From IMG/VR virus record IMGVR_UViG_3300020048_000009, positions 32,001 through 96,000 of that record: a stretch of 64,000 nucleotides of DNA; one strand, given 5' to 3'. The position numbers and the translations under genes are program-made. The notes below the pieces were generated by a model. That model did not search any database, had not been told where the DNA came from, and was given only the letters and a program-made list of their open reading frames with translations. This document shows, piece after piece, positions 1 through 64,000 of this stretch (its first letter is position 1; the number at the start of each line of letters is the position of its first letter). This DNA comes from a virus. Its lineage: Duplodnaviria; Caudoviricetes.

Positions 1-68
1 AGTATAATGCAATAAAAAATACAAGGTGTTAGGTGTACTTATATACCATATGAGCATACAATATTAAT

Positions 69-1361
69 ATGAAAATTTACAAAATTGGCGGATGTGTTAG
101 AGATAAATTAATGAGTAGAGTACCACATGATATTGATTATTGTGTGGTTGGTTCTACTATTGATGAAATGTTATCATTAGGTTTTAAACAAGTCGGTAAA
201 GATTTTCCTGTTTTTTTACATCCTAAAACAGGCGATGAATACGCATTAGCTAGAACAGAAAGAAAAACAGGGAATAAACATACTGATTTTGCTTTTGATT
301 TTGGTAAAAATATTAATATTGAAGATGATTGTTTTCGTAGAGATTTTACTATGAATTCTATTGCTGAAGATATTACAAATTCTACTATTATTGATATGTT
401 CGGCGGACAAAATGATATTAATAATAAAATAGTTAGACATATTAATGCTCAATATTTTATACAAGATCCTTTACGGATTTTAAGGGCTTTACGTTTTTGT
501 GTAACATTAAATTTTAACTTAGCTCCTGAAACTAAAATTTTATTAAAAATTATGGTTAAAGATGGAATGTTAAAAGATTTAACACCTGAAAGAATATGGA
601 ATGAAATTGATAAAGCTTTGCAGTGTAAAAACTTTTATACTTTCATAACTCTATTAGATGAAATTGGTGGGTTACCTGATATTTTTCCAGAATTAGAACA
701 TTTAAAATATGTACCAGAGCGTGATGATTATCATGGTGAAAAAAATACATTTAATCATATTCTTTTAACATTAATACATTTAAACAATAAATTTAATAAT
801 ATCGGTGAAATTAAATATTTAAATTTTGGGCTTTTAGCTCATGATTTAGGTAAAATATTAACACCTATCGCAGACTGGCCATCACATCCAAGTCATGAAG
901 ATTCTGGTGTGAGTGTTATTGAAAAATTATGTACACGTTTAAAAGTTCCTAATGATTATAAGAAGTTTGCAATATTAGCTTGTAAATATCATATGAAAAT
1001 TTCTAAATATTTTGATATGAATATTAGTAAACGGTATAATTTTATTACAGATGTAACTAATAATTTTAGAGATAAAAGTAATTTGTCATACATTTTTTCT
1101 ATATATTTTTATGATAAGGTTGGTCGTTTAAATTTTAATTTTGATTATACAGATTTTGCGGACAAAATGGCAAATGCGTATGAAATGTTTGATGTTATTT
1201 CTAGGACAAGTGCTGATATGTTCCCAGAATTATTAAAATTTAAAGGATCACAGTTTGGAAAATTATACAGAGATAAACGTATTGAATTTTACAGAAAACA
1301 AATAAAAAAGTATAAGGATAATGACAATGCTTCTAACACGCAGGATATTCGAGACGAATAA
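69..1361 (+). CDS. cca: CCA-adding tRNA nucleotidyltransferase with HD domain
   Basis: GGCVRD..DIDY, ARTERK, RRDFTMN, DPLRILR motifs; H..HD-type C-terminal domain. Confidence 0.95.
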   Translation: MKIYKIGGCVRDKLMSRVPHDIDYCVVGSTIDEMLSLGFKQVGKDFPVFLHPKTGDEYALARTERKTGNKHTDFAFDFGKNINIEDDCFRRDFTMNSIAEDITNSTIIDMFGGQNDINNKIVRHINAQYFIQDPLRILRALRFCVTLNFNLAPETKILLKIMVKDGMLKDLTPERIWNEIDKALQCKNFYTFITLLDEIGGLPDIFPELEHLKYVPERDDYHGEKNTFNHILLTLIHLNNKFNNIGEIKYLNFGLLAHDLGKILTPIADWPSHPSHEDSGVSVIEKLCTRLKVPNDYKKFAILACKYHMKISKYFDMNISKRYNFITDVTNNFRDKSNLSYIFSIYFYDKVGRLNFNFDYTDFADKMANAYEMFDVISRTSADMFPELLKFKGSQFGKLYRDKRIEFYRKQIKKYKDNDNASNTQDIRDE

Positions 1362-1680
1362 TATATTAATGTATAACATCAAGAAAGAAAGTGAAAGCTT
1401 TCTTGATGTTTTTCTAAAACTTAAAGATTCATATAATTTTACAGTTGCAGATTTTATTGTATTATTAGAAACTCATTTACTAATGAAAAACTATTCTAAT
1501 AAAAAAATTAAAAAGTTTTTTGATATAATAAATAAAAATACACAGTCTTATATTAATAATCTAATAGAAGTTGAAAAAGAACTTGTTAATACTGAACTAG
1601 GTCGGAAAAAAGAAATTAACGAATTAATCAAAAAAGAAAAAGAATTGGAAAAATTAGATAATGAAGAAGAAAATAACTGA
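1321..1680 (+). CDS. hypothetical coiled-coil protein
   Basis: ORF overlapping the cca end; phage-like codon usage. Confidence 0.6.
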   Translation: MTMLLTRRIFETNNILMYNIKKESESFLDVFLKLKDSYNFTVADFIVLLETHLLMKNYSNKKIKKFFDIINKNTQSYINNLIEVEKELVNTELGRKKEINELIKKEKELEKLDNEEENN

Positions 1681-1870
1681 AGAAGTTGGGATGACTACAG
1701 GTATTGTTACAGGTGGCAATACTGATGTTAACACAAATGGTATACTTGGACCTGGCAATTTCCAAATTCCTGGTGGTAAAAAACCCAAAGTTCTTAAACG
1801 TAAAGCTTTTGAATCTTCATATAAAAATATATGTGAAGGTATTAAAAAGAAAGTTATCAAGCCGGTATAA
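1661..1870 (+). CDS. small hypothetical protein
   Basis: ORF in operon; ITEE/FES motifs resemble late proteins. Confidence 0.6.
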   Translation: MKKKITEEVGMTTGIVTGGNTDVNTNGILGPGNFQIPGGKKPKVLKRKAFESSYKNICEGIKKKVIKPV

Positions 1871-1899
1871 TTTAAGTAATAAGTATAAGGAAAAGTAAC

Positions 1900-2073
1900 A
1901 TGGGTAAAATATTAGAAGATTTCACAAAAGAAAATAATATTAAAATAGAAGTTTCAGATTCTATATACCAAGATATGGAAAAATATCATGGTATGTCGCC
2001 TGATAAAATAGACGCCATACTTGTTGAAATGGCAAAAAACACACAAAAGGATGAAGTAACATGTCAAAAGTAA
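1900..2073 (+). CDS. small hypothetical protein (57 aa, not in ORF track)
   Basis: MGKILEDF...TCQK; AAGGA RBS upstream; fills operon gap. Confidence 0.55.
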   Translation: MGKILEDFTKENNIKIEVSDSIYQDMEKYHGMSPDKIDAILVEMAKNTQKDEVTCQK

Positions 2074-2615
2074 TAACGTATTCAGAAAAAGAAACAGACC
2101 TTAAAACACTAGCCGTTAAAAAAGGTAAACTTGGAAAAAAAAGATATTATATTCCACAAGAAACTGACGAGCTCGTAGTTTTATTTAAAGAACAGCTTAA
2201 TTTAATTAATGATAAAGCATTAGTAGATACACATAATATAAAATTCCAAGTCAATTATATATATCCAGCGATTAGTAAAACAGTATGGGCTCATATTTTT
2301 AAAGTAACGCCTTATATGAAGATGTTTACTGATCTTGATTATGTCGTAGAAGTAAGCGGTGATATTTGGGAAATGATTGATGATGAAATGAAAAAAATCC
2401 TCTTAGAGCATGAACTTGATCATGTCTGTATTACTGAAAAAGATGATGGAACACCTGTTTTAAAAACATTAAAGCACGATGTTCAAGACTTTAGAAGTAT
2501 TATTAGAAAATATGGCATAGATTGGACTGTTAAGAAAGACCTTATATCTGAACAGTATAAAGAGATTTTGCATGAGCGTAAGCAACAGGAAAAAATTGAT
2601 AGCAAAAAGGCTTAA
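2061..2615 (+). CDS. putative phage metallopeptidase
   Basis: LLEHELDH zinc motif followed by HDVQDF. Confidence 0.75.
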   Translation: MSKVITYSEKETDLKTLAVKKGKLGKKRYYIPQETDELVVLFKEQLNLINDKALVDTHNIKFQVNYIYPAISKTVWAHIFKVTPYMKMFTDLDYVVEVSGDIWEMIDDEMKKILLEHELDHVCITEKDDGTPVLKTLKHDVQDFRSIIRKYGIDWTVKKDLISEQYKEILHERKQQEKIDSKKA

Positions 2616-2621
2616 TATAAA

Positions 2622-3218
2622 ATGTCAATTGAATCAATAACTCCAACTAATTTTTCCGGCCTTTTTATTATCACGAATGAAATATTTCGTGATAATAGAG
2701 GCGTTTTTATTCAAAATTTTCAAAAAGAAGATTTTGATGAAAAACTATCAAAATATACAGATAAAAAATATGAGTTTGTCCAAGACAATATTTCCGTTTC
2801 CGCTGATAACGTTGTCAGAGGTTTACATTATCAGTTAAAGAAACCTCAAGCAAAATTGGTATCTGTTTTAAATGGTTCTATTATCGATGTTGTAGTTGAT
2901 ATTAGAAAAGACTCAAAAACTTTTGGCAAATATTTTATCTATCAATTATATGCTGGCAGTGCAGAGCAGATATTGATACCTGAAGGTTTTGCACATGGTT
3001 TTAGGTCTTTATATGATAATACAATTGTTTCATATAAAACAACCAACCCTTATTGCAATGGTGATGAATATGGCATCATTTATAATGATCCACATTTAAA
3101 TATTGATTGGACGCTTAGCGACACATATCCTATGTGTGATGGTGATAAATTTATAGTTTCTCCTAAAGATTTATCTTATAATGAATTAATATTCACTGAA
3201 CCCTCTAAATTGTTTTAA
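2622..3218 (+). CDS. rmlC: dTDP-4-dehydrorhamnose 3,5-epimerase
   Basis: DNRGVF, QDNISVS, RGLHYQ, VDIRKDS.TFG, GFAHGF. Confidence 0.95.
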   Translation: MSIESITPTNFSGLFIITNEIFRDNRGVFIQNFQKEDFDEKLSKYTDKKYEFVQDNISVSADNVVRGLHYQLKKPQAKLVSVLNGSIIDVVVDIRKDSKTFGKYFIYQLYAGSAEQILIPEGFAHGFRSLYDNTIVSYKTTNPYCNGDEYGIIYNDPHLNIDWTLSDTYPMCDGDKFIVSPKDLSYNELIFTEPSKLF

Positions 3219-3220
3219 TT

Positions 3221-3643
3221 ATGAATACTAAAGAAAATATAAAAGAATATAAAGTTCTAGAAAATGGCGATGAGCTAATTATTGATAATAATTTTAGATA
3301 CCATTTGTTTAGAAATGAAGAAGAATTGACTAAAGGTATTGAAGCTTTAAAAGCTCAATCATATCACAATAATTATTGGAAATATAGAGATCTTAATAAT
3401 TTTGAACATTTATTTGATACAAATGGCATAGAATTGACTAAAGACATTAAAACAATGTGGGTTGAAGCATATGCTAATGGGTATTGGAAATACATGACAA
3501 AAGAGGGATTTTGGCAATTATGTAATGATAAGAACGTATGTATTACTAAAGATCCTAGTATTTTCTCAATTACAGTGTTTCCAAATGGAGATTGGGAATA
3601 TAAATTAACAGAATGGGCCATTCCAATATATGTAAGGAAATGA
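3221..3643 (+). CDS. hypothetical protein
   Basis: ORF in operon. Confidence 0.6.
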   Translation: MNTKENIKEYKVLENGDELIIDNNFRYHLFRNEEELTKGIEALKAQSYHNNYWKYRDLNNFEHLFDTNGIELTKDIKTMWVEAYANGYWKYMTKEGFWQLCNDKNVCITKDPSIFSITVFPNGDWEYKLTEWAIPIYVRK

Positions 3644-3668
3644 TAATTTATTTTAATAAATAAATTAT

Positions 3669-4109
3669 ATGATAAAAGAAAAATCCTTATATAAAAAAAA
3701 TAAATTTCATATAGATTTCTGTAACATCGATATTATATTCTATATTATAGAAGAACAAAATTTTTTAGATTTTATACAAACGCAAAAAATTAATAATATC
3801 CTAATAAAAGAATATCTTAATGACACTGATACTCCTGATGAAATGAAGTCAGGAGCAGTTATAAATGCTAATAATACGTTGTATATATTAATAACTGCCT
3901 TTAAAGGTGAGTATCTTGATATAATGAATACTATTATTCATGAGTCTACGCATGCAACACAGGAAATTTTTAGAATAATAGGTAATGATAAGGTAACCGA
4001 AGATTTAGCTGAATCTTTTGCATATTTAAATAGTTATATTGCTACTAAGATTTTAAAAACTATTTTCAAAAAAGATTCTAAGGATAAACGGTTTTATATT
4101 AAAATCTAA
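3669..4109 (+). CDS. HExxH-motif protein (possible metalloprotease)
   Basis: IIHESTHA...ESFAYL; TAAATA promoter upstream. Confidence 0.6.
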   Translation: MIKEKSLYKKNKFHIDFCNIDIIFYIIEEQNFLDFIQTQKINNILIKEYLNDTDTPDEMKSGAVINANNTLYILITAFKGEYLDIMNTIIHESTHATQEIFRIIGNDKVTEDLAESFAYLNSYIATKILKTIFKKDSKDKRFYIKI

Positions 4110-4136
4110 TAAATAATATAAAAATTATCTATAAAT

Positions 4137-5183
4137 ATGCCATATAAAACCTCAAACGGCCTTTGGAAATGGGGCAATCTAGAAAAATCGTCAAAACAAG
4201 AGTTATGTCGATTAGTTTATGGTATTTGGAAAAAACAAGGTTCTGAAGGTAGTTTTTCAAAGTTTTGGCAAAGGGGTAAAGTATTAGAATCAATTTATGA
4301 TAATGTTTTAGATTCTATAAATGAATCAAGAGTTGATTTCGCTGAAAAAAAATTAAACCCTGATATTTGGTATAAAGAAGATGATCAATTTTTTCTTAAA
4401 CAAAATATTAAAGATGAATTGTTAAAGATTAAAGATAAATTTGAAAATATTTCTAAATATACAGTTGAAAGTATTCGTTTGGTTGGAAGTAATACATCAA
4501 CTCAATATAAAAAAGATAGTGACCTTGATTTTCATATAACAATAAATACTACCAGTTTAAAAGAAATTGAAAAATGCAGAAAATTAATTGTAGATAATAT
4601 TAAGGGTAAATATTACTATAAAAAATATCCATATGAAATTTATGTGCAAGAAAATATCTTTCAAGACTTAGCCAGTATAGGATGTTATGATGTACTCAAT
4701 GATACGTGGCTGGTTGGTCCGGATCTAGTCCCAAACTCGTTCAACCCATATATAGAGTTCATTGATATATTCAGCAAGGTGGAAGCAACCTGTAGCGAGT
4801 GTGATATCGAAATTGGAAAGCTGAAAAGAACAATTCAAGATTACAAAGCATTAAAAGAAGGTTTATCTAAAATAAGTTCTAATAAAAAAACAGAACTAAA
4901 AAAATTATTAGATAAAAAATTAAAGGATATTTTTGATACTGTTGATACTTTAACAGAATTAAAAGCTGAAATACGAGATGATAGAAAAGTTTCATCTACG
5001 CCTAAATCTGAAGCGGATGCAAAAAAATTAAGAAAAAATAAACAATGGCAAAAAGCAGATGCATCATTTAAAATGATTGCCAAATATGGTTATTTACAAT
5101 TAATTTCAGATTTAGAAATAATAAAAGATTCTAAAACAAGATTTTTAGATCGTGACATAAAAGACATTGAAAAAATAGTATAA
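4137..5183 (+). CDS. Pol-beta-superfamily nucleotidyltransferase-domain protein
   Basis: LVGSN..QY..DSDLDFH and downstream YEIY acidic strand. Confidence 0.75.
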   Translation: MPYKTSNGLWKWGNLEKSSKQELCRLVYGIWKKQGSEGSFSKFWQRGKVLESIYDNVLDSINESRVDFAEKKLNPDIWYKEDDQFFLKQNIKDELLKIKDKFENISKYTVESIRLVGSNTSTQYKKDSDLDFHITINTTSLKEIEKCRKLIVDNIKGKYYYKKYPYEIYVQENIFQDLASIGCYDVLNDTWLVGPDLVPNSFNPYIEFIDIFSKVEATCSECDIEIGKLKRTIQDYKALKEGLSKISSNKKTELKKLLDKKLKDIFDTVDTLTELKAEIRDDRKVSSTPKSEADAKKLRKNKQWQKADASFKMIAKYGYLQLISDLEIIKDSKTRFLDRDIKDIEKIV

Positions 5184-5228
5184 CATTTTGTTCGAAAAGT
5201 ATAATGGATATACGTATAATTTTTTATA

Positions 5229-7136
5229 ATGTCAACACAAAATCAAAATAATATCGAAAAACCGGATTTAACTAATGTTTATCCAGGGTATAGAAATATC
5301 TCTTACCATGTTACTAATGGTAAAGGTGAAATTGTATTGGATGGATGGGATAAAGATAAAGTTCCTAAAACTTTTTATTTTCCACATTTAAGCAAAGTTG
5401 TATATGAAACAAAAGAAAAAACAGATACAAAAACATTATTTGATACATACGCACAAACTAGATATTTTAATAATAGTTACGAGCGAAAAAAATGGTTAGC
5501 GTCTATTGATAAAAATATTAATATCATTGAGGCGTTTAAACCTGAACAAGAATTTTTAGTTGATAACTTTTACGATAAAGTTTATGATAATGATTTTAAC
5601 GTTTTAGATTTACGTACACATTTCATAGATATTGAAGTTGCAATAGAAACGGAATTCTGTAAACCTACAGAAGCCAAATATCCTATTAATATTATAACGG
5701 TATATGATACATACTTAAAGAAATATTATAGTTGGGCATTGGATATGTCCATCACTAATACTATTGCAAATAAAAATATAGAATTAAGAAAATTTAATTC
5801 TGAACAGATTATGTTGCGTGATTTTATTGAATGGTTTTCTGTTAATAGACCTGATATTATTTCTGGTTGGAATATTTATTTTTTCGATATGCCGTATTTA
5901 CTTAAAAGAGTTGAGAATGTTTTAGGTAAAACATATTGTGAAAAGTTTTCATCAATTAAGCGTTATTGGTTCGCAGAGAAAAAAGACAAATTCAATAGTG
6001 CATATGTTAATATTCCCGGTGTTTCACAATTAGACTTATTAATATTGTATAGAGATAAGTTTAAAGTTAATCCTTCATTGGATGGCGGCTATAACTTAGA
6101 CAATGTTGCATTTGAAGAATTAGGTGAAAATAAAATAAAATATGAAGGTTCAATGCGTAATTTTTATAAGAATAATTTTCAAAGATTTTGGGAATATAAT
6201 ATAAAAGACGTTGAACTTTGTGTTAAAATTGAAGCCAAAAGATCACTAATTCCTTGTGCTAGACGTATTACTACTCTTGGTTTATGTCAATACGAACAAA
6301 TTTATGGTTCTATTAATTATATTATAGGCTCGGTTTGTATTTATTCTAAAAATCATCATAATAAAATTTTTAGATCTTATACTGATTATGATAATATTGG
6401 TGAAGAGTTTGAGGGTGCATACGTATTCCCAACAATGGCAGCGTTTTATAAAAATGGATGTGCATGTATTGACGTAAACTCACTATATCCCAATACAATG
6501 ATAGCTTTAAATCTATCGCCAGAAACCAAAATTGGGCAACTAATAGATAATCTAAATGGTACTTTTAATATTGTATTAGATGATGGTACTATAAAAATTA
6601 TTACAGCAGAGGTAAGAGCTAAATTATTAGAAACCAAATGTATTTTAAGTAAGAACGATACTTTATTTTATAAGCATTCTGTTAAAAAAGGTATTCTATC
6701 TGGTTGGTGTAAATATTATTTTGATAGACGTAAACATTATCAAAAGTTAGCAAAAGCCGCGGGTAAAAAAATAGAAGAACTTGAAAATCAATTAGTTATT
6801 AAAAAGCAAGAAGGTTCAGACTATAGTGCTATTGATAAAGAATTAGCAGAACAAATTAAATATAAAATGATTTATCATACTACACAGTATGCTATTAAAA
6901 TCATGTTAAACAGTGCATATGGTATGACAGGTACTAAATTTAGTCCTATTTATGATATAAATTTAGCACAAAGTATTACTTTAAATGGACAATTTGTAAA
7001 TAAATCTGTTGCAACATATCTTAAAAAGAAGTTTAATGAAAAATATAAATGTTCTGAAGATTTTGAAGTTACAATTAGCGGTGATACTGACAGTGTAGCA
7101 GGTGATACAATTTTAAATATAAGAATAGGTAAATAA
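5229..7136 (+). CDS. DNA polymerase family B, N-terminal part (exonuclease, motifs A and B, start of motif C), ending in a split intein fragment
   Basis: DIEV, GWN..FDMPY, YNIKDV, DVNSLYP, KIMLNSAYG, GDTDS; no thumb domain. Confidence 0.95.
   Translation: MSTQNQNNIEKPDLTNVYPGYRNISYHVTNGKGEIVLDGWDKDKVPKTFYFPHLSKVVYETKEKTDTKTLFDTYAQTRYFNNSYERKKWLASIDKNINIIEAFKPEQEFLVDNFYDKVYDNDFNVLDLRTHFIDIEVAIETEFCKPTEAKYPINIITVYDTYLKKYYSWALDMSITNTIANKNIELRKFNSEQIMLRDFIEWFSVNRPDIISGWNIYFFDMPYLLKRVENVLGKTYCEKFSSIKRYWFAEKKDKFNSAYVNIPGVSQLDLLILYRDKFKVNPSLDGGYNLDNVAFEELGENKIKYEGSMRNFYKNNFQRFWEYNIKDVELCVKIEAKRSLIPCARRITTLGLCQYEQIYGSINYIIGSVCIYSKNHHNKIFRSYTDYDNIGEEFEGAYVFPTMAAFYKNGCACIDVNSLYPNTMIALNLSPETKIGQLIDNLNGTFNIVLDDGTIKIITAEVRAKLLETKCILSKNDTLFYKHSVKKGILSGWCKYYFDRRKHYQKLAKAAGKKIEELENQLVIKKQEGSDYSAIDKELAEQIKYKMIYHTTQYAIKIMLNSAYGMTGTKFSPIYDINLAQSITLNGQFVNKSVATYLKKKFNEKYKCSEDFEVTISGDTDSVAGDTILNIRIGK
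7092..7133 (+). mobile_element. N-fragment (14 aa) of an atypically split, Ser1 intein at the PolB pol-c site
   Basis: GDTD|SVAGDTILNIRIGK-stop matches intein block A. Confidence 0.85.
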
Positions 7137-7138
7137 AT

Positions 7139-7348
7139 ATGAATAATGATAAAGCTCAAAAAATTTATACAATAAAAAGCGTTAACAATAAAAGCGTTAT
7201 TGTTTATGTAAATGGCGGTCAATATATAACTACAATAAGGCATGACCATACACAGGCTCTTATAAATGATACAGTTATTACTATAACTACTCCTAGAGGA
7301 AAAACAGTTCAATATTCAGTTTATGGTGCCTTTTTACGACAATTTTAA
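7139..7348 (+). CDS. small hypothetical protein
   Basis: ORF directly after polB; lacks intein C-terminal HN motif. Confidence 0.65.
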   Translation: MNNDKAQKIYTIKSVNNKSVIVYVNGGQYITTIRHDHTQALINDTVITITTPRGKTVQYSVYGAFLRQF

Positions 7349-7380
7349 TAAATAAAATAAAACATATAAAAGGTTGAATT

Positions 7381-7725
7381 ATGTCTGAAAGAATGTTTGT
7401 TACTGGATTTACGGGTGTTTATAACACTAATGATAATATATTATCTGCAGTTGTTAATAATATTAAAACTATTGCGGGAAGCGCTATTATCCCCACAAGC
7501 GCTAATATCGGATGTTTAATTAAAGGTTTTTCGGCTGCATCTAGTGGCGATTTTTTATTAAAATTATCAGATTATTCTACTATAAAAGCAACTGTTGATG
7601 ATGGTGTTTATTCTGTAGATGTTGGCTTATATACAGATAATATAAGCGTTCCTATTGATCAATTAACACTATTAACTGGAAATAATCTTACCCTAGATTT
7701 TAATGTATATTATATCCCACTATAA
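7381..7725 (+). CDS. hypothetical protein (late promoter)
   Basis: TAAATA and AAGG upstream. Confidence 0.65.
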   Translation: MSERMFVTGFTGVYNTNDNILSAVVNNIKTIAGSAIIPTSANIGCLIKGFSAASSGDFLLKLSDYSTIKATVDDGVYSVDVGLYTDNISVPIDQLTLLTGNNLTLDFNVYYIPL

Positions 7726-7731
7726 GATATA

Positions 7732-8217
7732 TTAAAGATTTTTTAAATCCTTATCGGTTATAATTACAAAATTATAACCTTTTTCTTTTGCCATTTTTTT
7801 AGCGGCTGTCCATTTTGACATATTTTTAATATATGCCTGAGATTCTAGGATTTTAGTGGGAGCCATTGTAACGTTAACATCATTTTTTGATTTAACTTCT
7901 ATCCAAACCTTTTGTGTACCATTTTGGGTTTTTATTGTCGCAACAAAATCAATATAATATTTTCGCTTAATGGGTTGTGCTCCACGATCTAATAACAACG
8001 GGCTCTTGTCCCAATATTCTATTGCAAAAGGTTCATAACTCCAATTTATAACATTTTGGTTATTATCTAAATATACCATTGTTTTTAATTCAAGTTTTGA
8101 TTTATAATGAGGTAATGCGTTACTTTTATATTTTTCTTTATTCCTAGGACTATATACACCGTGTAATGATTTATATTTACCTGATTTTTTTAAATTATTT
8201 AATGATACAAACCCCAT
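7732..8217 (-). CDS. T4 gp4-like head completion nuclease (TnsA-like fold)
   Basis: YKSKLE..TMVYLD.N.NVINWSYEP..I.Y...RKYYIDF...IEVK. Confidence 0.85.
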   Translation of the reverse strand: MGFVSLNNLKKSGKYKSLHGVYSPRNKEKYKSNALPHYKSKLELKTMVYLDNNQNVINWSYEPFAIEYWDKSPLLLDRGAQPIKRKYYIDFVATIKTQNGTQKVWIEVKSKNDVNVTMAPTKILESQAYIKNMSKWTAAKKMAKEKGYNFVIITDKDLKNL

Positions 8218-8313
8218 AATTAAGTCCTTTTACATATAAAAACATACAAACATTTTAAATTATTTATTAAAAAATGTAAAATTTAAATATAAAAATAGAA
8301 CGTAAAAGGATTT

Positions 8314-8718
8314 ATGAAAGCTAATAATACAACAACAACATATCTATATTATCTTGATGGACAATTAATGTATACATTACCATTAGTTAAAGAAAATGAA
8401 ACAGCATATTCAGTAGAATCGCCGGTTATATGTACAGTACAATATTTAAATGAAGAACACACAGAAAAACAAATTATTCTTTATACCAATCCTGAAATTT
8501 TAAAAGAAGAACGCTTTTTCTTAGCCGGTTTAATCGCTGCCATAAAAGAACAAAATGAAGAAATAATTATACAAGATGATAAAGATGAAAATATGATGTA
8601 TAAAGTTGTATGTAAAAAAGATGGATTATATTTTAATGATAAACTAGTTAATCCAATGTATAAAATAGATTTAATAGAAGCTAATAAATTCTTTGCAAAA
8701 GAAATTGTAATAAAATGA
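8314..8718 (+). CDS. hypothetical protein
   Basis: ORF with AAAGGA RBS. Confidence 0.6.
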   Translation: MKANNTTTTYLYYLDGQLMYTLPLVKENETAYSVESPVICTVQYLNEEHTEKQIILYTNPEILKEERFFLAGLIAAIKEQNEEIIIQDDKDENMMYKVVCKKDGLYFNDKLVNPMYKIDLIEANKFFAKEIVIK

Positions 8719-9401
8719 AGATAGAATTAAAAGATAATGAATGGATAATAACCGATACTACTATTAATTTAACCAGTAATATCGAAAGATCCATTAGTAT
8801 ATGTGTTTCAAATAAAAACAAGTGCACTCTTAATTCAGTAGATTTATCATTAGGTGTTGGAAATTTTTATTATTTTATAGATAGATTTTTTAGAAATTCT
8901 TTTCCGCCTGGTGCTGCACTACATGAAGTGTTAACATTAACACAAAAGAGATTTATTAGAGATGTAGATTTACGTAGTAATATTCTTATTAATTCTGATA
9001 GAAACCAGGGAAAAACTTATATTATGGCAATGTATTGTCTATATAGTCTAATTTGTGATTATTATAATGAAAATAGTAAAGGTACTGATAATATTGTTTT
9101 CATTACACATACTGATGCGTCTAAACAAAATGTACGAAATTATTTTAATAACATTTTAATGCAAAATGATTTATTTAAATATTTTAAAATGGAACAAGAT
9201 AGAAGCAAAATTAAAATGGGAAGTAACGCTGTTCATTTTGTTACTTATAGTTGTAATAATGCAATAAAGGGTATGGGTTCTAAAATATTAGTATGTGATG
9301 AATTACAACAAGCAACCCAGCAACAACAAGATAATATGCTTGCTGCTATTGTACCAACACTATATTACAATAAAAATTCCAAGATTATAAGTAGTATTTA
9401 A
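8715..9401 (+). CDS. terminase-large-subunit-like ATPase domain only
   Basis: Q motif, RNQGKT Walker A, IKG...ILVCDE Walker B; ends at SKIISSI. Confidence 0.65.
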   Translation: MKIELKDNEWIITDTTINLTSNIERSISICVSNKNKCTLNSVDLSLGVGNFYYFIDRFFRNSFPPGAALHEVLTLTQKRFIRDVDLRSNILINSDRNQGKTYIMAMYCLYSLICDYYNENSKGTDNIVFITHTDASKQNVRNYFNNILMQNDLFKYFKMEQDRSKIKMGSNAVHFVTYSCNNAIKGMGSKILVCDELQQATQQQQDNMLAAIVPTLYYNKNSKIISSI

Positions 9402-10225
9402 AATCTACTACCTGGTAAATATTCTAATTTCTTTTCTACACTAAAGCTTGTATCAAAATATTTCATAAGTGTATTATATATAGAATTTAAATCCGCATGT
9501 GGGAATACCATTTTATATTTGTTGGCATATTCTATAAATTTATTAATAATTGATGATGCTTGTTCTTTTGTAATATCGGAATGAATATTAAAAAATAAGC
9601 TATTAATTATTTTTACTAGTTTATTTCTAGTGACTATAAAATTATTATCTATTCCATAGTCTAATAATAATAGATATGCGTTATATCCATTAATAGTAAA
9701 GTCACTGATAAGAGCACTTATAAAATCTTCTGTATTAACTGGTTTATATTTTAGGTTTTTATATTTTGCATCTTCGTCTAAATTTTTACAAGCGTTATAA
9801 TTTCCTGTAATATTTACTATACAGGGAATATTCATTTTATTTTTTACTCTGTCTGGAATTATTATTAAAGTAATTATTCCATTATAATTTACGTCTACTC
9901 TATCAGGTAATACCTTTTTACAATCTAACATATTTTGATTATAATTTTTCCAATAGTTTGATATTTCGCTTTGTATACTTTTAGCTTCTTCAGGACGTAA
10001 TCTTGTATTTAAATTAATATCACATTTCCATGTTCCATCTGAATTATTACGGGACCATTTTAAAATATAATTTTTACCGTTAAAGTCCATACTGTTTATA
10101 AAACCAAAAGTTTCTATTGCTCCTGTATATGCTTCTAATATTTTATCATCAGGATTAAACGCTGAAACTTTTGGTTTAATATAATTATCTATTGGAAAAT
10201 CTGGACTATATGTTAGCCATTTCAT
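9398..10225 (-). CDS. hypothetical protein (late promoter)
   Basis: 275 aa ORF; GATAAATA upstream on minus strand. Confidence 0.65.
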   Translation of the reverse strand: MKWLTYSPDFPIDNYIKPKVSAFNPDDKILEAYTGAIETFGFINSMDFNGKNYILKWSRNNSDGTWKCDINLNTRLRPEEAKSIQSEISNYWKNYNQNMLDCKKVLPDRVDVNYNGIITLIIIPDRVKNKMNIPCIVNITGNYNACKNLDEDAKYKNLKYKPVNTEDFISALISDFTINGYNAYLLLLDYGIDNNFIVTRNKLVKIINSLFFNIHSDITKEQASSIINKFIEYANKYKMVFPHADLNSIYNTLMKYFDTSFSVEKKLEYLPGSRF

Positions 10226-10305
10226 TAACTTTATCTCTCTTTTTATATATTATTTATCACAAATATGTATAATTTAAATAATAAACGACTAAAAAGTATT
10301 TTACT

Positions 10306-11274
10306 ATGATAAATTTAAATATAATTATACAAATGATGGGTGATGACCTTAAGCTAGATTTTAAGCCTATAAGGGATAGCACTTCTAATGATTATGAACA
10401 ATTCCTATGTGATGAGATTCTAAAAAAAATCAAAGATTTTACCGAAGAATTAGTTAACGAGGCTTTATCATATGAAGAAGAAGAGGATACGTCATATAGT
10501 GTTGTACCAAATTCAACATTAAAAGGAATGCCTTCTGCTAATGCCGTAATAGATACGCCTATTAAAAATAGTTATAATAAAAATAATATTTTTACTACGG
10601 GTCTATTAAAAATAGCATATGTTTATACCTTTAAAGACAATAAAAATAATGTAATAAAAGATGGCGATAGGGATATTACCTATAATATGGATGATCCAGC
10701 TTTTGCTAGAGAATTTAAACAGGATAAGAAAATTCTAATTACCAGAGTCCAGGCTCATGATTATTTTACCAATCCTATAAAAATTTATAGTAAAATAGAT
10801 GTAATAGAAAATGTAAAAAACTTTTTATTAACTGGTAAAAATGATGAAGGTAACGTTTTTGCAAAAGAAGCGGTAGCTGATTTAGATTTTGATAATTCAA
10901 CATTTATTGAATTTTATGAAGAAGAAAATATATGGTGGAATAGAGATAAAGAAGAAATGGATAATTTCCTAGACCAATATAATAAACATAAAAAAATTAC
11001 AGGATTATATAATGATGGTATCTGTTATCTAAGAATACCTTTACTTTCAGATCCAAATATTTATGTTAATTTCTATTTTAACTATTTTGATTGTAATAAT
11101 AAGATAAAACATATTAAAGATACGACTGTTATATTAGTTAAATCCTTTAATAAAAGAGATGAAGATCCGTTATATTCCTTTGGTAAAAATTTAGTAAGTT
11201 TAGAATATTCTGAAAATTATGATTTTATCTTTAAAGATATAGAGTTAAAGAAATTCTTAAAATCTAATAAATAA
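10306..11274 (+). CDS. hypothetical acidic protein
   Basis: 322 aa ORF. Confidence 0.65.
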   Translation: MINLNIIIQMMGDDLKLDFKPIRDSTSNDYEQFLCDEILKKIKDFTEELVNEALSYEEEEDTSYSVVPNSTLKGMPSANAVIDTPIKNSYNKNNIFTTGLLKIAYVYTFKDNKNNVIKDGDRDITYNMDDPAFAREFKQDKKILITRVQAHDYFTNPIKIYSKIDVIENVKNFLLTGKNDEGNVFAKEAVADLDFDNSTFIEFYEEENIWWNRDKEEMDNFLDQYNKHKKITGLYNDGICYLRIPLLSDPNIYVNFYFNYFDCNNKIKHIKDTTVILVKSFNKRDEDPLYSFGKNLVSLEYSENYDFIFKDIELKKFLKSNK

Positions 11275-11304
11275 ATTTAATTAATAACTAAAGAAATTGA
11301 ATTT

Positions 11305-11901
11305 ATGGCAAATGCATCAGATGTTTATAACGATATTATAAATGAGGATACTCAACGAATTAATGAAAAAGGCCTATTACCTGCATTAGCATTAGCTGCA
11401 GGTATGGCATTTGCTAATCCAGCACAAGCTAAAAAAGTTATAGATGCACCCCAAGCAGCAGTATCTACTAATGTAAAAAATGTAGATAATAAAGTAAAAA
11501 AGGTTAATGATAGAATTGTTGAAATTTTAGCGAAAACTATATATACAGAAGCCCGGGGAGAATCGTATAAAGGTAAATTGGCAGTTGCTACTATTATTTG
11601 GAATAGAGCAAATAATAATACTTGGCGAAAACTTGGCTTGTCTGGGGTATGCTTACAGAAAAAGCAATTCTCCGGTTGGAATAACGGTGAACCAAGAATA
11701 AAAATCAATACCTATCTTGAACAAAAAGCTTGGAATGACAGTTTAGAATTAGCAAAATCAATGGTTGATAATACGTTTAGACCATTAGCTGCTTTAAAAG
11801 ATTCTACTTATTATTATAACCCTAAAAAAGCTACACCTTCTTGGGGTAAGAAGTTAAAAAATATAAAATTTGTTGGGAATCATAAATTCGGTAAATTATA
11901 A
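11305..11901 (+). CDS. cell wall hydrolase (SleB/CwlJ, Hydrolase_2 family)
   Basis: LAKTIYTEARGE...AVA..I.NR, QFS.WN, YYNP...PSW, GNHKF. Confidence 0.9.
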   Translation: MANASDVYNDIINEDTQRINEKGLLPALALAAGMAFANPAQAKKVIDAPQAAVSTNVKNVDNKVKKVNDRIVEILAKTIYTEARGESYKGKLAVATIIWNRANNNTWRKLGLSGVCLQKKQFSGWNNGEPRIKINTYLEQKAWNDSLELAKSMVDNTFRPLAALKDSTYYYNPKKATPSWGKKLKNIKFVGNHKFGKL

Positions 11902-12132
11902 TTAATATGGTTTGGGTTTAATTTGCCATTCCTGTATACCATTATTCTTTAACTTTTTATCAATACTTCTACTTATTGCTTCATTATTTTTATTTATAGC
12001 ATTAATTACTGAAGCATTATATTTATAGTTATAATCACCAGCATCTAATTCTTTTTTTCTTTTAGCTAAATACTCTTTGCTAAAAATAGAATTCTCTAAT
12101 ATCGTCTTAACATATGGATGAAATTTTATCAT
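11902..12132 (-). CDS. small hypothetical protein
   Basis: ORF with ILEN leader, abutting the hydrolase stop. Confidence 0.5.
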   Translation of the reverse strand: MIKFHPYVKTILENSIFSKEYLAKRKKELDAGDYNYKYNASVINAINKNNEAISRSIDKKLKNNGIQEWQIKPKPY

Positions 12133-12150
12133 ATTTTTATTTATTATTTT

Positions 12151-12165
12151 GATAAATAAATAAAA
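12151..12165 (+). promoter_or_regulatory. T4-like late promoter (G/A)ATAAATA (representative copy)
   Basis: recurs 15-60 nt upstream of structural-like genes and all six endonucleases (near 4110, 7349, 11269, 39790, 52196, 54388, 55501, 56866, 58880, 63698). Confidence 0.75.
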
Positions 12166-12179
12166 AAGAAATTAATGCT

Positions 12180-15100
12180 ATGGTTTATAATATATTAAAA
12201 AGATTTAATACTTTTCTTAAAAACAATGAAGTAATCTTAGAGGCTAATGAAAATTCGCCCAGAAATCAATTAATTAAACATTTATCTACAAATGTTTCAG
12301 ATGAAGCGGCAAAACAAGACATCGTAAAAAAGGTTGACTTATTCTTTGCTTTTAAAAAAGAAGGTAGATTGTCTGGTATAAAAGAAAAAGAAAAATTAGA
12401 TATTAACTGGTGGATTAAGAATAATAAAACATTTACTGATTTTAATCAATATTTTGATGAATTTTTCAACAATCCCGACAATGTTTCAGTTGATGAATAT
12501 TATTTAAAATATTTAAAGGGTAATAGATTATATAACTATGATTTAGTTCCTAAAAGAATAATAGATCATTTGAAAAATGGTGAAGATTTCGATGGACATC
12601 CTGCCGTAAATCCACATACAGCCGTTCCACATTTAACTAAAAAAGGATTTTCTATAGCATTTGAAAATCCTAGTTGGTTGGTGGTTGTTCCACATACTAA
12701 ATGGGCATCTATATTTTTTAGTAAAATGAATGAAGAACCAAGTTGGAGATATGCATCTTGGTGTACTGGTAAATACGACAAAGAAGATCATAATAATTAC
12801 TTTAACCGTACTAATTATACTCCTCATGGTTTTCAATATATTATCATAGATAAAGTTCGTAGAACTAAATATAATATTCAATTCTCTAATCATTCGTCTG
12901 GTAATAAACAAACAGAACAGAATAATACAATTAGTCAGGGTGAATATGATGTATTCCCAATCGAGCTCATTACTGCAATGTTTAATTTTGAAGATAAAAA
13001 TGAAGCTAAAAGTTTAAGAGCAGATAATATAGCAGATTTTTATAAAATATTAACACAAAAACGTTATAGTAAAATAGATGAACTTGCACAACTACCATTT
13101 ATTAAACAAATAGAAACAAGAAAGAGATTAAAAAATCTATTTGATACTGTTCCTATTAATGAACGGGATGATTTAAATACATATAGAACTACTATTACTG
13201 ATTTTATTAATAAAAATTTAAATACATTTTTTACTCTTGATGATGTAAAAATATATCTATCTGAAATGATTCCTGTATGGTCTGATACAAGACTTGATTA
13301 TACGTTTAAACTACATATACATATTTTGTCATTACAGGAATTTTTCATTGAGACAATAATACAAAAAATGGATAGTCTCAATGTAGAACAAAATCCAAAT
13401 GATAAATTAACATTATCTACTACTATTACAGACTATATTTTTAATGTTTTAAATAAACCTGAATTATTTGAAAGAGCAAAAAATAGTGCTATTTCTAAAG
13501 GGTTAATGCTACCTAAATCAAGTACTTTTGATGTGTTTGAACGCTTAACACCAGAACAAAAAACAGAGCACTTAATCAATAAATTTAAAAGATCTAAAGT
13601 ATTAGAGAAAGATGTTAATTTATATCCATATGAAGCTATATTAGCGTTTGTTAAATATTTAAATACTCTCGATTCTTTTTCTATATCTGAAATTGTTGAA
13701 AATAATGATGTAGTTGAAATACTTTTTAGAAAAACAATAAATTGTTCTAGTAAGTATAAAGCACATATTGAAAAAAATACAACAGAAATAGAAAATGATA
13801 ATGATATTTTAGAGTTAAACGCTAATAATACAGAAACGGAAGAAGAAATACAGTTATTTTTCCAAAAATGTTTATCTACTGATTTTAGTAATAGCAACGG
13901 TCAATATTCTACAGGTATTTTTAGAATTTTTAATGCTGAAAATAAACAATTATTTCTTAATAAATGTTTAGATAATGGTTTATCTTTTTACTCTAAAGAG
14001 ATTTTAAAAATATTATCTCCAAATACAATTAATACCATTTTATTATCAGCAACTAATTCTAAATATATATTAAACCCTTCATATTTAAAAAATGCTGAAT
14101 TTAATGATATACTATCTAATTATATTGATATGATTTTGGCAAAAGAAGATCTTTATTCTTTAGAGTTATATGTAAACGTTAATGCAATTTCACAAAAACA
14201 ATTACATACCCTTATTAAAAAACGTTTTGAACATGAAAGATATTCTATACCAATACCTATATATGGAGTATTATCACATGAAAATAAAAAAGCCTATGTG
14301 AAATTACTTATGGATAAATTGGTATCATATCCAAATGAAGATTATCCTGCTATTCATAGTCTTTGGACAGAATCTTTAATTGAAAATGTTTTTGATGAAG
14401 ATTTATTTAAATATTATATTGAAAAAGCTAAGATAAATCCTAATATTTTTAATGACCTTATTATAAAGAAAATGCCTGAGTCTTTAAGAAATGAATATCT
14501 AAAAATTAGAATAGATGGAAATGTAAAATTAAGAGATTTAGAAAATTCTTATGTAACAGACACGTTGATATTATATTATATCGAAAAAGCTACTAGAGAC
14601 GGTACAAAAATATCAGAAACAATATTCGTTAAAGCCAATGCTCTAAATCCAGAATTAACAAAAAACTATATATTAAGTAGAATAAATGCTGGATATACAT
14701 TAAGTTTAGTAGAACAAGATAATTGTTCTGTTGATGTTTTATACACATATTATAAAAAATGGATTGATGATAAAAAAATATTAGCTTTTTCTGAATTTAC
14801 TAAATTAAGCAACGATACACTTCGCCCACTAAAACATAGATATTTAAAAATGATGTTCCCGAACATTGATCCTATGTATTTTGCTGATGTGTCAGATGTT
14901 GTAAAAGAAGCAATTCTTAAAAAATATACAGATGCTAATTTAAATATTCCTAGAAACATTTTAGCAATAACGCCCGTTGCAATACGTGAGAAATTCCAAG
15001 ATGTAACATTTACTGCAATAAGTGATGAAGAATTTAATGGACTAGATATAAATTCTAAGAAAACATATATTACAAACTGTATTGAAAAGCATATATTAGT

Positions 15101-15311
15101 AACACCTCATCAATTATCTAAATTAAGTGCAGGTTTACAGAAGAAATATATAGAAAGTAATGCAGGTAGATTTGCATTAAGTAATAATCATTTCAATGTT
15201 TTAAGTGAAGAAAATAGATTGTTATATATACATACTTGGTTAGAAAAAGGTAAAAATTCTCTTATTACTCCCGGTCAATTATCATGGGCAAGAGCGCACG
15301 TAAATAAATAA
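12180..15311 (+). CDS. large helical protein, paralog of 15341..18118
   Basis: shared WLVV.PH..W.S.FF..M...ASWCT.K...GFQYIIIDKV..TKYNIQFSN domain. Confidence 0.8.
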   Translation: MVYNILKRFNTFLKNNEVILEANENSPRNQLIKHLSTNVSDEAAKQDIVKKVDLFFAFKKEGRLSGIKEKEKLDINWWIKNNKTFTDFNQYFDEFFNNPDNVSVDEYYLKYLKGNRLYNYDLVPKRIIDHLKNGEDFDGHPAVNPHTAVPHLTKKGFSIAFENPSWLVVVPHTKWASIFFSKMNEEPSWRYASWCTGKYDKEDHNNYFNRTNYTPHGFQYIIIDKVRRTKYNIQFSNHSSGNKQTEQNNTISQGEYDVFPIELITAMFNFEDKNEAKSLRADNIADFYKILTQKRYSKIDELAQLPFIKQIETRKRLKNLFDTVPINERDDLNTYRTTITDFINKNLNTFFTLDDVKIYLSEMIPVWSDTRLDYTFKLHIHILSLQEFFIETIIQKMDSLNVEQNPNDKLTLSTTITDYIFNVLNKPELFERAKNSAISKGLMLPKSSTFDVFERLTPEQKTEHLINKFKRSKVLEKDVNLYPYEAILAFVKYLNTLDSFSISEIVENNDVVEILFRKTINCSSKYKAHIEKNTTEIENDNDILELNANNTETEEEIQLFFQKCLSTDFSNSNGQYSTGIFRIFNAENKQLFLNKCLDNGLSFYSKEILKILSPNTINTILLSATNSKYILNPSYLKNAEFNDILSNYIDMILAKEDLYSLELYVNVNAISQKQLHTLIKKRFEHERYSIPIPIYGVLSHENKKAYVKLLMDKLVSYPNEDYPAIHSLWTESLIENVFDEDLFKYYIEKAKINPNIFNDLIIKKMPESLRNEYLKIRIDGNVKLRDLENSYVTDTLILYYIEKATRDGTKISETIFVKANALNPELTKNYILSRINAGYTLSLVEQDNCSVDVLYTYYKKWIDDKKILAFSEFTKLSNDTLRPLKHRYLKMMFPNIDPMYFADVSDVVKEAILKKYTDANLNIPRNILAITPVAIREKFQDVTFTAISDEEFNGLDINSKKTYITNCIEKHILVTPHQLSKLSAGLQKKYIESNAGRFALSNNHFNVLSEENRLLYIHTWLEKGKNSLITPGQLSWARAHVNK

Positions 15312-15340
15312 AAGTAATAAATAAAATAAAAATAAAAGTT

Positions 15341-18118
15341 ATGAAAAATAGATATAAAGAATTACAAAAAAAATTATTAAATGAAGATTGTTTAGAATTA
15401 ATTGTCGAAGCTAATATAGATAAAGATAGATTAGCTAAACATTTTCTAGAACATAATTATGATGGTGATCATTCTGAAGATAAAGTAAAAAGTTTTGTAG
15501 ATTGGTTTTGGTCATTTAAACCTACTAAACAAGCTGTAAACTTTAATATTTTAAATCCACAATATTGGATTAATTCTGGTTCAACTATAAAAGCATTGGT
15601 TCCAATACTTAATAAATATGATAATAACAGACAATATAGACTACCCGCTGTTCCAGTAGGACAAGAAAAAACAGAAGAAAAATTATTTGCACATTTTACA
15701 AAATTTGATGATTATAGTAAAGCTGATTGTAGATATTATGTAAATATATATCTAAATATGTTAGATAAAAAGATTTTAAAGCCTATTAATCCCTTAGATA
15801 TTAATTATTGGATCAAATCTAATATTGAATTTAATGATTTTTATAATTTCTTTTATCCTTATTATAAAAAAAGCTTAAAAACAACAATAAACGAATCTAT
15901 AACAGTAAGAGCCTTTTATGAAGAAGTATTAGATGCTGATGATGTTTACAATTATAATAATATTCCTCCATTTATTTTAGATAGATTATTAAAAAATCAA
16001 AATTTTGATGGCCAAGCTTGTGATAGAAATAATATAGTAACGGATAGAGGTTATTCTATCTTACATAACGATAATAATTGGTTAGTTGTATGTCCACATA
16101 ATGAATGGTCTTCTAGATTTTTTGGTAAAATGGTCCAATCATATGATGGTGACTGGGCTTCTTGGTGTACATGTAAATATTTAAGAAACATGTATTGGAG
16201 TTACGCTGAGTATGGTTTTCAATACATTATCATAGATAAAGTTAATAAAACTAAATATAATATTCAATTTTCCAATAGATCTGGTGGCAATAAACAAACC
16301 ATCGAAAATAGTTCTTTAAAAACAGGTGAATATGATAGATTCCCTGGAGAATTAATAAACAAGATGTTTATATTTGAAAATACCAATAATACAGATGCAG
16401 GCAAAAAAAATGCTAATATAAAAGATTTTGCAGAAACATTAGAATATAACAAGTATAAATATTTATATGAAATAACTATATTGAAAGATCTTATTAAATT
16501 TAAAATTGTTAGTAAGGTTTTAGAAGTAGATAATGATATTACGGCTCTTGATAAGCTAGATATAACGCCTGATGATCTAAAAAAATATATAGATTCAGCG
16601 GTTACAACTAGTATAAATATATTTAGAGATTCTGATTACGCTTCTTATAAAAATAATACAAAAGACTCAATTGTTAAAAATGTTATGGATAAGTATGATT
16701 CGAATTTATATATCTATCTACTTAATGCATTAATAACACAAATGAAGGCTCGTACGGATATTAAAGAAGGCGCTTTTTCTGCATATATGATAGATTATAT
16801 TATTGATACCTTAAACGATCAATCTACTCTTGATATATGTAGACAATTATATATAGAACGTGGATATAAAAATGCTCATAGATTAATTTATAGTAGTGAC
16901 ACATATGGTGGTGATAATACTGTATTAAGTAAAAATGAAAATGTTACAGATGAACAATTTGAAACATATACATTAAATACTATTAAAGACAATATTAAGA
17001 ATCTAAACGTTCAAAGTTTTGAAGCATATTCACCATCATTAAAAAACAAATTAATAGGGGTAATTGCTAATATAAGTGATATGTATAGAACCTCTACTTT
17101 AAACTTCATGCTTAAAGGTGAGCCGAATCTATTAACTTCTATAATAAATAGCTCAGAATTATATAAAAAACTATATGCAGATACTAATTTATTAACAATG
17201 GAAATGTTAATAAAAGAAGAAAATATAGAAAAATTATCTGATACCGATCAAAGAATAAGTATTATATTAAATTTAATCGTTTCTGCTTTTGTTGATAATA
17301 AAACTGGCGGCGGATATATAAGAGATGAATATTCAGAATTTATTAAAACAAATATGAATGCTAATTTTTTAAGAGTTTTAACAACCGATAAGTTTAATAA
17401 AATGTTGGATGTACTTTCTTTATTAAATAATGTAGATATTAATAGATATATTAAAATATTAGCTGAACCTATTATTGTTAAATATATAAATATGTGTATT
17501 CTTAAAAATAATCCAATTACATCAGAGGCTGAACAATATGTTACTTCAGAATTATTTGAATTATATATCAACTCTAAAATTAATAGTTTAGATAAAGATT
17601 CATCACAAGAACTTTCAGTATTATTATTCAATAAGTTTAAAGATACGAACACTGCAATATTAGAACAATATATTAAAGCTAAAATGTCTAAAAAATTAAA
17701 AGTTTCATCACATGAATTACAATTATGCGATAGACAGACACAACTAAAATATATAGAGTCTTTAATTGTTTCAGGTAGAACTATTGCTTTAGACTTGTTT
17801 GAGATGTGTCCTGTTGCATTACAACATTTATATGTTTTAAATACAGGATATAGAAATATTTCTGGTAATTATTATAATCTATGTAAGATTATAAAAAATC
17901 CAGATGGAACAGAAAAAGCAAATTTGAAATTATATCTATGGCGTGATTTTATTAATAATGATACACTACCTGTAGGATATTTACAGTTCACAACACCTGA
18001 ACTATTTGCTAAAGTTTCTGAATATTTTTATTCTAAAGATAGAAGTCAATCATTCATAGAGCATTTCAAGAAGCTCGAAGAGACTATGAAGAGTGGAATA
18101 GATATAGCTAATCAATAA
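15341..18118 (+). CDS. large helical protein, paralog of 12180..15311
   Basis: same domain; LLNED/IVEA leader. Confidence 0.8.
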   Translation: MKNRYKELQKKLLNEDCLELIVEANIDKDRLAKHFLEHNYDGDHSEDKVKSFVDWFWSFKPTKQAVNFNILNPQYWINSGSTIKALVPILNKYDNNRQYRLPAVPVGQEKTEEKLFAHFTKFDDYSKADCRYYVNIYLNMLDKKILKPINPLDINYWIKSNIEFNDFYNFFYPYYKKSLKTTINESITVRAFYEEVLDADDVYNYNNIPPFILDRLLKNQNFDGQACDRNNIVTDRGYSILHNDNNWLVVCPHNEWSSRFFGKMVQSYDGDWASWCTCKYLRNMYWSYAEYGFQYIIIDKVNKTKYNIQFSNRSGGNKQTIENSSLKTGEYDRFPGELINKMFIFENTNNTDAGKKNANIKDFAETLEYNKYKYLYEITILKDLIKFKIVSKVLEVDNDITALDKLDITPDDLKKYIDSAVTTSINIFRDSDYASYKNNTKDSIVKNVMDKYDSNLYIYLLNALITQMKARTDIKEGAFSAYMIDYIIDTLNDQSTLDICRQLYIERGYKNAHRLIYSSDTYGGDNTVLSKNENVTDEQFETYTLNTIKDNIKNLNVQSFEAYSPSLKNKLIGVIANISDMYRTSTLNFMLKGEPNLLTSIINSSELYKKLYADTNLLTMEMLIKEENIEKLSDTDQRISIILNLIVSAFVDNKTGGGYIRDEYSEFIKTNMNANFLRVLTTDKFNKMLDVLSLLNNVDINRYIKILAEPIIVKYINMCILKNNPITSEAEQYVTSELFELYINSKINSLDKDSSQELSVLLFNKFKDTNTAILEQYIKAKMSKKLKVSSHELQLCDRQTQLKYIESLIVSGRTIALDLFEMCPVALQHLYVLNTGYRNISGNYYNLCKIIKNPDGTEKANLKLYLWRDFINNDTLPVGYLQFTTPELFAKVSEYFYSKDRSQSFIEHFKKLEETMKSGIDIANQ

Positions 18119-18138
18119 GTATTAGTTATATCATATAA

Positions 18139-18178
18139 TTAAATCCTAATCTAAATTAAACATTAGATTAGGATTTAA
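18139..18178. terminator. 16-bp perfect hairpin between convergent genes
   Basis: TTAAATCCTAATCTAA / TTAGATTAGGATTTAA. Confidence 0.65.
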
Positions 18179-18922
18179 TGTTTTATATCCTGAAAAGGAT
18201 ACTTCAAACTCTCCATTAAAATATAATTCAAGTTGATTTAAATTAAAAATATTATCTTTATTATCTGTTATATTTTCAAGATTATCTAAATCCGCTAGAG
18301 TAATATCGTTGTTATAAACAAGTCTACCGCCCTGTATTAAATCATTATTTTTATATAAGTCTATAAATAAATTTGAACGATAGATTCGTATTGCTGCTAA
18401 TAAAATATTTAAACTTTTTATTTTTTTAAGATAATTTTTAAGGATGTATTGAGGTTTTATTGTTTCAGGGTCTATTAATTCATCCATATCAAGGCTAGAT
18501 GTATCAAATTTTGATAATTCTGGTAAATCTAATAATTCAACTAATCTAATTTGTATGGGTGGATTTAGGTGAAAGTTTATATCATCATTAATGTATAAAA
18601 TATTATCATTTATATAAAATTTAGAAAAATGTCCTCTATCTATTATTTTTTTAGGTGTACCATCAGTATCACGGAATTCTATTACATCATCAAAATTACC
18701 GTTATTTAATTTAGACATTATTACAATATCAGAACTTATATTAAATAAACGTGATCGTATATATTGATCTGTTCTATAAACTACATATGCATTATAATTA
18801 GTTTTATATGTTTCTAATAATTTCTTAAAATATTTAACTAATAGGTTAAAATTAGTATAACCCGCTTCATTTTCTTGGGCTTCAATCAATAATTTTGCTC
18901 TTAAATTTTCAAATCTTTTCAT
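18146..18922 (-). CDS. paralog array A member 6
   Basis: MKRFENLRAKLLIE leader; LDMDELI; YKTLNP C-terminus. Confidence 0.8.
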   Translation of the reverse strand: MKRFENLRAKLLIEAQENEAGYTNFNLLVKYFKKLLETYKTNYNAYVVYRTDQYIRSRLFNISSDIVIMSKLNNGNFDDVIEFRDTDGTPKKIIDRGHFSKFYINDNILYINDDINFHLNPPIQIRLVELLDLPELSKFDTSSLDMDELIDPETIKPQYILKNYLKKIKSLNILLAAIRIYRSNLFIDLYKNNDLIQGGRLVYNNDITLADLDNLENITDNKDNIFNLNQLELYFNGEFEVSFSGYKTLNPNLMFNLD

Positions 18923-19686
18923 TTTATGAATTCCTTGGGATCAATTATTTTATACTTTAAATACCATAAATGTGTAGTTCCTGCTGATAATAATAAAAAG
19001 TCTTTATCTAAAAATCTATATACCTTATAATTAATATCTCCTCCACTATATGATATTTCATGCGTTTCACGGTCAGTAGATACTCCAACAGAATTATCTT
19101 TAATAGTATCAAGTGCTGGAAATAACATGAATCCCGCGGTTAATGCAATCTCTACTTTTTCTGTTTCCATAATCATTTTAAAGAAATTATATAAATTATT
19201 TTTTAATGAAGGTTCTACGTCTAATAAATCATCTAATTTATTGTAATCAACACTTGGATAATTACTAAATTGCTGCATATCATGTATTTCAATTATTTGA
19301 ACCTTGATATTTACATTATATACGCCCCATTTAGTAGAAATTATTATTTCATTACCATTAATTTCAAAATTAATAAGTTCCTTTGCTTGAATCAAACGAT
19401 TATCAATTCTAATATAGTTAGAATTATTATCCACACCCCAAACTCTTCCCCAAGATGTACTACGAATTCTTGGTGTATTGGGATATAATAACAAATATGG
19501 TCCATCGGGTAAAGCATTAGTGGCTTGTTTATATAATAAACAATATTTATTACCATTATTATAAAGCCTATTAAACAACATAAAAAGAGTGTTAAATTTA
19601 TTTCTACGCTCATTAATAATAGTATATACATCAATATCATCATCTTCACATAATAATTTAGCTCTTAATTTTTTAAATCTATCCAT
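18919..19686 (-). CDS. paralog array A member 5
   Basis: MDRFKKLRAKLLCE; VDYNKLDDLL; KYKIIDPKEFIK. Confidence 0.8.
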   Translation of the reverse strand: MDRFKKLRAKLLCEDDDIDVYTIINERRNKFNTLFMLFNRLYNNGNKYCLLYKQATNALPDGPYLLLYPNTPRIRSTSWGRVWGVDNNSNYIRIDNRLIQAKELINFEINGNEIIISTKWGVYNVNIKVQIIEIHDMQQFSNYPSVDYNKLDDLLDVEPSLKNNLYNFFKMIMETEKVEIALTAGFMLFPALDTIKDNSVGVSTDRETHEISYSGGDINYKVYRFLDKDFLLLSAGTTHLWYLKYKIIDPKEFIK

Positions 19687-19690
19687 TTGA

Positions 19691-20470
19691 TTAATCCTTT
19701 ACCGATATATTTCTATATTTAAATACCCAAAAAATATGTTCATTAATATCTTTAGTCATTCTTAAAACATTAACACCAAGTCTTTTATATTCAGTGCTAA
19801 AAGAAGTTATATATTCTAAATCAAATTTTTCATCATAATAACTTGTACTATTATAACTTATATCAATATATGAGTTATGTGCTATTTGTCTTTCTCTAAT
19901 TAATACTTTTTCTAAAGGTACCAAACTTCCTCTATATAATGACATATATTTACTAGAAAGATCAGCCTTTAACGACTTTAACCATTCTGCATATTTTATA
20001 CCAACATTGTTAATAGCATTAATTTTTTCAGAAGATAATAATTCATCTAAATTATCATAGTCTATTGGATTAAAGATATATTTATCACAATCCAATGCTT
20101 CTATAAATTTAAGATATATTGAATATACTATATTATCTCTATCTGGTCTTATTCTAAATATAATAAAATTCTCTCTTATATCTTTACGCCAACTTACAAA
20201 GTCTTCTTTAAAATATTCTTGTGATAATTTTATTGATGAATCCGTATAAAAATAAAACTTTTTAATGTTCATATCATTACTATGTTTGCTATCAATATAT
20301 ATTTGTGGAGCTTTAAAATCATCATCAAGATCTTTAAGTACACATACAGAATTACTAATGCCTATCATTTTTTTAAAAAAATTTAAAAACGCATCAAAAT
20401 CATCAGACCATTCACCATCGTTAATATCTTCACATAGTAACTTTTCTCTTATTTTTTTAAAGCGTTCCAT
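19691..20470 (-). CDS. paralog array A member 4
   Basis: MERFKKIREKLLCE; IDYDNLDELL. Confidence 0.8.
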   Translation of the reverse strand: MERFKKIREKLLCEDINDGEWSDDFDAFLNFFKKMIGISNSVCVLKDLDDDFKAPQIYIDSKHSNDMNIKKFYFYTDSSIKLSQEYFKEDFVSWRKDIRENFIIFRIRPDRDNIVYSIYLKFIEALDCDKYIFNPIDYDNLDELLSSEKINAINNVGIKYAEWLKSLKADLSSKYMSLYRGSLVPLEKVLIRERQIAHNSYIDISYNSTSYYDEKFDLEYITSFSTEYKRLGVNVLRMTKDINEHIFWVFKYRNISVKD

Positions 20471-21226
20471 TAATAATATCCTTTGGATTAAGTGTTTTAT
20501 ATTTTATAAAATTTCTACTATTCATATTTCCTCTATACCTATTCAGAAATTTTACATTTGTAACCTCAACATCAAATTTCTTTATCATATCTACAATAAG
20601 TTCTCCATACGTTGCCCCTATATCCATATCTAAATTCTGAAGACCGGTATCCTCTACTATTGTTTTTATGTCATGTATTCCACCATACATAATCCCACTC
20701 TATTATAACCGTCTGATATTTTTGCAAGTGTATTAAAATATTTCTTTATATTTTCTACTTTATAATTTTCATTATATTCAAGTAACTCATCTAATTTATC
20801 ATAATCTATCTCAACTATTTTAAATGGTTCTATATCTACTAATTCTATTGGAACAAGATTAAATGTAGAAACACCTGTTGTATATTTAAGTATATTTTTT
20901 ACAATTAATGCTCTATCAGTTACTTCTACACTTTCAAACTGACTATCTGTCCATATTCTAGCAAAATCTGGCATACCTTCTTCATTAATAAAATAAAAAT
21001 TATCATAACCAAATTTATTTTTGTTCTCCTTATTAATATATAAAAATGCTTCATTTTTATTATTAACATTATATTTTATCATAGAAATATCGGGTCTTTT
21101 TATAAACTTATTAAATATTTCTATAAATTTATTAGAATCAGTAATAATATTAGGTTCTTTTCCTTCGTCTTCTTTTATAAAATTTTCATTTAATAAACGA
21201 CTTCTTAAAGTATCATATCTCTTCAT
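20457..21226 (-). pseudogene. paralog array A member 3, split by a single frameshift (ORFs 20666..21226 and 20457..20690)
   Basis: family leader and IDYDKLDELL in the first ORF; family C-terminus KYKTLNPKDI in the second; summed length matches family. Confidence 0.65.
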
Positions 21227-22077
21227 TATATAAATTCCTTGGGACTAATTACTTTGTATTTTATTAATTGTGGTAATGATATTTTATAATTTTCTATAAC
21301 TAACGTTTCTTTATTATAACATTTTGATTGCTCTACAAATGTATTTTTATAAAAATCTATAAATAAATTAAGTTTTTTAACATATATTCCATTATTTTTA
21401 ATATTTTCTAATAATGGATAAATTTGTTCGTATTTTGTAAAGGCATAATCATATGTACCTTCTTTTGCTATCTGTACTAATCTATTAATATAATTTTTTA
21501 AAGTATATTGAATTAATCTATTTTTTTCAGGAATTAATTCATCTAAATTATCATAATCTATTTCAACCTGTTTAAATTCATCTATATCTTCATTTATAAT
21601 TAATTTGATTTTACTAGTATATGTAACATTCCTTATACCATATATAACACCATATTTAACATAAATATATCCGTCTTCACTTATTTTATATCCCTTAAAG
21701 GTCCCTTTATTTATATTATATGATAATTGTACACTTTCTCCGCCCTCATAATGTCCATCATAGTCATCATCGTTCGGTATATTATTAACTCTATTATAAT
21801 CAACCTTAACTTTATAAGTATCATGTCTATATGAAAAACTCGTTCTATCATTAACAAGTATATACGTATAAACATGATTAGGGGTAGTTTGCTCCTCTAT
21901 AAGGTTTATTAATCTGTTATTCATAAATATATTGCTAAAATAATCTACAAATTTTAAAAAATCAGTATTCCAATTGTCATCAATATTTTCAGAAATCGTA
22001 TTATCTTGTTCTGTAATAACATTTGTTGTATTATTTAATAAACTCTCTTCTAATAGACTGTACCATTTTCTCTTCAT
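21226..22077 (-). CDS. paralog array A member 2
   Basis: MKRKWY..LEESLL; IDYDNLDELIP; KYKVISPKEFI. Confidence 0.8.
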   Translation of the reverse strand: MKRKWYSLLEESLLNNTTNVITEQDNTISENIDDNWNTDFLKFVDYFSNIFMNNRLINLIEEQTTPNHVYTYILVNDRTSFSYRHDTYKVKVDYNRVNNIPNDDDYDGHYEGGESVQLSYNINKGTFKGYKISEDGYIYVKYGVIYGIRNVTYTSKIKLIINEDIDEFKQVEIDYDNLDELIPEKNRLIQYTLKNYINRLVQIAKEGTYDYAFTKYEQIYPLLENIKNNGIYVKKLNLFIDFYKNTFVEQSKCYNKETLVIENYKISLPQLIKYKVISPKEFI

Positions 22078-22871
22078 TATATAAACTCCTTAGGATCAAC
22101 GCGTTCAAATTTAAAAAACCAAAAAGTATAAGAGTCATCTGTTACTAATAAATATTTATTTTCAAGTCTTAGTGTTCCAGGTAAACGAATACGGTCATAC
22201 CACATTTTAACACTCTGTATATCTATATAATTCTCTTTTAAAATTTCAGAAGCATCATATACTCTATAACCACGAGTAACCATCACTTCTAATTTTTCAT
22301 TATCTACTATATTTTTAAAATACTTTAATACTATTTCCTTATTGGTACTATCAGTATTATCGGGTAACAATGAATCTAAATTATCATAATCAACAGGAAC
22401 ATAATTTAACTTATTCATATTTTGTAAATTTATAATGGTTATTATTATTGGTCTACTTGTTGACATACCAAAACCATCATGTTCTACATAAATATATATC
22501 TGATTATTTTCTATCTTATAATCTTTAAAATTTTCATATGTTATCATTGCGCCTTCCATAAAACTAAGACCACCATTAAACTCTCTTATATGCCATGTCA
22601 TATACCAGCCATCAGCATTATATTTACCCTTTCTATGATACATAGAACGTTTATTATACACTTGAAATTCTGCAATTATTTCATAGTTTTTTTCATTAAT
22701 AGCTAACTTCTGAAATAAAGACATAAAACTATTCCATTTTTTATCTTTTTCATTAGAATCATTATTCTGATCACCTATATCATCAAATATATCATCCTCT
22801 GTAATAAATGATTCTTTTAACAATTTACCCTCTATATCACTAAACCATTTTCTTTTCATATTATCACACAA
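22077..22871 (-). CDS. paralog array A member 1
   Basis: MKRKWF..KLLKES; VDYDNLDSLLP; VDPKEFI; late promoter upstream. Confidence 0.8.
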   Translation of the reverse strand: MCDNMKRKWFSDIEGKLLKESFITEDDIFDDIGDQNNDSNEKDKKWNSFMSLFQKLAINEKNYEIIAEFQVYNKRSMYHRKGKYNADGWYMTWHIREFNGGLSFMEGAMITYENFKDYKIENNQIYIYVEHDGFGMSTSRPIIITIINLQNMNKLNYVPVDYDNLDSLLPDNTDSTNKEIVLKYFKNIVDNEKLEVMVTRGYRVYDASEILKENYIDIQSVKMWYDRIRLPGTLRLENKYLLVTDDSYTFWFFKFERVDPKEFI

Positions 22872-22951
22872 AAGCTTATCAATATTTTTATTTATTTATC
22901 ACTATTTTATAAGCATTACCTGTATAATTAGCATATACATAGGAAAAGATT

Positions 22952-23218
22952 ATGAATAAAACATATCAAGAATTACCAGAAGAACTAAAAATATTAGCAG
23001 ACAATATAGATAAACCCTATAATGAAAATTATAACTATATAAAAGATATGGATAAATTTGTTAAATATGAAAAAGAAGTAAAAGGTTTAACTCATCTGAA
23101 TATAAGTAGTGGTATTTATGGTAATACTTCATCACCGAATCAAATAGCTTATACTTTTATTCAATTATGCTATTCACCAACCTTAATAAAACAAGACTGT
23201 ACAGGAGTATTTTTCTAA
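22952..23218 (+). CDS. hypothetical protein
   Basis: ORF with RBS, first of a small-ORF operon. Confidence 0.6.
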   Translation: MNKTYQELPEELKILADNIDKPYNENYNYIKDMDKFVKYEKEVKGLTHLNISSGIYGNTSSPNQIAYTFIQLCYSPTLIKQDCTGVFF

Positions 23219-23224
23219 AAGATT

Positions 23225-23497
23225 ATGAAACAAGAAGTAACGCTAATAACAGCAGAAGAAGCCAGACGTAGAGTAAACACACCTCAACAACTACAACTGG
23301 TAGATATTAATAATAAAATCATAGAAGCCTGTGACCAGGATAAGTATTTTATTGAATATAAAGATCCCTATCAAATAGTAATCAATACCCTAAAACAATC
23401 AGGATATGAAGTAATGGAAACCAATCCATTAGCACCTCAAGCTACTATAATAGTATCCTGGAAACCTAAACAAGACTATTCTATGTTTAAACGTTAA
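23225..23497 (+). CDS. hypothetical protein
   Basis: LITAEEAR...L..SGY.V...IVSW pattern. Confidence 0.65.
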   Translation: MKQEVTLITAEEARRRVNTPQQLQLVDINNKIIEACDQDKYFIEYKDPYQIVINTLKQSGYEVMETNPLAPQATIIVSWKPKQDYSMFKR

Positions 23498-23520
23498 CTT
23501 GTAGTGAAAAATAAAATGTT

Positions 23521-23907
23521 ATGAAATTCTCAGACTTTTCAGATATAGATTATGCTTATATAAAGAATTATATCATCACTCAACATGATATGTTTCAAGA
23601 TTTACAGGCTATGCATGGTATAAAAAATGATGCAGTGGGTATTCTGGGTAAAGCTATTTCACTTCAAGAATTAGAACAACTTAAAGAAACGGATGAAGAA
23701 CTTATTCCCGATCTAGAAATACTCTTTAAAGAAATAATAGAAAATGAAAAACTTGCTCTTATTAAAAGTAAAGAATATTCTAGAGATATAAATCAATCTA
23801 TTGGAGATTTTGAATCAGAATATCAAAGTATTCCTAATACTTTATATGACCAATTCGGAAATGTCTATACTATAAGTAGAGGTTATACTCAAGAAATGGG
23901 ACAATAA
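23521..23907 (+). CDS. hypothetical protein
   Basis: ORF in operon. Confidence 0.6.
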   Translation: MKFSDFSDIDYAYIKNYIITQHDMFQDLQAMHGIKNDAVGILGKAISLQELEQLKETDEELIPDLEILFKEIIENEKLALIKSKEYSRDINQSIGDFESEYQSIPNTLYDQFGNVYTISRGYTQEMGQ

Positions 23908-23908
23908 T

Positions 23909-24190
23909 ATGTTCAATATTTCTATATTAAGATTAATACAATTAACTAATACTCCTGATAAAGAAGAGAATTTAGAAGAACCTTGTATAAATTGTGTCGA
24001 TTATACAAAAGGATCGCTTAGTGATAGAGTATGTGATGAATGTCATAAACCTGAATATAAAAAATTTCTAAAGAAAATAGAAAGTAATAAACCTTCTAAA
24101 GATTCAAAATGCCCTATTTGTAATTCAAATTGGTTAGGCTGGGATGAAAATTGTACAACATGTTTAAACTGCGGATATGACTTTAATTAA
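23909..24190 (+). CDS. Cys-rich zinc-ribbon protein
   Basis: four CxxC pairs. Confidence 0.65.
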   Translation: MFNISILRLIQLTNTPDKEENLEEPCINCVDYTKGSLSDRVCDECHKPEYKKFLKKIESNKPSKDSKCPICNSNWLGWDENCTTCLNCGYDFN

Positions 24191-24605
24191 TAAAATGAAT
24201 ACACAATCAATAACACTTCTATATAAAACTGATGTTCCAGGACCCAATGGACGTATATATTCTAAAGATGTCGTAAAAGCCGCATTTGAAGAATATTACA
24301 GTAGAATAAAAAATCAACAATCTTTCGGTAATCTAGGTTTTCGTCTATATTATTCTGTTCTAAATAACCCCGTACAAGATTTAAATAATGCTAGTCATCG
24401 CATAGATGACATAGAAGACGTACCAGAAGGCTTTAATATCACTGCCACATGCCTCCAAAAAACTAAAGCGGGCAAAATACTATCTGAAATGCTGACCAAT
24501 AAGGTAGCAGTGAGATTCGGTTTAAGAGGTATAGGTCGTATAGAAGATAATCACGTAAAAGACTTTAAACTTATTTCAGTAGATATACTATCAGCGGATG
24601 AATAA
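24177..24605 (+). CDS. T4 gp21-like prohead protease paralog, probably inactive
   Basis: PNGRIYS, ASHRI, T.AGKIL, RG.GRI, DF.LISVDI; lacks GEL.HP and SSRG. Confidence 0.65.
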   Translation: MTLINKMNTQSITLLYKTDVPGPNGRIYSKDVVKAAFEEYYSRIKNQQSFGNLGFRLYYSVLNNPVQDLNNASHRIDDIEDVPEGFNITATCLQKTKAGKILSEMLTNKVAVRFGLRGIGRIEDNHVKDFKLISVDILSADE

Positions 24606-25077
24606 CAATATGATAACTACACCAGAAACAAAAGAACTAAATAAGGCTTGGAGAAAATTCAATAAAACATTTGATCATTCTAAGGATTTTATTCCAGGTA
24701 AAGAAGCGTTTAAAGCAGGATATGAATTCTGCAAAAGCCTTCAGACTCCTAAACCCACAAAGAAAATCTATAAATATATCGTCGTCAATTATAAGTTCGA
24801 TAGTCCTGATTATAACGAAAGTATGGTATTTCAAGATAAAGACAGAAAAGACTGTATAATTGTAAGTAAAGATGAATCTAACTATGTCAAAAGAAATTTC
24901 GATGTAAGATGGATGGCTGAACACCTTAAAGACATTAAGCTATATAATAAAAGAGAAGAAGCACGAGAAGCTGTAAAACTCAATAAAGAAAATGATCCTG
25001 ATATAAAAGAAGTAATCTGGAAAGTCGAAGTAAATGAACATTCTCAATTTATTAACTGGATAAAAAAGACACCCTAA
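24598..25077 (+). CDS. hypothetical protein
   Basis: ORF in operon. Confidence 0.6.
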   Translation: MNNNMITTPETKELNKAWRKFNKTFDHSKDFIPGKEAFKAGYEFCKSLQTPKPTKKIYKYIVVNYKFDSPDYNESMVFQDKDRKDCIIVSKDESNYVKRNFDVRWMAEHLKDIKLYNKREEAREAVKLNKENDPDIKEVIWKVEVNEHSQFINWIKKTP

Positions 25078-25092
25078 GGATATATTAATATA

Positions 25093-25275
25093 ATGAATAA
25101 CGATATAAAAGAACTTATTAAAACATATGATGATTATTTAGAGTTTTTAAAGAAATCTAATGAAGAACCTTTATCTATTGCATGGGCGCATGGATATAAA
25201 TGTCCTGAAGAACTTATAGTACAAGGTCATTGTTTTAGAGAAAATATTAATAATTTAAAAAAGAGGGTAACATAA
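25093..25275 (+). CDS. small hypothetical protein
   Basis: ORF in operon. Confidence 0.55.
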   Translation: MNNDIKELIKTYDDYLEFLKKSNEEPLSIAWAHGYKCPEELIVQGHCFRENINNLKKRVT

Positions 25276-25276
25276 T

Positions 25277-25459
25277 ATGAAAAATAAAAAATATAATCAT
25301 ACTCAAAGAGATTGTACTCCTTTATGGAATATAGTCGTTAAATGTTCAGTAGATGGTTTTAATAACGGACTTTCAGATGAACAATTAAAAAAATACATTA
25401 CAAAGTTCAGAGATAGACTCGATAAACTTATAGAAAAGAAACTTTCTAAGAAGACCTAA
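25277..25459 (+). CDS. small hypothetical protein
   Basis: ORF in operon. Confidence 0.55.
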   Translation: MKNKKYNHTQRDCTPLWNIVVKCSVDGFNNGLSDEQLKKYITKFRDRLDKLIEKKLSKKT

Positions 25460-25636
25460 ATGAAATGTAAAGAATGTGAAAATAAACCAGAACGATTACT
25501 TTCATTAAAGGGTGATGGTTGGTGTGAAGTACATAAAATGAAATTCTTTTTCTCAGAAAGAAATAATCCCTGTCCAATATGTGCAAGAGAGAATAATCTT
25601 TGTGATAGATGTGGAAAAGAATTAAAGGAAAAATAA
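25460..25636 (+). CDS. small Cys-rich protein (58 aa, not in ORF track)
   Basis: MKCKEC...CPIC...CDRC. Confidence 0.55.
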   Translation: MKCKECENKPERLLSLKGDGWCEVHKMKFFFSERNNPCPICARENNLCDRCGKELKEK

Positions 25637-25706
25637 AGTTCTAAGAAAACAAAAGAAAACCTATGGTTTTTGAAAAGGTCAAAAAGGCCCCCGTGATTGG
25701 CCCTTT

Positions 25707-25855
25707 TGGATACAACAGCCTATATACAGATACAATCACATATACGCAGATACAACCCCTATATATCAGATACAGTATGCAGTATATCAGATACAGTCTA
25801 CATACAGCAGATACATATGATACGTATCAGATACAGCTATACAGGCTGCAGATAC
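25707..25855 (+). repeat. iteron-like array of CAGATAC with 20-21 bp period
   Basis: CAGATAC at 25727, 25747, 25767, 25788, 25808, 25828, 25849 plus GGATAC at 25708. Confidence 0.8.
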
Positions 25856-25970
25856 GCTGTATGAATACAGGGTGGGCCATCCAGGATCAATATTATAGAA
25901 AATAGCGCTGCAGTGTTTTAAAAGAACGAGTATAATTATATTATAAAAATATATACAGGAGATAATTGAT

Positions 25971-26249
25971 ATGTCATATAGTATTAAGCCGCAAGGAGAT
26001 AGGTTGTTATTGAAGATGGATGTTACAGCTGAACGTGTTGTGTGCGGCGTGATCTTACCGGATCAGGCGTGTGGCGACTTGCTGCGGCGTGGTGTGATAG
26101 TTAGTGTGGGTACAGGCTGCGCCTCATCCTGGAGTGCCGGGACGCGTGTACTGATTGGCAAGGAGACAGGCACACCAGTTAAGATGGGCGACGTGCAGTA
26201 TGTCCTTATACCGGCGGCAGACATCCTAGCGGAGATAACAGATGATTAA
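25971..26249 (+). CDS. groES: co-chaperonin GroES
   Basis: IKPQGDRLLL, GVILPD, G.IVSVG.G, DILAEI. Confidence 0.85.
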   Translation: MSYSIKPQGDRLLLKMDVTAERVVCGVILPDQACGDLLRRGVIVSVGTGCASSWSAGTRVLIGKETGTPVKMGDVQYVLIPAADILAEITDD

Positions 26250-26487
26250 TTTCTTAGATAATATTGTACTGTTTATATTCGATTCCGGTTTAATACTGTT
26301 TAGCTTTATAGTATTATGGTTACTAGCAGCAGTATATGGAGCAGCGATAGTATTGACACTGTTTGCATATACCAGGAAGCTGTACAGGAGTTGGAAGTAT
26401 GTGTCGAATGTGTTTATAGACAGTGTGGTTAATTTTCAATACTGGACTGAAATGGACTTTTTAAAAGATAGAGACAGAGAAGAATAA
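26242..26487 (+). CDS. small membrane protein
   Basis: long hydrophobic segment between groES and groEL. Confidence 0.6.
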   Translation: MINFLDNIVLFIFDSGLILFSFIVLWLLAAVYGAAIVLTLFAYTRKLYRSWKYVSNVFIDSVVNFQYWTEMDFLKDRDREE

Positions 26488-26504
26488 AAGGAGTAGAAAT
26501 AATA

Positions 26505-28145
26505 ATGAGCAATAAGAAGCAGATAGTGTTTGATAAAGATGTACGGGAAAAGATACTGAAGGGTATTACTATCCTGGCAAAGAGTGTGGGTTCTACGTTA
26601 GGACCGTCAGGTAAGTGTGTGGCTATCCAGAATCAGTACGGATCACATACGATCACCAAGGACGGCGTGACAGTGGCTAAATCGATCAGCGTCGAGGATC
26701 CGTTTGAGGATCTAGGGATTCAGCTTATTAAAGAGGTGGCGTCTCAGACTGCGAATGTGGCAGGTGACGGTACGACTACTGCGACCATCCTGGTTGAAGC
26801 GATCTATAAGGAAGGACTCAAGTATCTTACTGCGGAGTATGATGCGCAGCAGCTTAAGCGTGAGATTGACGCAGCGGTTACATTTGTTCTAGGGAAAGTT
26901 AAAGAGCAGTCGCAGCCAGTGACGACATCAGCGGCGATTGAACAGGTGGCTACTATCTCTGCGAACGGTGACAAGGAGATCGGTAAGATGCTGGCTGAGG
27001 CCTTTGAGAAGGTAGGCCCTGATGGAATGGTAACAGTAGAACCTGGCGACAAGGCGGAGACCTATTTGAACCTGGTGACAGGTATGCAGTTCAACCGTGG
27101 TTATACATCGCCTTATTTCGTGACCGACGTGGACAGTATGACCTGTACCTATGAGCGTGCGGCAGTGTTGCTGTACGATAAGAAGATCTCTAATGTTAAT
27201 GAAATCCTGCCAGTGCTGCAGTACGCGGCCAAGCAGAAGGTGCCGCTCATCCTTATTGCAGAGGATATAGAGGGTGAAGCATTAAGTACACTGGTCGTGA
27301 ATCGCATACGCGGCAACATTGCAGTGTGCGGCATCAAGGCACCGGAGTACGGACAGCAGCGCAAATATGCTTTAGAAGATCTAGCAAAACTATTAGGCTG
27401 CAAGGTGATCAGTGAGGATACCGGGCAGAAGCTGGAGAACGTCACTGATGCTATGTATTTAGGTGTCGCTGACAAAATCATTGTTACCCGGGACAGTACG
27501 ACTATTATTAAGAAAACCCCAGAAGAAGGCTTCCAGGAATATGTTGCAGCGCTGCGTGAACAGGTTAAGCATGCGACGTCAGACTATGAAGTCATGAAGC
27601 TGCAGGGAAGAATCGCTAAACTGGTTGGCGGCATCGGTGTTATTAAAGTAGGCGCAGTAACAGAGGCTGCCATGAAGGAGAAGAAGGACCGGGTAGACGA
27701 CGCGTTCCATGCGACTAAAGCTGCTATCCAGGAAGGTGTTGTACCTGGCGGCGGTATAGCGTTGTTAAACATAGTCCACATGATTTCTACGGAGTTCGGA
27801 ACAGGTGGACGTATAGTTCAGAAGGCTATCGCTGCACCTATCCAGAAGATGCTGTCGAATGCAGGATTGGACCCAGCTATCTATATCAACCGTCTAGAAG
27901 TATTACAGGACGCTGCACAGGCTAACGGTACCTGGAACGTTGAAGGCTATAACATCCTTACCCGTACGTATGTTGATATGTTCGCTGCAGGCATTGTTGA
28001 TCCTGCTAAGGTTACCAGAACAGCGCTGGAGAACGCGGCAAGCATCGCAGGCTTGTTACTTACTACAGACTGTATGATAGTTGATATGCCCGACGACAGG
28101 CCTCAGTTGGTGATGCCAAATATGGGCGGCGGCGGAATGATGTAA
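26505..28145 (+). CDS. groEL: chaperonin GroEL
   Basis: TLGPSG, ITKDGVTVAK, AGDGTTTAT, GMQFNRGY.SPYF, VVPGGG, GGGGMM tail. Confidence 0.98.
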   Translation: MSNKKQIVFDKDVREKILKGITILAKSVGSTLGPSGKCVAIQNQYGSHTITKDGVTVAKSISVEDPFEDLGIQLIKEVASQTANVAGDGTTTATILVEAIYKEGLKYLTAEYDAQQLKREIDAAVTFVLGKVKEQSQPVTTSAAIEQVATISANGDKEIGKMLAEAFEKVGPDGMVTVEPGDKAETYLNLVTGMQFNRGYTSPYFVTDVDSMTCTYERAAVLLYDKKISNVNEILPVLQYAAKQKVPLILIAEDIEGEALSTLVVNRIRGNIAVCGIKAPEYGQQRKYALEDLAKLLGCKVISEDTGQKLENVTDAMYLGVADKIIVTRDSTTIIKKTPEEGFQEYVAALREQVKHATSDYEVMKLQGRIAKLVGGIGVIKVGAVTEAAMKEKKDRVDDAFHATKAAIQEGVVPGGGIALLNIVHMISTEFGTGGRIVQKAIAAPIQKMLSNAGLDPAIYINRLEVLQDAAQANGTWNVEGYNILTRTYVDMFAAGIVDPAKVTRTALENAASIAGLLLTTDCMIVDMPDDRPQLVMPNMGGGGMM

Positions 28146-28209
28146 GCTGCAGCTAAATGTAGGTGTACAAATTATATAGTCTTCTAGGAGATTATGTAAC
28201 GTAAAAACG

Positions 28210-28246
28210 AAGGCCTCTCATACCGTAATTGATATGAGAGGCCTTT
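28210..28246. terminator. hairpin terminator between groEL and a convergent ORF
   Basis: AAGGCCTCTCATA / TATGAGAGGCCTT. Confidence 0.7.
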
Positions 28247-28269
28247 AATATATATTCTTGCAGCTTTAT

Positions 28270-28656
28270 TTAAAGTTCAACAATCTTCGCGTCCTTAACA
28301 TATTTGCAATAAAGGCTTGCATAGCCCCAATTAATGTTCTTGCTCTTTTGACGCTCGAGGATCTCACTAATCCGAAAAGCTTTAAGGGTTTGCCAAACAG
28401 CACCGACTGAGCCATATCCCTCATTAGGACGACCCTTAGTGTGCTTTGTCATATCCTTGATTTGTTCTTTGGTCAAGGCTCGCATGCAATCACCCTTCTT
28501 AGTAAAGCCCGATGAAGGTGACATGATGATAACCGAATCAAAGTAGTTGACGCCACAAACCCCTTCAGCAAATTGATTTCCACCCCAATGCAAAAGAGCA
28601 TATTGCTCCAAGGCTTCGGGATGTTCTTTTACGAAGGTTTCTAATCTATGAAACAT
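28270..28656 (-). CDS. hypothetical early protein
   Basis: AAGGAG RBS and early promoter upstream. Confidence 0.7.
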   Translation of the reverse strand: MFHRLETFVKEHPEALEQYALLHWGGNQFAEGVCGVNYFDSVIIMSPSSGFTKKGDCMRALTKEQIKDMTKHTKGRPNEGYGSVGAVWQTLKAFRISEILERQKSKNINWGYASLYCKYVKDAKIVEL

Positions 28657-28727
28657 TTGATGCTCCTTGTTGTGTGATTGAATAGATATATGATGTCACA
28701 TATCCTTAGAACAATACACTTAAAAGG

Positions 28728-28907
28728 CTAATGCTTTTTCTTTTTTTCTTCCTCTTCGTTATTGGTGTATGTCCAATTAGTACTCTTACATTTTGGACAT
28801 ACATAATCAAAATACTCAAACAAAGGCGATAATCCGAATCGTGGCAATTTTTCGTTTTTATCGTATTTATTTCCACATGCATTGCATATATGAAACCAAT
28901 GTAGCAT
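28728..28907 (-). CDS. small zinc-ribbon protein (59 aa, not in ORF track)
   Basis: CNACG...CPKC. Confidence 0.55.
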   Translation of the reverse strand: MLHWFHICNACGNKYDKNEKLPRFGLSPLFEYFDYVCPKCKSTNWTYTNNEEEEKKKKH

Positions 28908-29002
28908 AAAAGTTTTTCCTATTTCTTCTTTTGTGGTTTACATAGATGGTAGGCATACCAACACCAATAAATCCAGAAAAATGTCATTGCTGTTGTCATT
29001 TT

Positions 29003-29197
29003 CTATTTTTGTTCGACATATTCCATGGTGTACACATAAGCGAAATATGCATAGAGCAATGCTGCTCCGATTTCAAGGATTGATAACAATGGACGTTCGA
29101 AGATGTTGATTCCGAAACGAAAACCATACGTGATCATAAGATCGATTGAGGCGAGAACGATGATGGCATTTAAAGACTTCTTAAAGAATTTTTTCAT
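29003..29197 (-). CDS. small two-TM membrane protein
   Basis: two hydrophobic segments; AAGGA RBS. Confidence 0.65.
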   Translation of the reverse strand: MKKFFKKSLNAIIVLASIDLMITYGFRFGINIFERPLLSILEIGAALLYAYFAYVYTMEYVEQK

Positions 29198-29491
29198 GGT
29201 GTTCCTTGTTGCTTGATTGAATAGATATATAATGCCAAAAATCTTTAGAACAATACACTTAAAAACTAATGGATTTTTATTTTATTTTCTTTGAAATTCC
29301 TGGTGAATTGTGGTGTACAAAGATTTATAGAAATGATATTCGCGTGCGCATTCCTATATAAGATATACATTGAAAAAAGATTCAGATAAAATAAAAATCT
29401 CAGTGTATGTTTCTCTTCGGATTGTATAATATATATCTATCTTAAATGCACAACGCATTAAGAACAAACCAAAAAGAAAGAGAGTTCCAAT

Positions 29492-29803
29492 ATGAAACGT
29501 GATGCAAATGGTCGCTTCCTCCCCAAGTCCGCAACAGTCGCTCCGGTCGCCAAGAAAGTTGTCGCCCCCGTCGAGCAGAAGCCTGTTGAAACCGATCCCG
29601 TCAAGATGATCAAGCCCCTCGCGAAGTTGCTGGTCGGCGTGGTCGGCACGGGTGTCGCAACGGCCGTCGAGAAAGAGCTCTTCGCCAAGTATCGCACCTC
29701 GGGTGTGTATCAGGCCAACAAGGCCAACCTCTGCGCGCTCTATACCCAACTGGGTATGACTGAGATGGCCGAGCTGGTCGCGGCTGACATGATCGGCGAG
29801 TAA
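29492..29803 (+). CDS. KRDxxGRF-family small protein, paralog of 42161..42472
   Basis: MKRDANGRFLPKSA; GC-rich codons. Confidence 0.75.
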   Translation: MKRDANGRFLPKSATVAPVAKKVVAPVEQKPVETDPVKMIKPLAKLLVGVVGTGVATAVEKELFAKYRTSGVYQANKANLCALYTQLGMTEMAELVAADMIGE

Positions 29804-29925
29804 GTCAAGAACAAATCGAGGGGGTGAAAATCCCCCAAGTTTTTTGTTTTGCTTTGTTGTATCTTAATGAGATATGGGTAAGACGTTTATGAAGTGGAAT
29901 TACTAGTCTCCATGGATTAAGCATT

Positions 29926-30047
29926 CAGAGATAGATTGAGGGAACTAGTGTTAATGGTTAGCACAAGGGCCTTTGTCCCTTAGAGCGGTTCGAATCCGTA
30001 CCCTTAGAACAGATCTTAAGCTATAGCTTAACAGGTGAAATCCTCTG
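29926..30047 (+). ncRNA. three-way-junction RNA copy 1 with tRNA-derived insert
   Basis: CAGAG-AT-AGATT ... GAAC ... GTGAA-AT-C-CTCTG; D-, anticodon- and T-arm-like segments inside. Confidence 0.6.
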
Positions 30048-30190
30048 TATCTTACCTTGATTCGGGACATGTTAAAGTGTCCCGTTTCTTTTATTTAGTG
30101 TTAAGGTTCTAGGAATTTGTACACCGGATAAAAGAAAAACCTGATAACTATTAATTATCAGGTTTCATTGTAACGTATCTTGTTGAGATA

Positions 30191-31723
30191 TTACTCACCA
30201 GGAGCGACAGGCGTACCAAAGTCTTTAGCTGTAGGGGGTAGTTTAGGTTGAGCATTCGCTTCTCTATCCCATTGAGCCTTCATTGATTTAGCACCGGTCT
30301 CAGACATATCTTCCCAATACCAATAACGTGTTTCAGGTTTCATCTTTGACTTGTAATCAAACATTTTACCAGACTTAGTTGTAGGTTGAATTTTGAAGTT
30401 GATGTTTGTGATGTATTTGATTTGGTCATCAGGCGATAACATTTCAAACTCTGCAACAGCAATCGGCTTACCTTGAGCGATCTTGATCTCTAATGTCTTA
30501 GCACCAGTATTAGGAATAGAAGCTTGGCTTGTAGATTGTATACCTGTTTGAAGGTTCGCTGTGCGTCTGGCTGAATCATTATCAGTTAACCAACCTTTAG
30601 CACCGACTCTATCTGTAGGAAGAACATCTGGACCTGCTTCACCCAACTTCTGATATTTCTTATCGGCGGCTTTTATTTGATTTATACCTTTAGTGATATC
30701 ATCTGGAGTGATTTTATTTTTTATTTTATTATACATCTCCATTATTTTGTCTTTGCCGCCCATATTATACCAGTCAGTAATACTGTCTAAACTATAATAA
30801 GTAGCCAATGCTGCCACAATTTGTACTGAGACACTTGCTAAAACCCCTGCGAGTGCTCCAGCTAAAATGGCGCTTTCTTTCACTGGTTCCTTCTTGAGTT
30901 CACGTTTTGATTTATATTCGTTAACAAACGTACAGAATTCTTTGATATCCTTCTTCATCCAGTAGCTGATATCTTTTTCTTTACCAGTTAATTTATGACG
31001 AATCTCTTTCACGAATTTGTCACAGCAAGCTTTGTCAGCAGCAGTTTTACATTTCTTATCTTTGAATACTGCAATGGTCGTAACAGGTTTCTTTTCTGCT
31101 TCTTCCATTTCTTTAGAAAGATCATATGTTTTATAAGATTCTTCTATAGCGTTACCAGTATAAGGATCTTCATTACTTAGGTCAGGAGCATCCTCGATAT
31201 TCTCGAAACAGTCTGTAATGAATTCTGCGATCGCTGTAACCTCATCAATGCCGAATTCCTCGCAGCAGTCATCATCTTCTGCGCCGCAAGTAACTAAAAC
31301 AACATTCTCCTTAATCAGTTCTATTTCTGCCTTCTGTGTAATAGGATCGCCTGCTTTAATTACTTCTAGGATATTCTCATCTTCATTGAATTCAATTGAA
31401 TAATCAAACATGCCTTCTAATTTAGCTCTAAGGTCTGTACACCAACAAATGTCATCTGAATCAATATCTCCTATATCGTTTTCAACAATTTCATCGTCGC
31501 CAATATCATCTGTTGAAATAATAGGTTCAGCTTTGACGCTGCTAGTAGTCGCCATTCCATCTTCTTTAATGACTTTACCTGTAGGCGCTGCTTTAGTTAC
31601 TTTAGGTTTTGAAACAGCAAATACCGGTTTCCCGGCATTTGGTTTCTGGTTGCAGCATGCTTTACTTTCAGAAATAACCTGTAAGTAAGCATCTGTTATT
31701 TTATCTTCATGCTTTATATACAT
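30191..31723 (-). CDS. acidic late protein, possibly head core/internal
   Basis: many (I/V)xE sites; D/E-rich. Confidence 0.75.
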   Translation of the reverse strand: MYIKHEDKITDAYLQVISESKACCNQKPNAGKPVFAVSKPKVTKAAPTGKVIKEDGMATTSSVKAEPIISTDDIGDDEIVENDIGDIDSDDICWCTDLRAKLEGMFDYSIEFNEDENILEVIKAGDPITQKAEIELIKENVVLVTCGAEDDDCCEEFGIDEVTAIAEFITDCFENIEDAPDLSNEDPYTGNAIEESYKTYDLSKEMEEAEKKPVTTIAVFKDKKCKTAADKACCDKFVKEIRHKLTGKEKDISYWMKKDIKEFCTFVNEYKSKRELKKEPVKESAILAGALAGVLASVSVQIVAALATYYSLDSITDWYNMGGKDKIMEMYNKIKNKITPDDITKGINQIKAADKKYQKLGEAGPDVLPTDRVGAKGWLTDNDSARRTANLQTGIQSTSQASIPNTGAKTLEIKIAQGKPIAVAEFEMLSPDDQIKYITNINFKIQPTTKSGKMFDYKSKMKPETRYWYWEDMSETGAKSMKAQWDREANAQPKLPPTAKDFGTPVAPGE

Positions 31724-31741
31724 GTTAATATCTCCTGTTAA

Positions 31742-32176
31742 TTACTTAACTTTCTTACCATTAGGAGCTACTGCGATAACTTTTGCTTTCTTACAGCATG
31801 TTTTGCTTTCAGTGATTTCTTCAGAACCTTCTTCTGGAAGTTCTTCACCGGCATCGCCTTCGCCTTCTGCAGCAGCTTTGAATTCCTTAAGTTCCTTCAA
31901 CCAGTCAGCCATTTGAGTATTTACTGCAGCAGCTTCTTCATCTTCTTGTTCTTCTGCATCAGCAGCAAGCTTTTCATAATTTGCAATAGCTTCATCAAGT
32001 GGATCTATTTCTTCTTCACCGGCGTCTAAATCAACATCATCAGTACCAGTGTCAGCAGCAGGATCCATTTCAGTATTTTCTAGATCTTCATCAGCTTCGG
32101 ACACAACACCTTTTCTGCCAGTGCTAAAAATTTTCTTGTAAGCATTTGCAATATCATTATCATATTTGGTATACAT
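31742..32176 (-). CDS. very acidic late protein, leader related to 30191..31723
   Basis: MYTKYDNDIANAY vs MYIKHEDKITDAY; ITESK.CC; TAAATA upstream. Confidence 0.75.
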   Translation of the reverse strand: MYTKYDNDIANAYKKIFSTGRKGVVSEADEDLENTEMDPAADTGTDDVDLDAGEEEIDPLDEAIANYEKLAADAEEQEDEEAAAVNTQMADWLKELKEFKAAAEGEGDAGEELPEEGSEEITESKTCCKKAKVIAVAPNGKKVK

Positions 32177-32274
32177 ATTCTCTTCCTTTATTAGTTTCGA
32201 ATTTATTTTATTTATTAAAAATAGTGTATATTTTAGAGGGGCCTTGCTATAATTATATTTATAAGGAATTAATT

Positions 32275-32709
32275 ATGTCTATTCAACAATTCAAGAGTAC
32301 CGTAGAGTGTCCAACCTGTAAGCATGAGCATAAGGTAGAATGGCCTGGTGATCACGCGCTTTTCCATATGGGGATGCACTACATCTGTGAGAAGTGTCGC
32401 TGTGATTTCCATGTAGAGGTACAGATTCAGGGTGTTACTTTCAAAACAACCCGGCATGATCCCCGAGAACAAGACCATTACTTGACGATTGATAAGCTCA
32501 ATGGTCGAGCGGATCTCTGGAAGGTATTTCCTTTTCCTAAGAATCTTCTTGCGCCGCTTCGCTGCTTAAACGGAAAGGTCGGTGATGATTCCTGGAGCGG
32601 CAACTGTTACATTGAAAGCTTTAAACATATCCCTTGGAGATGGGAATTGATCGGTCCAGACAGCAAAGAAAATCTTGTGGAGAAGGCAAAAGAGTTTAAA
32701 CGAAAGTAG
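32275..32709 (+). CDS. zinc-finger hypothetical protein (start moved to ATG 32275)
   Basis: CPTC...CEKC; AAGGA RBS before 32275. Confidence 0.65.
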   Translation: MSIQQFKSTVECPTCKHEHKVEWPGDHALFHMGMHYICEKCRCDFHVEVQIQGVTFKTTRHDPREQDHYLTIDKLNGRADLWKVFPFPKNLLAPLRCLNGKVGDDSWSGNCYIESFKHIPWRWELIGPDSKENLVEKAKEFKRK

Positions 32710-32828
32710 ATTTGTATACTGTATAACGTATCCTTTCTAGATATAAAGAAACCTATGGTTTTCATCCCATAGGTTTTTGCCCTCACGATTGGGCCTTTTG
32801 GATACAGATACGAATACAATCAGATACA

Positions 32829-34328
32829 TTACACGAAAGTATCATCATCTTCGTTCATATTAGCTTCTTCTTGCTGTATGTAATCCTCAAGACTACCACT
32901 GAATTTGCCGTTATGAACTAACTCATTATACTCTTTTAGGTACTGTTCTTCATCTGAACCTGTTACTTTATAACGAGGTTTGTTATCTACTTTTGGAATT
33001 CTGCTTTCTGCTGCAAACTCTTTTGATTCGCCTTTAAACCATTCCTTTATATACTCTATAAATTTTGAACGTTCAGCAGGGTTGTTAATGTTAAAGACAT
33101 CTGATTTATCTGTAGAAGGTTTGCCATTTTCAAAAACCTGGAATTGAATTTCTGCCATACCGTTATCAGGTTGAAATACTATTTGTATACCTTTTCCACC
33201 TTGCGTAGCGTCAGAATTTTCATAGAAGAATATCTTTATTCTGTTGTCTTTAAACTCTTTCTTGATTTCGTTAGACTGATAACCTTCCTTCTGATCAGTG
33301 AACCAGGTTTCATTCTTAAAGTTAAGCTGCACAGAAATGAATTCATTTAGTTCTGCTGCACTGTTAATGAATGTGGCATCACCTGTTTTTAGAGAACCAT
33401 TACCTTCATTTAGTTTAGCATACTGTTCTCTAGAACGAGCAGAATGGTTTCCTGATATTTCCCTTGCGGCTTTCTCTAATTTATCTTTAGGTATGTTATT
33501 ATATCTTTCATCTTCTTGTGATATTCTAAGTTCTTTTTCATCATCAGTTTCTTCATTTAGATTAATACTTTCAATATCTCTATTGACGTTGATATTACCA
33601 ATCGCTTTATTAACTGAATCTTTCCACTTGGCTAATTCCTGGATAAGTTCCTCTATGTTTGAACAGTCAACAGCGCCTTTATCATAATGTGCAGCGCCAT
33701 CTCTTACATTTAAATAGTCATCAATTGTTCTAGAAATGGTGTACGTATTACCTGGTTGAGTTTCTACCTCTGCGGTAAAAGTAATGTCGCCGTCTTTAGT
33801 ATAGATCTTGATTCCATAGGGTTCATCTTCTTCCATCGTCCAGTCTGAATCAAAGATATCAGCTTCATCGATCGCTCTGTATAGCTGTGCAATGTCTGAT
33901 TCGTCAGTTACTTCTTCAGGGATAGTACCAAACTCCTCACAGATGAATCCGCCCTTACCATATGTAAAGGTAATAGAATAAGGATACTGCGTTGTAACAG
34001 ATTCAGTTACAGGTTCAGGCGTCGCAGATTTCTTAGAAGTGAACAGTGGCTGGTGATTTAAAAAGTAAAAATCATAAACAAAGTCTTGAGTTACTTTTTT
34101 AGTAAGGGTATTGATATGTTTAGCATAACCCTTGTTTAGAAGTTTTGTTTTTAATTTCTTGGATTTAGATTCAGTAATTAAACTTTCAAATACCTCATCC
34201 ATTTCCTTGATGCTTAAAACTTTTTTGGATTTGATAAGAGGTGAAAATACTGATTCTAATATTGAATATTCTAAAAGATCTTGATTTGTAATCATATGTG
34301 TATATCCCGTTTTTATTTTATTTATCAC
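32829..34328 (-). CDS. acidic late protein with repeated (I/L/V)xE sites
   Basis: ILES, LITES, VTES, LNEE; GATAAATAAA upstream. Confidence 0.75.
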   Translation of the reverse strand: MINKIKTGYTHMITNQDLLEYSILESVFSPLIKSKKVLSIKEMDEVFESLITESKSKKLKTKLLNKGYAKHINTLTKKVTQDFVYDFYFLNHQPLFTSKKSATPEPVTESVTTQYPYSITFTYGKGGFICEEFGTIPEEVTDESDIAQLYRAIDEADIFDSDWTMEEDEPYGIKIYTKDGDITFTAEVETQPGNTYTISRTIDDYLNVRDGAAHYDKGAVDCSNIEELIQELAKWKDSVNKAIGNINVNRDIESINLNEETDDEKELRISQEDERYNNIPKDKLEKAAREISGNHSARSREQYAKLNEGNGSLKTGDATFINSAAELNEFISVQLNFKNETWFTDQKEGYQSNEIKKEFKDNRIKIFFYENSDATQGGKGIQIVFQPDNGMAEIQFQVFENGKPSTDKSDVFNINNPAERSKFIEYIKEWFKGESKEFAAESRIPKVDNKPRYKVTGSDEEQYLKEYNELVHNGKFSGSLEDYIQQEEANMNEDDDTFV

Positions 34329-34800
34329 AAAACGGTATACAAATCAAGATCTTTATATTAATCCGGCAGTGAAGTAGAATCAGTATTAATTATTTCATCT
34401 TCTATGCGCAGGGTAACTTCAACCGACCTGCACCAAATACTCACCTCAACCTTAAGGTTTTCTTTTAGATATCTCTTTATTTCTTCTTTATCCATTTTAC
34501 TCCGTTCAGGTTGATAGTATTATCGCAGTCCCAATTGTGAATACGATAAATCCTACAATACCGCAAATAGCTTCTTTCATGTTTACTCCTTAGAACAACA
34601 CACATCCTGTCCAGATTGCAAGGCCGGCAAAAAAGATGATACCAATAATCTGCTGCCAATCATCGAGGCGGGGATCAGGCGTCATGATGCAAGAAAACAT
34701 TTTGAAGAGGAAGAGAATGAACATTGTAATCAGATATGCTTTCATTTGGATGCTCCTTGTTTGATTGTTATAATATTATTATAACGTAATTTCTAAAAAA

Positions 34801-34998
34801 TTACACCTCTTCTGACAGTGTTTTTAAAAATTCTTTTTGATCTCTTGCTTTGTCGCGGCGCCGCAAATCTCTCTTTAAATTGGCATCACGGTTACGGGTG
34901 TTATCTGAACGTATACCACTTCCTAGAAAAATGTTTGGCGGCAAGCCTTTATTGCGAATAGCTCGACACGCTTTTTTATGCCGGTGTGTGTTACTCAT
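34801..34998 (-). CDS. small basic protein
   Basis: R/K-rich. Confidence 0.6.
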   Translation of the reverse strand: MSNTHRHKKACRAIRNKGLPPNIFLGSGIRSDNTRNRDANLKRDLRRRDKARDQKEFLKTLSEEV

Positions 34999-35188
34999 CT
35001 TGCTTCAATTCTTTCTGTAAGGAGCGTTTATCGATTGCCCGTGCACGACGATGTGAGATTTTGAGATTCTCACGCTTGTTCTGTTGTGAGCTTCGACCAT
35101 TCATTCTCCAGGGTTTAGCTCGATAGGATTTATTATTTTCGCCCCAACAGCGCTTAGACTCAATATCGATAGTATCATTCTGTTTCAT
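34991..35188 (-). CDS. small basic protein
   Basis: R/K-rich; C-terminus similar to 34801..34998. Confidence 0.6.
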   Translation of the reverse strand: MKQNDTIDIESKRCWGENNKSYRAKPWRMNGRSSQQNKRENLKISHRRARAIDKRSLQKELKQDE

Positions 35189-35214
35189 AATTTCCTAGAA
35201 TTTTGGTGTACAAA

Positions 35215-35460
35215 TTATTCTACTTGAAGTCTTTCAACTATGCCATTTCCAAGACATACTCCACATTCAAAAATATCTCCACCACATCCATCTTGACCAG
35301 ATCCATCACATTGGGGACAGGTAATAGCCTTCCACTTTTTAAATCCCTGTTCTTTAATACATTCACCGCATGGACGTTCTTCTTTTGTTGGATCAAAGTT
35401 TGAAATTGGTGCTCCATGATAATAGCAGGTAAGACAGGATTTTTGTACAATTTGTGCCAT
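35215..35460 (-). CDS. Cys-rich protein with DnaJ-type CxxCxGxG repeats
   Basis: CPQCDGSG, CGVCLGNG; AAGGAG RBS. Confidence 0.7.
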   Translation of the reverse strand: MAQIVQKSCLTCYYHGAPISNFDPTKEERPCGECIKEQGFKKWKAITCPQCDGSGQDGCGGDIFECGVCLGNGIVERLQVE

Positions 35461-35671
35461 AAAGTGCTCCTTGCTGCAACTTGTTATACTTATATATTAG
35501 CAAATGTTCTTAGAAAAGTATACCTAATATAATAAAAAAACGTGAACCAATCGCTTGATCCACGTTAAAAGGAATACGGACAGTTTACTTCCGCTTAATT
35601 TTATTTATCATTTCACAATAAAAAAATGATAATCAGTGTACAAAAAGTTCTAAGTTCTTTTAAATCATATA

Positions 35672-35863
35672 TTAATATCTTCGCCTGTGATGGCTGTCCT
35701 CATGGATATTGTACTCGTCATCATCCTTATCCCATCCTTCTCGGTGCTGGGATTCCCACTGGCCAAAGCTAAAGCGATCCTTATTCTTTGGTATGTTCTT
35801 TTTGCGAAGTGTAGCAGCTCTCTTATCTGAGCTGTCTGTCTCTTTGTGAATTGATTTGCTCAT
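35672..35863 (-). CDS. small charged protein
   Basis: ORF behind early-type promoter. Confidence 0.55.
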   Translation of the reverse strand: MSKSIHKETDSSDKRAATLRKKNIPKNKDRFSFGQWESQHREGWDKDDDEYNIHEDSHHRRRY

Positions 35864-36097
35864 GTTTTTATTTATTCGTTGTTCATTGAATACTTATATA
35901 TTATACTCTTATTTTAGAATAATATACTGGAATTAATCTGTTTTTATTAATTATTTTTCTCTAGAATATAAAAAATTGCAGTGTACATATAGTGATATTC
36001 GATGCAAGATTCTAATTACTTTTTTATGAATATCGGTGTACTTCCTAAGCAATACATCATATGATATTACTTTAAACAAAACACGAGGAGACTTTAT

Positions 36098-36376
36098 ATG
36101 ATTAAGTTACAAACGCCTATGGGTGATCTTTCGATTCCAATCGCACTGCTGAAGGATGGACAAACAGCAGTGATTACAAAATATGCAAACGGGTGTATGT
36201 ATAATGGACATATTATTATGCGTATGGGAAAGCATCTGATTAATATCACAAGTTGTGATTGGTGGTCTGATGCTTATTCTATTGGAACTTTTAACCGTGA
36301 TAACGATAATATCAATTATCGGTGTGAAGTTCTCCCCAATGGCACCACCCTTGTTGTATCTCAGCCGGAAGCATAA
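36098..36376 (+). CDS. hypothetical protein
   Basis: GAGGAG RBS. Confidence 0.65.
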   Translation: MIKLQTPMGDLSIPIALLKDGQTAVITKYANGCMYNGHIIMRMGKHLINITSCDWWSDAYSIGTFNRDNDNINYRCEVLPNGTTLVVSQPEA

Positions 36377-36381
36377 GCTAT

Positions 36382-36777
36382 ATGCAAACACTACACAATT
36401 GGATGTTATCATGGGGGTTTGATTTAGAAAAATCATTACTCCCTATTGGGCAATGTGATCAGCTGTCTTTCAATACACTATTATATACATCGCCTATTGA
36501 TGATTTAGTAGTTAACTTTGATGATAACACGCTTAGCATTCGCTTCAATGATTACTATATATCACTATATAGTAATAATGTCGGTACCTTAATTATAACC
36601 ATCGAAAATCCCCAGGATGGTGTTAATAAGATTTCTACGTATGCCATCACGCGGAAATTAAACGGCGAGTATTTCACCCTGGTCAATCATAAGAATCGCA
36701 ATAAGATTGACGACAAATATGTTGAAACTTTCACCTGGAGAGATTCTAAGAATAATCTTGAAATAATTAATACCTAA
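36382..36777 (+). CDS. hypothetical protein
   Basis: ORF in operon. Confidence 0.6.
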   Translation: MQTLHNWMLSWGFDLEKSLLPIGQCDQLSFNTLLYTSPIDDLVVNFDDNTLSIRFNDYYISLYSNNVGTLIITIENPQDGVNKISTYAITRKLNGEYFTLVNHKNRNKIDDKYVETFTWRDSKNNLEIINT

Positions 36778-36788
36778 CAGTGTACGTT

Positions 36789-37187
36789 ATGAAATTAACA
36801 GAACGAGAACAGAAAACATTAAACACTATTATTCGCTGCGGTGATATGATAGGTGTTACAAGAGGTGTTACAAGCTTTACTTTTAGATGGGCAAAGGAGA
36901 ATGTAACTGAACCTTGTCCTATCTGGAAGGATATTCGAGGATTGATTCGAAAGGATAAAGTGTTTGGTCTTCCTTTCAGTGCTCTTGGAATTCCTGGTAC
37001 ACATGTGTTTGTAACTAATTATGATCGATTCCTTATTGATACTTGGAATTATCATCCTAGATATATTAAATGGCTGCGTGAACATAATCGAACAGAAGAT
37101 CTTTGTAATGAATTTGAAGCTGTTATTATTGAAGAACATGGTTTAGAATGGTCTAAACAAATTAATTCAATGGAATATAAAGCTTAG
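36789..37187 (+). CDS. hypothetical protein
   Basis: ORF in operon (ATG 36789). Confidence 0.6.
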   Translation: MKLTEREQKTLNTIIRCGDMIGVTRGVTSFTFRWAKENVTEPCPIWKDIRGLIRKDKVFGLPFSALGIPGTHVFVTNYDRFLIDTWNYHPRYIKWLREHNRTEDLCNEFEAVIIEEHGLEWSKQINSMEYKA

Positions 37188-37373
37188 GTGTACATTAGCA
37201 TGATCTATAAAAACATACACGATGCGAGAGAAGCGCAGCATAAATTCCATGAGGAGTATGAAGCACTTTTAGAAAAATATGGTGCAAGTTTCTGGGAAAA
37301 TGATGATTGCGCTGGTTCGGGCTATTCCTTTCAATATCGAGATAATAAAGGAAATGTTCAAACTTTAGAATAA
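37188..37373 (+). CDS. small hypothetical protein
   Basis: ORF in operon. Confidence 0.5.
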   Translation: MYISMIYKNIHDAREAQHKFHEEYEALLEKYGASFWENDDCAGSGYSFQYRDNKGNVQTLE

Positions 37374-37378
37374 GTTAG

Positions 37379-37440
37379 GTGTATTTTTCCTAATTCATCT
37401 GTTAATATATAAGTATAACAAATCAACAACCAAGGAGTAT
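37379..37440 (+). promoter_or_regulatory. early promoter GTRTAT-N18-TANNAT plus ATAAGTATAACAAATCAA leader (representative copy)
   Basis: near-identical arrangement at about 37379, 41764, 42067, 43560, 45913, 47863, 50811, 53566, 54938; reverse copies near 28680, 29220, 34770, 35490. Confidence 0.8.
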
Positions 37441-37444
37441 TATT

Positions 37445-38746
37445 ATGAAACAAATTATTATCATATCAGTTATAGCTGCCAGTTGTCTTTTATATGGAGC
37501 GATAGTTGTTAACGGTCTGATTAAGATTAAAGATACTAAGAGTACTACAGAAACCATAGTAACAGATACCGTTCAATTAAAGAAATTGGAGCTAGATACC
37601 AAAGAAAAAGAGCAGCAACTAATTCAGTTGGAACTAAATAATAAATACGCCGATTTAGAAAAGGAAAAGATTAAAAAAGACCAAGAAGAGTTAGAATATA
37701 ATTTAATGGTAGAAAAGAGGAAACAGTCCGAAGAAACGCTTAAACGAGAAACCGAAGAAATTGTTGATGCTCGAAATAACGTAAGTGTTTTGTTTGCTGA
37801 TCTATATAACAGAGCAGGAAAATTAAAAATACAAATTCCTATATTGATTGATGAATTGACTTCTATAAATAGAGATATTCCTATTCTATTAGATAGAGTA
37901 TCTGAATATAAAAATACGATTGTTACTAATTCATACACTGTATTAGATGGGCGAGCAAGAATTGATTATACTAAGAAATATACTAGAACTCCTATGGAAT
38001 TTGTCGAAGTATTGAAGAAAGATAGAATAATATTGTCTATATTGATTAGGTATGATAACGTCTTATTTAAACATGAATTAGACAAATTTGTAAGAAATTT
38101 AGAATTTGAGAATAATAGGTTGAAAACGTCGTTTGCATTATTGGCAAGAAGTCGAAACATATATGGAAATAAATTATCAGATGCTAACACTTCTACAGAC
38201 GATATTAATAAGGCGTTTGAGAAAGAATTAGAAAAAATTAACAAGAGGATTGAATTTCTAAAGTTTAGATTGAGTACATTGGATGTGTCTTCAAATAATA
38301 AGGAAGCTAAAGAACAATTAAAGCGAGAAATTCAAGATGAATTAGGACACTCTGAATCTTCAGGTTTATATGCCGAAAAGAAGCGGCTTGAACAGATGTC
38401 AAAGTTGTCTGTTAACACTGCACAACATGCTGATGCATCATCTAGTGGTATATGTTCTAACTTTGATCTTCAGGAAAAGAACTTACGAGATGAATATGAA
38501 TCTAATGTTAAGAAATGTTTTGATGATATAGAACGATCTTTGTTGATGACATTGTATGTTAAGAAAGAAAATACTGAACAAATGTTAAAACATTCTAAGG
38601 ATGCTTTAGATTCTATACAGAATATTATTAGTAATTATTCTAATAAGAGTATTGATAATAAATCATTGTTAAAGATGAATAGTAAGTTTAAAGAGTTTAA
38701 AACGAATGAATTAGATGTATGTTTAGATACTGTATATAAAAAGTAA
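37445..38746 (+). CDS. membrane-anchored coiled-coil protein
   Basis: N-terminal TM segment then long heptad-rich helix. Confidence 0.75.
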   Translation: MKQIIIISVIAASCLLYGAIVVNGLIKIKDTKSTTETIVTDTVQLKKLELDTKEKEQQLIQLELNNKYADLEKEKIKKDQEELEYNLMVEKRKQSEETLKRETEEIVDARNNVSVLFADLYNRAGKLKIQIPILIDELTSINRDIPILLDRVSEYKNTIVTNSYTVLDGRARIDYTKKYTRTPMEFVEVLKKDRIILSILIRYDNVLFKHELDKFVRNLEFENNRLKTSFALLARSRNIYGNKLSDANTSTDDINKAFEKELEKINKRIEFLKFRLSTLDVSSNNKEAKEQLKREIQDELGHSESSGLYAEKKRLEQMSKLSVNTAQHADASSSGICSNFDLQEKNLRDEYESNVKKCFDDIERSLLMTLYVKKENTEQMLKHSKDALDSIQNIISNYSNKSIDNKSLLKMNSKFKEFKTNELDVCLDTVYKK

Positions 38747-38760
38747 AGGAAATAAATTAA

Positions 38761-39687
38761 ATGAAAAGATTAATTACTATATGTTTTTATATGACATGTT
38801 TATCATGTATTGGAATTGATTCTACTAATATAGTAGAGCTTCCTCAACAGAATAGAATATGGACCGCCACTGATGGAAATACCATAATGGCATATTATAG
38901 AGAATATAAAGATGCCGAAGATGTTGTATATTTTTTAAGAAAAGAAAAAGATAATTATAAGACAATTAGCATAAAATTTGATAAATTGATTTTAAAAGAT
39001 AGAAAAATTATATTTGATTATAATACAAATATAAAAAATAAAATAGAAAAGAAAGAACAAGAGATTGCTGATAATTTACAAAAAGAAAAAGAAGAAGAAT
39101 GTCGCTTAAAATTAATAGAAAAATATAAAAATATAAATTCTATAATTGGTAAATATAATATTCTATTAACAAACAGAACATTTAGTGTATACCATTATTA
39201 TTCGGGTAAAGATAGCACATTATATAATTCATTCTATATTAAAAGAATAGTAGAATTTAGGGATATAATAACTCAAATTAATGATGAAGCTAAAAGGCTA
39301 AATTTAATACAATATGATTTTGAAAATAAATCATTAGAACCAATTAATGAAGTTATATATTTATTTTGTATGACGTATTTTAAAAAAGGAAATGTATTAT
39401 CAATAACTAAAGATGGGGTATTATTTAAAAATAAAGATGAAATATTTCATATAATAAATCTTGAAAATCAAAATCATTTAGTTGATGGATCATATTTAGA
39501 TGGAATTTTTTGTTATGTTGATGGAAGATACCAATATGCTTCAGCAGATAATTCTTTAAAAACCGTAAGACAATATAAAGCGCTTTATCCTTATAAATAT
39601 TCAGTTGAAAATAAACAATTTATTGATATAGATATTATACCATTTAAGCAAATATTTCAAACATTGAAACCATTAGTACTATTTTAA
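38761..39687 (+). CDS. exported protein with SHD1-like N-terminal motif
   Basis: signal-like N-terminus; RIWTATDGNTIMA. Confidence 0.6.
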   Translation: MKRLITICFYMTCLSCIGIDSTNIVELPQQNRIWTATDGNTIMAYYREYKDAEDVVYFLRKEKDNYKTISIKFDKLILKDRKIIFDYNTNIKNKIEKKEQEIADNLQKEKEEECRLKLIEKYKNINSIIGKYNILLTNRTFSVYHYYSGKDSTLYNSFYIKRIVEFRDIITQINDEAKRLNLIQYDFENKSLEPINEVIYLFCMTYFKKGNVLSITKDGVLFKNKDEIFHIINLENQNHLVDGSYLDGIFCYVDGRYQYASADNSLKTVRQYKALYPYKYSVENKQFIDIDIIPFKQIFQTLKPLVLF

Positions 39688-39723
39688 AAGTGTAGCTGAA
39701 ATAGTATAATATATTCTTTTATA

Positions 39724-39847
39724 GGGACAGATGGTTGGTGCCATTTGGCATATTTATTCATATAATATGTCTAACCTATTTATATTTTTGATAAATAAAA
39801 TAGAGGTTACACCAATAACCTCTTTAAAATAAAGGTAAAACAATATG
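39724..39847 (+). ncRNA. kissing-loop endonuclease-leader cassette copy A
   Basis: H1 loop TTGGTG (39735-40) complementary to H3 loop CACCAA (39810-15). Confidence 0.75.
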
Positions 39848-40699
39848 ATTAATGAATTAAATACTATACATAAATTATGTGATTGTGGCTGTGGTAAAGA
39901 AGTTTCTATAAATAGAGATACCAAAAAGCCTAATAAAGTTATTAGGGGACATACATCAATAGCGATTAGAAAGAAATTAGCAGAATCGCATACTGGGAAA
40001 AAATTCTCAGAAGAACATAAAACAAATTTAGCACTTTCACATAAATGTAAAGAAACACAACAAAAGCTAAAAGATACCAATATAAAAAAATATGGTGTCG
40101 AAAGCCCAATGCAATCGCCTATTCTTAGAGAGAATCATAAAAAGGCATGTTTAAAAAACCTAGGATATAATACACCACGAGAATCCGCTCTGGTTAAAGA
40201 AAAGCATAATAAAACATGTATAGAGAAGTATGGGGTAGATAATTGGGCTAAATCAATAGATGGTCGCAAATTTGCTAGGGTTAATAGAATAAAGGTAATT
40301 GAAGTTCAGAAACTAAATGGTGAGCCTTTAAGCCCATGTATAGGTATAAAAGAAAGAGAATGCTTAAATGAATTACAACCCCATATTTCATTTAATATCA
40401 TTAGGAACGATCACTCCTTTAAAAAATTAACTGGAAGATTTCCAGATGGTCATATCAAAGAACTTAAATTATTTATACAATTTGATGAGCGGCACCATTT
40501 CATAGATAAAGAAATGTTAATATATAAAGAACAAGATATTCGATGTACTAAAGATTTAGAATCAATACCTGGTTATACGGTTTTTAGAATTTCAGAAAGA
40601 GAATGGTTAGACAATAAACAAAAGGTTATAATAGATTTTAAAAATATATGTAAACAGTGTACATTACCACAAAGCATGTCTGAAAATAATTTTAACTAA
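39845..40699 (+). CDS. free-standing endonuclease (NUMOD3 plus Vsr/DUF559-like nuclease)
   Basis: CDCGCG, GKKFSEEHK..L, PDG.I.EL...IQFDE.HH..D..Y.VFRI. Confidence 0.8.
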   Translation: MINELNTIHKLCDCGCGKEVSINRDTKKPNKVIRGHTSIAIRKKLAESHTGKKFSEEHKTNLALSHKCKETQQKLKDTNIKKYGVESPMQSPILRENHKKACLKNLGYNTPRESALVKEKHNKTCIEKYGVDNWAKSIDGRKFARVNRIKVIEVQKLNGEPLSPCIGIKERECLNELQPHISFNIIRNDHSFKKLTGRFPDGHIKELKLFIQFDERHHFIDKEMLIYKEQDIRCTKDLESIPGYTVFRISEREWLDNKQKVIIDFKNICKQCTLPQSMSENNFN

Positions 40700-40777
40700 A
40701 TTTAGATTTGCGGTGTATTAACAACGACGTTTAAGGTAATATAGTATTATCTTAATTAAACAAAGGAGCAACAACTG

Positions 40778-40909
40778 ATGAAGACCGTGACCAATGGAAA
40801 AGAGATCAAGCGAGCAACCGATGCGCAAGCAACCAAGCTCGTTGATAAGCAGGGTTGGAAGTATTGTTCGAAAGAACTGTGGAAAAAAGAAGTTCGTGAT
40901 GTAAAGTAA
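40778..40909 (+). CDS. small hypothetical protein (43 aa, not in ORF track)
   Basis: AAGGAG RBS; MKTVTNGKEIKR. Confidence 0.55.
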   Translation: MKTVTNGKEIKRATDAQATKLVDKQGWKYCSKELWKKEVRDVK

Positions 40910-40932
40910 ACAAATCAAACAAGGAAAAAATT

Positions 40933-41547
40933 ATGAGCAAAGTATTCAAGTTGGACAAGGCTGGGCGTGACACATTGTTACAGGCGGTGGCGGCAAAATT
41001 CGCGGCAACATCTGCGTGGCCGATCAAGGAGTCAGATCGCAAGGAAAATTACGTTTTCCTGGATCCGGTTATGGGCATGAAGGCATACAATGAAGGCGTC
41101 CGCTTCTGTGTGCAGTCGTCAGCGAAGACCGTCAATGTCTGCCTGGAAGTTTATTCCCGCAAGGAGGATGAAGCCAAGCAGCACGCGTTCGCCGCTCGTT
41201 TGCAAGAAGTGTTTGCGGACAAGGTTGAAGTTGCAGGCCTCAAGATGGAGTGGAAGGTTATCTATAAGGGTGGATTGCTCCGCGTTGCAATTCCCGCCAA
41301 CAAGACGGATGACGAAATGGTGACCATCATGTCTGACTTCAAGGCCGCTTTGATTGCCGAGTATAACGGCTTCTTCGCTGAGCTGGCCGCATCTGCTGAT
41401 GATACACCCATCACACCTGTGCCTGAGCAAGCTCCCGTTGAAGAGGTAGCTGCTCCTGCCGAAGGTGCACCGGCCGCTGATCAGGTGATTGAAGATGAAG
41501 CGCCTGCTGCGCCGCCCGTTGTTGAAGAGGAAGTTGACTTGGCATAA
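40933..41547 (+). CDS. hypothetical protein, possibly DUF4268-like, with acidic Ala/Pro tail
   Basis: GC-rich codons; VNVCLEVY...LQEVF..K.E..W pattern. Confidence 0.65.
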   Translation: MSKVFKLDKAGRDTLLQAVAAKFAATSAWPIKESDRKENYVFLDPVMGMKAYNEGVRFCVQSSAKTVNVCLEVYSRKEDEAKQHAFAARLQEVFADKVEVAGLKMEWKVIYKGGLLRVAIPANKTDDEMVTIMSDFKAALIAEYNGFFAELAASADDTPITPVPEQAPVEEVAAPAEGAPAADQVIEDEAPAAPPVVEEEVDLA

Positions 41548-42160
41548 GCAAGTGAAATGGTCTTCGAGAAGGGTGTGTAGCAATACACACCTTTTTTATT
41601 TTCTATAGGTGTATATCATCTAAAGCTTTTGTTATTATTAATATATGAAAGCAAAGAAAAAGAAACCTGTTATGAAATCGATTAGAAAGTCTTGGGGGAT
41701 CCGACCTGTAACAAAGGTAAAGGAATCTAAGAAAATCTATAAGCGGGATAATAAAAATCCGCAGTGTATTTATTAGAATAGTTTTGGCATTATATAAGTA
41801 TAACAAATCAAACAAGGAGCACGTTATGAATGGTCAAGACTGGGATGATGATGGAATCTGGTGGGGACGTGGTGATTGGTCAAGTTACTAAGGAGAACAA
41901 GTTATGAGAATCTATGGAATCTTCGCATACTTTTTTCCAAAGCGCAAGTATATGTGCCTTGGTTGTGGTGTACATGGAGAAATGGATCAGATTAAGGATC
42001 CTGCCATGAAGTGTCCCAAGTGTGGACATTGGACTGTAAAGTTTTTAAATTAAAATTAAAACTTCGGTGTATTATCTTCAAACTATCTGTTATATTAATA
42101 GTATAACAAATCAACAACAGATGTTAATCAAAACATCTCATTAAGAAAGAGAACAAAAAC

Positions 42161-42472
42161 ATGAACAAGCGTGATTCAAAAGGTCGGTTCCTTCCCAAGT
42201 CGGCGAAGGTTGAAGCTACAGTTACCCCCAAGGTCGCTCCTCAGGTCGAGAAGATGATCCAGGGTATTCCCATGAAGGAAATCGTTGCACTCGGTCAGAA
42301 GGCAATTTCCCTTCTCGGCACGGCAACCATCCAGAAGATGGAAGCAGCTCTCATCGAGCAGTACAAGAATGAGCCCATCTTCGTCAGCAACATGGAAAAG
42401 CTTCTGCCCATCTATCTCAAGCTCGGTATGACGGATGTTGCAAATACCGTGGTTGACAAGCTGATCGGCTAA
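42161..42472 (+). CDS. KRDxxGRF-family small protein
   Basis: MNKRDSKGRFLPKSA; C-terminal LGMT.VA shared with 29492. Confidence 0.75.
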   Translation: MNKRDSKGRFLPKSAKVEATVTPKVAPQVEKMIQGIPMKEIVALGQKAISLLGTATIQKMEAALIEQYKNEPIFVSNMEKLLPIYLKLGMTDVANTVVDKLIG

Positions 42473-42687
42473 TCTCCTCACAACATAGGGTTGGATAGTG
42501 TCAGACTATCCAATCTTATTTTTTTAAAGACTTTACTTAAATGTAAAGATCTTTTTATTTTACTTTTTGCCTTTTGTTGGTATACACAACAGATTAAAAG
42601 GTTTTATATTTTCTAATAATGTTTAGGTGTATTATTAGAAGACTTTTTGTTATATTTATATTATAACAATTTGTACAGGAGCACGTT

Positions 42688-43554
42688 ATGCAGATATCGA
42701 TTAAATCCTTTGTTACCGAGACAATGACTAAAACCTATAAGATTCCTTTAAATAGGGATGCTAATGTTCGAGCTATTGCCATCAATGTACTTGCTCCTGA
42801 TGTCGAGTATCCTGTCTGGCTTATCCATGAGGTAGATGGTGCAGGACGTACCACCTTTAGAGTTGCAGGTCGTATTAATGACACGTATGCGCAGGCTGTT
42901 GGCAATGAAGTAGTTGATGTTACGATAGCATCACAACAGTATTATGCCTTTGTGACAGAGTGGAATGTTGAAGCCGAACGCCTACAGGAAATTGAAAAAC
43001 AAAAAGCCATTGCAATAGAAAATGAAAAAATTGCAGTGATAATGGCAGATATTAATAAGGTGTTTCCTGTTATGGGAGCAATCGGTGGTGAAAAGGTAGA
43101 CAATCAATGGTCGTTTAATGAACCTCCTACTTCTACTGTTGTTATTCTTTACTGTAACCTCGTAAAATTTAGACTAAGAAAAGAATATGACAAATGGGAG
43201 TTAACCGTTTTTGGTGAGTACACTTCTACGGCATATGAAAGCAAAAGATCAAAAAATCTTTTACCCGTTCTAAAATATATTCTAGAAATCTGTCAAGAGT
43301 ATTTTGATCGGGCTAAAATCCGGTTTGAAGAAAGACGTCGTGAAAAACTATTAAGAACCGTGATGACCGAGGCAGGCTGGGAACATGATAGCGGCAGCCG
43401 CTGGATTAAAAACAGACCTGATGGTGGAGAGTATAAAGCCTGGGTTGAAATGGATGATGCACCAAGTGAGAGGGTTTATATCGTTTCTCTTTCCAGGAAA
43501 ATTGCAGGAATGGAAATAGTTCCTAGCAAAAATGACTGTTGTATCATGGAGTGA
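42688..43554 (+). CDS. hypothetical early protein
   Basis: AGGAG RBS, early promoter. Confidence 0.7.
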   Translation: MQISIKSFVTETMTKTYKIPLNRDANVRAIAINVLAPDVEYPVWLIHEVDGAGRTTFRVAGRINDTYAQAVGNEVVDVTIASQQYYAFVTEWNVEAERLQEIEKQKAIAIENEKIAVIMADINKVFPVMGAIGGEKVDNQWSFNEPPTSTVVILYCNLVKFRLRKEYDKWELTVFGEYTSTAYESKRSKNLLPVLKYILEICQEYFDRAKIRFEERRREKLLRTVMTEAGWEHDSGSRWIKNRPDGGEYKAWVEMDDAPSERVYIVSLSRKIAGMEIVPSKNDCCIME

Positions 43555-43620
43555 TGCGAGTGTATTTCTTCTAAGTGTTTTAGTATTATATAAGTATAAC
43601 AAATCAACAAGGAGTATCAA

Positions 43621-43932
43621 ATGGTCTTAACAATTATTATTTTGTCGGTTGTAATCGTAATGCTCATCGGCGTTCTTATCGTGGGTAAAATGTTTTATTC
43701 TGATTTGATTGCCGGCTTTGAATGGGAAGCTGAAGAGTATAAGAAAAAGCTTGAGGTCTATAAAGCAGAACGAAACACATATATCACGCGCAGAGTGGAT
43801 CTTGAATGTGCTCTCCTCTGGTGGGTGAATGAATGTATGAAAGACTATTCCGATAAACAATACGGAAAAGGAAAGTTGAAAGAATTGATTGAAAAGGATA
43901 AATTAATTAACATTTCGAAAGTGAGTAAATAA
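43621..43932 (+). CDS. membrane-anchored small protein
   Basis: N-terminal TM; early promoter. Confidence 0.7.
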   Translation: MVLTIIILSVVIVMLIGVLIVGKMFYSDLIAGFEWEAEEYKKKLEVYKAERNTYITRRVDLECALLWWVNECMKDYSDKQYGKGKLKELIEKDKLINISKVSK

Positions 43933-43933
43933 T

Positions 43934-44632
43934 ATGAAAGATCTAATTGCATATCTAGGAAATTCTACAACTGATGAACGCTATCAGAAACTGATCGGGT
44001 TACTTCAGGAATGCGGCGCAGACTTCTATACACAAATGAATGATCCCTTTAACGCATTCTTTGCTGTGAAGAACATTATCATCCCGGCTCGTGAGCAAGT
44101 GAATAAGATTGTTCTCTGTGCACATTACGATGTTGTATATGGATCGTCTGGCTATTTGGATAATACATCAGCTATCGTTTTGGTGTTGTCCATTCTGCCT
44201 GATCTGTTGAAGCATGATAACGTTGAGATCATTTTCTCAGATAGAGAAGAGCAAGGCGGAACAGGTGCAAGTCACTATTGCAACATGTCCAAAACCGTTC
44301 CTCGCTTGGTTGTCAACCTTGACATCATCGGGCATGGCGAAGTGCTGTACTATTGTCGGTACAATGTACACTCTACAATCTTGGAGAAACTGAACGAAAA
44401 GTGTATTGAACAGAATTATCCCTTCTGTGATTTCAATATCTTTAGAATGAATCAGTTCCCTTGTGTGTCAATCATCTCTGCTCCATCTGGACCCTTTCAG
44501 GCAGCACTCACAGCAGACTACACATGTATGCATCGCGGGAAGTTCGATGGCGACATGGACAAGATTGACATCAACACTCTTGAACGTACACAAATCGTTT
44601 TACTTGAGCTGCTGGAATTTATGAATTCTTAA
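43934..44632 (+). CDS. M28-family zinc peptidase
   Basis: LCAHYD, G.LDN.S, DREEQG..GA, NLD.IG, C-terminal H. Confidence 0.85.
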   Translation: MKDLIAYLGNSTTDERYQKLIGLLQECGADFYTQMNDPFNAFFAVKNIIIPAREQVNKIVLCAHYDVVYGSSGYLDNTSAIVLVLSILPDLLKHDNVEIIFSDREEQGGTGASHYCNMSKTVPRLVVNLDIIGHGEVLYYCRYNVHSTILEKLNEKCIEQNYPFCDFNIFRMNQFPCVSIISAPSGPFQAALTADYTCMHRGKFDGDMDKIDINTLERTQIVLLELLEFMNS

Positions 44633-44704
44633 AAGAGTAGGTATATTTTATAATAGAAATAACCTACAATAGTATTATAACAATTCATTAAGAGAGGTAT
44701 CATT

Positions 44705-44959
44705 ATGAAGAAGATGCGAGTTTCAATTTGCGGCAAGAAGCACACCATCGAAGTTCCTGAAGGTTACAAGCGAGTCTTCAAGGGCCGGATTTTTAATGGC
44801 GACCTTTGGTTTGATGCTAATGGTGATCGGACTGTTCTTGCGCACGCTGAGCATGCTTCAAATATCGAAGATGGCTGGGAATGTATTTTCAGAAAGATTG
44901 AGGATCTTCCTGCGCCTGAACCCAAAATCGATGTTGTAATTATTTTGGTAATTGTTTAA
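44705..44959 (+). CDS. hypothetical protein
   Basis: GAGG RBS. Confidence 0.6.
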   Translation: MKKMRVSICGKKHTIEVPEGYKRVFKGRIFNGDLWFDANGDRTVLAHAEHASNIEDGWECIFRKIEDLPAPEPKIDVVIILVIV

Positions 44960-45039
44960 TCCATCAGTATATTTTCAGAATGAATTGTTATATTATTTAA
45001 GTATAACAATTCGTTATTACTTATTAGAAAGGATTAAGT

Positions 45040-45501
45040 ATGCCAGTTTATACTGTGAAGAATATTAAAACTTTTAGAGGACATGAGGGCCATGGTTTTA
45101 ATGTAAGCTTATATTGTGACAATAAGAAAGTTGCATTTGTAATGGATCAAGCAGATGGTCACCCTGTCATTATTGAATGGGATGATCCTTCTGCTGAAGG
45201 CGTTTTAAATAATCATATTAAAGATATGACTTACACTTTTTATGAAACCGTTAATCCAATGACAGCTGATATTTTCATTGCACAACTTGTGGATAGGGTT
45301 GAAAATGAAAAAGCTGTTCTCGCTCAACAAAAACGTTGGATTAAAAATCAAACGGTTTTTCATATTAAAGGTGAACCTGAAGGAGACTTCAGAACTGTTA
45401 AATCTCCTTTTTCTAAAAAGATCAAAGAGTTTATCATAAATAAATATGGTGATCAAGTGGAGTATATTCTAAATGAACGTCATGGACAAATCGCAGTTTA
45501 A
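45040..45501 (+). CDS. hypothetical early protein
   Basis: RBS and early promoter. Confidence 0.7.
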   Translation: MPVYTVKNIKTFRGHEGHGFNVSLYCDNKKVAFVMDQADGHPVIIEWDDPSAEGVLNNHIKDMTYTFYETVNPMTADIFIAQLVDRVENEKAVLAQQKRWIKNQTVFHIKGEPEGDFRTVKSPFSKKIKEFIINKYGDQVEYILNERHGQIAV

Positions 45502-45808
45502 CAACCCTTTAACAAACCCTATTGCAATCAATAGGGTTAATCTGCCCTTTATGAATGTTGGTGCAGATCCGCTGTTTGTGTTCTATATTGGTGTATTAGG
45601 AGAAGTTCATTTCTATGCTTTTCCGATTAGCTCTAAACTCAATCAAGAAGAAACGTCTGTCTTCATTGAGAAAGCTATTAAATACATCAAGCTGGAGTAC
45701 TCAAAGGAATACATCCTTGTGACCAGGGTTGAGCCTGATGGGTTTCTGATGTTGCAGGACGTAGACAAAATAATCGCTGATCGTAAAGCAGCACAAAAAG
45801 AAAAGTAA
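45473..45808 (+). CDS. hypothetical protein (start uncertain)
   Basis: ORF; alternative ATG 45551. Confidence 0.5.
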   Translation: MNVMDKSQFNNPLTNPIAINRVNLPFMNVGADPLFVFYIGVLGEVHFYAFPISSKLNQEETSVFIEKAIKYIKLEYSKEYILVTRVEPDGFLMLQDVDKIIADRKAAQKEK

Positions 45809-45974
45809 AATAGAATTCCTAGAGAACACCAATCTAGGAATTCTATTTTTTATTTAGAATATACGGTATACATATTATAATATTAATATGTTTTGATTTT
45901 TAAATAAATCCAGTATATTTCTTCTGAATGATTTGTTAATATATAAGTATAACAAATCAACAAAGGTTATCGCT

Positions 45975-46421
45975 ATGAAGAAGATTACGTTTTGGGAAGT
46001 GTTTCAAAATCGCGTATCGAATTGTGCTGGCTGCAAAGGCTGGCAATGTGCGTTCACAAAGGAGAATGGTTTTGAATTCCCTTATCGATATTCGAAGGAC
46101 ACAGAGCGCAATGATGGTGTGCCAGGGCCTTACACACCGGCTGAATGTAAGGTCATCAATGCTGATCTGTCTGATGCCAAGCGGCAGTTCAAGGCATATG
46201 TGGAGGGGCTCAAGATTCTCTTCAAGAACAATTTCTATCCGGGTGCATGTGAATCAATGGTACAGGGTGAAAAGGATCGCGTGGATTTGATCGCCAGGTT
46301 TCACAAGCTGATCTATTCCTTTAACAATGGGACGAAGGATATTATCAAGATTGGAATGGGATCTAAGTATTCCATTACCGATTATGTCGATGGCAGCTTT
46401 GTCGGGTATATAAGGGATTAA
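45975..46421 (+). CDS. hypothetical early protein
   Basis: start after conserved leader. Confidence 0.65.
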   Translation: MKKITFWEVFQNRVSNCAGCKGWQCAFTKENGFEFPYRYSKDTERNDGVPGPYTPAECKVINADLSDAKRQFKAYVEGLKILFKNNFYPGACESMVQGEKDRVDLIARFHKLIYSFNNGTKDIIKIGMGSKYSITDYVDGSFVGYIRD

Positions 46422-46484
46422 TCAAACTAGGTGTATTAATTAAAATCATTCTTATATAATAATAAGAAACGAAAGGATTATATT

Positions 46485-46712
46485 ATGACAGATGGAGTTT
46501 ATGCTATTTTTACGACTATTTTACTGATTATTGCGGGCGTTCTCTTTTTTAGAATGGGAATGTCTTTTACGGATTTTGAATTTTCACGTGGCGAACGTAA
46601 AGTTTTTGCCTGGTCTAATGTTTCAGATCTGAATGCTGAATTGGCAAAAGGCTGGACGGTCATCAGAACATATGATGTTACAAATAATGTTCTAGGAAAA
46701 AAGTACAGGTAG
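46485..46712 (+). CDS. small membrane protein
   Basis: N-terminal TM. Confidence 0.55.
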   Translation: MTDGVYAIFTTILLIIAGVLFFRMGMSFTDFEFSRGERKVFAWSNVSDLNAELAKGWTVIRTYDVTNNVLGKKYR

Positions 46713-46882
46713 CTGTATCTCGGTGGAATACATAAGGAGAAAATGATATGTTTACTAAGTTAGATGTCTATGGTTTTATACTGGGATCTGTTATTTTTTT
46801 CCAGGTGTACGGCCAGCAATATAGTGTAATGATTTACGAAATTACAGTGTGCAGCGTTTCAGCTTTCTGTTAATATGTTGTT

Positions 46883-47164
46883 ATGAATAAAACGTATAGC
46901 AACTTGAAAATCTTTGCACAATTCTATGCTTTATCTACTGGATATGTGGAAGGTACTATTCCACCGGTATTTAAAGAAGAGAACAAAATGCTTATTCCCG
47001 TGTGCGGATCAGATGGAACATTGCTTTTAGACGGTAGGAAATGTATTACTACTCTAATGAGCATTGCTAGCAAAACCTGTAAGGAAAGAAATTTCCTAGG
47101 ATATGTTATCAATAAAGGAACTTTTGATAATCCTAGACAACTTACAATGTTACAAACAGTTTAA
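46883..47164 (+). CDS. hypothetical protein
   Basis: ORF behind early promoter. Confidence 0.65.
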   Translation: MNKTYSNLKIFAQFYALSTGYVEGTIPPVFKEENKMLIPVCGSDGTLLLDGRKCITTLMSIASKTCKERNFLGYVINKGTFDNPRQLTMLQTV

Positions 47165-47239
47165 AGTTTTAGTGTATTTTCTTATAGTATAAGGTTATAT
47201 TATAAGTATCAAAACAAACAAAGAAAGGTTATAAAACGT

Positions 47240-47713
47240 ATGAACATTAGTGCATGGTCTATCTATTGGTTGATTAAACTCGATGCGATTATCTCTATGA
47301 TGGGGGTGTTTGGATTTATTTCACTCCTGTTCGTGTGTGTGGCAATTGGAGGTATGTGTATATCTGCGGCCATTAAGTCAGATATTACGGTTAATTATTA
47401 CACCAACAAAGAAGAGGCAGAAGCGAAACGGGTGCGATTCACGGGGTATATTAGTTTCTGGTATAAGTTGTTTAAACGTCTAATTGCTTTGCCGATAATC
47501 TTTCTTATTATGGGACACATGCTTCCTACAACAAAAGAAATGGCTGCGATTTTCGTAATCCCCAAGATCGCCAACAGCGAATTCGTTAATGAAACACTTC
47601 CTGCTGAAATGGCCGAGATCTACAGTCTGGCTAAGGATTGGATGAAGTCAATCGTTCCTACTCCTCCGATTCGAAAGCAGGCCGCAACCAATGAGGTTGA
47701 AAAAGCCAAGTAA
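47240..47713 (+). CDS. two-TM membrane protein
   Basis: hydrophobic segments; LPTTKEMAAI..IPKI motif. Confidence 0.75.
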   Translation: MNISAWSIYWLIKLDAIISMMGVFGFISLLFVCVAIGGMCISAAIKSDITVNYYTNKEEAEAKRVRFTGYISFWYKLFKRLIALPIIFLIMGHMLPTTKEMAAIFVIPKIANSEFVNETLPAEMAEIYSLAKDWMKSIVPTPPIRKQAATNEVEKAK

Positions 47714-47922
47714 AAGTCTTATCAAAAAATAAGTGGTGCACAGGTGCATGAAACCTGGTAGATGAAAGTCTACCGGGTTTTTTATTTATTTTATTAACTA
47801 TTACAGTGTACATAACAAATAGAATGTTCCTAAAAAATAATTAATAAATTTAACAATCTTCGGTGTAAAACTGTTTGATTCTTTTATATTATATAAGTAT
47901 AACAAATCACAACAAGGAGTTT

Positions 47923-48207
47923 ATGACAAACGAGTTAATAAACACGATTATGACAATGACCGAGGATCAAGTTGAAGAGGTTTATAAATTCACGGCCAAT
48001 CGTCTTAACACGTTCCTCAGAGAGCGTCAACGTCGGGCAGCGTTTAACTTTAACATTGGCCAACGTGTTCAGTTCTATTCGAGCAAAATGTGCCGGAATA
48101 TAATCGGCCCTATTACAAAGATTAATTCTAAGTCGGTTAAAATGACAGAAACATGTTCTGGAATAAAGTGGACGGTTTCTGCGGATCTTTTGAAGGCAGT
48201 GGTATAA
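47923..48207 (+). CDS. small SH3/KOW-like protein
   Basis: FNIGQRVQF...G.I.KIN.KSV. Confidence 0.6.
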   Translation: MTNELINTIMTMTEDQVEEVYKFTANRLNTFLRERQRRAAFNFNIGQRVQFYSSKMCRNIIGPITKINSKSVKMTETCSGIKWTVSADLLKAVV

Positions 48208-48231
48208 AACAAAACAACAAGGAGATTCATT

Positions 48232-49236
48232 ATGGCAGCAGGCATTCAAGAGTTTGACAAAGGTGTGCTTAAGGGCACAAGCTGGCATATGTCACCCAAG
48301 TTTATCCATCAGGATACACCCGTGACACGTGAGCAGGTTAATACTGTATTCGGTTTCAACATCATTAAGAAGCCGTTGCACTTCATCACTGATGCAGGCG
48401 TGACGGTTAAGGTTGATGGTGCAAATGCTCTCATCCGTGAAGATACCGGTCATATCCTGGTGCCTTCTGTGGGCGATCGCTTTGTCGCTGAATCAAACCT
48501 CAAGCTCGCTGATATTGTGTATGGCGGCGTTTTGAAGGCCTTCCCTGATCTGATCGTTGAGGGTTGTATTACTCTCTGGAATAATCAGACAGCTGTTCTG
48601 CAGCTGCACGGCGGGGAATTCCAAGTTCGCGGTGATCAGTCACCATCCTTCACCCGGATGATGTACGTCAATCCCCTTGGTAAGGGTGCATACTCGGCAA
48701 TGGTTCACAATGAACGCGTCGTGTGTAACAATACGCTGCGTGCGGCGATGGCTGAAGGTGCTGCTAACAAGAGCTTGCGCCGGTTCTCACACACTCACAC
48801 GGCTTTTGATAAGATCAACAGCTACATGGAGGAAATCGCAGCGACCAAGCTGGCTCTTGCGCGGCATGTTGAAGAGCTCAATGTTCTGTCTGGCTTGAAC
48901 GTAACAACTGAAGAGGTCCAAGACTTCCTCAAGGTTATGTTCCCGAAGTCGGAAGCTATGTCTGATTGTCAGCTCGAACGTTCGGAACTTGCACGGGCAA
49001 ATCTTCTGGAAGTTTTTGAGTCTGATCAGAATCTCGTCGCAGAAAACAACAAGTCTCGTTATGCTCTGTTGAATGCCCTGACGTATTCGATTGATCATGA
49101 CGCGTCTAAAATCGGAAAGCGTGGTCGTGACGCTGCGGCAAACCAGTGGGATAACTGGACAGGTATGGGCATGGACAAAAAGATTGAGGCCTTCAACTAT
49201 CTCAATCGTCCGGTCTTAGCACCAGTTGCTGCATAA
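48232..49236 (+). CDS. DUF932 (TIGR03299-like) phage/plasmid protein
   Basis: ALIREDTG..L...GDRF, ERVVCNNTL..A, H...A, YALLNALT...DH. Confidence 0.8.
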   Translation: MAAGIQEFDKGVLKGTSWHMSPKFIHQDTPVTREQVNTVFGFNIIKKPLHFITDAGVTVKVDGANALIREDTGHILVPSVGDRFVAESNLKLADIVYGGVLKAFPDLIVEGCITLWNNQTAVLQLHGGEFQVRGDQSPSFTRMMYVNPLGKGAYSAMVHNERVVCNNTLRAAMAEGAANKSLRRFSHTHTAFDKINSYMEEIAATKLALARHVEELNVLSGLNVTTEEVQDFLKVMFPKSEAMSDCQLERSELARANLLEVFESDQNLVAENNKSRYALLNALTYSIDHDASKIGKRGRDAAANQWDNWTGMGMDKKIEAFNYLNRPVLAPVAA

Positions 49237-49312
49237 ATTTAATAAAACTTGGTGTATGTTATTGTTGTATCTTACTATGATACATACATCAAGTTTAAAT
49301 TAAAGGTTACTT

Positions 49313-49564
49313 ATGAAGACAAGTTTTAAAGCTGCTCCTGCTGTAGAAACCGGAATTAACAAATTTCCCTGTGTTGGTGTTCTTGATGATTCCTATAAAA
49401 CGGATCTTAAAAAGGAATTGGTGGTTTTGTTTACCGCTAAACAAAGGGGAACAGTCCTGCACGTTCGTAAATCGAATTGGAAAGTTGGCGAGCATGTTGT
49501 ATGCTGGGATATGGATCAGTTCAGGAAGCTGCGCCCAGGTGAAGAGATTATTATCAAAGGTTAA
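49313..49564 (+). CDS. small hypothetical protein
   Basis: FP..G...VVLF...G.V pattern shared with 49578. Confidence 0.6.
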   Translation: MKTSFKAAPAVETGINKFPCVGVLDDSYKTDLKKELVVLFTAKQRGTVLHVRKSNWKVGEHVVCWDMDQFRKLRPGEEIIIKG

Positions 49565-49577
49565 AAAAGGAAAGTTT

Positions 49578-49874
49578 ATGAAAGTTATTATCACGGCTAT
49601 TAAAACAGCCAATAAACCGGTTCTCACACAGGCCGAACGCAATGAAAAGTTTTGGAAGGAAACGTCTTATCCGAGACTTGGTATCGATGAACAACTGGGA
49701 AATATTATTTATTTCATGTCTTATGGTAAAGGTATGAAGATTGTAAATACAACACCCATTGGTCGTGATGGCCATGCAAACGTTGTCCCAGGTGTCTTTA
49801 GAGATAATTGGACAATGGGGTATTATGCCGAATTGCCAGAAGATGTGAAGGTGAATGTTACCTTTTCAAATTAA
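49578..49874 (+). CDS. small hypothetical protein
   Basis: ATG after AAAGGA. Confidence 0.6.
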   Translation: MKVIITAIKTANKPVLTQAERNEKFWKETSYPRLGIDEQLGNIIYFMSYGKGMKIVNTTPIGRDGHANVVPGVFRDNWTMGYYAELPEDVKVNVTFSN

Positions 49875-49882
49875 GGATTGTT

Positions 49883-50239
49883 ATGAAGACATCTGGATTT
49901 GATAGAAGTTTGGGTTCTAGGGAAAATAAAGGTTTCCTTCAATTGACGAATAATGGAGGAGCCTTACTTTTCACGACATCTTTTAATGGTAATGAAGTTC
50001 CAATTATGTTGGGGCCTGCATTAGAAAAGAAAGGTGTATCATCTTTAACCGGTCAGCCATATACCTATATGAATAGTATTATATGGATCCCTAATAAGAA
50101 CGGTCCAGGCAGGGGAGCAGTAGTTCCTCTAGAAGAATTCAAACAGGCATATGCCGATAAGAATGAAGAGTACATTAAAAAGTTATGTGATTTGGGAATT
50201 CCTGATATCACATATATAAGTAAGAGATTTTTGGTATAA
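49883..50239 (+). CDS. hypothetical protein
   Basis: ATG after AAGGA. Confidence 0.6.
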   Translation: MKTSGFDRSLGSRENKGFLQLTNNGGALLFTTSFNGNEVPIMLGPALEKKGVSSLTGQPYTYMNSIIWIPNKNGPGRGAVVPLEEFKQAYADKNEEYIKKLCDLGIPDITYISKRFLV

Positions 50240-50241
50240 TT

Positions 50242-50463
50242 ATGCTAACAGAAGTAACCAAAGATTTTTATAGACAGATTACAGAACATAGAACTTATGA
50301 ATTTGAAAAGAATCGTAGGGGTGAATGGAATGTAAATGTTTATTCAAATGATCAAAAGCTAAATGAAGATGAAGCTTTTATTTCTAGAGAATCTGGAAAC
50401 ATCATGGTTATAACTGAAGCAGAAGATTTTATTAGAAACAACGAACAAGTGATTATAGGGTAA
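50242..50463 (+). CDS. small hypothetical protein
   Basis: ORF in operon. Confidence 0.55.
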   Translation: MLTEVTKDFYRQITEHRTYEFEKNRRGEWNVNVYSNDQKLNEDEAFISRESGNIMVITEAEDFIRNNEQVIIG

Positions 50464-50467
50464 GAAA

Positions 50468-50809
50468 ATGAGTATTAAGAAACCGAAATTAACTATTATG
50501 CGTACACCAAAAGCGGGTAAAGTATTACCCAAAATTGGGGAGTTCTTTACTGTTAAGAATTTTGAAAATCCGGATAACAATGGATTAGTATTAATTAGAA
50601 TCGATCCTTGTTATATATCTCCAGCAATTGTTGAAGCTGGATGTAGTTGGAATAATTGTGGTGCTCATGAAATTGTTTTTGGTATTCCGCTTGGAGAAGC
50701 ATTTAATAGTGCTCAAACTAAAATCAATGGCGCATGTACATGTCCTATTAAAACTATGGATTTTATAGTTTTGGATATTGAAGAAATTAAAGCAAAAATT
50801 AAAAGTTAA
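50468..50809 (+). CDS. hypothetical protein
   Basis: ORF in operon. Confidence 0.6.
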   Translation: MSIKKPKLTIMRTPKAGKVLPKIGEFFTVKNFENPDNNGLVLIRIDPCYISPAIVEAGCSWNNCGAHEIVFGIPLGEAFNSAQTKINGACTCPIKTMDFIVLDIEEIKAKIKS

Positions 50810-50856
50810 GGTGTATATTGTAGCGAGTATCAAGTATAATTAAAGTATAAATTTTG

Positions 50857-50965
50857 ATTCCATCAGGGGAATGAAAAGTGGTTTAAGCCTGATGCGTCTC
50901 GACGGTTTGCTGAATATTGTTAGGGTCCTTTCTTCCTAATAATGTTTATACTGTCGAGGGTACCG
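50857..50965 (+). ncRNA. pistol ribozyme
   Basis: P1 ATTCC/GGAAT, loop ATCAGG pairs CCTGAT, A-rich linker, P2 TGGT/ACCG, UUAAG, GCGU, P3 CTCGACGGT/ACTGTCGAG, GG^U. Confidence 0.85.
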
Positions 50966-51205
50966 ATAGGTTACGGAAAATTATTTTCAAAAATATTTCA
51001 TTTTTATTTTTGGAAATGATAAATAAAATAAAATTAAGGATAAAGCAAATGTTTACGAACACATATAGAGGCAATGATAAAGGCAATACAGAACTATGTA
51101 TTACTAATGCCGGGGCTTTATCCAATCTTACAGCAGTAAATTTCCCAGAACGAATAAAGCCCGTAACCCAAGTTTAATTTAAACGGTAAAATGTTTTGGG
51201 TTACT

Positions 51206-51284
51206 ACTAGGAGAGGTTAAGCCTAGTGCGTTCTATAAAATTTACTGTGTCTAATGCTAAACACGAAATTTTGTAGAGGTCCTC
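51206..51284 (+). ncRNA. pistol-like ribozyme lacking canonical P1
   Basis: ACTAGG/CCTAGT, P2 GAGG/CCTC, UUAAG, GCGU, 12-bp P3, GG^U. Confidence 0.65.
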
Positions 51285-51393
51285 AAAAGAAATGAGCAAT
51301 TATTTCTTTAGATTTGATCTGTGACAATTGAATAGAAAACTTTAAATTATTTTTTGGTGGTTTTTATAACTCAAAAAACTACCCAACTTTTAT

Positions 51394-51470
51394 GAGCTCG
51401 TAGAGGAAATGGTTAACTCATGTGGTTTTCATCCACAAGATTGCCGGTTCGAATCCGGTCGGGCTTACCA
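51394..51470 (+). tRNA. tRNA-Glu(TTC)
   Basis: cloverleaf, loop TTTTCAT, CCA. Confidence 0.9.
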
Positions 51471-51561
51471 TATAAGCATGACGACTAGACTAGCAATGCT
51501 TTCAGCTTATAGCTAAACTAGTGACACGGCGGAGAGCACGTCGGACAATTTTATAATTTAT

Positions 51562-51647
51562 GGATAGGTGCTCCTGAATGGTAAGGGGACGGTCTTGAAA
51601 ACCGTAGGCTAACCCCACTGCACGTTCGATTCGTGTCCTATCCTCCA
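51562..51647 (+). tRNA. tRNA-Ser(TGA)
   Basis: loop CTTGAAA, long V-arm, CCA. Confidence 0.88.
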
Positions 51648-51694
51648 ATTTGTGGCGCGTCACGGTGTGTGTATAAGTCGCTTCGATTTATTAT

Positions 51695-51772
51695 GGGGCC
51701 ATAACTCAGTCCGGCTAGAGTGTCTCCCTTGCACGGAGAAAGTCGGGGGTTCAAATCCCTCTGGCTCCACCA
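51695..51772 (+). tRNA. tRNA-Ala(TGC)
   Basis: G3-U70, loop CTTGCAC. Confidence 0.92.
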
Positions 51773-51876
51773 ATTTGGCTGCATTCCGGATGCAGTCGGA
51801 TCAATTCACCTGATGTACTAGAGCGAGTCAGGAATTATGAAACAGTAAAATTCTGTATCGGTCTGCCAATTTATGT

Positions 51877-51952
51877 AGAACGTTCGCGTAGTGGTTAGCG
51901 CACTAGACTGTCGATCTGGATTTCACGGGTTCGATTCCCGTACGTTCTGCCA
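51877..51952 (+). tRNA. tRNA-Asp(GTC)
   Basis: loop CTGTCGA, G73. Confidence 0.9.
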
Positions 51953-51962
51953 TTTTAATTTA

Positions 51963-52039
51963 CGGAGTGTGGAGGCAATTGGCTGCCCACGTGCCTTGGA
52001 CGCATGGTTATGTCGGATCGTTCCCGACCACTCCGACCA
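51963..52039 (+). tRNA. tRNA-Pro(TGG)
   Basis: loop CTTGGAC; atypical T-loop. Confidence 0.85.
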
Positions 52040-52052
52040 ATTTTTCTAGAAA

Positions 52053-52127
52053 GCCAACTTGACTGAATGGTTAAGTACCTCATTTGTAATGAGACCCATA
52101 ACGGTTCGATCCCGTTAGTTGGCTCCA
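52053..52127 (+). tRNA. tRNA-Thr(TGT)
   Basis: loop TTTGTAA. Confidence 0.88.
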
Positions 52128-52220
52128 TATTTTATATACGAAAGTAATATATTCTAAAACCGGTACTTTCTTTTCAAATATGTATACCGGCTTTAATAAA
52201 TAAAATTAAAGGAATATATT

Positions 52221-52946
52221 ATGAATACAGTAATTTGTCCAATATGTGGAAAAGAATACAAACAATTAATAGCACAACATATTTTTAAACACGGTTTGAC
52301 TATTGAAGAATTTAAACTTAAATTTCCAGATTTTTATTTAGGTAGTCCGGGTATTGAAAGTACTAGAAAAGAAAAAATGGTACTTCAATATGAAAAAGAT
52401 AATATACGATGTAAACATTGTAATAAATTAATAACATCACCAAATAGAAAACATAGAATCTTTTGTAGTACTTTATGTAAAGCTACTTATTATTCTTTTA
52501 ACAAAGAGCTTGTTCAAACAAAAGGAAAACATTTTAAAAAAATCTGTTGTGCATGTAATAAAGAATATAAAGCCTTTAGAGATAATTCTAAATTTTGTTC
52601 TAATAAATGTCAACAAGAATATATTAATGTTCAAAAAATTAAAGAATGGAAAGACGCCACAGAACAGGGAAAACCTTTTCCCTATAGAAAATGGATAAGA
52701 CATTATCTTTTTAAAAAATATGATAACAAATGCTGTAAATGTGGGTGGAGTAAGATTAATCCTTTTACAGGAAATGTTCCTTTAGAACTTGAACATATTG
52801 ATGGTAATTCAAATAACAATAAAGAAGAAAATTTAGAATTGTTATGTCCCTGTTGTCATGCCTTAACTTCCACATATAAGGGTGCAAATAGAGGTAATGG
52901 AAGATTCTCTAGAAGACAAAGATACCAAGAAGGTAAATCTTATTAA
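52221..52946 (+). CDS. HNH homing endonuclease with Cys-rich N-terminus
   Basis: CCKCGW...LELEHIDGN..NN..ENL.LLCPCCH. Confidence 0.9.
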   Translation: MNTVICPICGKEYKQLIAQHIFKHGLTIEEFKLKFPDFYLGSPGIESTRKEKMVLQYEKDNIRCKHCNKLITSPNRKHRIFCSTLCKATYYSFNKELVQTKGKHFKKICCACNKEYKAFRDNSKFCSNKCQQEYINVQKIKEWKDATEQGKPFPYRKWIRHYLFKKYDNKCCKCGWSKINPFTGNVPLELEHIDGNSNNNKEENLELLCPCCHALTSTYKGANRGNGRFSRRQRYQEGKSY

Positions 52947-52957
52947 TAAAATTTAAT

Positions 52958-53031
52958 GCGTCTGTAGCTCAATGGTCGAGCCCGTCCTTGCCAAGGATGT
53001 TATACGAGTTCAATTCTCGTCAGATGCTCCA
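52958..53031 (+). tRNA. tRNA-Gly(GCC)
   Basis: loop TTGCCAA. Confidence 0.88.
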
Positions 53032-53041
53032 ATTTAAAATG

Positions 53042-53113
53042 TTTAATATGAGCTAATGGTAAGCTTCCAGGTTTAAAGACCCAGAGTATATAGGTTCAAC
53101 TCCTATTATTAGA
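53042..53113 (+). pseudogene. degenerate tRNA-like sequence
   Basis: D- and T-arm present, broken anticodon arm, no CCA. Confidence 0.45.
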
Positions 53114-53120
53114 TATTTAT

Positions 53121-53194
53121 GCGTTTGTAACTCAATTGGCAGAGTGCTGGGCTTCCAACCCGGATATACGGGATCATACCCCGTCAGATGCTCC
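53121..53194 (+). tRNA. tRNA-Gly(TCC)
   Basis: loop CTTCCAA. Confidence 0.88.
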
Positions 53195-53200
53195 ATTTAA

Positions 53201-53275
53201 AGCGATGTTAGCAAAATGGTTATGCGGCGGTCTGCAAAACCGCTTACATGTGTTCAATTCACATACATTGCTCCA
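53201..53275 (+). tRNA. tRNA-Cys(GCA)
   Basis: loop CTGCAAA, U73. Confidence 0.9.
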
Positions 53276-53285
53276 TTTTATTTAT

Positions 53286-53361
53286 GCTCTCTTATTTCAG
53301 TGGCTAGAATGCTTCCTTTACACGGAAGAGGTCAGGAGTTCGAATCTCTTAGGGAGTACCA
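53286..53361 (+). tRNA. tRNA-Val(TAC)
   Basis: loop TTTACAC. Confidence 0.9.
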
Positions 53362-53367
53362 TTTTTT

Positions 53368-53444
53368 CGAAGTATAACTCAGTTGGTTAGAGTACCTGTC
53401 TGATACACAGAATGTCGGTGGTTCGAATCCATCTACTTCGACCA
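53368..53444 (+). tRNA. tRNA-Ile(GAT)
   Basis: loop CTGATAC. Confidence 0.9.
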
Positions 53445-53451
53445 TTTTATT

Positions 53452-53535
53452 GGGACTGTGGCGTAATGGCAGACGCGCTGGTTTTAGACACCAGTGGAGA
53501 AATCCGTGAAGGTTCAAGTCCTTTCAGTCCCACCA
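53452..53535 (+). tRNA. tRNA-Leu(TAG)
   Basis: loop TTTAGAC, long V-arm. Confidence 0.92.
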
Positions 53536-53646
53536 GTTTTGTTTCATTAAAGCATATAATATCAGTGTATAAAAGCCAATGAATATACTACTATATTAAT
53601 ATCAATTACGCAATTGATACTGTTCTTTGAATAACAATTTTTAAAT

Positions 53647-53735
53647 CGCAGGGTGGCGTAATTGGCAGCCGCAGCGGACTTAAAATCCGCTGGGTGGTAA
53701 CACCCGTGAGGGTTCGAGTCCCTCCCTTGCGACCA
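53647..53735 (+). tRNA. tRNA-Leu(TAA)
   Basis: loop CTTAAAA, long V-arm. Confidence 0.92.
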
Positions 53736-53769
53736 TTGATCCTTAGTTAGAAGATTGTGTTCTGTCAGC

Positions 53770-53869
53770 CCATCAAGATAGACGTTTGAGATCATGCCTC
53801 TTCTGGAACAAGTATATAAACTTTAAGCCTTTGAGCGGACAGGTTTATATTAAGTGAAATCCTTGATGG
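53770..53869 (+). ncRNA. three-way-junction RNA copy 2
   Basis: CCATCAAG-AT-AGACG ... GAAC ... GTGAA-AT-C-CTTGATGG. Confidence 0.6.
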
Positions 53870-53994
53870 TCGGCGGTGTATTCCAGTCTTTTGTTTTAGT
53901 ATGATATTAATGTTTTCGTTACCTGACCGTTGGACTAAGTGCACTTCGTAAGAAGGCTCCAATCAATCAGCTTCTCCATTAACCAGCAGCATAT

Positions 53995-54071
53995 AGGCGT
54001 GTAGCTCAGCTGGTTAGAGCGGGATCCTTATAAGGTCTAGGTCGCTGGTTCAACTCCAGCCACGCCTACCA
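53995..54071 (+). tRNA. tRNA-Ile(TAT)
   Basis: loop CTTATAA. Confidence 0.88.
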
Positions 54072-54088
54072 TTTTTTAGAAAGTAATT

Positions 54089-54238
54089 ATGCTTTATTAT
54101 TGGACAAGAGTTTATAATACAGGTGCTGCCCATTATTGGGAAGTAGAAAGTGAAGAAGCTTTACTTATCGCTGCAAAAGAAAAGTATGGTGAATCACTTT
54201 TTGATTATGGAATGACAACTCAAAAGAAAACAAAGTAA
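54089..54238 (+). CDS. small hypothetical protein (49 aa, not in ORF track)
   Basis: MLYYWTRVY...; fills gap between tRNAs. Confidence 0.5.
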   Translation: MLYYWTRVYNTGAAHYWEVESEEALLIAAKEKYGESLFDYGMTTQKKTK

Positions 54239-54250
54239 ACAATTTTTAAT

Positions 54251-54332
54251 GGGAATGTATCTCCCCCGCCTTCTAAGCGGACGTTAAAAGAGTAATTGGA
54301 GTATGCAGGTTCGATCCCTGTCTTTCCCGCCA
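54251..54332 (+). tRNA. atypical tRNA-Arg(TCT)-like RNA without canonical D-arm
   Basis: acceptor stem, CCGC-CTTCTAA-GCGG, T-arm, GCCA. Confidence 0.6.
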
Positions 54333-54417
54333 TTTTAGCTAAGAGTAGTAAATATTTAATTTACTTATATATTTAAGCTGCGCTTTTAATAAATAAAATT
54401 AAGGGTATAACTTAAAT

Positions 54418-54924
54418 ATGAAAAATAAATGTCATAAATGTAATGTAGATATTCCAAACAGGGTTAAAATAGATAACTGTTGGAAAACAATTAACCATAG
54501 AAAATTTTGTTTAATCTGTTCACCGTGGGGTAAACATAATACTAAAAGCGTGGATCCTTCTAAAAGAACGCTTTCAGAAAAAGAAAGACATTCCTGGAAA
54601 AATTTAACAGATAAACAAAAAACATGTCATAAAACATCACAACATAAGAGAGCCGTTAAGCGTAAGGTTGAACTTATTAATATGCGAGGTGGGAAGTGTG
54701 AAAGATGTGGTTATGATAAATGTATTGATGTATTTCATTTTCATCATATAGATCCATCGTTAAAAACCATGAACATGGGATTAAATTCTCTATGGTGTAA
54801 ATCATGGGAAAAGATTTTACAGGAATTTGAAAATTGTAAAGTATATTGTTCTAATTGCCACATGGAAGTGCATTATGAATTAAAAAATCCTGATAATAAA
54901 CAATGTACTTTAATTTCAAAATAA
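54418..54924 (+). CDS. HNH endonuclease
   Basis: GGKCERCGYDKC..VFHFHH.DP...C.VYCSNCH.E.H. Confidence 0.88.
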   Translation: MKNKCHKCNVDIPNRVKIDNCWKTINHRKFCLICSPWGKHNTKSVDPSKRTLSEKERHSWKNLTDKQKTCHKTSQHKRAVKRKVELINMRGGKCERCGYDKCIDVFHFHHIDPSLKTMNMGLNSLWCKSWEKILQEFENCKVYCSNCHMEVHYELKNPDNKQCTLISK

Positions 54925-55029
54925 TATGATTAGCCAGTGTATAAAAAGAAGAGATTATCATATTATATATCTATCAAGTATGTACTTGAGCATGTTCTTT
55001 GACAATTAATAGCAAATGATTTTTTTAAT

Positions 55030-55114
55030 GGAAGCGTGGCCGAACGGCTAGGCATCGGACTTTTAATCCGAGGGAGAAATCCTAACGCAGGTTCGACCCC
55101 TGTCGCTTCTACCA
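55030..55114 (+). tRNA. tRNA with Lys(TTT) anticodon on a long-variable-arm body
   Basis: loop CTTTTAA; V-arm GGGAGAAATCCT. Confidence 0.8.
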
Positions 55115-55132
55115 TCTTTTTAGTTTTCAAAT

Positions 55133-55206
55133 TGTCCCATAGTGTAATGGCAGCACAGCACCCTTTGACGGTGTTTGTATTGGTTCAAGTCCAGTTGGGA
55201 CAACCA
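55133..55206 (+). tRNA. tRNA-Gln(TTG)
   Basis: loop CTTTGAC. Confidence 0.9.
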
Positions 55207-55208
55207 AT

Positions 55209-55282
55209 ATTCCCATGTTGTAAAGGATGCATGCGGCGCTACGAACGCTTCGGTTGGAGTTCGAATCTCTATGGGAATACCA
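55209..55282 (+). tRNA. tRNA-Arg(ACG)
   Basis: loop CTACGAA. Confidence 0.85.
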
Positions 55283-55287
55283 TTTTA

Positions 55288-55346
55288 AAGACGCAAACAG
55301 CAATTCAAATAAAAATTCACTGTTAATGAAAAAAAAAACGCGTCTT
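55288..55346 (+). ncRNA. small pseudoknot-like RNA with an Asn-anticodon-like segment
   Basis: AAGACGC/GCGTCTT stem; ACAG/CTGT; CTGTTAA. Confidence 0.45.
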
Positions 55347-55354
55347 GTTTTTAT

Positions 55355-55429
55355 AGTAGAGTAGGCAAGTGGTAATCCGCCTCCCTGTTAAGGAGGACAG
55401 CGCTGGTTCGATCCCAGCCTCTACTGCCA
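55355..55429 (+). tRNA. tRNA-Asn(GTT)
   Basis: loop CTGTTAA, G73. Confidence 0.88.
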
Positions 55430-55433
55430 CTTT

Positions 55434-55558
55434 GGGAACAGATGGTTAGCGCCATTTGGCATATTTATTCATGTAGTATGCCTAACCCATTTATATTTTT
55501 GATAAATAAAATAGAGGTTACGCTAAGAACCTCTTTAAAATAAAGGTAAAATAATATG
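55434..55558 (+). ncRNA. kissing-loop endonuclease-leader cassette copy B
   Basis: H1 loop TTAGCG (55446-51) complementary to H3 loop CGCTAA (55521-26). Confidence 0.75.
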
Positions 55559-56236
55559 ATTAATAAATTAGATGAATCATGGAAGCAAGTAAACGGTTTA
55601 TATAAATGTCCAATATGTAGTAAAGAGTATTCTAAAAAAGGAATTTGTTCGCATATCTTTAGATCACATACAAAAGACGGTAAATATAATTCTTTTAAAG
55701 ATAATAACAGATTATATACTTCATCGTGGAATAAAGGTTTAATAAAAGAAACAGATCTTAGAATCAAGAAATCTGGTGAGAAACTTAAAGAAAGTCTTAA
55801 CTCTGGTAAAGTAATACCACCACAAACAGGAAAACCTATTGCTCCTGAAATAAAAGCTAAAATATCCAATACGATGAAGATTGCTCATAAAGAAGGAAGA
55901 GCGTGGAATATTGGAAAGTCTAGATGGAATAACAAAGCTTCATATCCAGAAGAATTCTTTATGAAGGTTATTGAAAATGAATTTGAGGATAAGAATTATA
56001 TAAGAGAATTTAATGTTGGTATTTATTCTATAGATTTTGCATGGACCGATAAAAAGTTAGCTATAGAAATAGACGGACAACAGCATAAACGATTTGAAGA
56101 ATATAAACAGAGAGATCTTCGGAAAGATGAATGTTTATTAGAGAATGGATGGAAAGTTCTAAGAATTTTATGGATTGATATGTATAAGGATCCACACAAG
56201 TGGATTAAAATTGCTAAAGATTTTATACATAATTAA
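55556..56236 (+). CDS. free-standing endonuclease (zinc finger, NUMOD3, DUF559-like)
   Basis: CPIC..H...H; K.KISNTMK; YSIDFAW..KLAIEIDG.QH...D..L..NGWKVLRI. Confidence 0.88.
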   Translation: MINKLDESWKQVNGLYKCPICSKEYSKKGICSHIFRSHTKDGKYNSFKDNNRLYTSSWNKGLIKETDLRIKKSGEKLKESLNSGKVIPPQTGKPIAPEIKAKISNTMKIAHKEGRAWNIGKSRWNNKASYPEEFFMKVIENEFEDKNYIREFNVGIYSIDFAWTDKKLAIEIDGQQHKRFEEYKQRDLRKDECLLENGWKVLRILWIDMYKDPHKWIKIAKDFIHN

Positions 56237-56249
56237 GAATTTTATTAAT

Positions 56250-56325
56250 GCGATTGTAGCTCAGTAGGCAGAGCGTCGGACTCTTAATCCGAAGCGCGTG
56301 GGATCATAGCCCTCCAGTCGTACCA
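56250..56325 (+). tRNA. tRNA-Lys(CTT)
   Basis: loop CTCTTAA. Confidence 0.85.
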
Positions 56326-56363
56326 TTTTGATGTACAAGATCAGATAGACATGAGAATTTTAT

Positions 56364-56437
56364 TGCGCGGTTGAGGAGAGGCCCCTCTGCAGGCTCATAA
56401 CCTGCCTACGCCGGTTCGAATCCGGCCTGCGCAACCA
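56364..56437 (+). tRNA. tRNA-Met/Ile2(CAT)
   Basis: loop CTCATAA. Confidence 0.85.
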
Positions 56438-56446
56438 ATTTAACAA

Positions 56447-56597
56447 CACGGCGTGAGGAAAGAACTTGTTCTATGATTCTTAATTCGATTCTAGTAAGAT
56501 AGTACTGTCTGAACGAGGATGTTATTAAGCGGAGAACAGAAATCCTACCGGAAACATGTCCGGAAATCGCAGGTATCGAATCCTGTCGCCGTAACCA
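56447..56597 (+). ncRNA. tRNA-fMet-like RNA with about 80-nt D-loop insertion
   Basis: C1:A72 acceptor, AGGA/TCCT D-stem, CCGGA-AACATG-TCCGG, T-arm, ACCA. Confidence 0.6.
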
Positions 56598-56603
56598 ATT
56601 TTA

Positions 56604-56679
56604 GGAGTTTTGTTGTAGATGGTTCGCAAAACGGTCTGAAAAACCGAAGGATAGGGTTCGATCCCCTGAAACTCCACCA
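56604..56679 (+). tRNA. tRNA-Phe(GAA)
   Basis: loop CTGAAAA. Confidence 0.88.
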
Positions 56680-56690
56680 TTTTATTTTCT

Positions 56691-56778
56691 GGTAGTTTAT
56701 TCCGTAGGTAGTCTCGGGGCGCACTGTAAATGCGCTGGCTAATACCCTAAGGTAGTGCAACTCTATCAACTACCACCA
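56691..56778 (+). tRNA. tRNA-Tyr(GTA)
   Basis: loop CTGTAAA, long V-arm. Confidence 0.82.
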
Positions 56779-56789
56779 GCTTTAAATAA

Positions 56790-56923
56790 GGACAGATGGT
56801 TAGCGCCATTTGGATGTTTTTCATATGACACGCCTAACTTATTTAATTATTTTTTCATATTTTTTGATAAATAAAATAGAGGTTACGCTAAGAACCTCTT
56901 AAAAATAAAGGTAAAATAATATG
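56790..56923 (+). ncRNA. kissing-loop endonuclease-leader cassette copy C
   Basis: TTAGCG (56800-05) / CGCTAA (56886-91). Confidence 0.75.
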
Positions 56924-57457
56924 AGTAAAAAATTAATTGATCGCATCGGTGCTGATAAAATCATTGAAGTCTGCAAATCTGCAAAAACATTTAAAGAAGC
57001 ATGTGAAAAACTTAACTGTGGTTATAGATATTTAATGACAGCAGCCGTTGAATTAAATGTTTTCGATGAGTTAAAGTCTAGATCTAAAGAATTTGCACAT
57101 AAATTTAAAAAGGCTGATGGTTCAAGATTATGGTTGATTAAAACTAATACGGGACAAGGCTTTACATCATACAGAACTGATACTAAAATTTGGTGTGAAG
57201 AACTTTTTAAAGGAAATCATACATCAACCGCTGTTAGAATTAAAACACATTTAATTAATGCTGGGTATAAAGAAGATCATTGTGAATGCTGTGGTATTAA
57301 TGAATGGAACAATAAGCCAATAAGTTTACAATTACATCATATAGATGGAAATTCTAGAAACAATCAGTTAGATAATTTAAAAATTCTTTGTCCTAATTGT
57401 CACGTTCAAACAGATAATTATGGTTCTAAGAATGCTCGAAATAAAGAGCGCGAGTAA
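56921..57457 (+). CDS. HNH endonuclease with N-terminal HTH-like region
   Basis: CECCGI.EWN.KPI.LQLHHIDGN..NN.LDNL.ILCPNCH. Confidence 0.92.
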   Translation: MSKKLIDRIGADKIIEVCKSAKTFKEACEKLNCGYRYLMTAAVELNVFDELKSRSKEFAHKFKKADGSRLWLIKTNTGQGFTSYRTDTKIWCEELFKGNHTSTAVRIKTHLINAGYKEDHCECCGINEWNNKPISLQLHHIDGNSRNNQLDNLKILCPNCHVQTDNYGSKNARNKERE

Positions 57458-57473
57458 AGATTCCACCATTTTA

Positions 57474-57545
57474 GGGCAGCATGAAGGTACAAGCTCTACC
57501 TATAACTTAGGTACCTGGTGAGTTCAATTCTCATCCTGTCCACCA
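57474..57545 (+). pseudogene. tRNA-like, anticodon unassignable
   Basis: acceptor, T-arm and CCA present; D-arm reduced. Confidence 0.45.
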
Positions 57546-57551
57546 TTTTAT

Positions 57552-57628
57552 GTAGCAGTAATTCAAGAGATAGAAATGCTGGGGTAATTCCTGGCGTGTT
57601 GTTGGTAAAAATCCAGCCTGCTACACCA
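57552..57628 (+). pseudogene. tRNA-like with 6-nt anticodon loop
   Basis: GTAGCAG/CTGCTAC acceptor, ACCA; loop GTAATT. Confidence 0.5.
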
Positions 57629-57694
57629 CTTTCAGTTGTAATTCAAGCCATGTCCGATAGGGTACTTCTATATGAGCGCGCCCTATTTGTAAAG

Positions 57695-57787
57695 AATGAG
57701 ATAGACGAGAGTCGGCCGTAAGAGAATCCTCTGCAGGGGTTCAAAGACTAAAGACTCAGGAGGAACGTGTTACGTGAAATCCTCATT
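57695..57787 (+). ncRNA. three-way-junction RNA copy 3
   Basis: AATGAG-AT-AGACG ... GAAC ... GTGAA-AT-C-CTCATT. Confidence 0.6.
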
Positions 57788-57825
57788 GACAAAGATCCCT
57801 AATGAACGGGAATGATAGTAAGTTA

Positions 57826-57947
57826 GTAAGAGAGATATTTGTGATTATGCCTTTAGTGTAACGGTTAGCACGTGGGATAATTCCCTTAGATCGGTTCGAC
57901 TCCGCAGGAAAAAACAAATCACATACAGAACCTTGTGAAATCCTTAT
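57826..57947 (+). ncRNA. three-way-junction RNA copy 4 with tRNA-derived insert
   Basis: GTAAG-AG-AGATA ... GAAC ... GTGAA-AT-C-CTTAT. Confidence 0.55.
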
Positions 57948-58074
57948 ATGGTACCTATCCAACTGAGCCATTCCAAGAATCCCCAGAGACGGTGTAGTAG
58001 GGATATACGAAGCAACACATTCATAGGCCTATCGGTGTTGTTGTAGATAGGACAAGACCGTTTCATTTTTATAC

Positions 58075-58201
58075 TGAGTAATGTAGAGAATTGGCAAATC
58101 AGCGGGCCAGTAGGCAAGTCTTAGAGATGCTGAAATCCGGCGGAATAACATTAGCTGGTAAGAGGTTATTCATTTATGGGTTCGAGTCCCATCATTATTC
58201 A
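58075..58201 (+). ncRNA. tRNA-like RNA with expanded anticodon arm, no CCA
   Basis: TGAGTAATG/CATTATTCA, D-loop AATTGGCAA, T-arm ATGGG-TTCGAGT-CCCAT. Confidence 0.55.
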
Positions 58202-58237
58202 GTGTATTTCTTTTTAAATTTAGTTATAATATAATTT

Positions 58238-58546
58238 ATGAAAACCAACAAATTTGTTTTTGAAATCAGTGTTGAAGGCCCAGGTTATAATGAAGAAAAT
58301 GTAGAAGAACTTTATGGTGAAGGTGCCATGTATAATCCAGATTTTTCAGAACACTCTGTAGTCATGGATGAGGTCTATGAAATCTTTAAGGATGCATTAA
58401 TGCAGCGAATGGAATTTAAAATGAATGCATTAATTAAACCTGTTCCAAATGAAGCAGCACAAAAAGCTTATCTAACTCATGTTGATGCAGCAATTGAGCT
58501 TTATAGAAAAGTTCAAGGAAGTTTAAAATTCGTTAGAAAAGAATAA
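58238..58546 (+). CDS. hypothetical protein
   Basis: ORF behind early promoter. Confidence 0.7.
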   Translation: MKTNKFVFEISVEGPGYNEENVEELYGEGAMYNPDFSEHSVVMDEVYEIFKDALMQRMEFKMNALIKPVPNEAAQKAYLTHVDAAIELYRKVQGSLKFVRKE

Positions 58547-58552
58547 TTTATG

Positions 58553-58684
58553 GGGGTTGTTGGCTGAATAGGCATAAGCAGGGCACAAGAGGCCTGACAA
58601 AGCATAAAGGCATGTAGAAAACCGGCCGGGAATATTCTATATGTACTGTGCAGCGTGGAGGTTCGATTCCTTCCAGCCCCACCA
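58553..58684 (+). ncRNA. tRNA-like RNA with about 60-nt insertion in the anticodon arm
   Basis: GGGGTTG/CAGCCCC-ACCA, D-arm, T-arm, GCACA/TGTGC. Confidence 0.6.
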
Positions 58685-58690
58685 ATTTAT

Positions 58691-58765
58691 ATAGCAGTAG
58701 TTCAATTGGCAGAATGGCGATCTCCAAAAGCGATGAAGTGGGTTCGATTCCTGCACATCCTGCCA
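58691..58765 (+). pseudogene. degenerate tRNA-Trp(CCA)
   Basis: loop CTCCAAA but unpaired acceptor stem and weak anticodon stem. Confidence 0.55.
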
Positions 58766-58770
58766 TTTAT

Positions 58771-58849
58771 GGTAGTATTAGCTTAGTCTGGCCTAAAGCT
58801 ACGGACCGTGACTCCGTGATCGTGGGTTCGAATCCCATATACTTCCCCA
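58771..58849 (+). tRNA. tRNA-His(GTG)
   Basis: G-1:C73, loop CCGTGAC. Confidence 0.88.
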
Positions 58850-58858
58850 AAATTAATT

Positions 58859-58919
58859 CATAATTCGATCCCACTATTTGATAAATAAAATAAATATCAA
58901 ATAGTGGGATCGAATTATG
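58859..58919 (+). promoter_or_regulatory. 25-bp perfect hairpin sequestering the start codon, with the late promoter at its apex
   Basis: CATAATTCGATCCCACTATTTGATA / TATCAAATAGTGGGATCGAATTATG. Confidence 0.85.
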
Positions 58920-59858
58920 AATACTTTATTAATAAGACATTGTGAAAATTGTGGAATAGAACATGATGGAACATATGGATCTGGAAGATTTTGTTCTAAA
59001 GAATGCGCTAGAAGTTTTTCTTCTAAATTAAATACAAACATACGAAATGAAAAAATTTCAAAAACATTAAAAAATAAACATATTAGAGAAACTATATGTA
59101 AAAAATGTGGAACTATTGTATATACAAAGGGTTCTAGTCCAAATGTATGTTGTGACAAATGTAGACAAAAAAGAAAAAGCAATACCCCCTATTGTAATAG
59201 ATGTGGTGCCGAACGTGGAAAATGTAAATATCCATCTTTATGTAAAAAAAAGTTAAAATTATTTGATGGATTAGAAAAATATTTTGGATTTGATAAAACA
59301 AGTTTTGGGTCGAAAAGATATTATGAAGAAATCTTTAGAATAAAAGCAATGATAGAAGAAGATTATTATGAAAATAATAACTCAACAGTTGAATTATGTA
59401 AAAAATATAATCATACAGCATGTGGTAGTTTTATAAGAATACTAAAAAGCATTGATATTGTATTAAGAAATTTAAAAGAATCTTCATTACTGGCATATAA
59501 AACTGGTAGATCTGTTATATCAATAGATAATAGTACTCAATATAAACATGGGTGGCATACTGCATGGGATAACACACAAATATTTTATAGATCTTCATAT
59601 GAACTTGATTATGCTGAAAAATTAGATGAGCAAAAAGTAAAATATGACGTCGAAGCTTTAAGAATATCTTATTTTGATACTCAAAAATGTATAGAAAGAA
59701 CGGCAATTCCTGATTTTTATCTTCCTGAAACTAATACTATAGTTGAAATAAAATCTTCATGGACATATAATGAACAGAATATGAATGATAAAATTAAAGC
59801 TTATAAGAAGCATGGTTATAATTTTAAACTAATTTTAGATCATAAGGAAGTTGTTTAA
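58917..59858 (+). CDS. free-standing TnsA-like PD-(D/E)xK endonuclease with zinc ribbons
   Basis: CENCG..HDGTYGSGRFCS; YRSSYEL..A..LD; IPDFYL..IVEIKS. Confidence 0.85.
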   Translation: MNTLLIRHCENCGIEHDGTYGSGRFCSKECARSFSSKLNTNIRNEKISKTLKNKHIRETICKKCGTIVYTKGSSPNVCCDKCRQKRKSNTPYCNRCGAERGKCKYPSLCKKKLKLFDGLEKYFGFDKTSFGSKRYYEEIFRIKAMIEEDYYENNNSTVELCKKYNHTACGSFIRILKSIDIVLRNLKESSLLAYKTGRSVISIDNSTQYKHGWHTAWDNTQIFYRSSYELDYAEKLDEQKVKYDVEALRISYFDTQKCIERTAIPDFYLPETNTIVEIKSSWTYNEQNMNDKIKAYKKHGYNFKLILDHKEVV

Positions 59859-59927
59859 AAAATTTATTTTTTTGCGTATAATTATAGTATACAAATAAAT
59901 TGTAATACAAATAAGGAAAACAATATT

Positions 59928-60068
59928 ATGTTAAAGAGAGATAAGCTCGGTAGATTCGTTGCTGCTAAGAAAGCACCTAAGGCTAAGCCCTGTGCACCAT
60001 GTAAACCTTCCAAGAAGGATTCATGTAAACCTTGCGCACCTAAGAAAACAAAGAAATGTTGTAAGTAA
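59928..60068 (+). CDS. 46-aa Lys/Pro/Cys-rich KRDxxGRF-family peptide (not in ORF track)
   Basis: MLKRDKLGRFVAAKKAPKAKPCAPCKP...; AAGGA RBS. Confidence 0.6.
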   Translation: MLKRDKLGRFVAAKKAPKAKPCAPCKPSKKDSCKPCAPKKTKKCCK

Positions 60069-60331
60069 TTTTCAACGTTTAGATAAATAAAAATATCAAA
60101 CCTGCGGTGCCTCTATTCGGGTGGATTTATTCCTTCGTACTGAATATGCATAATTCCGCGGGTATTTTATTTCAGGTGTACTTTTTAAATAAATCCGTGT
60201 ATTATATAATCATAACAAGTTAAATGGAGATGAGACAATGGATATTCCTTTTGCAGAATTAATGATTAAAGCTGGAGAATTGAACAAAGATACTTTCGTA
60301 ATCGATGTTGATACTCTTAGGAGATGGTTAG

Positions 60332-60547
60332 ATGAACAAAATCAAAAAGAATCAAACACAATGTAATTGTGAATCCCAATGTAATTGGGAAGTTCAAGGA
60401 ATGTCTCCTTCTCCCATACAGAATAAAACAATTGTTTTTAGAATGTCATGTGATGGTAAATACTTTACGACAACTACAAATGAAGTATCAACCCTCACCA
60501 TCTGCCCTCACTGTAATCAACCCATAACTCACCTAAACAAGGTTTAA
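60332..60547 (+). CDS. small Cys-rich protein
   Basis: CPHC motif. Confidence 0.5.
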   Translation: MNKIKKNQTQCNCESQCNWEVQGMSPSPIQNKTIVFRMSCDGKYFTTTTNEVSTLTICPHCNQPITHLNKV

Positions 60548-60551
60548 CATT

Positions 60552-60983
60552 ATGCGTACACAAATAGAAGGTATAAAATACGAGATGCCTGATGGCTATT
60601 ATCGCGTGACTAATAAGCTCGATATGGCCAGACGTGATGATTTAGTTTGGGGATCTTGTGAAGACCTATGGTCTAAACCTACAGGAAGACTTGATCTTGT
60701 TGGTAATTATTATGCGGTTATCCGTAAAGGTGTGAAACCTCCAAAAGTAATTAAAGAGAATTCTAAACCACCAGCTTATATAAAAGTTACTTCAGTTGAT
60801 GATATCAAAAAATATAATCTTAAAGAAGGTTCTAAGATTATTATAAACGATTTGAAATATACAATCGTTAAAATCCATTCAGCTGGTAATTATGGTTGGG
60901 GATTGTTAAGCCAACAATTTGCTATTTGTCTTATCACATCAAAACTTGAGCTTTTAATAAGCGCTTATACTCTTGGTATATAA
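60552..60983 (+). CDS. hypothetical protein
   Basis: AAGG RBS. Confidence 0.6.
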   Translation: MRTQIEGIKYEMPDGYYRVTNKLDMARRDDLVWGSCEDLWSKPTGRLDLVGNYYAVIRKGVKPPKVIKENSKPPAYIKVTSVDDIKKYNLKEGSKIIINDLKYTIVKIHSAGNYGWGLLSQQFAICLITSKLELLISAYTLGI

Positions 60984-60989
60984 TTTAAT

Positions 60990-61081
60990 GGAAGTGTGGC
61001 CGAGCCTGGTTTATGGCGGCTGATTACTAATCAGCAGGGGCCTTAAAACCCCCGTAGGTTCAAATCCTATCGCTTCCTCCA
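60990..61081 (+). tRNA. tRNA-Ser(ACT)
   Basis: GCTGA-TTACTAA-TCAGC, long V-arm, CCA. Confidence 0.85.
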
Positions 61082-61246
61082 ATTTCTAAGAAATCAATAT
61101 CTTAATCGATGTTGATTTTTTTTTATCTTTTCTAAATTATTTTAGTATACATACTATAAAATATTATTTTCTAATTTTCTTAAAATCACGGTATATTTAC
61201 GCAGTCTTTTTTATTATAATATTTATATTGTTTAACCGATAAGGAT

Positions 61247-61678
61247 TTGTCGATGGAATGTAAATACACAAAAGGCAATATTGTTCAAGTATCCCTCATA
61301 CCAAAGATGTATACTTGGTGTGAGCCTTTTTATAAAAACAACATAAAAGTTTTTATAGAAGTTACAGAGGCCGTAGCAGATAATGGCGGACATGAAGGTT
61401 ATTATAGGGGAATTTTAATACTTGAAAATGTAAATACAGAAACCTTTAAGAATCTTTATCGTTGGGATAGAACACTAGAACAATGGCTTGCCTATATATT
61501 GCCCTTATCTGTTAATGGTGAAAAATATGCAAGTCGAAATAAAGAAGATCCATACCCCTGGTCTTTTGTTGAAAATGAATTAGTCCTTAACCGAATTACC
61601 AAAGCTCTTCCTGAAGATATTGATTATGATAATATGCTGCCAGAAGCATATACTGCTTCTGTCTCAGATACATTATAA
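61247..61678 (+). CDS. paralog array B member 1
   Basis: KGNIVQV start; LPEDIDYDNMLP; TTG start uncertain. Confidence 0.7.
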   Translation: MSMECKYTKGNIVQVSLIPKMYTWCEPFYKNNIKVFIEVTEAVADNGGHEGYYRGILILENVNTETFKNLYRWDRTLEQWLAYILPLSVNGEKYASRNKEDPYPWSFVENELVLNRITKALPEDIDYDNMLPEAYTASVSDTL

Positions 61679-61686
61679 GGATTATT

Positions 61687-62046
61687 ATGAAACATAAATT
61701 TGACGTTGGTGATACAGTAGATATTATTTTTATAGATCCACCTGTTGGTGATGGTTATCGTTATGCTAAACCTTATCATTGGCAAGTATGGGCAGATAAA
61801 CAAAAGGTTAGACTATATGGTAAAATTACAAAGCGCGATGAAGAAAATGGATATAGAGTAGATATCTATAGATATGATACTGGAAATTTATGGAGAGTAG
61901 AGGCATTTTTTCAAGATTCTTGGAGTGATGCTTATAACTGGCGTTTGTATGAACATGAAGTAGTATCACAAGTACCCATTTGTGTTTTACCAGAAAATAT
62001 TGATTATGATGATTTTCTTCCAGCATCAATTGTAAACGTATTTTAA
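61687..62046 (+). CDS. paralog array B member 2
   Basis: FDVGDTV; LPENIDYDDFLP. Confidence 0.75.
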   Translation: MKHKFDVGDTVDIIFIDPPVGDGYRYAKPYHWQVWADKQKVRLYGKITKRDEENGYRVDIYRYDTGNLWRVEAFFQDSWSDAYNWRLYEHEVVSQVPICVLPENIDYDDFLPASIVNVF

Positions 62047-62047
62047 T

Positions 62048-62461
62048 ATGAATGAATTAGAAAATTTAAATGTTGGCGATCGTGTGATGTTTAATAGCCT
62101 GTCTATGCCTTGGAGATGGCATAGTGAACTACAAGCATTAAAGATTCCAGTGGTTGGTGAAATCTTTGAAAAACATCAATCCATTCTAGGACACGGTTTG
62201 CTTTTTACAGTATATGCACATATTCCAAATATTTCAATACAACAAATAGAGAGACTTGATAATTACAATCCTGGAAGTTTCTTTAGAAGATTTATTCCTA
62301 GAACTGTAAATGGAACACCTTATATATCGGATATGGGTGAACCACAAAGACATACATGGGAATATCATATCAGATATGTAATACCATTTATTCCGGTTTC
62401 ATTACCTGAAATTTTTGATTATGATGCATTACTTCCTGAAGAAATTATAAGAGGTATTTAA
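62048..62461 (+). CDS. paralog array B member 3
   Basis: LNVGDRV; LPEIFDYDALLP. Confidence 0.75.
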   Translation: MNELENLNVGDRVMFNSLSMPWRWHSELQALKIPVVGEIFEKHQSILGHGLLFTVYAHIPNISIQQIERLDNYNPGSFFRRFIPRTVNGTPYISDMGEPQRHTWEYHIRYVIPFIPVSLPEIFDYDALLPEEIIRGI

Positions 62462-62462
62462 T

Positions 62463-62795
62463 ATGGATATTCCAAACATAGATAGAAACATTAAGATTGT
62501 AAGATTGTCAAGTGGTAATGTCCTGGCTAGATTTACTAAAGCTGGTGAAGACTTACCAATAGTTTCTTTTTATCTAAAGGTTTTAAAATCAGGTATAGTT
62601 ATTAGGGGTGATCATGTTATTGAAGCTGTTGTATTCGATATGGATACAAACCAGGAATTGCTTGATGGTAAAGTCTTTACTATATATTTAAACAATATTA
62701 ACGTGTGGGAATATTGTGAATATGTTCCTAAAGTAAATGTAGATCTTTCATCTCTTGATGAAGATAGTCTTATTCCTGAGGATTTATATAAATGA
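62463..62795 (+). CDS. paralog array B member 4
   Basis: LSSLDEDSLIPEDLYK. Confidence 0.7.
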   Translation: MDIPNIDRNIKIVRLSSGNVLARFTKAGEDLPIVSFYLKVLKSGIVIRGDHVIEAVVFDMDTNQELLDGKVFTIYLNNINVWEYCEYVPKVNVDLSSLDEDSLIPEDLYK

Positions 62796-63211
62796 GTAAG
62801 ATGGATTTTGAAAAAGGTGATATAGTTTATTTTGATGCAGCAATCACTGACACCAGTTGGAGATGGCATAATGAACTGCGAGCATTGGGCATTACAGTAC
62901 ATGGTGAGTTTGCCTATAGCTGGGATTACTCCTATGAAGTATATATACACCTTCCGAAGATTACCGAAGAACAATTAAGGGCTTTAGATAAAGGTGATAC
63001 TCCTGGGAATTTCTTAAGACGCTTTAAACCCAAATCAATAAATGGAATATCATGCAGCTATTTTCATAGTATCTATGAAGGGTGTAGAACGTGGGAATAT
63101 AGTATGGAAACCGTACCAATCCACAAATTAAGTGCAGTCAAACCCCTTCCTGAAGATATTGATTATGATGCTCTTATTCCTAAAGAATTATATGAGGACC
63201 TATACAAATGA
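62792..63211 (+). CDS. paralog array B member 5
   Basis: FEKGDIV; LPEDIDYDALIP. Confidence 0.75.
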   Translation: MSKMDFEKGDIVYFDAAITDTSWRWHNELRALGITVHGEFAYSWDYSYEVYIHLPKITEEQLRALDKGDTPGNFLRRFKPKSINGISCSYFHSIYEGCRTWEYSMETVPIHKLSAVKPLPEDIDYDALIPKELYEDLYK

Positions 63212-63555
63212 ACGAATATAGACTAACAGCTAAAATCGGAGATCTTGTTCGTCCCATATCTATTTCTAGTTATGACTGGTGGCAAGAATTAGGTATCAAA
63301 GGACAACATGATAATGTGTATGGAGTAGTTGTAGATCTAGCACTACATCTTTCAGGGTATATTGCAATAAATTTCTTTTATTGTGATACTGACTTGCCTA
63401 TTCGTCCATATCTTCATGATGATAGTGTGGCTAATCATTGGAATTTTTTGGATGATAGTATTGAATTTATACCTTATGTTAAGATAGATAATTCTAAAAT
63501 AAATATTCTAGAGATAGATGAAGATGCATTAATACCGGAAAATTTATATAATTAA
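63208..63555 (+). CDS. paralog array B member 6
   Basis: KIGDLV; EIDEDALIPENLY. Confidence 0.75.
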   Translation: MNEYRLTAKIGDLVRPISISSYDWWQELGIKGQHDNVYGVVVDLALHLSGYIAINFFYCDTDLPIRPYLHDDSVANHWNFLDDSIEFIPYVKIDNSKINILEIDEDALIPENLYN

Positions 63556-63717
63556 CAGTGTACATTTAATAACAACAACTTCTAATTTATACTTTTTAAT
63601 CACGCTTTTTTCCTCCACCCTAGAGAATATCAAATAAATTTACACTTTTCAATCATTTCTGGTGTACATTCCATAAGAAAGACTTTAGAAATCCTGATAA
63701 ATAAAATAAAGGATTTT

Positions 63718-63981
63718 ATGTATTTGAAATTTTTTAGAAGCTTTTCGGATGAAATCATCAGGTTTGACAATTCTAATATTAGAAAATCTGAAGTTTTCCT
63801 AGTAAAACACCTGGGTATATCTTATAAGATAATAATCACTTCATATTGCTGTATAGTATCTTACTTCATATTAGGTAGAAATATCCCAGATAAACTAAAA
63901 GTAAATCCACATGATTACATCATCATCAAAAATAATAGATCAATCCTTTTAAAAGATGCTTATACCTATTTTATAAACTAA
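63718..63981 (+). CDS. hypothetical protein (late promoter)
   Basis: GATAAATAAA and AAGGA upstream. Confidence 0.55.
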   Translation: MYLKFFRSFSDEIIRFDNSNIRKSEVFLVKHLGISYKIIITSYCCIVSYFILGRNIPDKLKVNPHDYIIIKNNRSILLKDAYTYFIN

Positions 63982-64000
63982 AATATTAAAGCTAAACCCT

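What the first reader, a model, noticed from the sequence alone, without database searches (positions are those of the whole stretch)
56447..56597. 151-nt initiator-tRNA-like RNA with a large structured D-loop insertion
It has a C1:A72 acceptor end, a D-stem AGGA/TCCT enclosing about 80 nt with internal helices (TGTTCT/AGAACA, CTTAAT/ATTAAG), a CAT in a 6-nt loop, an 8-nt T-loop and ACCA. The insert is too short for a group I/II intron. It could be a chargeable scaffold or a decoy.
Basis: partly seen in the sequence, partly recalled or inferred. Interest (0 to 1): 0.6.

Follow-up and report, generated by a model that had tools for sequence, protein, structure and literature searches.

The report
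Initiator-tRNA look-alike with giant D-arm
A large freshwater phage carries, among its tRNA genes, a 151-base gene shaped like a start-methionine tRNA whose D loop holds a 74-base hairpin. It almost certainly cannot read codons, and it has the same layout as phage T4's RNA C, whose function has been unknown for 50 years.

Summary
There is a 6-bp acceptor stem with C1xA72 and an encoded ACCA. An AGGA/TCCT D stem encloses 83 nt (a 74-nt hairpin plus 6+3 loop bases). A 5-bp arm carries CAT in a 6-nt loop, and the T arm has an 8-nt loop. The free-energy minimum is exactly this cloverleaf, and pattern scans find nothing like it in shuffled sequence.

The gene lies 9 nt after a normal tRNA-Met and 6 nt before tRNA-Phe, in a tRNA array of a distant T4-type jumbo phage. 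Its body is most like initiator tRNAs: the neighbouring tRNA-Met and C1xA72 tRNAs of other phages.

The aberrant anticodon, D and T loops argue against decoding. There is no archaeal splice motif or splicing endonuclease, and removing the insert would not restore a normal tRNA.

New here: T4 RNA C (species 1 RNA) and its relatives have the same layout, supported by 19 compensatory pairs. Sequence homology to the candidate is not demonstrable.

I found no homolog of the candidate in viral, metagenome or genome collections, and no expression data. Function therefore stays inferred: most likely a processed, non-decoding tRNA mimic (0.5), with a dead gene copy as the main rival (0.27). Earlier notes of this scan report D-loop hairpins in phage initiator tRNAs on other DNA.

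The parts
56447..56597 (+). whole tRNA-like RNA gene, 151 nt
   Evidence: The minimum-energy fold is a cloverleaf. Relaxed ARAGORN gives the same ends. It is the only hit of the custom scanners.
56447..56453 (+). acceptor stem, 5' strand (C1 unpaired opposite A72)
   Evidence: Sequence; pair probabilities 0.9-1.0.
56456..56459 (+). D stem 5' strand AGGA (G11 of the R11:Y24 pair)
56460..56465 (+). D-loop remnant AAGAAC, with no G18G19; holds the first AGAAC copy (56461-56465)
   Evidence: Sequence.
56466..56539 (+). 74-nt irregular hairpin (about 25 pairs, GUAC tip) standing in the D loop; the second AGAAC copy lies at 56533-56537
   Evidence: No other copy in the genome. GC 0.34, like the genomic background.
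56540..56546 (+). AAA (D-loop remnant) followed by the D stem 3' strand TCCT
56548..56563 (+). anticodon-like arm: 5 bp plus the 6-nt loop AACAUG (CAU at 56555-56557, A in place of U33)
   Evidence: pair probabilities 0.89-1.0.
56569..56586 (+). T arm: GCAGG/CCUGU with the 8-nt loop UAUCGAAU (one extra A)
   Evidence: The 3' 26 nt are 81% identical to those of the neighbouring tRNA-Met (family D4).
56587..56597 (+). acceptor 3' strand, A72, discriminator A73 and encoded CCA, followed by the array's usual ATTT trailer
56364..56437 (+). adjacent canonical tRNA-Met (U1:A72, A11:U24), the closest paralog of the candidate's body
   Evidence: the R1 model scores it 27.2 bits, E 1e-5.
56205..56233 (+). 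promoter-like site ahead of the block tRNA-Lys / tRNA-Met / candidate / tRNA-Phe / Tyr-like gene
   Evidence: Consensus scan only; the number of promoter-like sites in the region is no higher than in shuffles.
56793..56812 (+). terminator-like hairpin closing that block; the same hairpin occurs at 55439-55458
   Evidence: 5 terminator-like sites against 1.2 expected.

Best explanation
This is a real gene for a non-decoding tRNA look-alike derived from an initiator (start-methionine) tRNA, probably by tandem duplication of the neighbouring tRNA-Met. It has the same design as phage T4's stable RNA C (species 1 RNA): a tRNA chassis of acceptor stem, T arm and a short arm with a 6-nt loop, with a long hairpin growing out of the D-arm position. 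Inferred mechanism: it is transcribed with the flanking tRNAs and released by RNase P and 3' trimming, because the acceptor/T-arm minihelix and the encoded CCA are intact. The product would be a stable RNA of about 151 nt. It cannot serve on the ribosome as a normal tRNA because it has a 6-nt anticodon loop, no U33, no G18G19 elbow and an 8-nt T loop. It still displays initiator marks: C1xA72, A73-CCA, R11:Y24 and CAU. The most likely role is a mimic or decoy for a protein that recognises initiator tRNA (a tRNA-cutting host nuclease, or the formyltransferase, MetRS or repair enzymes), or a chassis that presents the hairpin to a partner. The fold, the array context and the ancestry are shown; expression, processing and role are inferred.
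For: The fold and its improbability by chance rest. All 20 tRNA-body stem pairs are intact (one G-U), while all three loops deviate. The junction lengths are the canonical 2/1/5/0 nt. The gene is packed 9 nt after tRNA-Met and 6 nt before tRNA-Phe, with the CCA+ATTT trailer shared by the array's genes. It lies inside a block bracketed by promoter-like and terminator-like sites. Ancestry: model R1 hits the neighbouring tRNA-Met (27.2 bits) and C1xA72 initiator tRNAs of other phage arrays (about 30 bits, E 5e-5), with the insert aligned as a D-loop gap. Body GC is 0.56, like the array's tRNAs (mean 0.52) and unlike the 0.35 background. The phage is T4-type by its DNA polymerase. T4 rnaC and homologs in three further genera fold as an acceptor stem, an AGG:CCU stem enclosing a 62-66-nt hairpin, a hairpin with a 6-nt loop, and a T arm. 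In that family 19 of 46 pairs show compensatory changes, so this design is under selection elsewhere. In phage IME523, rnaC sits 8 nt after a tRNA-Met(CAT). GAGGA is shared at the 5' side of the D stem. T4 RNA C is an expressed stable RNA of unknown role (PMC3014915, PMC9697503). The same array holds other tRNA look-alikes. The genome encodes a CCA-adding enzyme, RtcB and two RNA ligases, so tRNA ends and tRNA repair matter to this phage. Initiator tRNA is a known target of VapC nucleases, and phage tRNAs are proposed to counter such nucleases (PMC10264068). The C1-A72 mismatch, A73, C3-G70, G4-C69 and R11:Y24 are formylation determinants, and CAU is the MetRS determinant (PMC9976931).
Against: No homolog of the candidate was found, so nothing shows selection on this particular RNA. 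The only other copy is the same phage assembled again, and it is identical. There is no expression evidence. The hairpin has background GC (0.34) and is flanked by a 5-nt direct repeat AGAAC; deleting 56466-56537 would leave a normal 11-nt D loop. That looks like a recent DNA insertion into a tRNA gene. Homology to rnaC is not significant: the rnaC model gives the candidate 5.1 bits (E 3.7), and R1 does not find rnaC. The details also differ: rnaC has no 8-9 linker, a 10-bp second hairpin, a conserved UUGACG tip and no encoded CCA. The whole-molecule z-score is modest (-2.4). G2:C71 of the formylation set is A2:U71 here.
Confidence: 0.5

Rival explanations
1. It is a dead duplicate. A second copy of the phage's initiator tRNA gene was hit by a 72-nt hairpin-forming DNA insertion in the D loop and has since picked up single-base indels in the anticodon and T loops. 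It may still be cut out of the transcript but does nothing.
For: The AGAAC direct repeat flanks the inserted segment, and removing the segment gives an 11-nt D loop. The insert has background GC. Three loops are defective. The locus sits between two homing-endonuclease genes that remodel tRNA arrays. No homolog exists in any collection. Earlier notes of this scan describe dead initiator-tRNA copies carrying hairpins.
Against: All 20 body stem pairs are intact although the body is only about 60% identical to its neighbour. All defects fall in loops. Body GC has not drifted to background. The insert is not a repeat family in this genome. The same layout is conserved with covariation in T4 rnaC. 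The array holds several other well-folded look-alikes.
Confidence: 0.27
2. It is a protein-spliced tRNA. The hairpin is an intron-like insert cut out by a host or phage nuclease and sealed by the phage's RtcB or RNA ligases, giving a working initiator tRNA.
For: RtcB and two RNA-ligase genes are in the genome. Lak megaphage tRNAs carry 'enigmatic introns' (PMC6784885). Another phage in my pool has a tRNA with an insert of about 50 nt in the anticodon loop (L117:3456-3581).
Against: No bulge-helix-bulge motif can be drawn at the junctions (sequence). There is no tRNA-splicing endonuclease gene. There is no group I or other ribozyme match. After removal the RNA would still have a 6-nt anticodon loop without U33, an 8-nt T loop and a D loop without GG. 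A canonical tRNA-Met already lies next door.
Confidence: 0.07
3. It is a Y-RNA-type partner of a Ro60-like protein (YrlA kind), with the hairpin as the docking helix.
For: YrlA RNAs are tRNA mimics that RNase P and the CCA enzyme process, and D. radiodurans Yrn1 also has a 6-nt 'anticodon' loop (PMC4201824). RtcB, often linked to Ro60 loci, is present. About 62 kb of the phage lie outside the searchable record.
Against: There is no TROVE/Ro60 gene in the 211-kb record. Neither a GNCGAAN0-1G nor a GGUCCGA motif is present. There is no Rfam YrlA match even at E 10. In YrlA the protein-binding stem is formed by the RNA's two ends, not by the D arm.
Confidence: 0.03
4. It adopts a different fold, ARAGORN's relaxed call: a small D arm AGGA/TTCT, a long anticodon arm with a 53-nt 'intron' and anticodon AAC, and the CAT hairpin as a long variable arm.
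For: ARAGORN at -ps75 -i200 reports this fold with the same ends.
Against: It is 9.4 kcal/mol less stable and its D stem has about zero probability in the ensemble. Its junction lengths are non-canonical. It needs a 75% score threshold, at which ARAGORN also calls dozens of spurious genes.
Confidence: 0.04

Closest known systems
Phage T4 RNA C (rnaC, species 1 RNA; NC_000866 70908-71046) and its homologs in Tevenvirinae
   Same: Both are genes inside the tRNA cluster of a T4-type phage, a few nt after a tRNA gene (after tRNA-Met in IME523). Lengths are 139-142 nt against 151 nt. The 5' and 3' ends form a 7-position acceptor-like stem. An AGG(A):(U)CCU stem at the D-arm position encloses a long hairpin (62-66 nt against 74 nt). 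Next come a hairpin with a 6-nt loop and a 5-bp T arm with UUCGAAU-type loop. Function is unknown for both (PMC3014915, PMC9697503).
   Different: Sequence homology is not significant. RNA C has no 8-9 linker, a 9-10-nt A-rich linker after the D stem, a 10-bp second hairpin with loop CGUCAA, an invariant UUGACG tip on the long hairpin, two U-U mismatches in the acceptor stem and no encoded CCA. The candidate keeps canonical tRNA junctions, CAU, C1xA72 and ACCA.
Phage T5 tRNA-like stable RNAs RNA1 and RNA2 (NC_005859 30501-30644 and 32959-33083)
   Same: They are annotated 'tRNA-like stable RNA with unknown functions' in a tRNA array interspersed with HNH endonuclease genes. They have an acceptor-like stem and a T arm; RNA2's T arm is GCAGG/CCUGU, as here.
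   Different: Their expansion is in the anticodon arm (about 55-58 nt), with a normal small D arm. Here the anticodon-like arm is short and the D arm is expanded.
Bacterial initiator tRNA (tRNA-fMet)
   Same: C1xA72, A73-CCA, C3:G70, G4:C69, R11:Y24, CAU, and G29:C41 plus G30:C40. The best covariance-model matches are initiator tRNAs (determinants from PMC9976931).
   Different: An 83-nt D 'loop' without G18G19, a 6-nt anticodon loop with A33, A31:U39 instead of the third G:C pair, an 8-nt T loop and A2:U71. tRNA finders do not call it.
YrlA-type bacterial and phage Y RNAs (Rfam RF02553; PMC4201824)
   Same: They are tRNA mimics whose tRNA module serves processing and stability. RNase P and the CCA enzyme act on them.
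   Different: There is no Ro60 gene, no Rsr-binding motif and no model match. The module arrangement also differs.
tRNAs with 'enigmatic introns' in Lak megaphages (PMC6784885)
   Same: They are phage tRNA genes interrupted by short inserts that cannot self-splice.
   Different: Those inserts are in the anticodon loop and leave a normal tRNA when removed. Here the insert is in the D loop and the remainder is still abnormal.

Membership tests
Bacterial initiator tRNA (functional tRNA-fMet) | Mismatch at 1:72 with A73 and CCA | tested here: met
   C56447 lies opposite A56593, followed by ACCA.
Bacterial initiator tRNA (functional tRNA-fMet) | Three consecutive G:C pairs at 29-31:39-41 | tested here: not met
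   G29:C41 and G30:C40 are present, but the third pair is A31:U39.
Bacterial initiator tRNA (functional tRNA-fMet) | Seven-nt anticodon loop with U33 and CAU | tested here: not met
   The loop is AACAUG, 6 nt, with A at position 33; CAU is present.
Bacterial initiator tRNA (functional tRNA-fMet) | D loop of 7-11 nt with G18G19 and a 7-nt T loop forming the elbow | tested here: not met
   83 nt lie between the D-stem strands with no GG in the loop remnants, and the T loop has 8 nt.
Bacterial initiator tRNA (functional tRNA-fMet) | Purine11:pyrimidine24 pair | tested here: met
   G11:C24 (determinant named in PMC9976931).
Bacterial initiator tRNA (functional tRNA-fMet) | Charged by MetRS and formylated | not testable with these tools
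   This needs in vitro assays.
T4 RNA C (rnaC) family | Lies in the tRNA cluster of a T4-type phage, directly after a tRNA gene | tested here: met
T4 RNA C (rnaC) family | Layout: acceptor stem, AGG:CCU stem enclosing a hairpin of 60 nt or more, a hairpin with a 6-nt loop, and a T arm | tested here: met
T4 RNA C (rnaC) family | Significant match to a covariance model of the family | tested here: not met
   R2 scores 5.1 bits, E 3.7, at 56448-56593.
T4 RNA C (rnaC) family | Invariant UUGACG tip and AGCGUCAACU second loop | tested here: not met
   The tip is GUAC and the loop is AACAUG.
T4 RNA C (rnaC) family | Accumulates as a stable RNA in infection | not testable with these tools
   No run covers the site.
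YrlA / Y RNA | Ro60 (TROVE) gene in the genome | tested here: not met
   No match in the 211-kb record, which is 84% complete; 62 kb of the longer assembly could not be searched.
YrlA / Y RNA | GNCGAAN0-1G or GGUCCGA motif; Rfam RF02553 match | tested here: not met
Intron-containing tRNA (archaeal-type or group I) | Bulge-helix-bulge motif and a splicing endonuclease, or a self-splicing intron fold | tested here: not met
   No BHB can be drawn. No PF01974 match. No intron or ribozyme family match at E<=10.
Intron-containing tRNA (archaeal-type or group I) | Removal of the insert yields a canonical tRNA | tested here: not met
   The anticodon and T loops stay aberrant, and the residual D loop AAGAACAGAAA lacks GG.

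The most novel reading that the evidence does not exclude
T4-type phages share, by descent or by convergence, a class of 'D-arm payload' tRNA mimics. T4 RNA C is the long-known but unexplained example. This freshwater jumbo-phage gene would be a less-derived form that still shows its origin from an initiator tRNA. The chassis secures tRNA-type processing and stability and mimics initiator tRNA toward a host factor such as an initiator-tRNA-cutting defence nuclease, while the hairpin carries a lineage-specific function.
Probability: 0.2. Interest if true: 0.75.

Novelty: new variant of a known kind. Interest (0 to 1): 0.5.

Why it matters
Phage tRNA clusters have been known since the 1970s to encode stable tRNA-like RNAs (T4 RNA C and D; T5 RNA1 and RNA2) whose roles are still unknown. 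This gene shows the RNA C layout on a body that is still recognisably an initiator tRNA. It therefore offers a concrete origin (a tRNA whose D loop grew an arm) and concrete partners to test: initiator-specific enzymes and nucleases. Reviews of non-canonical tRNAs describe D stems of up to 7 bp and D loops of 4-11 nt (PMC7609411), so an 83-nt D 'loop' lies far outside that range. If functional, it adds to the emerging picture of phage tRNA genes as weapons against tRNA-targeting defences. If it is a dead copy, it is a minor curiosity of endonuclease-churned tRNA arrays.

Tried and rejected
Homolog hunt, all negative:
- Megablast and blastn against 50,697 phage records gave only 24-34-nt T-arm matches to tRNA-Met genes.
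- Exact 3' 26-mer in viral contigs: none.
- 3' ends of the flanking tRNA-Met and tRNA-Phe in viral contigs: none.
- Loop-anchored pattern in JGI metagenomes: none.
- Purine/pyrimidine-degenerate cloverleaf-plus-insert pattern in metagenome, viral and genome collections: none.
- Canonicalised T-arm/acceptor 21-mer in 185,579 species genomes: none.
- nhmmer of the element and of the insert against 2.2 Mb of fetched phage loci: none.
- Model R1 against 26 phage tRNA arrays and 48 whole IMG/VR records found only normal tRNAs.

Relatives sought through neighbouring proteins:
- The DNA polymerase gave nothing in viral contigs.
- DUF932 relatives at 74-84% identity lie on contigs of 1-4 kb that lack the locus. 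The 48% and 37% relatives have no array there.
- HNH and DUF559 homologs sit at other places in other phages' arrays. The 85% HNH relative had no DNA available.
- The 274-kb ENA contig is the same phage and is identical over the overlap.

Sequencing runs: no RNA holder is listed. The four runs laid (contigs only) did not cover 56455-56602, so this says nothing about expression.

A scan for initiator tRNAs (CGCGGGGT...CTCATAA) with 17-47 extra bases before the anticodon loop returned 7 loci. All were 5'-end duplications upstream of normal tRNAs, not D-loop inserts.

The generalised 'RNA C layout' scanner found only the candidate in 2.5 Mb. One other hit (L160) was an artefact spanning two tRNAs, and the scanner also missed T4 rnaC itself because of its U-U mismatches.

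The 'framed RNA' motif GTGAAATCCT resembles CAGAAATCCT at the D-stem 3' side, but the 5' halves do not match, so I dropped it.

Antisense target search within the phage genome gave only chance-level 10-12-mers. No Rfam family matched at E<=10. No ORF of note overlaps the element.

Full report
Context. The window is bases 32001-96000 of a 211,678-bp IMG/VR virus record that is 84% complete. The same phage was assembled again as a 274-kb ENA contig, identical over the 8.4 kb compared. Its DNA polymerase is of the T4 gp43 type, only 27-30% identical to those of cyanophages and a pelagiphage. The phage also encodes a CCA-adding enzyme and a GroEL, RtcB and two RNA ligases. A tRNA array at 51394-61081 holds 24 confidently called tRNAs. 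It also holds several low-scoring tRNA look-alikes and free-standing HNH and DUF559 endonuclease genes.

Observation. The finding is correct in every detail (coordinates are in the parts list). The acceptor stem, the CAU arm and the inner hairpin helices have pair probabilities of 0.9 or more; the D and T stems are near 0.5. The junctions are the canonical 2, 1, 5 and 0 nt. A strict scanner for 'cloverleaf with 15-140 nt in the D loop' found only this site in 1.46 Mb on both strands and none in shuffles. A purine/pyrimidine-degenerate version of the element hit only this site in the window and none of 100 shuffles. Standard tRNA finders miss it. Relaxed ARAGORN gives the same ends but a fold that is 9.4 kcal/mol poorer.

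What it derives from. The gene starts 9 nt after a canonical tRNA-Met (56364-56437) and ends 6 nt before tRNA-Phe. It ends in CCA+ATTT like its neighbours. The block from tRNA-Lys to the Tyr-like gene is bracketed by a promoter-like site and a terminator-like hairpin (weak evidence). A covariance model built from the element (R1) matches one other gene in its own array with confidence, the adjacent tRNA-Met (27.2 bits). In other phages' arrays it matches C1xA72 initiator tRNAs (about 30 bits), always with the 82-nt surplus aligned as a gap in the D loop. The element is therefore an initiator-type tRNA paralog with an insertion in the D loop. A 5-nt direct repeat AGAAC (56461-56465 and 56533-56537) flanks 72 of the inserted bases, and removing them would leave an 11-nt D loop. 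The insert has the genome's background GC (0.34), while the body has tRNA-like GC (0.56). It has no second copy in the genome.

Can it be a working tRNA or a spliced one? The anticodon loop has 6 nt with A at position 33. The T loop has 8 nt, the D-loop remnants lack G18G19, and only two of the three initiator G:C pairs remain. These defects persist if the insert is removed. No bulge-helix-bulge motif can be drawn. The genome has no splicing endonuclease, no RNase III and no formyltransferase. No intron or ribozyme family matches. RtcB and the ligases could in principle seal a cut RNA, and phage tRNAs with unexplained short inserts exist (PMC6784885; L117), so splicing keeps a small probability. 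The Y-RNA idea raised by earlier notes is not supported here: there is no TROVE gene, no Rsr-binding motif (motif from PMC4201824) and no YrlA match.

Link to T4 RNA C. Because the phage is T4-like, I looked at the stable RNAs annotated in the T4 and T5 tRNA regions. T5 RNA1 and RNA2 are tRNA-like but expand the anticodon arm. T4 rnaC folds as an acceptor-like stem, then an AGG:CCU stem enclosing a 64-nt hairpin, then a hairpin with a 6-nt loop, then a canonical T arm (z -4.6). Homologs from Kanagawavirus, Moonvirus and Karamvirus keep this structure: 19 of 46 pairs carry compensatory changes, the long hairpin differs between genera, and its UUGACG tip is invariant. In phage IME523, rnaC lies 8 nt after a tRNA-Met(CAT). 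This is the candidate's layout, down to GAGGA at the start of the D-position stem. The match is architectural only. The rnaC model scores the candidate 5.1 bits (E 3.7), and R1 does not find rnaC. The linkers, loops and 3' end also differ. RNA C is expressed late in infection and its role is unknown (PMC3014915, PMC9697503).

Homologs of the candidate itself. None were found by BLAST, exact and degenerate pattern scans of viral, metagenome and species-genome collections, nhmmer, covariance-model searches of phage arrays and whole viral records, or synteny walks from three neighbouring proteins (see Tried and rejected). Close relatives of the phage exist (74-85% protein identity) but only on short contigs that miss this locus.

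Verdict. The feature is real and far outside the known range of tRNA D arms (PMC7609411). Several points favour a functional, non-decoding tRNA mimic of the RNA C kind (0.5):
- The stems are intact and all defects fall in loops.
- The body keeps tRNA-like composition.
- The gene is tightly embedded in the array.
- The same array holds other look-alikes.
- The same layout is selected in T4 relatives.
The signs of a recent insertion and the lack of any homolog keep a dead copy as a serious rival (0.27). A decoy or mimic role toward initiator-tRNA-specific factors fits the retained identity marks (PMC9976931) and current ideas on phage tRNAs and anticodon nucleases (PMC10264068), but it is inference only.

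Noticed in passing
G000:C1:140246-140322 (outside the window); L095, L100: The phage has a tRNA with anticodon CTA (an amber reader). HNH homologs in two related phages translate only with TAG=Q. A stop-to-stop ORF comparison gives no clear sign that TAG is recoded genome-wide in this phage.
   Followed up: partly
window 54235-54328, 56691-56778, 57470-57541, 57552-57628, 57845-57915, 58123-58200, about 58694-58765: Further tRNA-like genes are called only at lowered ARAGORN thresholds or seen by eye: a 94-nt Arg(TCT), a Tyr-like gene, a Trp-like gene with CCA anticodon, and others with odd T loops. Most end in CCA+TTT like real tRNAs.
   Followed up: partly
window 55030-55114: tRNA-Lys(UUU) is otherwise canonical but carries an extra 4-bp hairpin with a GAAA loop in its variable region, which is unusual for a class I tRNA.
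   Followed up: no
window 56364-56437: The only canonical CAT tRNA has U1:A72, A11:U24 and two of the three initiator G:C pairs, so it looks like an initiator variant. No separate elongator tRNA-Met was called.
   Followed up: partly
L233:2409-2547 (T4 rnaC) and L234-L237: In the rnaC family the long hairpin's stems differ between genera while its tip UUGACG and the second loop AGCGUCAACU are invariant. IME523 has an altered T loop (GUGCAUGCC).
   Followed up: partly
G000:C1:154166-157509 and 163274-163726: RtcB sits next to one RNA-ligase-family gene, and a second ligase gene lies 6 kb further on. Together with the CCA-adding enzyme at window 69-1361, this is an RNA-repair toolkit.
   Followed up: no
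L117:3456-3581: An IMG/VR phage tRNA has normal acceptor, D and T arms but an insert of about 50 nt within the anticodon arm, like the Lak-phage 'enigmatic introns'.
   Followed up: no
L091:1540-3171, L092:1396-3027: A distant DUF932-bearing phage encodes a TROVE (Ro60-like) protein about 7 kb upstream of its DUF932 gene.
   Followed up: no
window 55439-55458 and 56793-56812: An identical 20-nt hairpin (CAGATGGTTAGCGCCATTTG) follows the last tRNA of two tRNA blocks and precedes the repeated leader of the endonuclease genes. It may serve as both terminator and leader element.
   Followed up: no

What the first reader, a model, noticed from the sequence alone, without database searches (positions are those of the whole stretch)
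57695..57947. Four copies of an unrecognised three-way-junction ncRNA, two carrying tRNA-derived domains
Copies at 29926-30047, 53770-53869, 57695-57787 and 57826-57947 share P1-AU-AGAY-[variable P2]-GAAC-[short stem]-GUGAA-AU-C(bulge)-P1' (copy 4 has AG in place of the first AU). P1 differs in sequence in every copy yet pairs each time (CAGAG/CTCTG, CCATCAAG/CTTGATGG, AATGAG/CTCATT, GTAAG/CTTAT). In copies 1 and 4, P2 is a tRNA-Gln/Glu-like D-arm, anticodon arm and T-arm with no CCA end (copy 4 has a 4-nt anticodon loop). In copies 2 and 3 it is an unrelated hairpin. Inference: a conserved protein-binding or catalytic scaffold displaying exchangeable cargo, conceptually like bacterial Y RNAs (Ro-binding stem plus tRNA mimic), although the Y-RNA motif itself is not evident. 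Possibly a decoy for tRNA-targeting defences.
Basis: partly seen in the sequence, partly recalled or inferred. Interest (0 to 1): 0.82.

Follow-up and report, generated by a model that had tools for sequence, protein, structure and literature searches.

The report
Phage tRNA-array "framed" small RNAs
The four look-alike elements are real members of a widespread family of small structured phage RNAs, absent from Rfam, that sit among tRNA genes; a nearly invariant ~35-base "frame" encloses exchangeable inserts, often tRNA look-alikes, and its function and partner are unknown.

Summary
Observation confirmed. All four copies exist at the stated coordinates. They share AG-A(U/G)-AGAY, GAAC and GUGAAAUCCU, closed by a helix (P1) that differs in each copy but always pairs.

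The family is real and phage-specific. An exact-word scan of viral contigs gave 215 hits, 59 with at least 3 extra P1 pairs (about 11 expected). A stricter scan of cellular genomes gave 2 such hits out of 72. Nearly all members lie in phage tRNA arrays, always on the tRNA strand, in tRNA-like slots.

P1 covaries strongly. The P2 closing pair covaries (C-G/U-A). The core words are almost invariant. P3 is optional, and frames of 41-43 nt with no insert exist.

About a third of inserts carry a T-arm. Some are permuted tRNA-like domains with a 7-bp acceptor hairpin; two of these encode ACCA.

It matches no Rfam 15 family. It is not a Ro60/Y RNA, not a hammerhead and not a simple k-turn.

Best reading: the frame is an autonomous docking or recognition module on small RNAs cut from tRNA-array transcripts. 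Rivals: a new self-cleaving ribozyme, or a double-T-loop tRNA-elbow dock.

The scan's index holds no look-alike of this frame on other DNA, only conceptually similar Ro60-linked arrays.

The parts
29926..30047 (+). Copy 1. P1 29926-29930 / 30043-30047. 5' word AUAGAU 29931-29936. tRNA-like insert 29937-30006, in standard order: acceptor-like stem, D-arm, 5-bp stem with the 7-nt loop CCUUUGU, T-arm. GAAC 30007-30010. P3 hairpin 30011-30034. GUGAAAUC 30035-30042.
   Evidence: Rfam tRNA 21.1 bits, E 0.03, below cut-off; its automatic parse mis-set the 5' boundaries for this copy; the positions given come from reading
30062..30092 (+). Terminator-like hairpin (GGGACA...UGUCCC followed by a U-run), 15 nt after copy 1. 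Copy 1 ends a + strand transcription unit that faces a convergent gene at 30191-31723 on the - strand.
53770..53869 (+). Copy 2. P1 53770-53777 / 53862-53869. AU 53778-53779. AGAC 53780-53783. Short irregular P2 up to 53805. GAAC 53806-53809. Long P3 hairpin 53810-53853. GUGAAAUC 53854-53861. It lies 35 nt after tRNA-Leu(taa).
   Evidence: (CM 52.6 bits)
57695..57787 (+). Copy 3. P1 57695-57700 / 57782-57787. AU 57701-57702. AGAC 57703-57706. Non-tRNA hairpin insert up to 57762. GAAC 57763-57766. 7-nt linker or weak hairpin 57767-57773. GUGAAAUC 57774-57781.
   Evidence: (CM 43.2 bits)
57826..57947 (+). Copy 4. P1 57826-57830 / 57943-57947 (one G-U pair). AG 57831-57832, so the 5' pentad reads AGAGA. 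AGAU 57833-57836. Insert 57837-57927: a 7-bp stalk (UGUGAUU/AAUCACA) carrying a tRNA-like domain with a 4-nt 'anticodon' loop. GAAC 57928-57931. 3-nt linker. GUGAAAUC 57935-57942.
51394..61081 (+). Array of 24 tRNA genes, interrupted by HNH homing-endonuclease genes. Copies 2-4 are embedded in it on the same strand.

Best explanation
These are genes for small, stable, structured phage RNAs. They are transcribed with the tRNA array, or at the end of an operon, and are presumably trimmed out of the precursor like tRNAs.

Each RNA is built on one autonomous module, the 'frame'. The frame has four parts:
- a closing helix of free sequence;
- an invariant inner helix: G-C, a bulged C, then A-U and U-A;
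- three invariant purine-rich strands: AGA on the 5' side, and GAAY and GUGAA on the 3' side;
- a Y-R pair that opens P2.

Anything can be inserted at P2 and between GAAY and GUGAA. Observed inserts are nothing, plain hairpins, T-arm minihelices, or whole tRNA-like domains in normal or permuted order.

I infer that the frame is a specific docking or recognition site for a widely available partner. Candidates are a host tRNA-handling factor or tRNA itself. The frame would tether or present the variable cargo, much as Y RNAs combine a Ro-binding stem with a tRNA-like head.

Shown here: the family, its structure and covariation, its context, and its modularity. Inferred: expression as discrete RNAs, and the docking function. 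Unknown: the partner.
For: 1. The repeat is real. The 10-mer occurs 4 times against 0.12 expected.
2. The family is real. 59 of 215 exact-word hits in viral contigs extend P1 by at least 3 bp, against about 11 expected.
3. In cellular genomes only 2 of 72 hits do so. The rest are the antisense of a conserved coding gene.
4. In 46 distinct sequences P1 is 94.8% paired, against 70% in shuffles and 33-50% in slid controls. The covariation score is 0.623 against 0.136. Five pairs change on both sides, and G-U pairs are present, which points to RNA-level rather than DNA-level pairing.
5. The Y of AGAY covaries with the base before GAAY: C-G 41, U-A 14, out of 73.
6. The core words stay perfect in paralogous copies that share nothing else. 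Only about 1 extra hit appears when 1 mismatch is allowed.
7. Frames of 41-43 nt with no insert keep a perfect core. The frame is therefore the selected unit.
8. For 65 of 78 instances ARAGORN found a tRNA on the fetched stretch, and 57 lie within 1 kb of one. Every tRNA within 2 kb is on the frame's strand.
9. The gap to the next tRNA is typically 10-25 nt. The median inter-tRNA spacer is 16 nt.
10. Complete jumbo-phage genomes carry 2-11 occurrences of the 9-base 3' word GTGAAATCC, mostly clustered, against 0-3 for the reversed-word control.
11. About a third of inserts have a T-arm. At least 4-6 are permuted tRNA-like domains with perfect 7-bp acceptor hairpins, and two encode ACCA.
12. Contigs from river metatranscriptome libraries cover relatives of one frame. 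The frame ends match while the insert differs.
Against: - No partner was identified. No protein family recurs next to the frames.
- TROVE/Ro60, L7Ae and the CCA-adding enzyme are each absent from most carrier genomes, including complete ones.
- No direct evidence shows discrete processed RNAs. The RNA-library contigs span the frame boundaries and could derive from DNA or from precursor.
- A near-invariant core of about 20 nt with arbitrary stems is also the signature of small self-cleaving ribozymes.
- The family was collected with exact words, so the apparent invariance is partly an ascertainment effect. My covariance model missed copies 1 and 4.
Confidence: 0.4

Rival explanations
1. The frame is a new class of small self-cleaving (or cleaving-and-ligating) ribozyme. 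It would cut tRNA-array and operon transcripts, and the inserts in its stems would be passengers.
For: - It has the hallmarks of small ribozymes: about 20 near-invariant core nucleotides, helices of free sequence, tolerance of arbitrary insertions, minimal forms of 41-43 nt, and several copies per phage genome.
- It also occurs between protein genes in a complete 45.6-kb phage that has no tRNAs.
- Tandem frames abut with 0-1 nt between them, so something must cut exactly there.
- The strands GA-[P3]-GAA followed by an A-U pair resemble the flanks of hammerhead stems II and III.
- An invariant bulged C lies next to the core.
Against: - The hammerhead catalytic strand CUGANGA is absent.
- No ribozyme family in Rfam matches, even at E up to 10.
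- RNA-library contigs run uninterrupted across a relative's frame and both its borders.
- The systematic presence of tRNA-like inserts is not explained.
- No cleavage data exist.
Confidence: 0.2
2. [quoted passage not shown] The phage RNAs would then dock onto tRNAs or onto tRNA-like inserts.
For: - The module's signature is AGNNA...UGNNA (PMC3664808).
- The frame has an invariant UGAAA preceded by G. The same G-UGAAA occurs in E. coli rnpB, in the stretch I place, from memory, at J11/12.
- The frame also has an invariant A-N-A-G-A pentad. It reads AGAGA, the T-box AG-box, in copy 4.
- This model explains why the 'AU/AU pairs' and the 'bulged C' never covary while the adjacent P1 pairs do.
- The two pentads flank a helix of free length (P2), much as I recall P12 lying between the two T-loops of RNase P.
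- The genomic setting is tRNA arrays.
Against: - Position 2 of the first pentad is U in 81 of 82 instances. The G version is rare in viral contigs: about 3-5 credible cases against about 60. One of the six defining residues is therefore not met.
- The residue that should form a purine platform before UGAAA is variable.
- The invariant GAAY has no counterpart in the known modules.
- In the partly similar Rfam leuA-Halobacteria motif the U of UGAAA is not conserved, and AU/AU sits in a continuous helix.
- No 3D test was possible.
Confidence: 0.18
3. The frames are structured leader-trailer pairs of genuine but odd or permuted tRNA genes. The insert would be the product and the frame would be discarded during maturation.
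For: - Some inserts are close to real tRNAs. ARAGORN calls two of them, and copy 1 scores 21.1 bits.
- Permuted inserts have perfect 7-bp acceptor stems, and two encode ACCA followed by a 3-nt linker.
- This phage encodes a CCA-adding enzyme.
Against: - About two thirds of frames carry no T-arm, and some carry no insert at all.
- In the inserts I read, the 'anticodon' loops have 4, 5, 6 or 7 nt and lack U33.
- The discarded part, not the product, is the conserved part.
- A frame occurs in a phage with no tRNAs.
Confidence: 0.07
4. They are divergent Y RNAs that bind a Ro60/Rsr protein.
For: - The architecture matches: a terminal stem plus a tRNA-like head, in both topologies, as described for YrlA and Yrn1 (PMC4201824).
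- One carrier phage has a TROVE gene beside its tRNA array.
Against: - The GNCGAAN(0-1)G motif is absent.
- No TROVE gene is in this genome. It is found in 1 of 30 carrier records and 1 of 8 near-complete ones.
- The Ro-linked handle of the phage Felix O1 array is different, and that array contains no GTGAAATC.
- There is no Rfam YrlA match.
Confidence: 0.04
5. It is a DNA-level repeat, such as a homing-endonuclease target or a recombination site, and not an RNA.
For: HNH endonuclease genes are interspersed in the array.
Against: - P1 changes sequence while keeping pairing, and it uses G-U pairs.
- Orientation strictly follows the tRNA strand.
- Inserts are RNA-like folds.
Confidence: 0.02

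Closest known systems
Bacterial and phage Y RNAs of the YrlA/Yrn1 type (Chen et al. 2014, PMC4201824; Rfam RF02553)
   Same: Both are modular small RNAs with a closing stem carrying a conserved recognition element plus a tRNA-like head. The head can be permuted (T-arm, acceptor-like hairpin, D-arm) or carry an anticodon-like arm with a short loop. Both are found in phages.
   Different: The recognition element is unrelated: AUAGA / GAAY / GUGAAAUC here, against GNCGAA. There is no Ro60/TROVE gene in most carriers. Many members have no tRNA-like head at all. There is no Rfam match.
[quoted passage not shown] 2013, PMC3664808)
   Same: Both have two invariant purine-rich pentads of the form A-N-N-N-A and U-G-N-N-A. 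G-UGAAA is identical to a stretch of E. coli RNase P RNA. Copy 4 reads AGAGA, like the T-box AG-box. Both are tied to tRNA biology.
   Different: The first pentad has U, not the defining G, at position 2 in about 98% of members. The purine platform is not conserved. There is an extra invariant GAAY. The element is free-standing, not part of a large RNA or leader. The fold is untested.
Hammerhead ribozyme, type III
   Same: GA before and GAA after one helix, then an A-U pair opening the terminal helix, then an unpaired A. Both have a small invariant core with free stems, and both occur in phages.
   Different: It lacks CUGANGA (C3, U4, G5, A6), which is essential for hammerhead catalysis. It carries AGA and GAAY instead. 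It matches none of the Rfam hammerhead models.
HDV-like theta ribozymes next to phage tRNAs (PMC10879173)
   Same: Both are small structured elements embedded in phage tRNA clusters and are thought to act on tRNA-array transcripts.
   Different: There is no nested double pseudoknot and no sequence or model similarity. Activity here is unknown.
Phage T4 stable RNAs species 1 and 2 (rnaC, rnaD)
   Same: Both are small stable RNAs of unknown function encoded inside a phage tRNA cluster, with partial tRNA-like features.
   Different: The T4 sequences contain none of the frame words.
Rfam leuA-Halobacteria motif (RF03001)
   Same: Both have a closing helix followed by GAUAGA on the 5' side and GAAAU(U/C)C on the 3' side, with a GAA(G/C) between them and a hairpin inserted before the 3' word.
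   Different: That motif is archaeal, sits upstream of leuA, has a fixed 53-nt size and has no P2 insert. The base before GAAAU is free there. The match is only marginal for one phage member (9.7 bits, E 7.3), and the window copies do not match at all.

Membership tests
Y RNA / YrlA (RF02553) | Rsr-binding motif GNCGAAN(0-1)G near the 5' end | tested here: not met
   The 5' word is AG-AU-AGAY in all copies. The motif definition is from PMC4201824.
Y RNA / YrlA (RF02553) | Encoded next to, or in a genome with, a Ro60/TROVE gene | tested here: not met
   PF05731 gave 0 hits in the 211.7-kb genome. It was found in 1 of 30 carrier records and 1 of 8 records that are at least 90% complete.
Y RNA / YrlA (RF02553) | tRNA-like domain in the order T-arm, acceptor-like hairpin, D-arm | tested here: inconclusive
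   Present in a minority of relatives: L004, L092, L178, L123, L155, L070. Absent from the four window copies. Copies 1 and 4 have the standard order.
Y RNA / YrlA (RF02553) | Match to the Rfam covariance model | tested here: not met
   No hit at E up to 10 on copies 1-4 or on L089.
Hammerhead ribozyme | Conserved CUGANGA strand between stems I and II | tested here: not met
   The strand before P3 is only GA, and the bases before it vary.
Hammerhead ribozyme | GAAA after stem II, with A15.1-U16.1 opening stem III and an unpaired H17 | tested here: met
   GUGAA-A pairs with the U of AU, and the next base is A. This is a resemblance only.
[quoted passage not shown] | UGNNA pentad | tested here: met
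   UGAAA is invariant. The same G-UGAAA occurs in E. coli rnpB.
[quoted passage not shown] | AGNNA pentad (G at position 2) | tested here: not met
   AUAGA in 81 of 82 instances and AGAGA only in copy 4. The G variant is near chance level in viral scans, with about 3-5 credible cases.
[quoted passage not shown] | Purine:purine platform formed by the residue two before a T-loop | tested here: inconclusive
   The base before G-UGAAA is T 12, A 16, C 21, G 6. The other platform residue is Watson-Crick paired in P1.
[quoted passage not shown] | Interdigitated 3D fold that stacks on tRNA G19:C56 | not testable with these tools
   No RNA 3D prediction or binding assay is available.
Kink-turn | Tandem sheared G-A pairs next to a helix, plus a 3-nt bulge and a canonical stem | tested here: not met
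   AGA opposite GAA is sequence-compatible with tandem G-A pairs. However, the 'bulge' strand is at least 9 nt (GAAY-N3+-GU).
Kink-turn | L7Ae-family binding protein available | tested here: not met
   PF01248 gave no hit in the phage genome at E up to 1. The host is unknown.
tRNA (RF00005) | Score at or above the gathering cut-off, with a 7-nt anticodon loop containing U33 | tested here: not met
   Copy 1 insert scores 21.1 bits against the 29-bit cut-off and has loop CCUUUGU. Copy 4 has no hit and a 4-nt loop. ARAGORN is silent on both.
Rfam leuA-Halobacteria (RF03001) | Match to the covariance model at 47.9 bits or more | tested here: not met
   9.7 bits for L089. The window copies are not among the weak hits in the genome.

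The most novel reading that the evidence does not exclude
The frame is a fourth natural, and the first free-standing, version of the double T-loop module that grips the tRNA elbow. Large phages would then make small RNAs that dock onto tRNAs, or onto each other's tRNA-like heads. Possible purposes are organising tRNA-array processing, or shielding or sequestering tRNAs during infection. Equally novel, at similar odds, is that the frame is a new self-cleaving ribozyme class.
Probability: 0.18. Interest if true: 0.85.

Novelty: new variant of a known kind. Interest (0 to 1): 0.66.

Why it matters
Phage tRNA arrays are usually read as codon-usage helpers or anti-defence spares, and the non-tRNA RNAs inside them are almost unexplored. 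This is a compact, extremely conserved RNA module. It is spread across many unrelated uncultured phages, present in 2 to about 10 copies per jumbo-phage genome, and absent from Rfam and from the literature I could search.

Its modular design, one invariant frame with swappable heads that include permuted tRNA mimics carrying encoded CCA, gives a clean experimental handle. A 41-43-nt natural minimal form can be tested directly for self-cleavage, tRNA binding or protein binding.

Whichever reading holds, the result would add a new element to tRNA and phage-host RNA biology. It might also provide a small natural scaffold for displaying RNA domains.

Tried and rejected
**Rfam**
- The whole window at gathering thresholds gave only tRNAs.
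- Scans at E up to 10 on all four copies and one short relative gave nothing except a sub-threshold tRNA hit on copy 1, noise hits (STnc350, tsr31) and a marginal leuA-Halobacteria hit on the relative L089.

**Candidate partner proteins**
- Ro60/TROVE, L7Ae and the CCA-adding enzyme (6 of 31 records, 2 of 8 complete) are not general partners.
- All-against-all comparison of ORFs in 45 carrier loci found no recurrent neighbour. The largest cluster covers 11 of 45 loci, includes the window, and was not annotated.

**Other known elements**
- T4 rnaC/rnaD contain no frame words.
- The Felix O1 tRNA array, the Ro60-linked handle noted earlier in the scan, contains no GTGAAATC, and its handle differs.

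**Searches that found nothing**
- BLAST of the window region and of three relatives against 50,697 cultured-phage records gave no match. No cultured carrier is known yet.
- Literature searches on the motif words and themes found no description. Fremin et al. 2023 (PMC10690425) list about 10,000 unnamed viral RNA candidates. Their supplementary files are not held, so overlap could not be checked.

**Expression evidence**
- No RNA run holds this phage.
- For a relative, only contigs from RNA libraries were available. They show presence, not RNA ends.

**Model limits**
- Covariance model R1 carries only P1 and the flanking words. It missed copies 1 and 4, which have large inserts. A model with P2 and P3 could not be built from MAFFT alignments.

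**Other rejected leads**
- The apparent fifth copy at about 58033-58145 does not fit the frame register.
- The resemblance of GUGAAAUCC and GGAAC to E. coli 16S rRNA helix 21 was recalled from memory only and not pursued.

Full report
**1. What is in the window**

The window is bases 32001-96000 of a 211,678-bp IMG/VR virus record judged 84% complete. It comes from an aquatic metagenome. It encodes a CCA-adding enzyme, a GroEL and a DNA polymerase. It carries 24 tRNA genes at 51.4-61.1 kb, interrupted by HNH homing-endonuclease genes.

The 3' word GTGAAATCCT occurs four times, all on the + strand, against 0.12 expected. Each occurrence is preceded by AGAKAGAY and by a GAAC. Each element is closed by a helix of different sequence, 5-8 bp long. 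A structure-aware scan of the whole genome finds these four copies and no more.

Copies 2-4 lie inside the tRNA array. Copy 1 lies 21 kb away, at the end of a + strand unit and just before a terminator-like hairpin.

**2. It is a family, and it belongs to phages**

Exact-word scans of 2.9 million viral contigs returned 212 loci, about the number expected by chance for the words alone. However, 59 of the 215 hits extend the closing helix by at least 3 further pairs, against about 11 expected. They give 42 distinct sequences from GC-rich and AT-rich contigs alike.

The control was the same words plus GAAC searched in one genome of each of 185,579 prokaryote species. It gave 72 hits. About 45 of them are the antisense of one conserved coding gene, and only 2 of the 72 extend P1. 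The element is therefore essentially viral.

For 65 of 78 instances ARAGORN found a tRNA on the fetched stretch, and 57 lie within 1 kb of one. Every tRNA within 2 kb is on the frame's strand. The gaps to the flanking tRNAs resemble ordinary inter-tRNA spacers: 10-25 nt to the next tRNA, against a median spacer of 16 nt.

Complete jumbo-phage genomes hold 2-11 occurrences of the 9-base 3' word GTGAAATCC, mostly clustered, against 0-3 for the reversed-word control.

There are exceptions. One is a complete 45.6-kb phage without any tRNA gene, where the frame sits between a Sak4-like gene and small ORFs in the replication operon. The other is window copy 1.

**3. Anatomy**

A covariance model built from 15 members recovered 51 sequences, 46 of them distinct. 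On these:
- P1 is 94.8% paired, against 70% in column shuffles and 33-50% when the partner strand is slid.
- The covariation score is 0.623 against 0.136.
- Five pairs change on both sides, and G-U pairs occur.
- The three innermost pairs (G-C, A-U, U-A) never vary.

The Y of AGAY covaries with the base just before GAAY: C-G 41, U-A 14, out of 73. P2 therefore starts directly at the junction.

The stretch between GAAY and GUGAA is only 3-8 nt in about half the members. In the others it holds a hairpin that is not closed by the flanking AC/GU, often with a CGACGG-type loop. P3 is therefore an optional insert.

Allowing mismatches in the core words adds almost nothing in these loci: 44 perfect hits, 1 with one mismatch, and two-mismatch hits only about twice the reversed-sequence control (14 against 5). 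Paralogues that share neither P1 nor insert still keep a perfect core.

Natural frames of 41-43 nt with essentially no insert exist. I conclude that the frame itself is the unit under selection. Its consensus is: a free helix, G-C, a bulged C, A-U, U-A, then AGA, a Y-R pair opening P2, GAAY, a free linker, and GUGAA.

**4. The cargo**

About a third of the inserts contain a T-arm-like hairpin. Several kinds occur.

- *Whole tRNA-like domains in standard order.* These include window copies 1 and 4. The copy 1 insert scores 21.1 bits on the tRNA model, below the 29-bit cut-off. Their 'anticodon' loops have 4-7 nt and lack U33.
- *Permuted domains.* The order is T-arm, a perfect 7-bp acceptor hairpin, U-R, D-arm, with P2 standing where the anticodon stem would be. 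Two of these encode discriminator-CCA followed by a 3-nt linker before G1 (L092:4677-4790, L178:2134-2253). This is the topology of the YrlA tRNA-like domain (PMC4201824).
- *T-arm plus a recurring YUGGUGA segment, or plain hairpins.* Window copies 2 and 3 carry plain hairpins.

Tandem frames can abut with 0-1 nt between them.

**5. What it is not**

- *Not any Rfam 15 family*.
- *Not a Ro60/Y RNA.* The Rsr motif is absent. No TROVE gene is in this genome. TROVE is found in 1 of 30 carrier records, and in that one the gene adjoins the array but lies 10 kb from the frame. The Ro-linked handle in the phage Felix O1 array, which earlier notes of this scan describe, differs from this frame. That array contains no GTGAAATC.
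- *No L7Ae*, *no general CCA-enzyme link*, and *no recurrent neighbour gene*.
- *Not T4 rnaC/rnaD*.
- *Not a hammerhead.* CUGANGA is missing, although GA-[P3]-GAA followed by an A-U pair copies the flanks of hammerhead stems II and III.
- *Not a simple k-turn.* AGA opposite GAA could form tandem sheared pairs, but the bulged strand is at least 9 nt long.

**6. A structural lead**

The frame has an invariant G-UGAAA, identical to a stretch of E. coli rnpB that I place, from memory, at J11/12. It also has an invariant A-U-A-G-A pentad, which reads AGAGA (the T-box AG-box) in copy 4.

This reading would explain why the supposed AU/AU pairs and the bulged C are frozen while the neighbouring P1 pairs covary. 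Three points count against it:
- The defining G at position 2 is U in about 98% of members. The G version is barely above chance in viral scans.
- The platform residue is not purine-restricted.
- GAAY has no counterpart in the known modules.

The Rfam leuA-Halobacteria motif shares GAUAGA...GAA(G/C)...GAAAU(U/C)C around a closing helix. There, however, AU/AU lie in a continuous helix and the U of UGAAA is free. I therefore treat the double T-loop as a hypothesis at about 0.18, not a classification.

**7. Expression**

No RNA run holds this phage. For an abundant relative (L009), contigs assembled from river and freshwater metatranscriptome libraries of several studies cover the tRNA array and the frame. 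One form matches both frame ends but has a different interior, which is insert swapping seen in the wild.

These are contigs. They may derive from DNA or precursor RNA, and they show no RNA ends. This is weak support for transcription and gives no evidence on processing.

**8. Mechanism and odds**

*Shown here:*
- a conserved, covarying, strand-specific RNA fold;
- modular inserts;
- tRNA-array residence;
- a frame that is conserved on its own.

*Inferred:*
- The RNAs are released from tRNA-array precursors by the same machinery that frees the tRNAs.
- The frame is a docking or recognition site for a broadly available partner, presenting optional cargo. This works like a Y RNA without being one. 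Odds 0.4.

*Rivals:*
- a new self-cleaving ribozyme, 0.2;
- a double T-loop tRNA-elbow dock, 0.18 (a specific form of the docking idea);
- leader-trailer of real but odd tRNAs, 0.07;
- Ro60 Y RNA, 0.04;
- a DNA-level repeat, 0.02.

**9. Caveats**

Members were found with exact words, so the invariance is partly built in. Only the additional copies in the same loci are unbiased. My covariance model lacks P2 and P3 and missed copies 1 and 4. No cultured phage with the frame was found. I could not check the unnamed candidate lists of PMC10690425.

**10. Novelty**

I found no Rfam family and no paper describing the frame. The scan's own index has no look-alike on other DNA. It holds only conceptually similar Ro60-linked arrays with another handle.

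I rate it a new variant of a known kind, namely modular tRNA-mimic small RNAs of phages. There is a real chance that it is something categorically new: a ribozyme, or a free-standing tRNA-elbow dock.

Noticed in passing
window 58071-58204 (+): A further tRNA-like element just after copy 4. It has a 13-bp closing stem, a D-arm-like segment, a canonical T-arm (AUGGGUUCGAGUCCCAU) and a 70-nt insertion where the anticodon arm should be. The Rfam tRNA model scores it 23.5 bits, E 0.009, below cut-off. The insertion contains AGAGAU-GC-UGAAAUCC, which is both frame words side by side without a closing helix. The fold z-score is -2.7.
   Followed up: partly
window 55439-55458 and 56793-56812 (+); 55513-55534 and 56878-56899 (-): Two different hairpin sequences each occur twice, in the same order, just upstream of the two HNH-type ORFs at 55556-56236 and 56921-57457. 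They look like a duplicated cassette border or a shared terminator pair of the endonuclease insertions.
   Followed up: no
window 53041-53115, 60990-61081, 53995-54071: ARAGORN reports unusual anticodons in the array: tRNA-Phe(AAA), next to a normal Phe(GAA) at 56604; tRNA-Ser(ACU); and tRNA-Ile(UAU). The Phe(AAA) gene scores only 38.7 bits on the Rfam tRNA model.
   Followed up: no
L428-L443 (Halobacteria genomes, positions 1501-1553 of each locus): The Rfam leuA-Halobacteria motif (RF03001), of unknown function, shares the terminal architecture of the phage frame. It has a closing helix, GAUAGA, GAA(G/C), an inserted covarying hairpin, then N-GAAAU(U/C)C. This may be a common structural module in archaeal leaders and phage small RNAs.
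   Followed up: partly
L092:4545-4790, L178:2134-2375, L004:734-994, L155:11787-12082, L070:383-581: Frames often come as tandem pairs 0-13 nt apart. In two pairs I read (L004, L178) one member carries a standard-order tRNA-like insert and the other a permuted one. In L070 the upstream frame carries a plain hairpin. Two of the permuted ones encode ACCA at the acceptor 3' end, like permuted tmRNA genes.
   Followed up: partly
window 69-1361 (+) and 26505-28145 (+): The phage encodes a tRNA nucleotidyltransferase (CCA-adding enzyme; PHROG E 1.5e-108) and a GroEL-like chaperonin (E 2.7e-150).
   Followed up: partly
L282:17277-17486 with L282/L283 (G015, 224-kb phage): This carrier phage has a TROVE/Ro60-like gene (567-aa ORF) directly upstream of a 20-tRNA array. 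The array contains one frame about 10 kb further on.
   Followed up: partly
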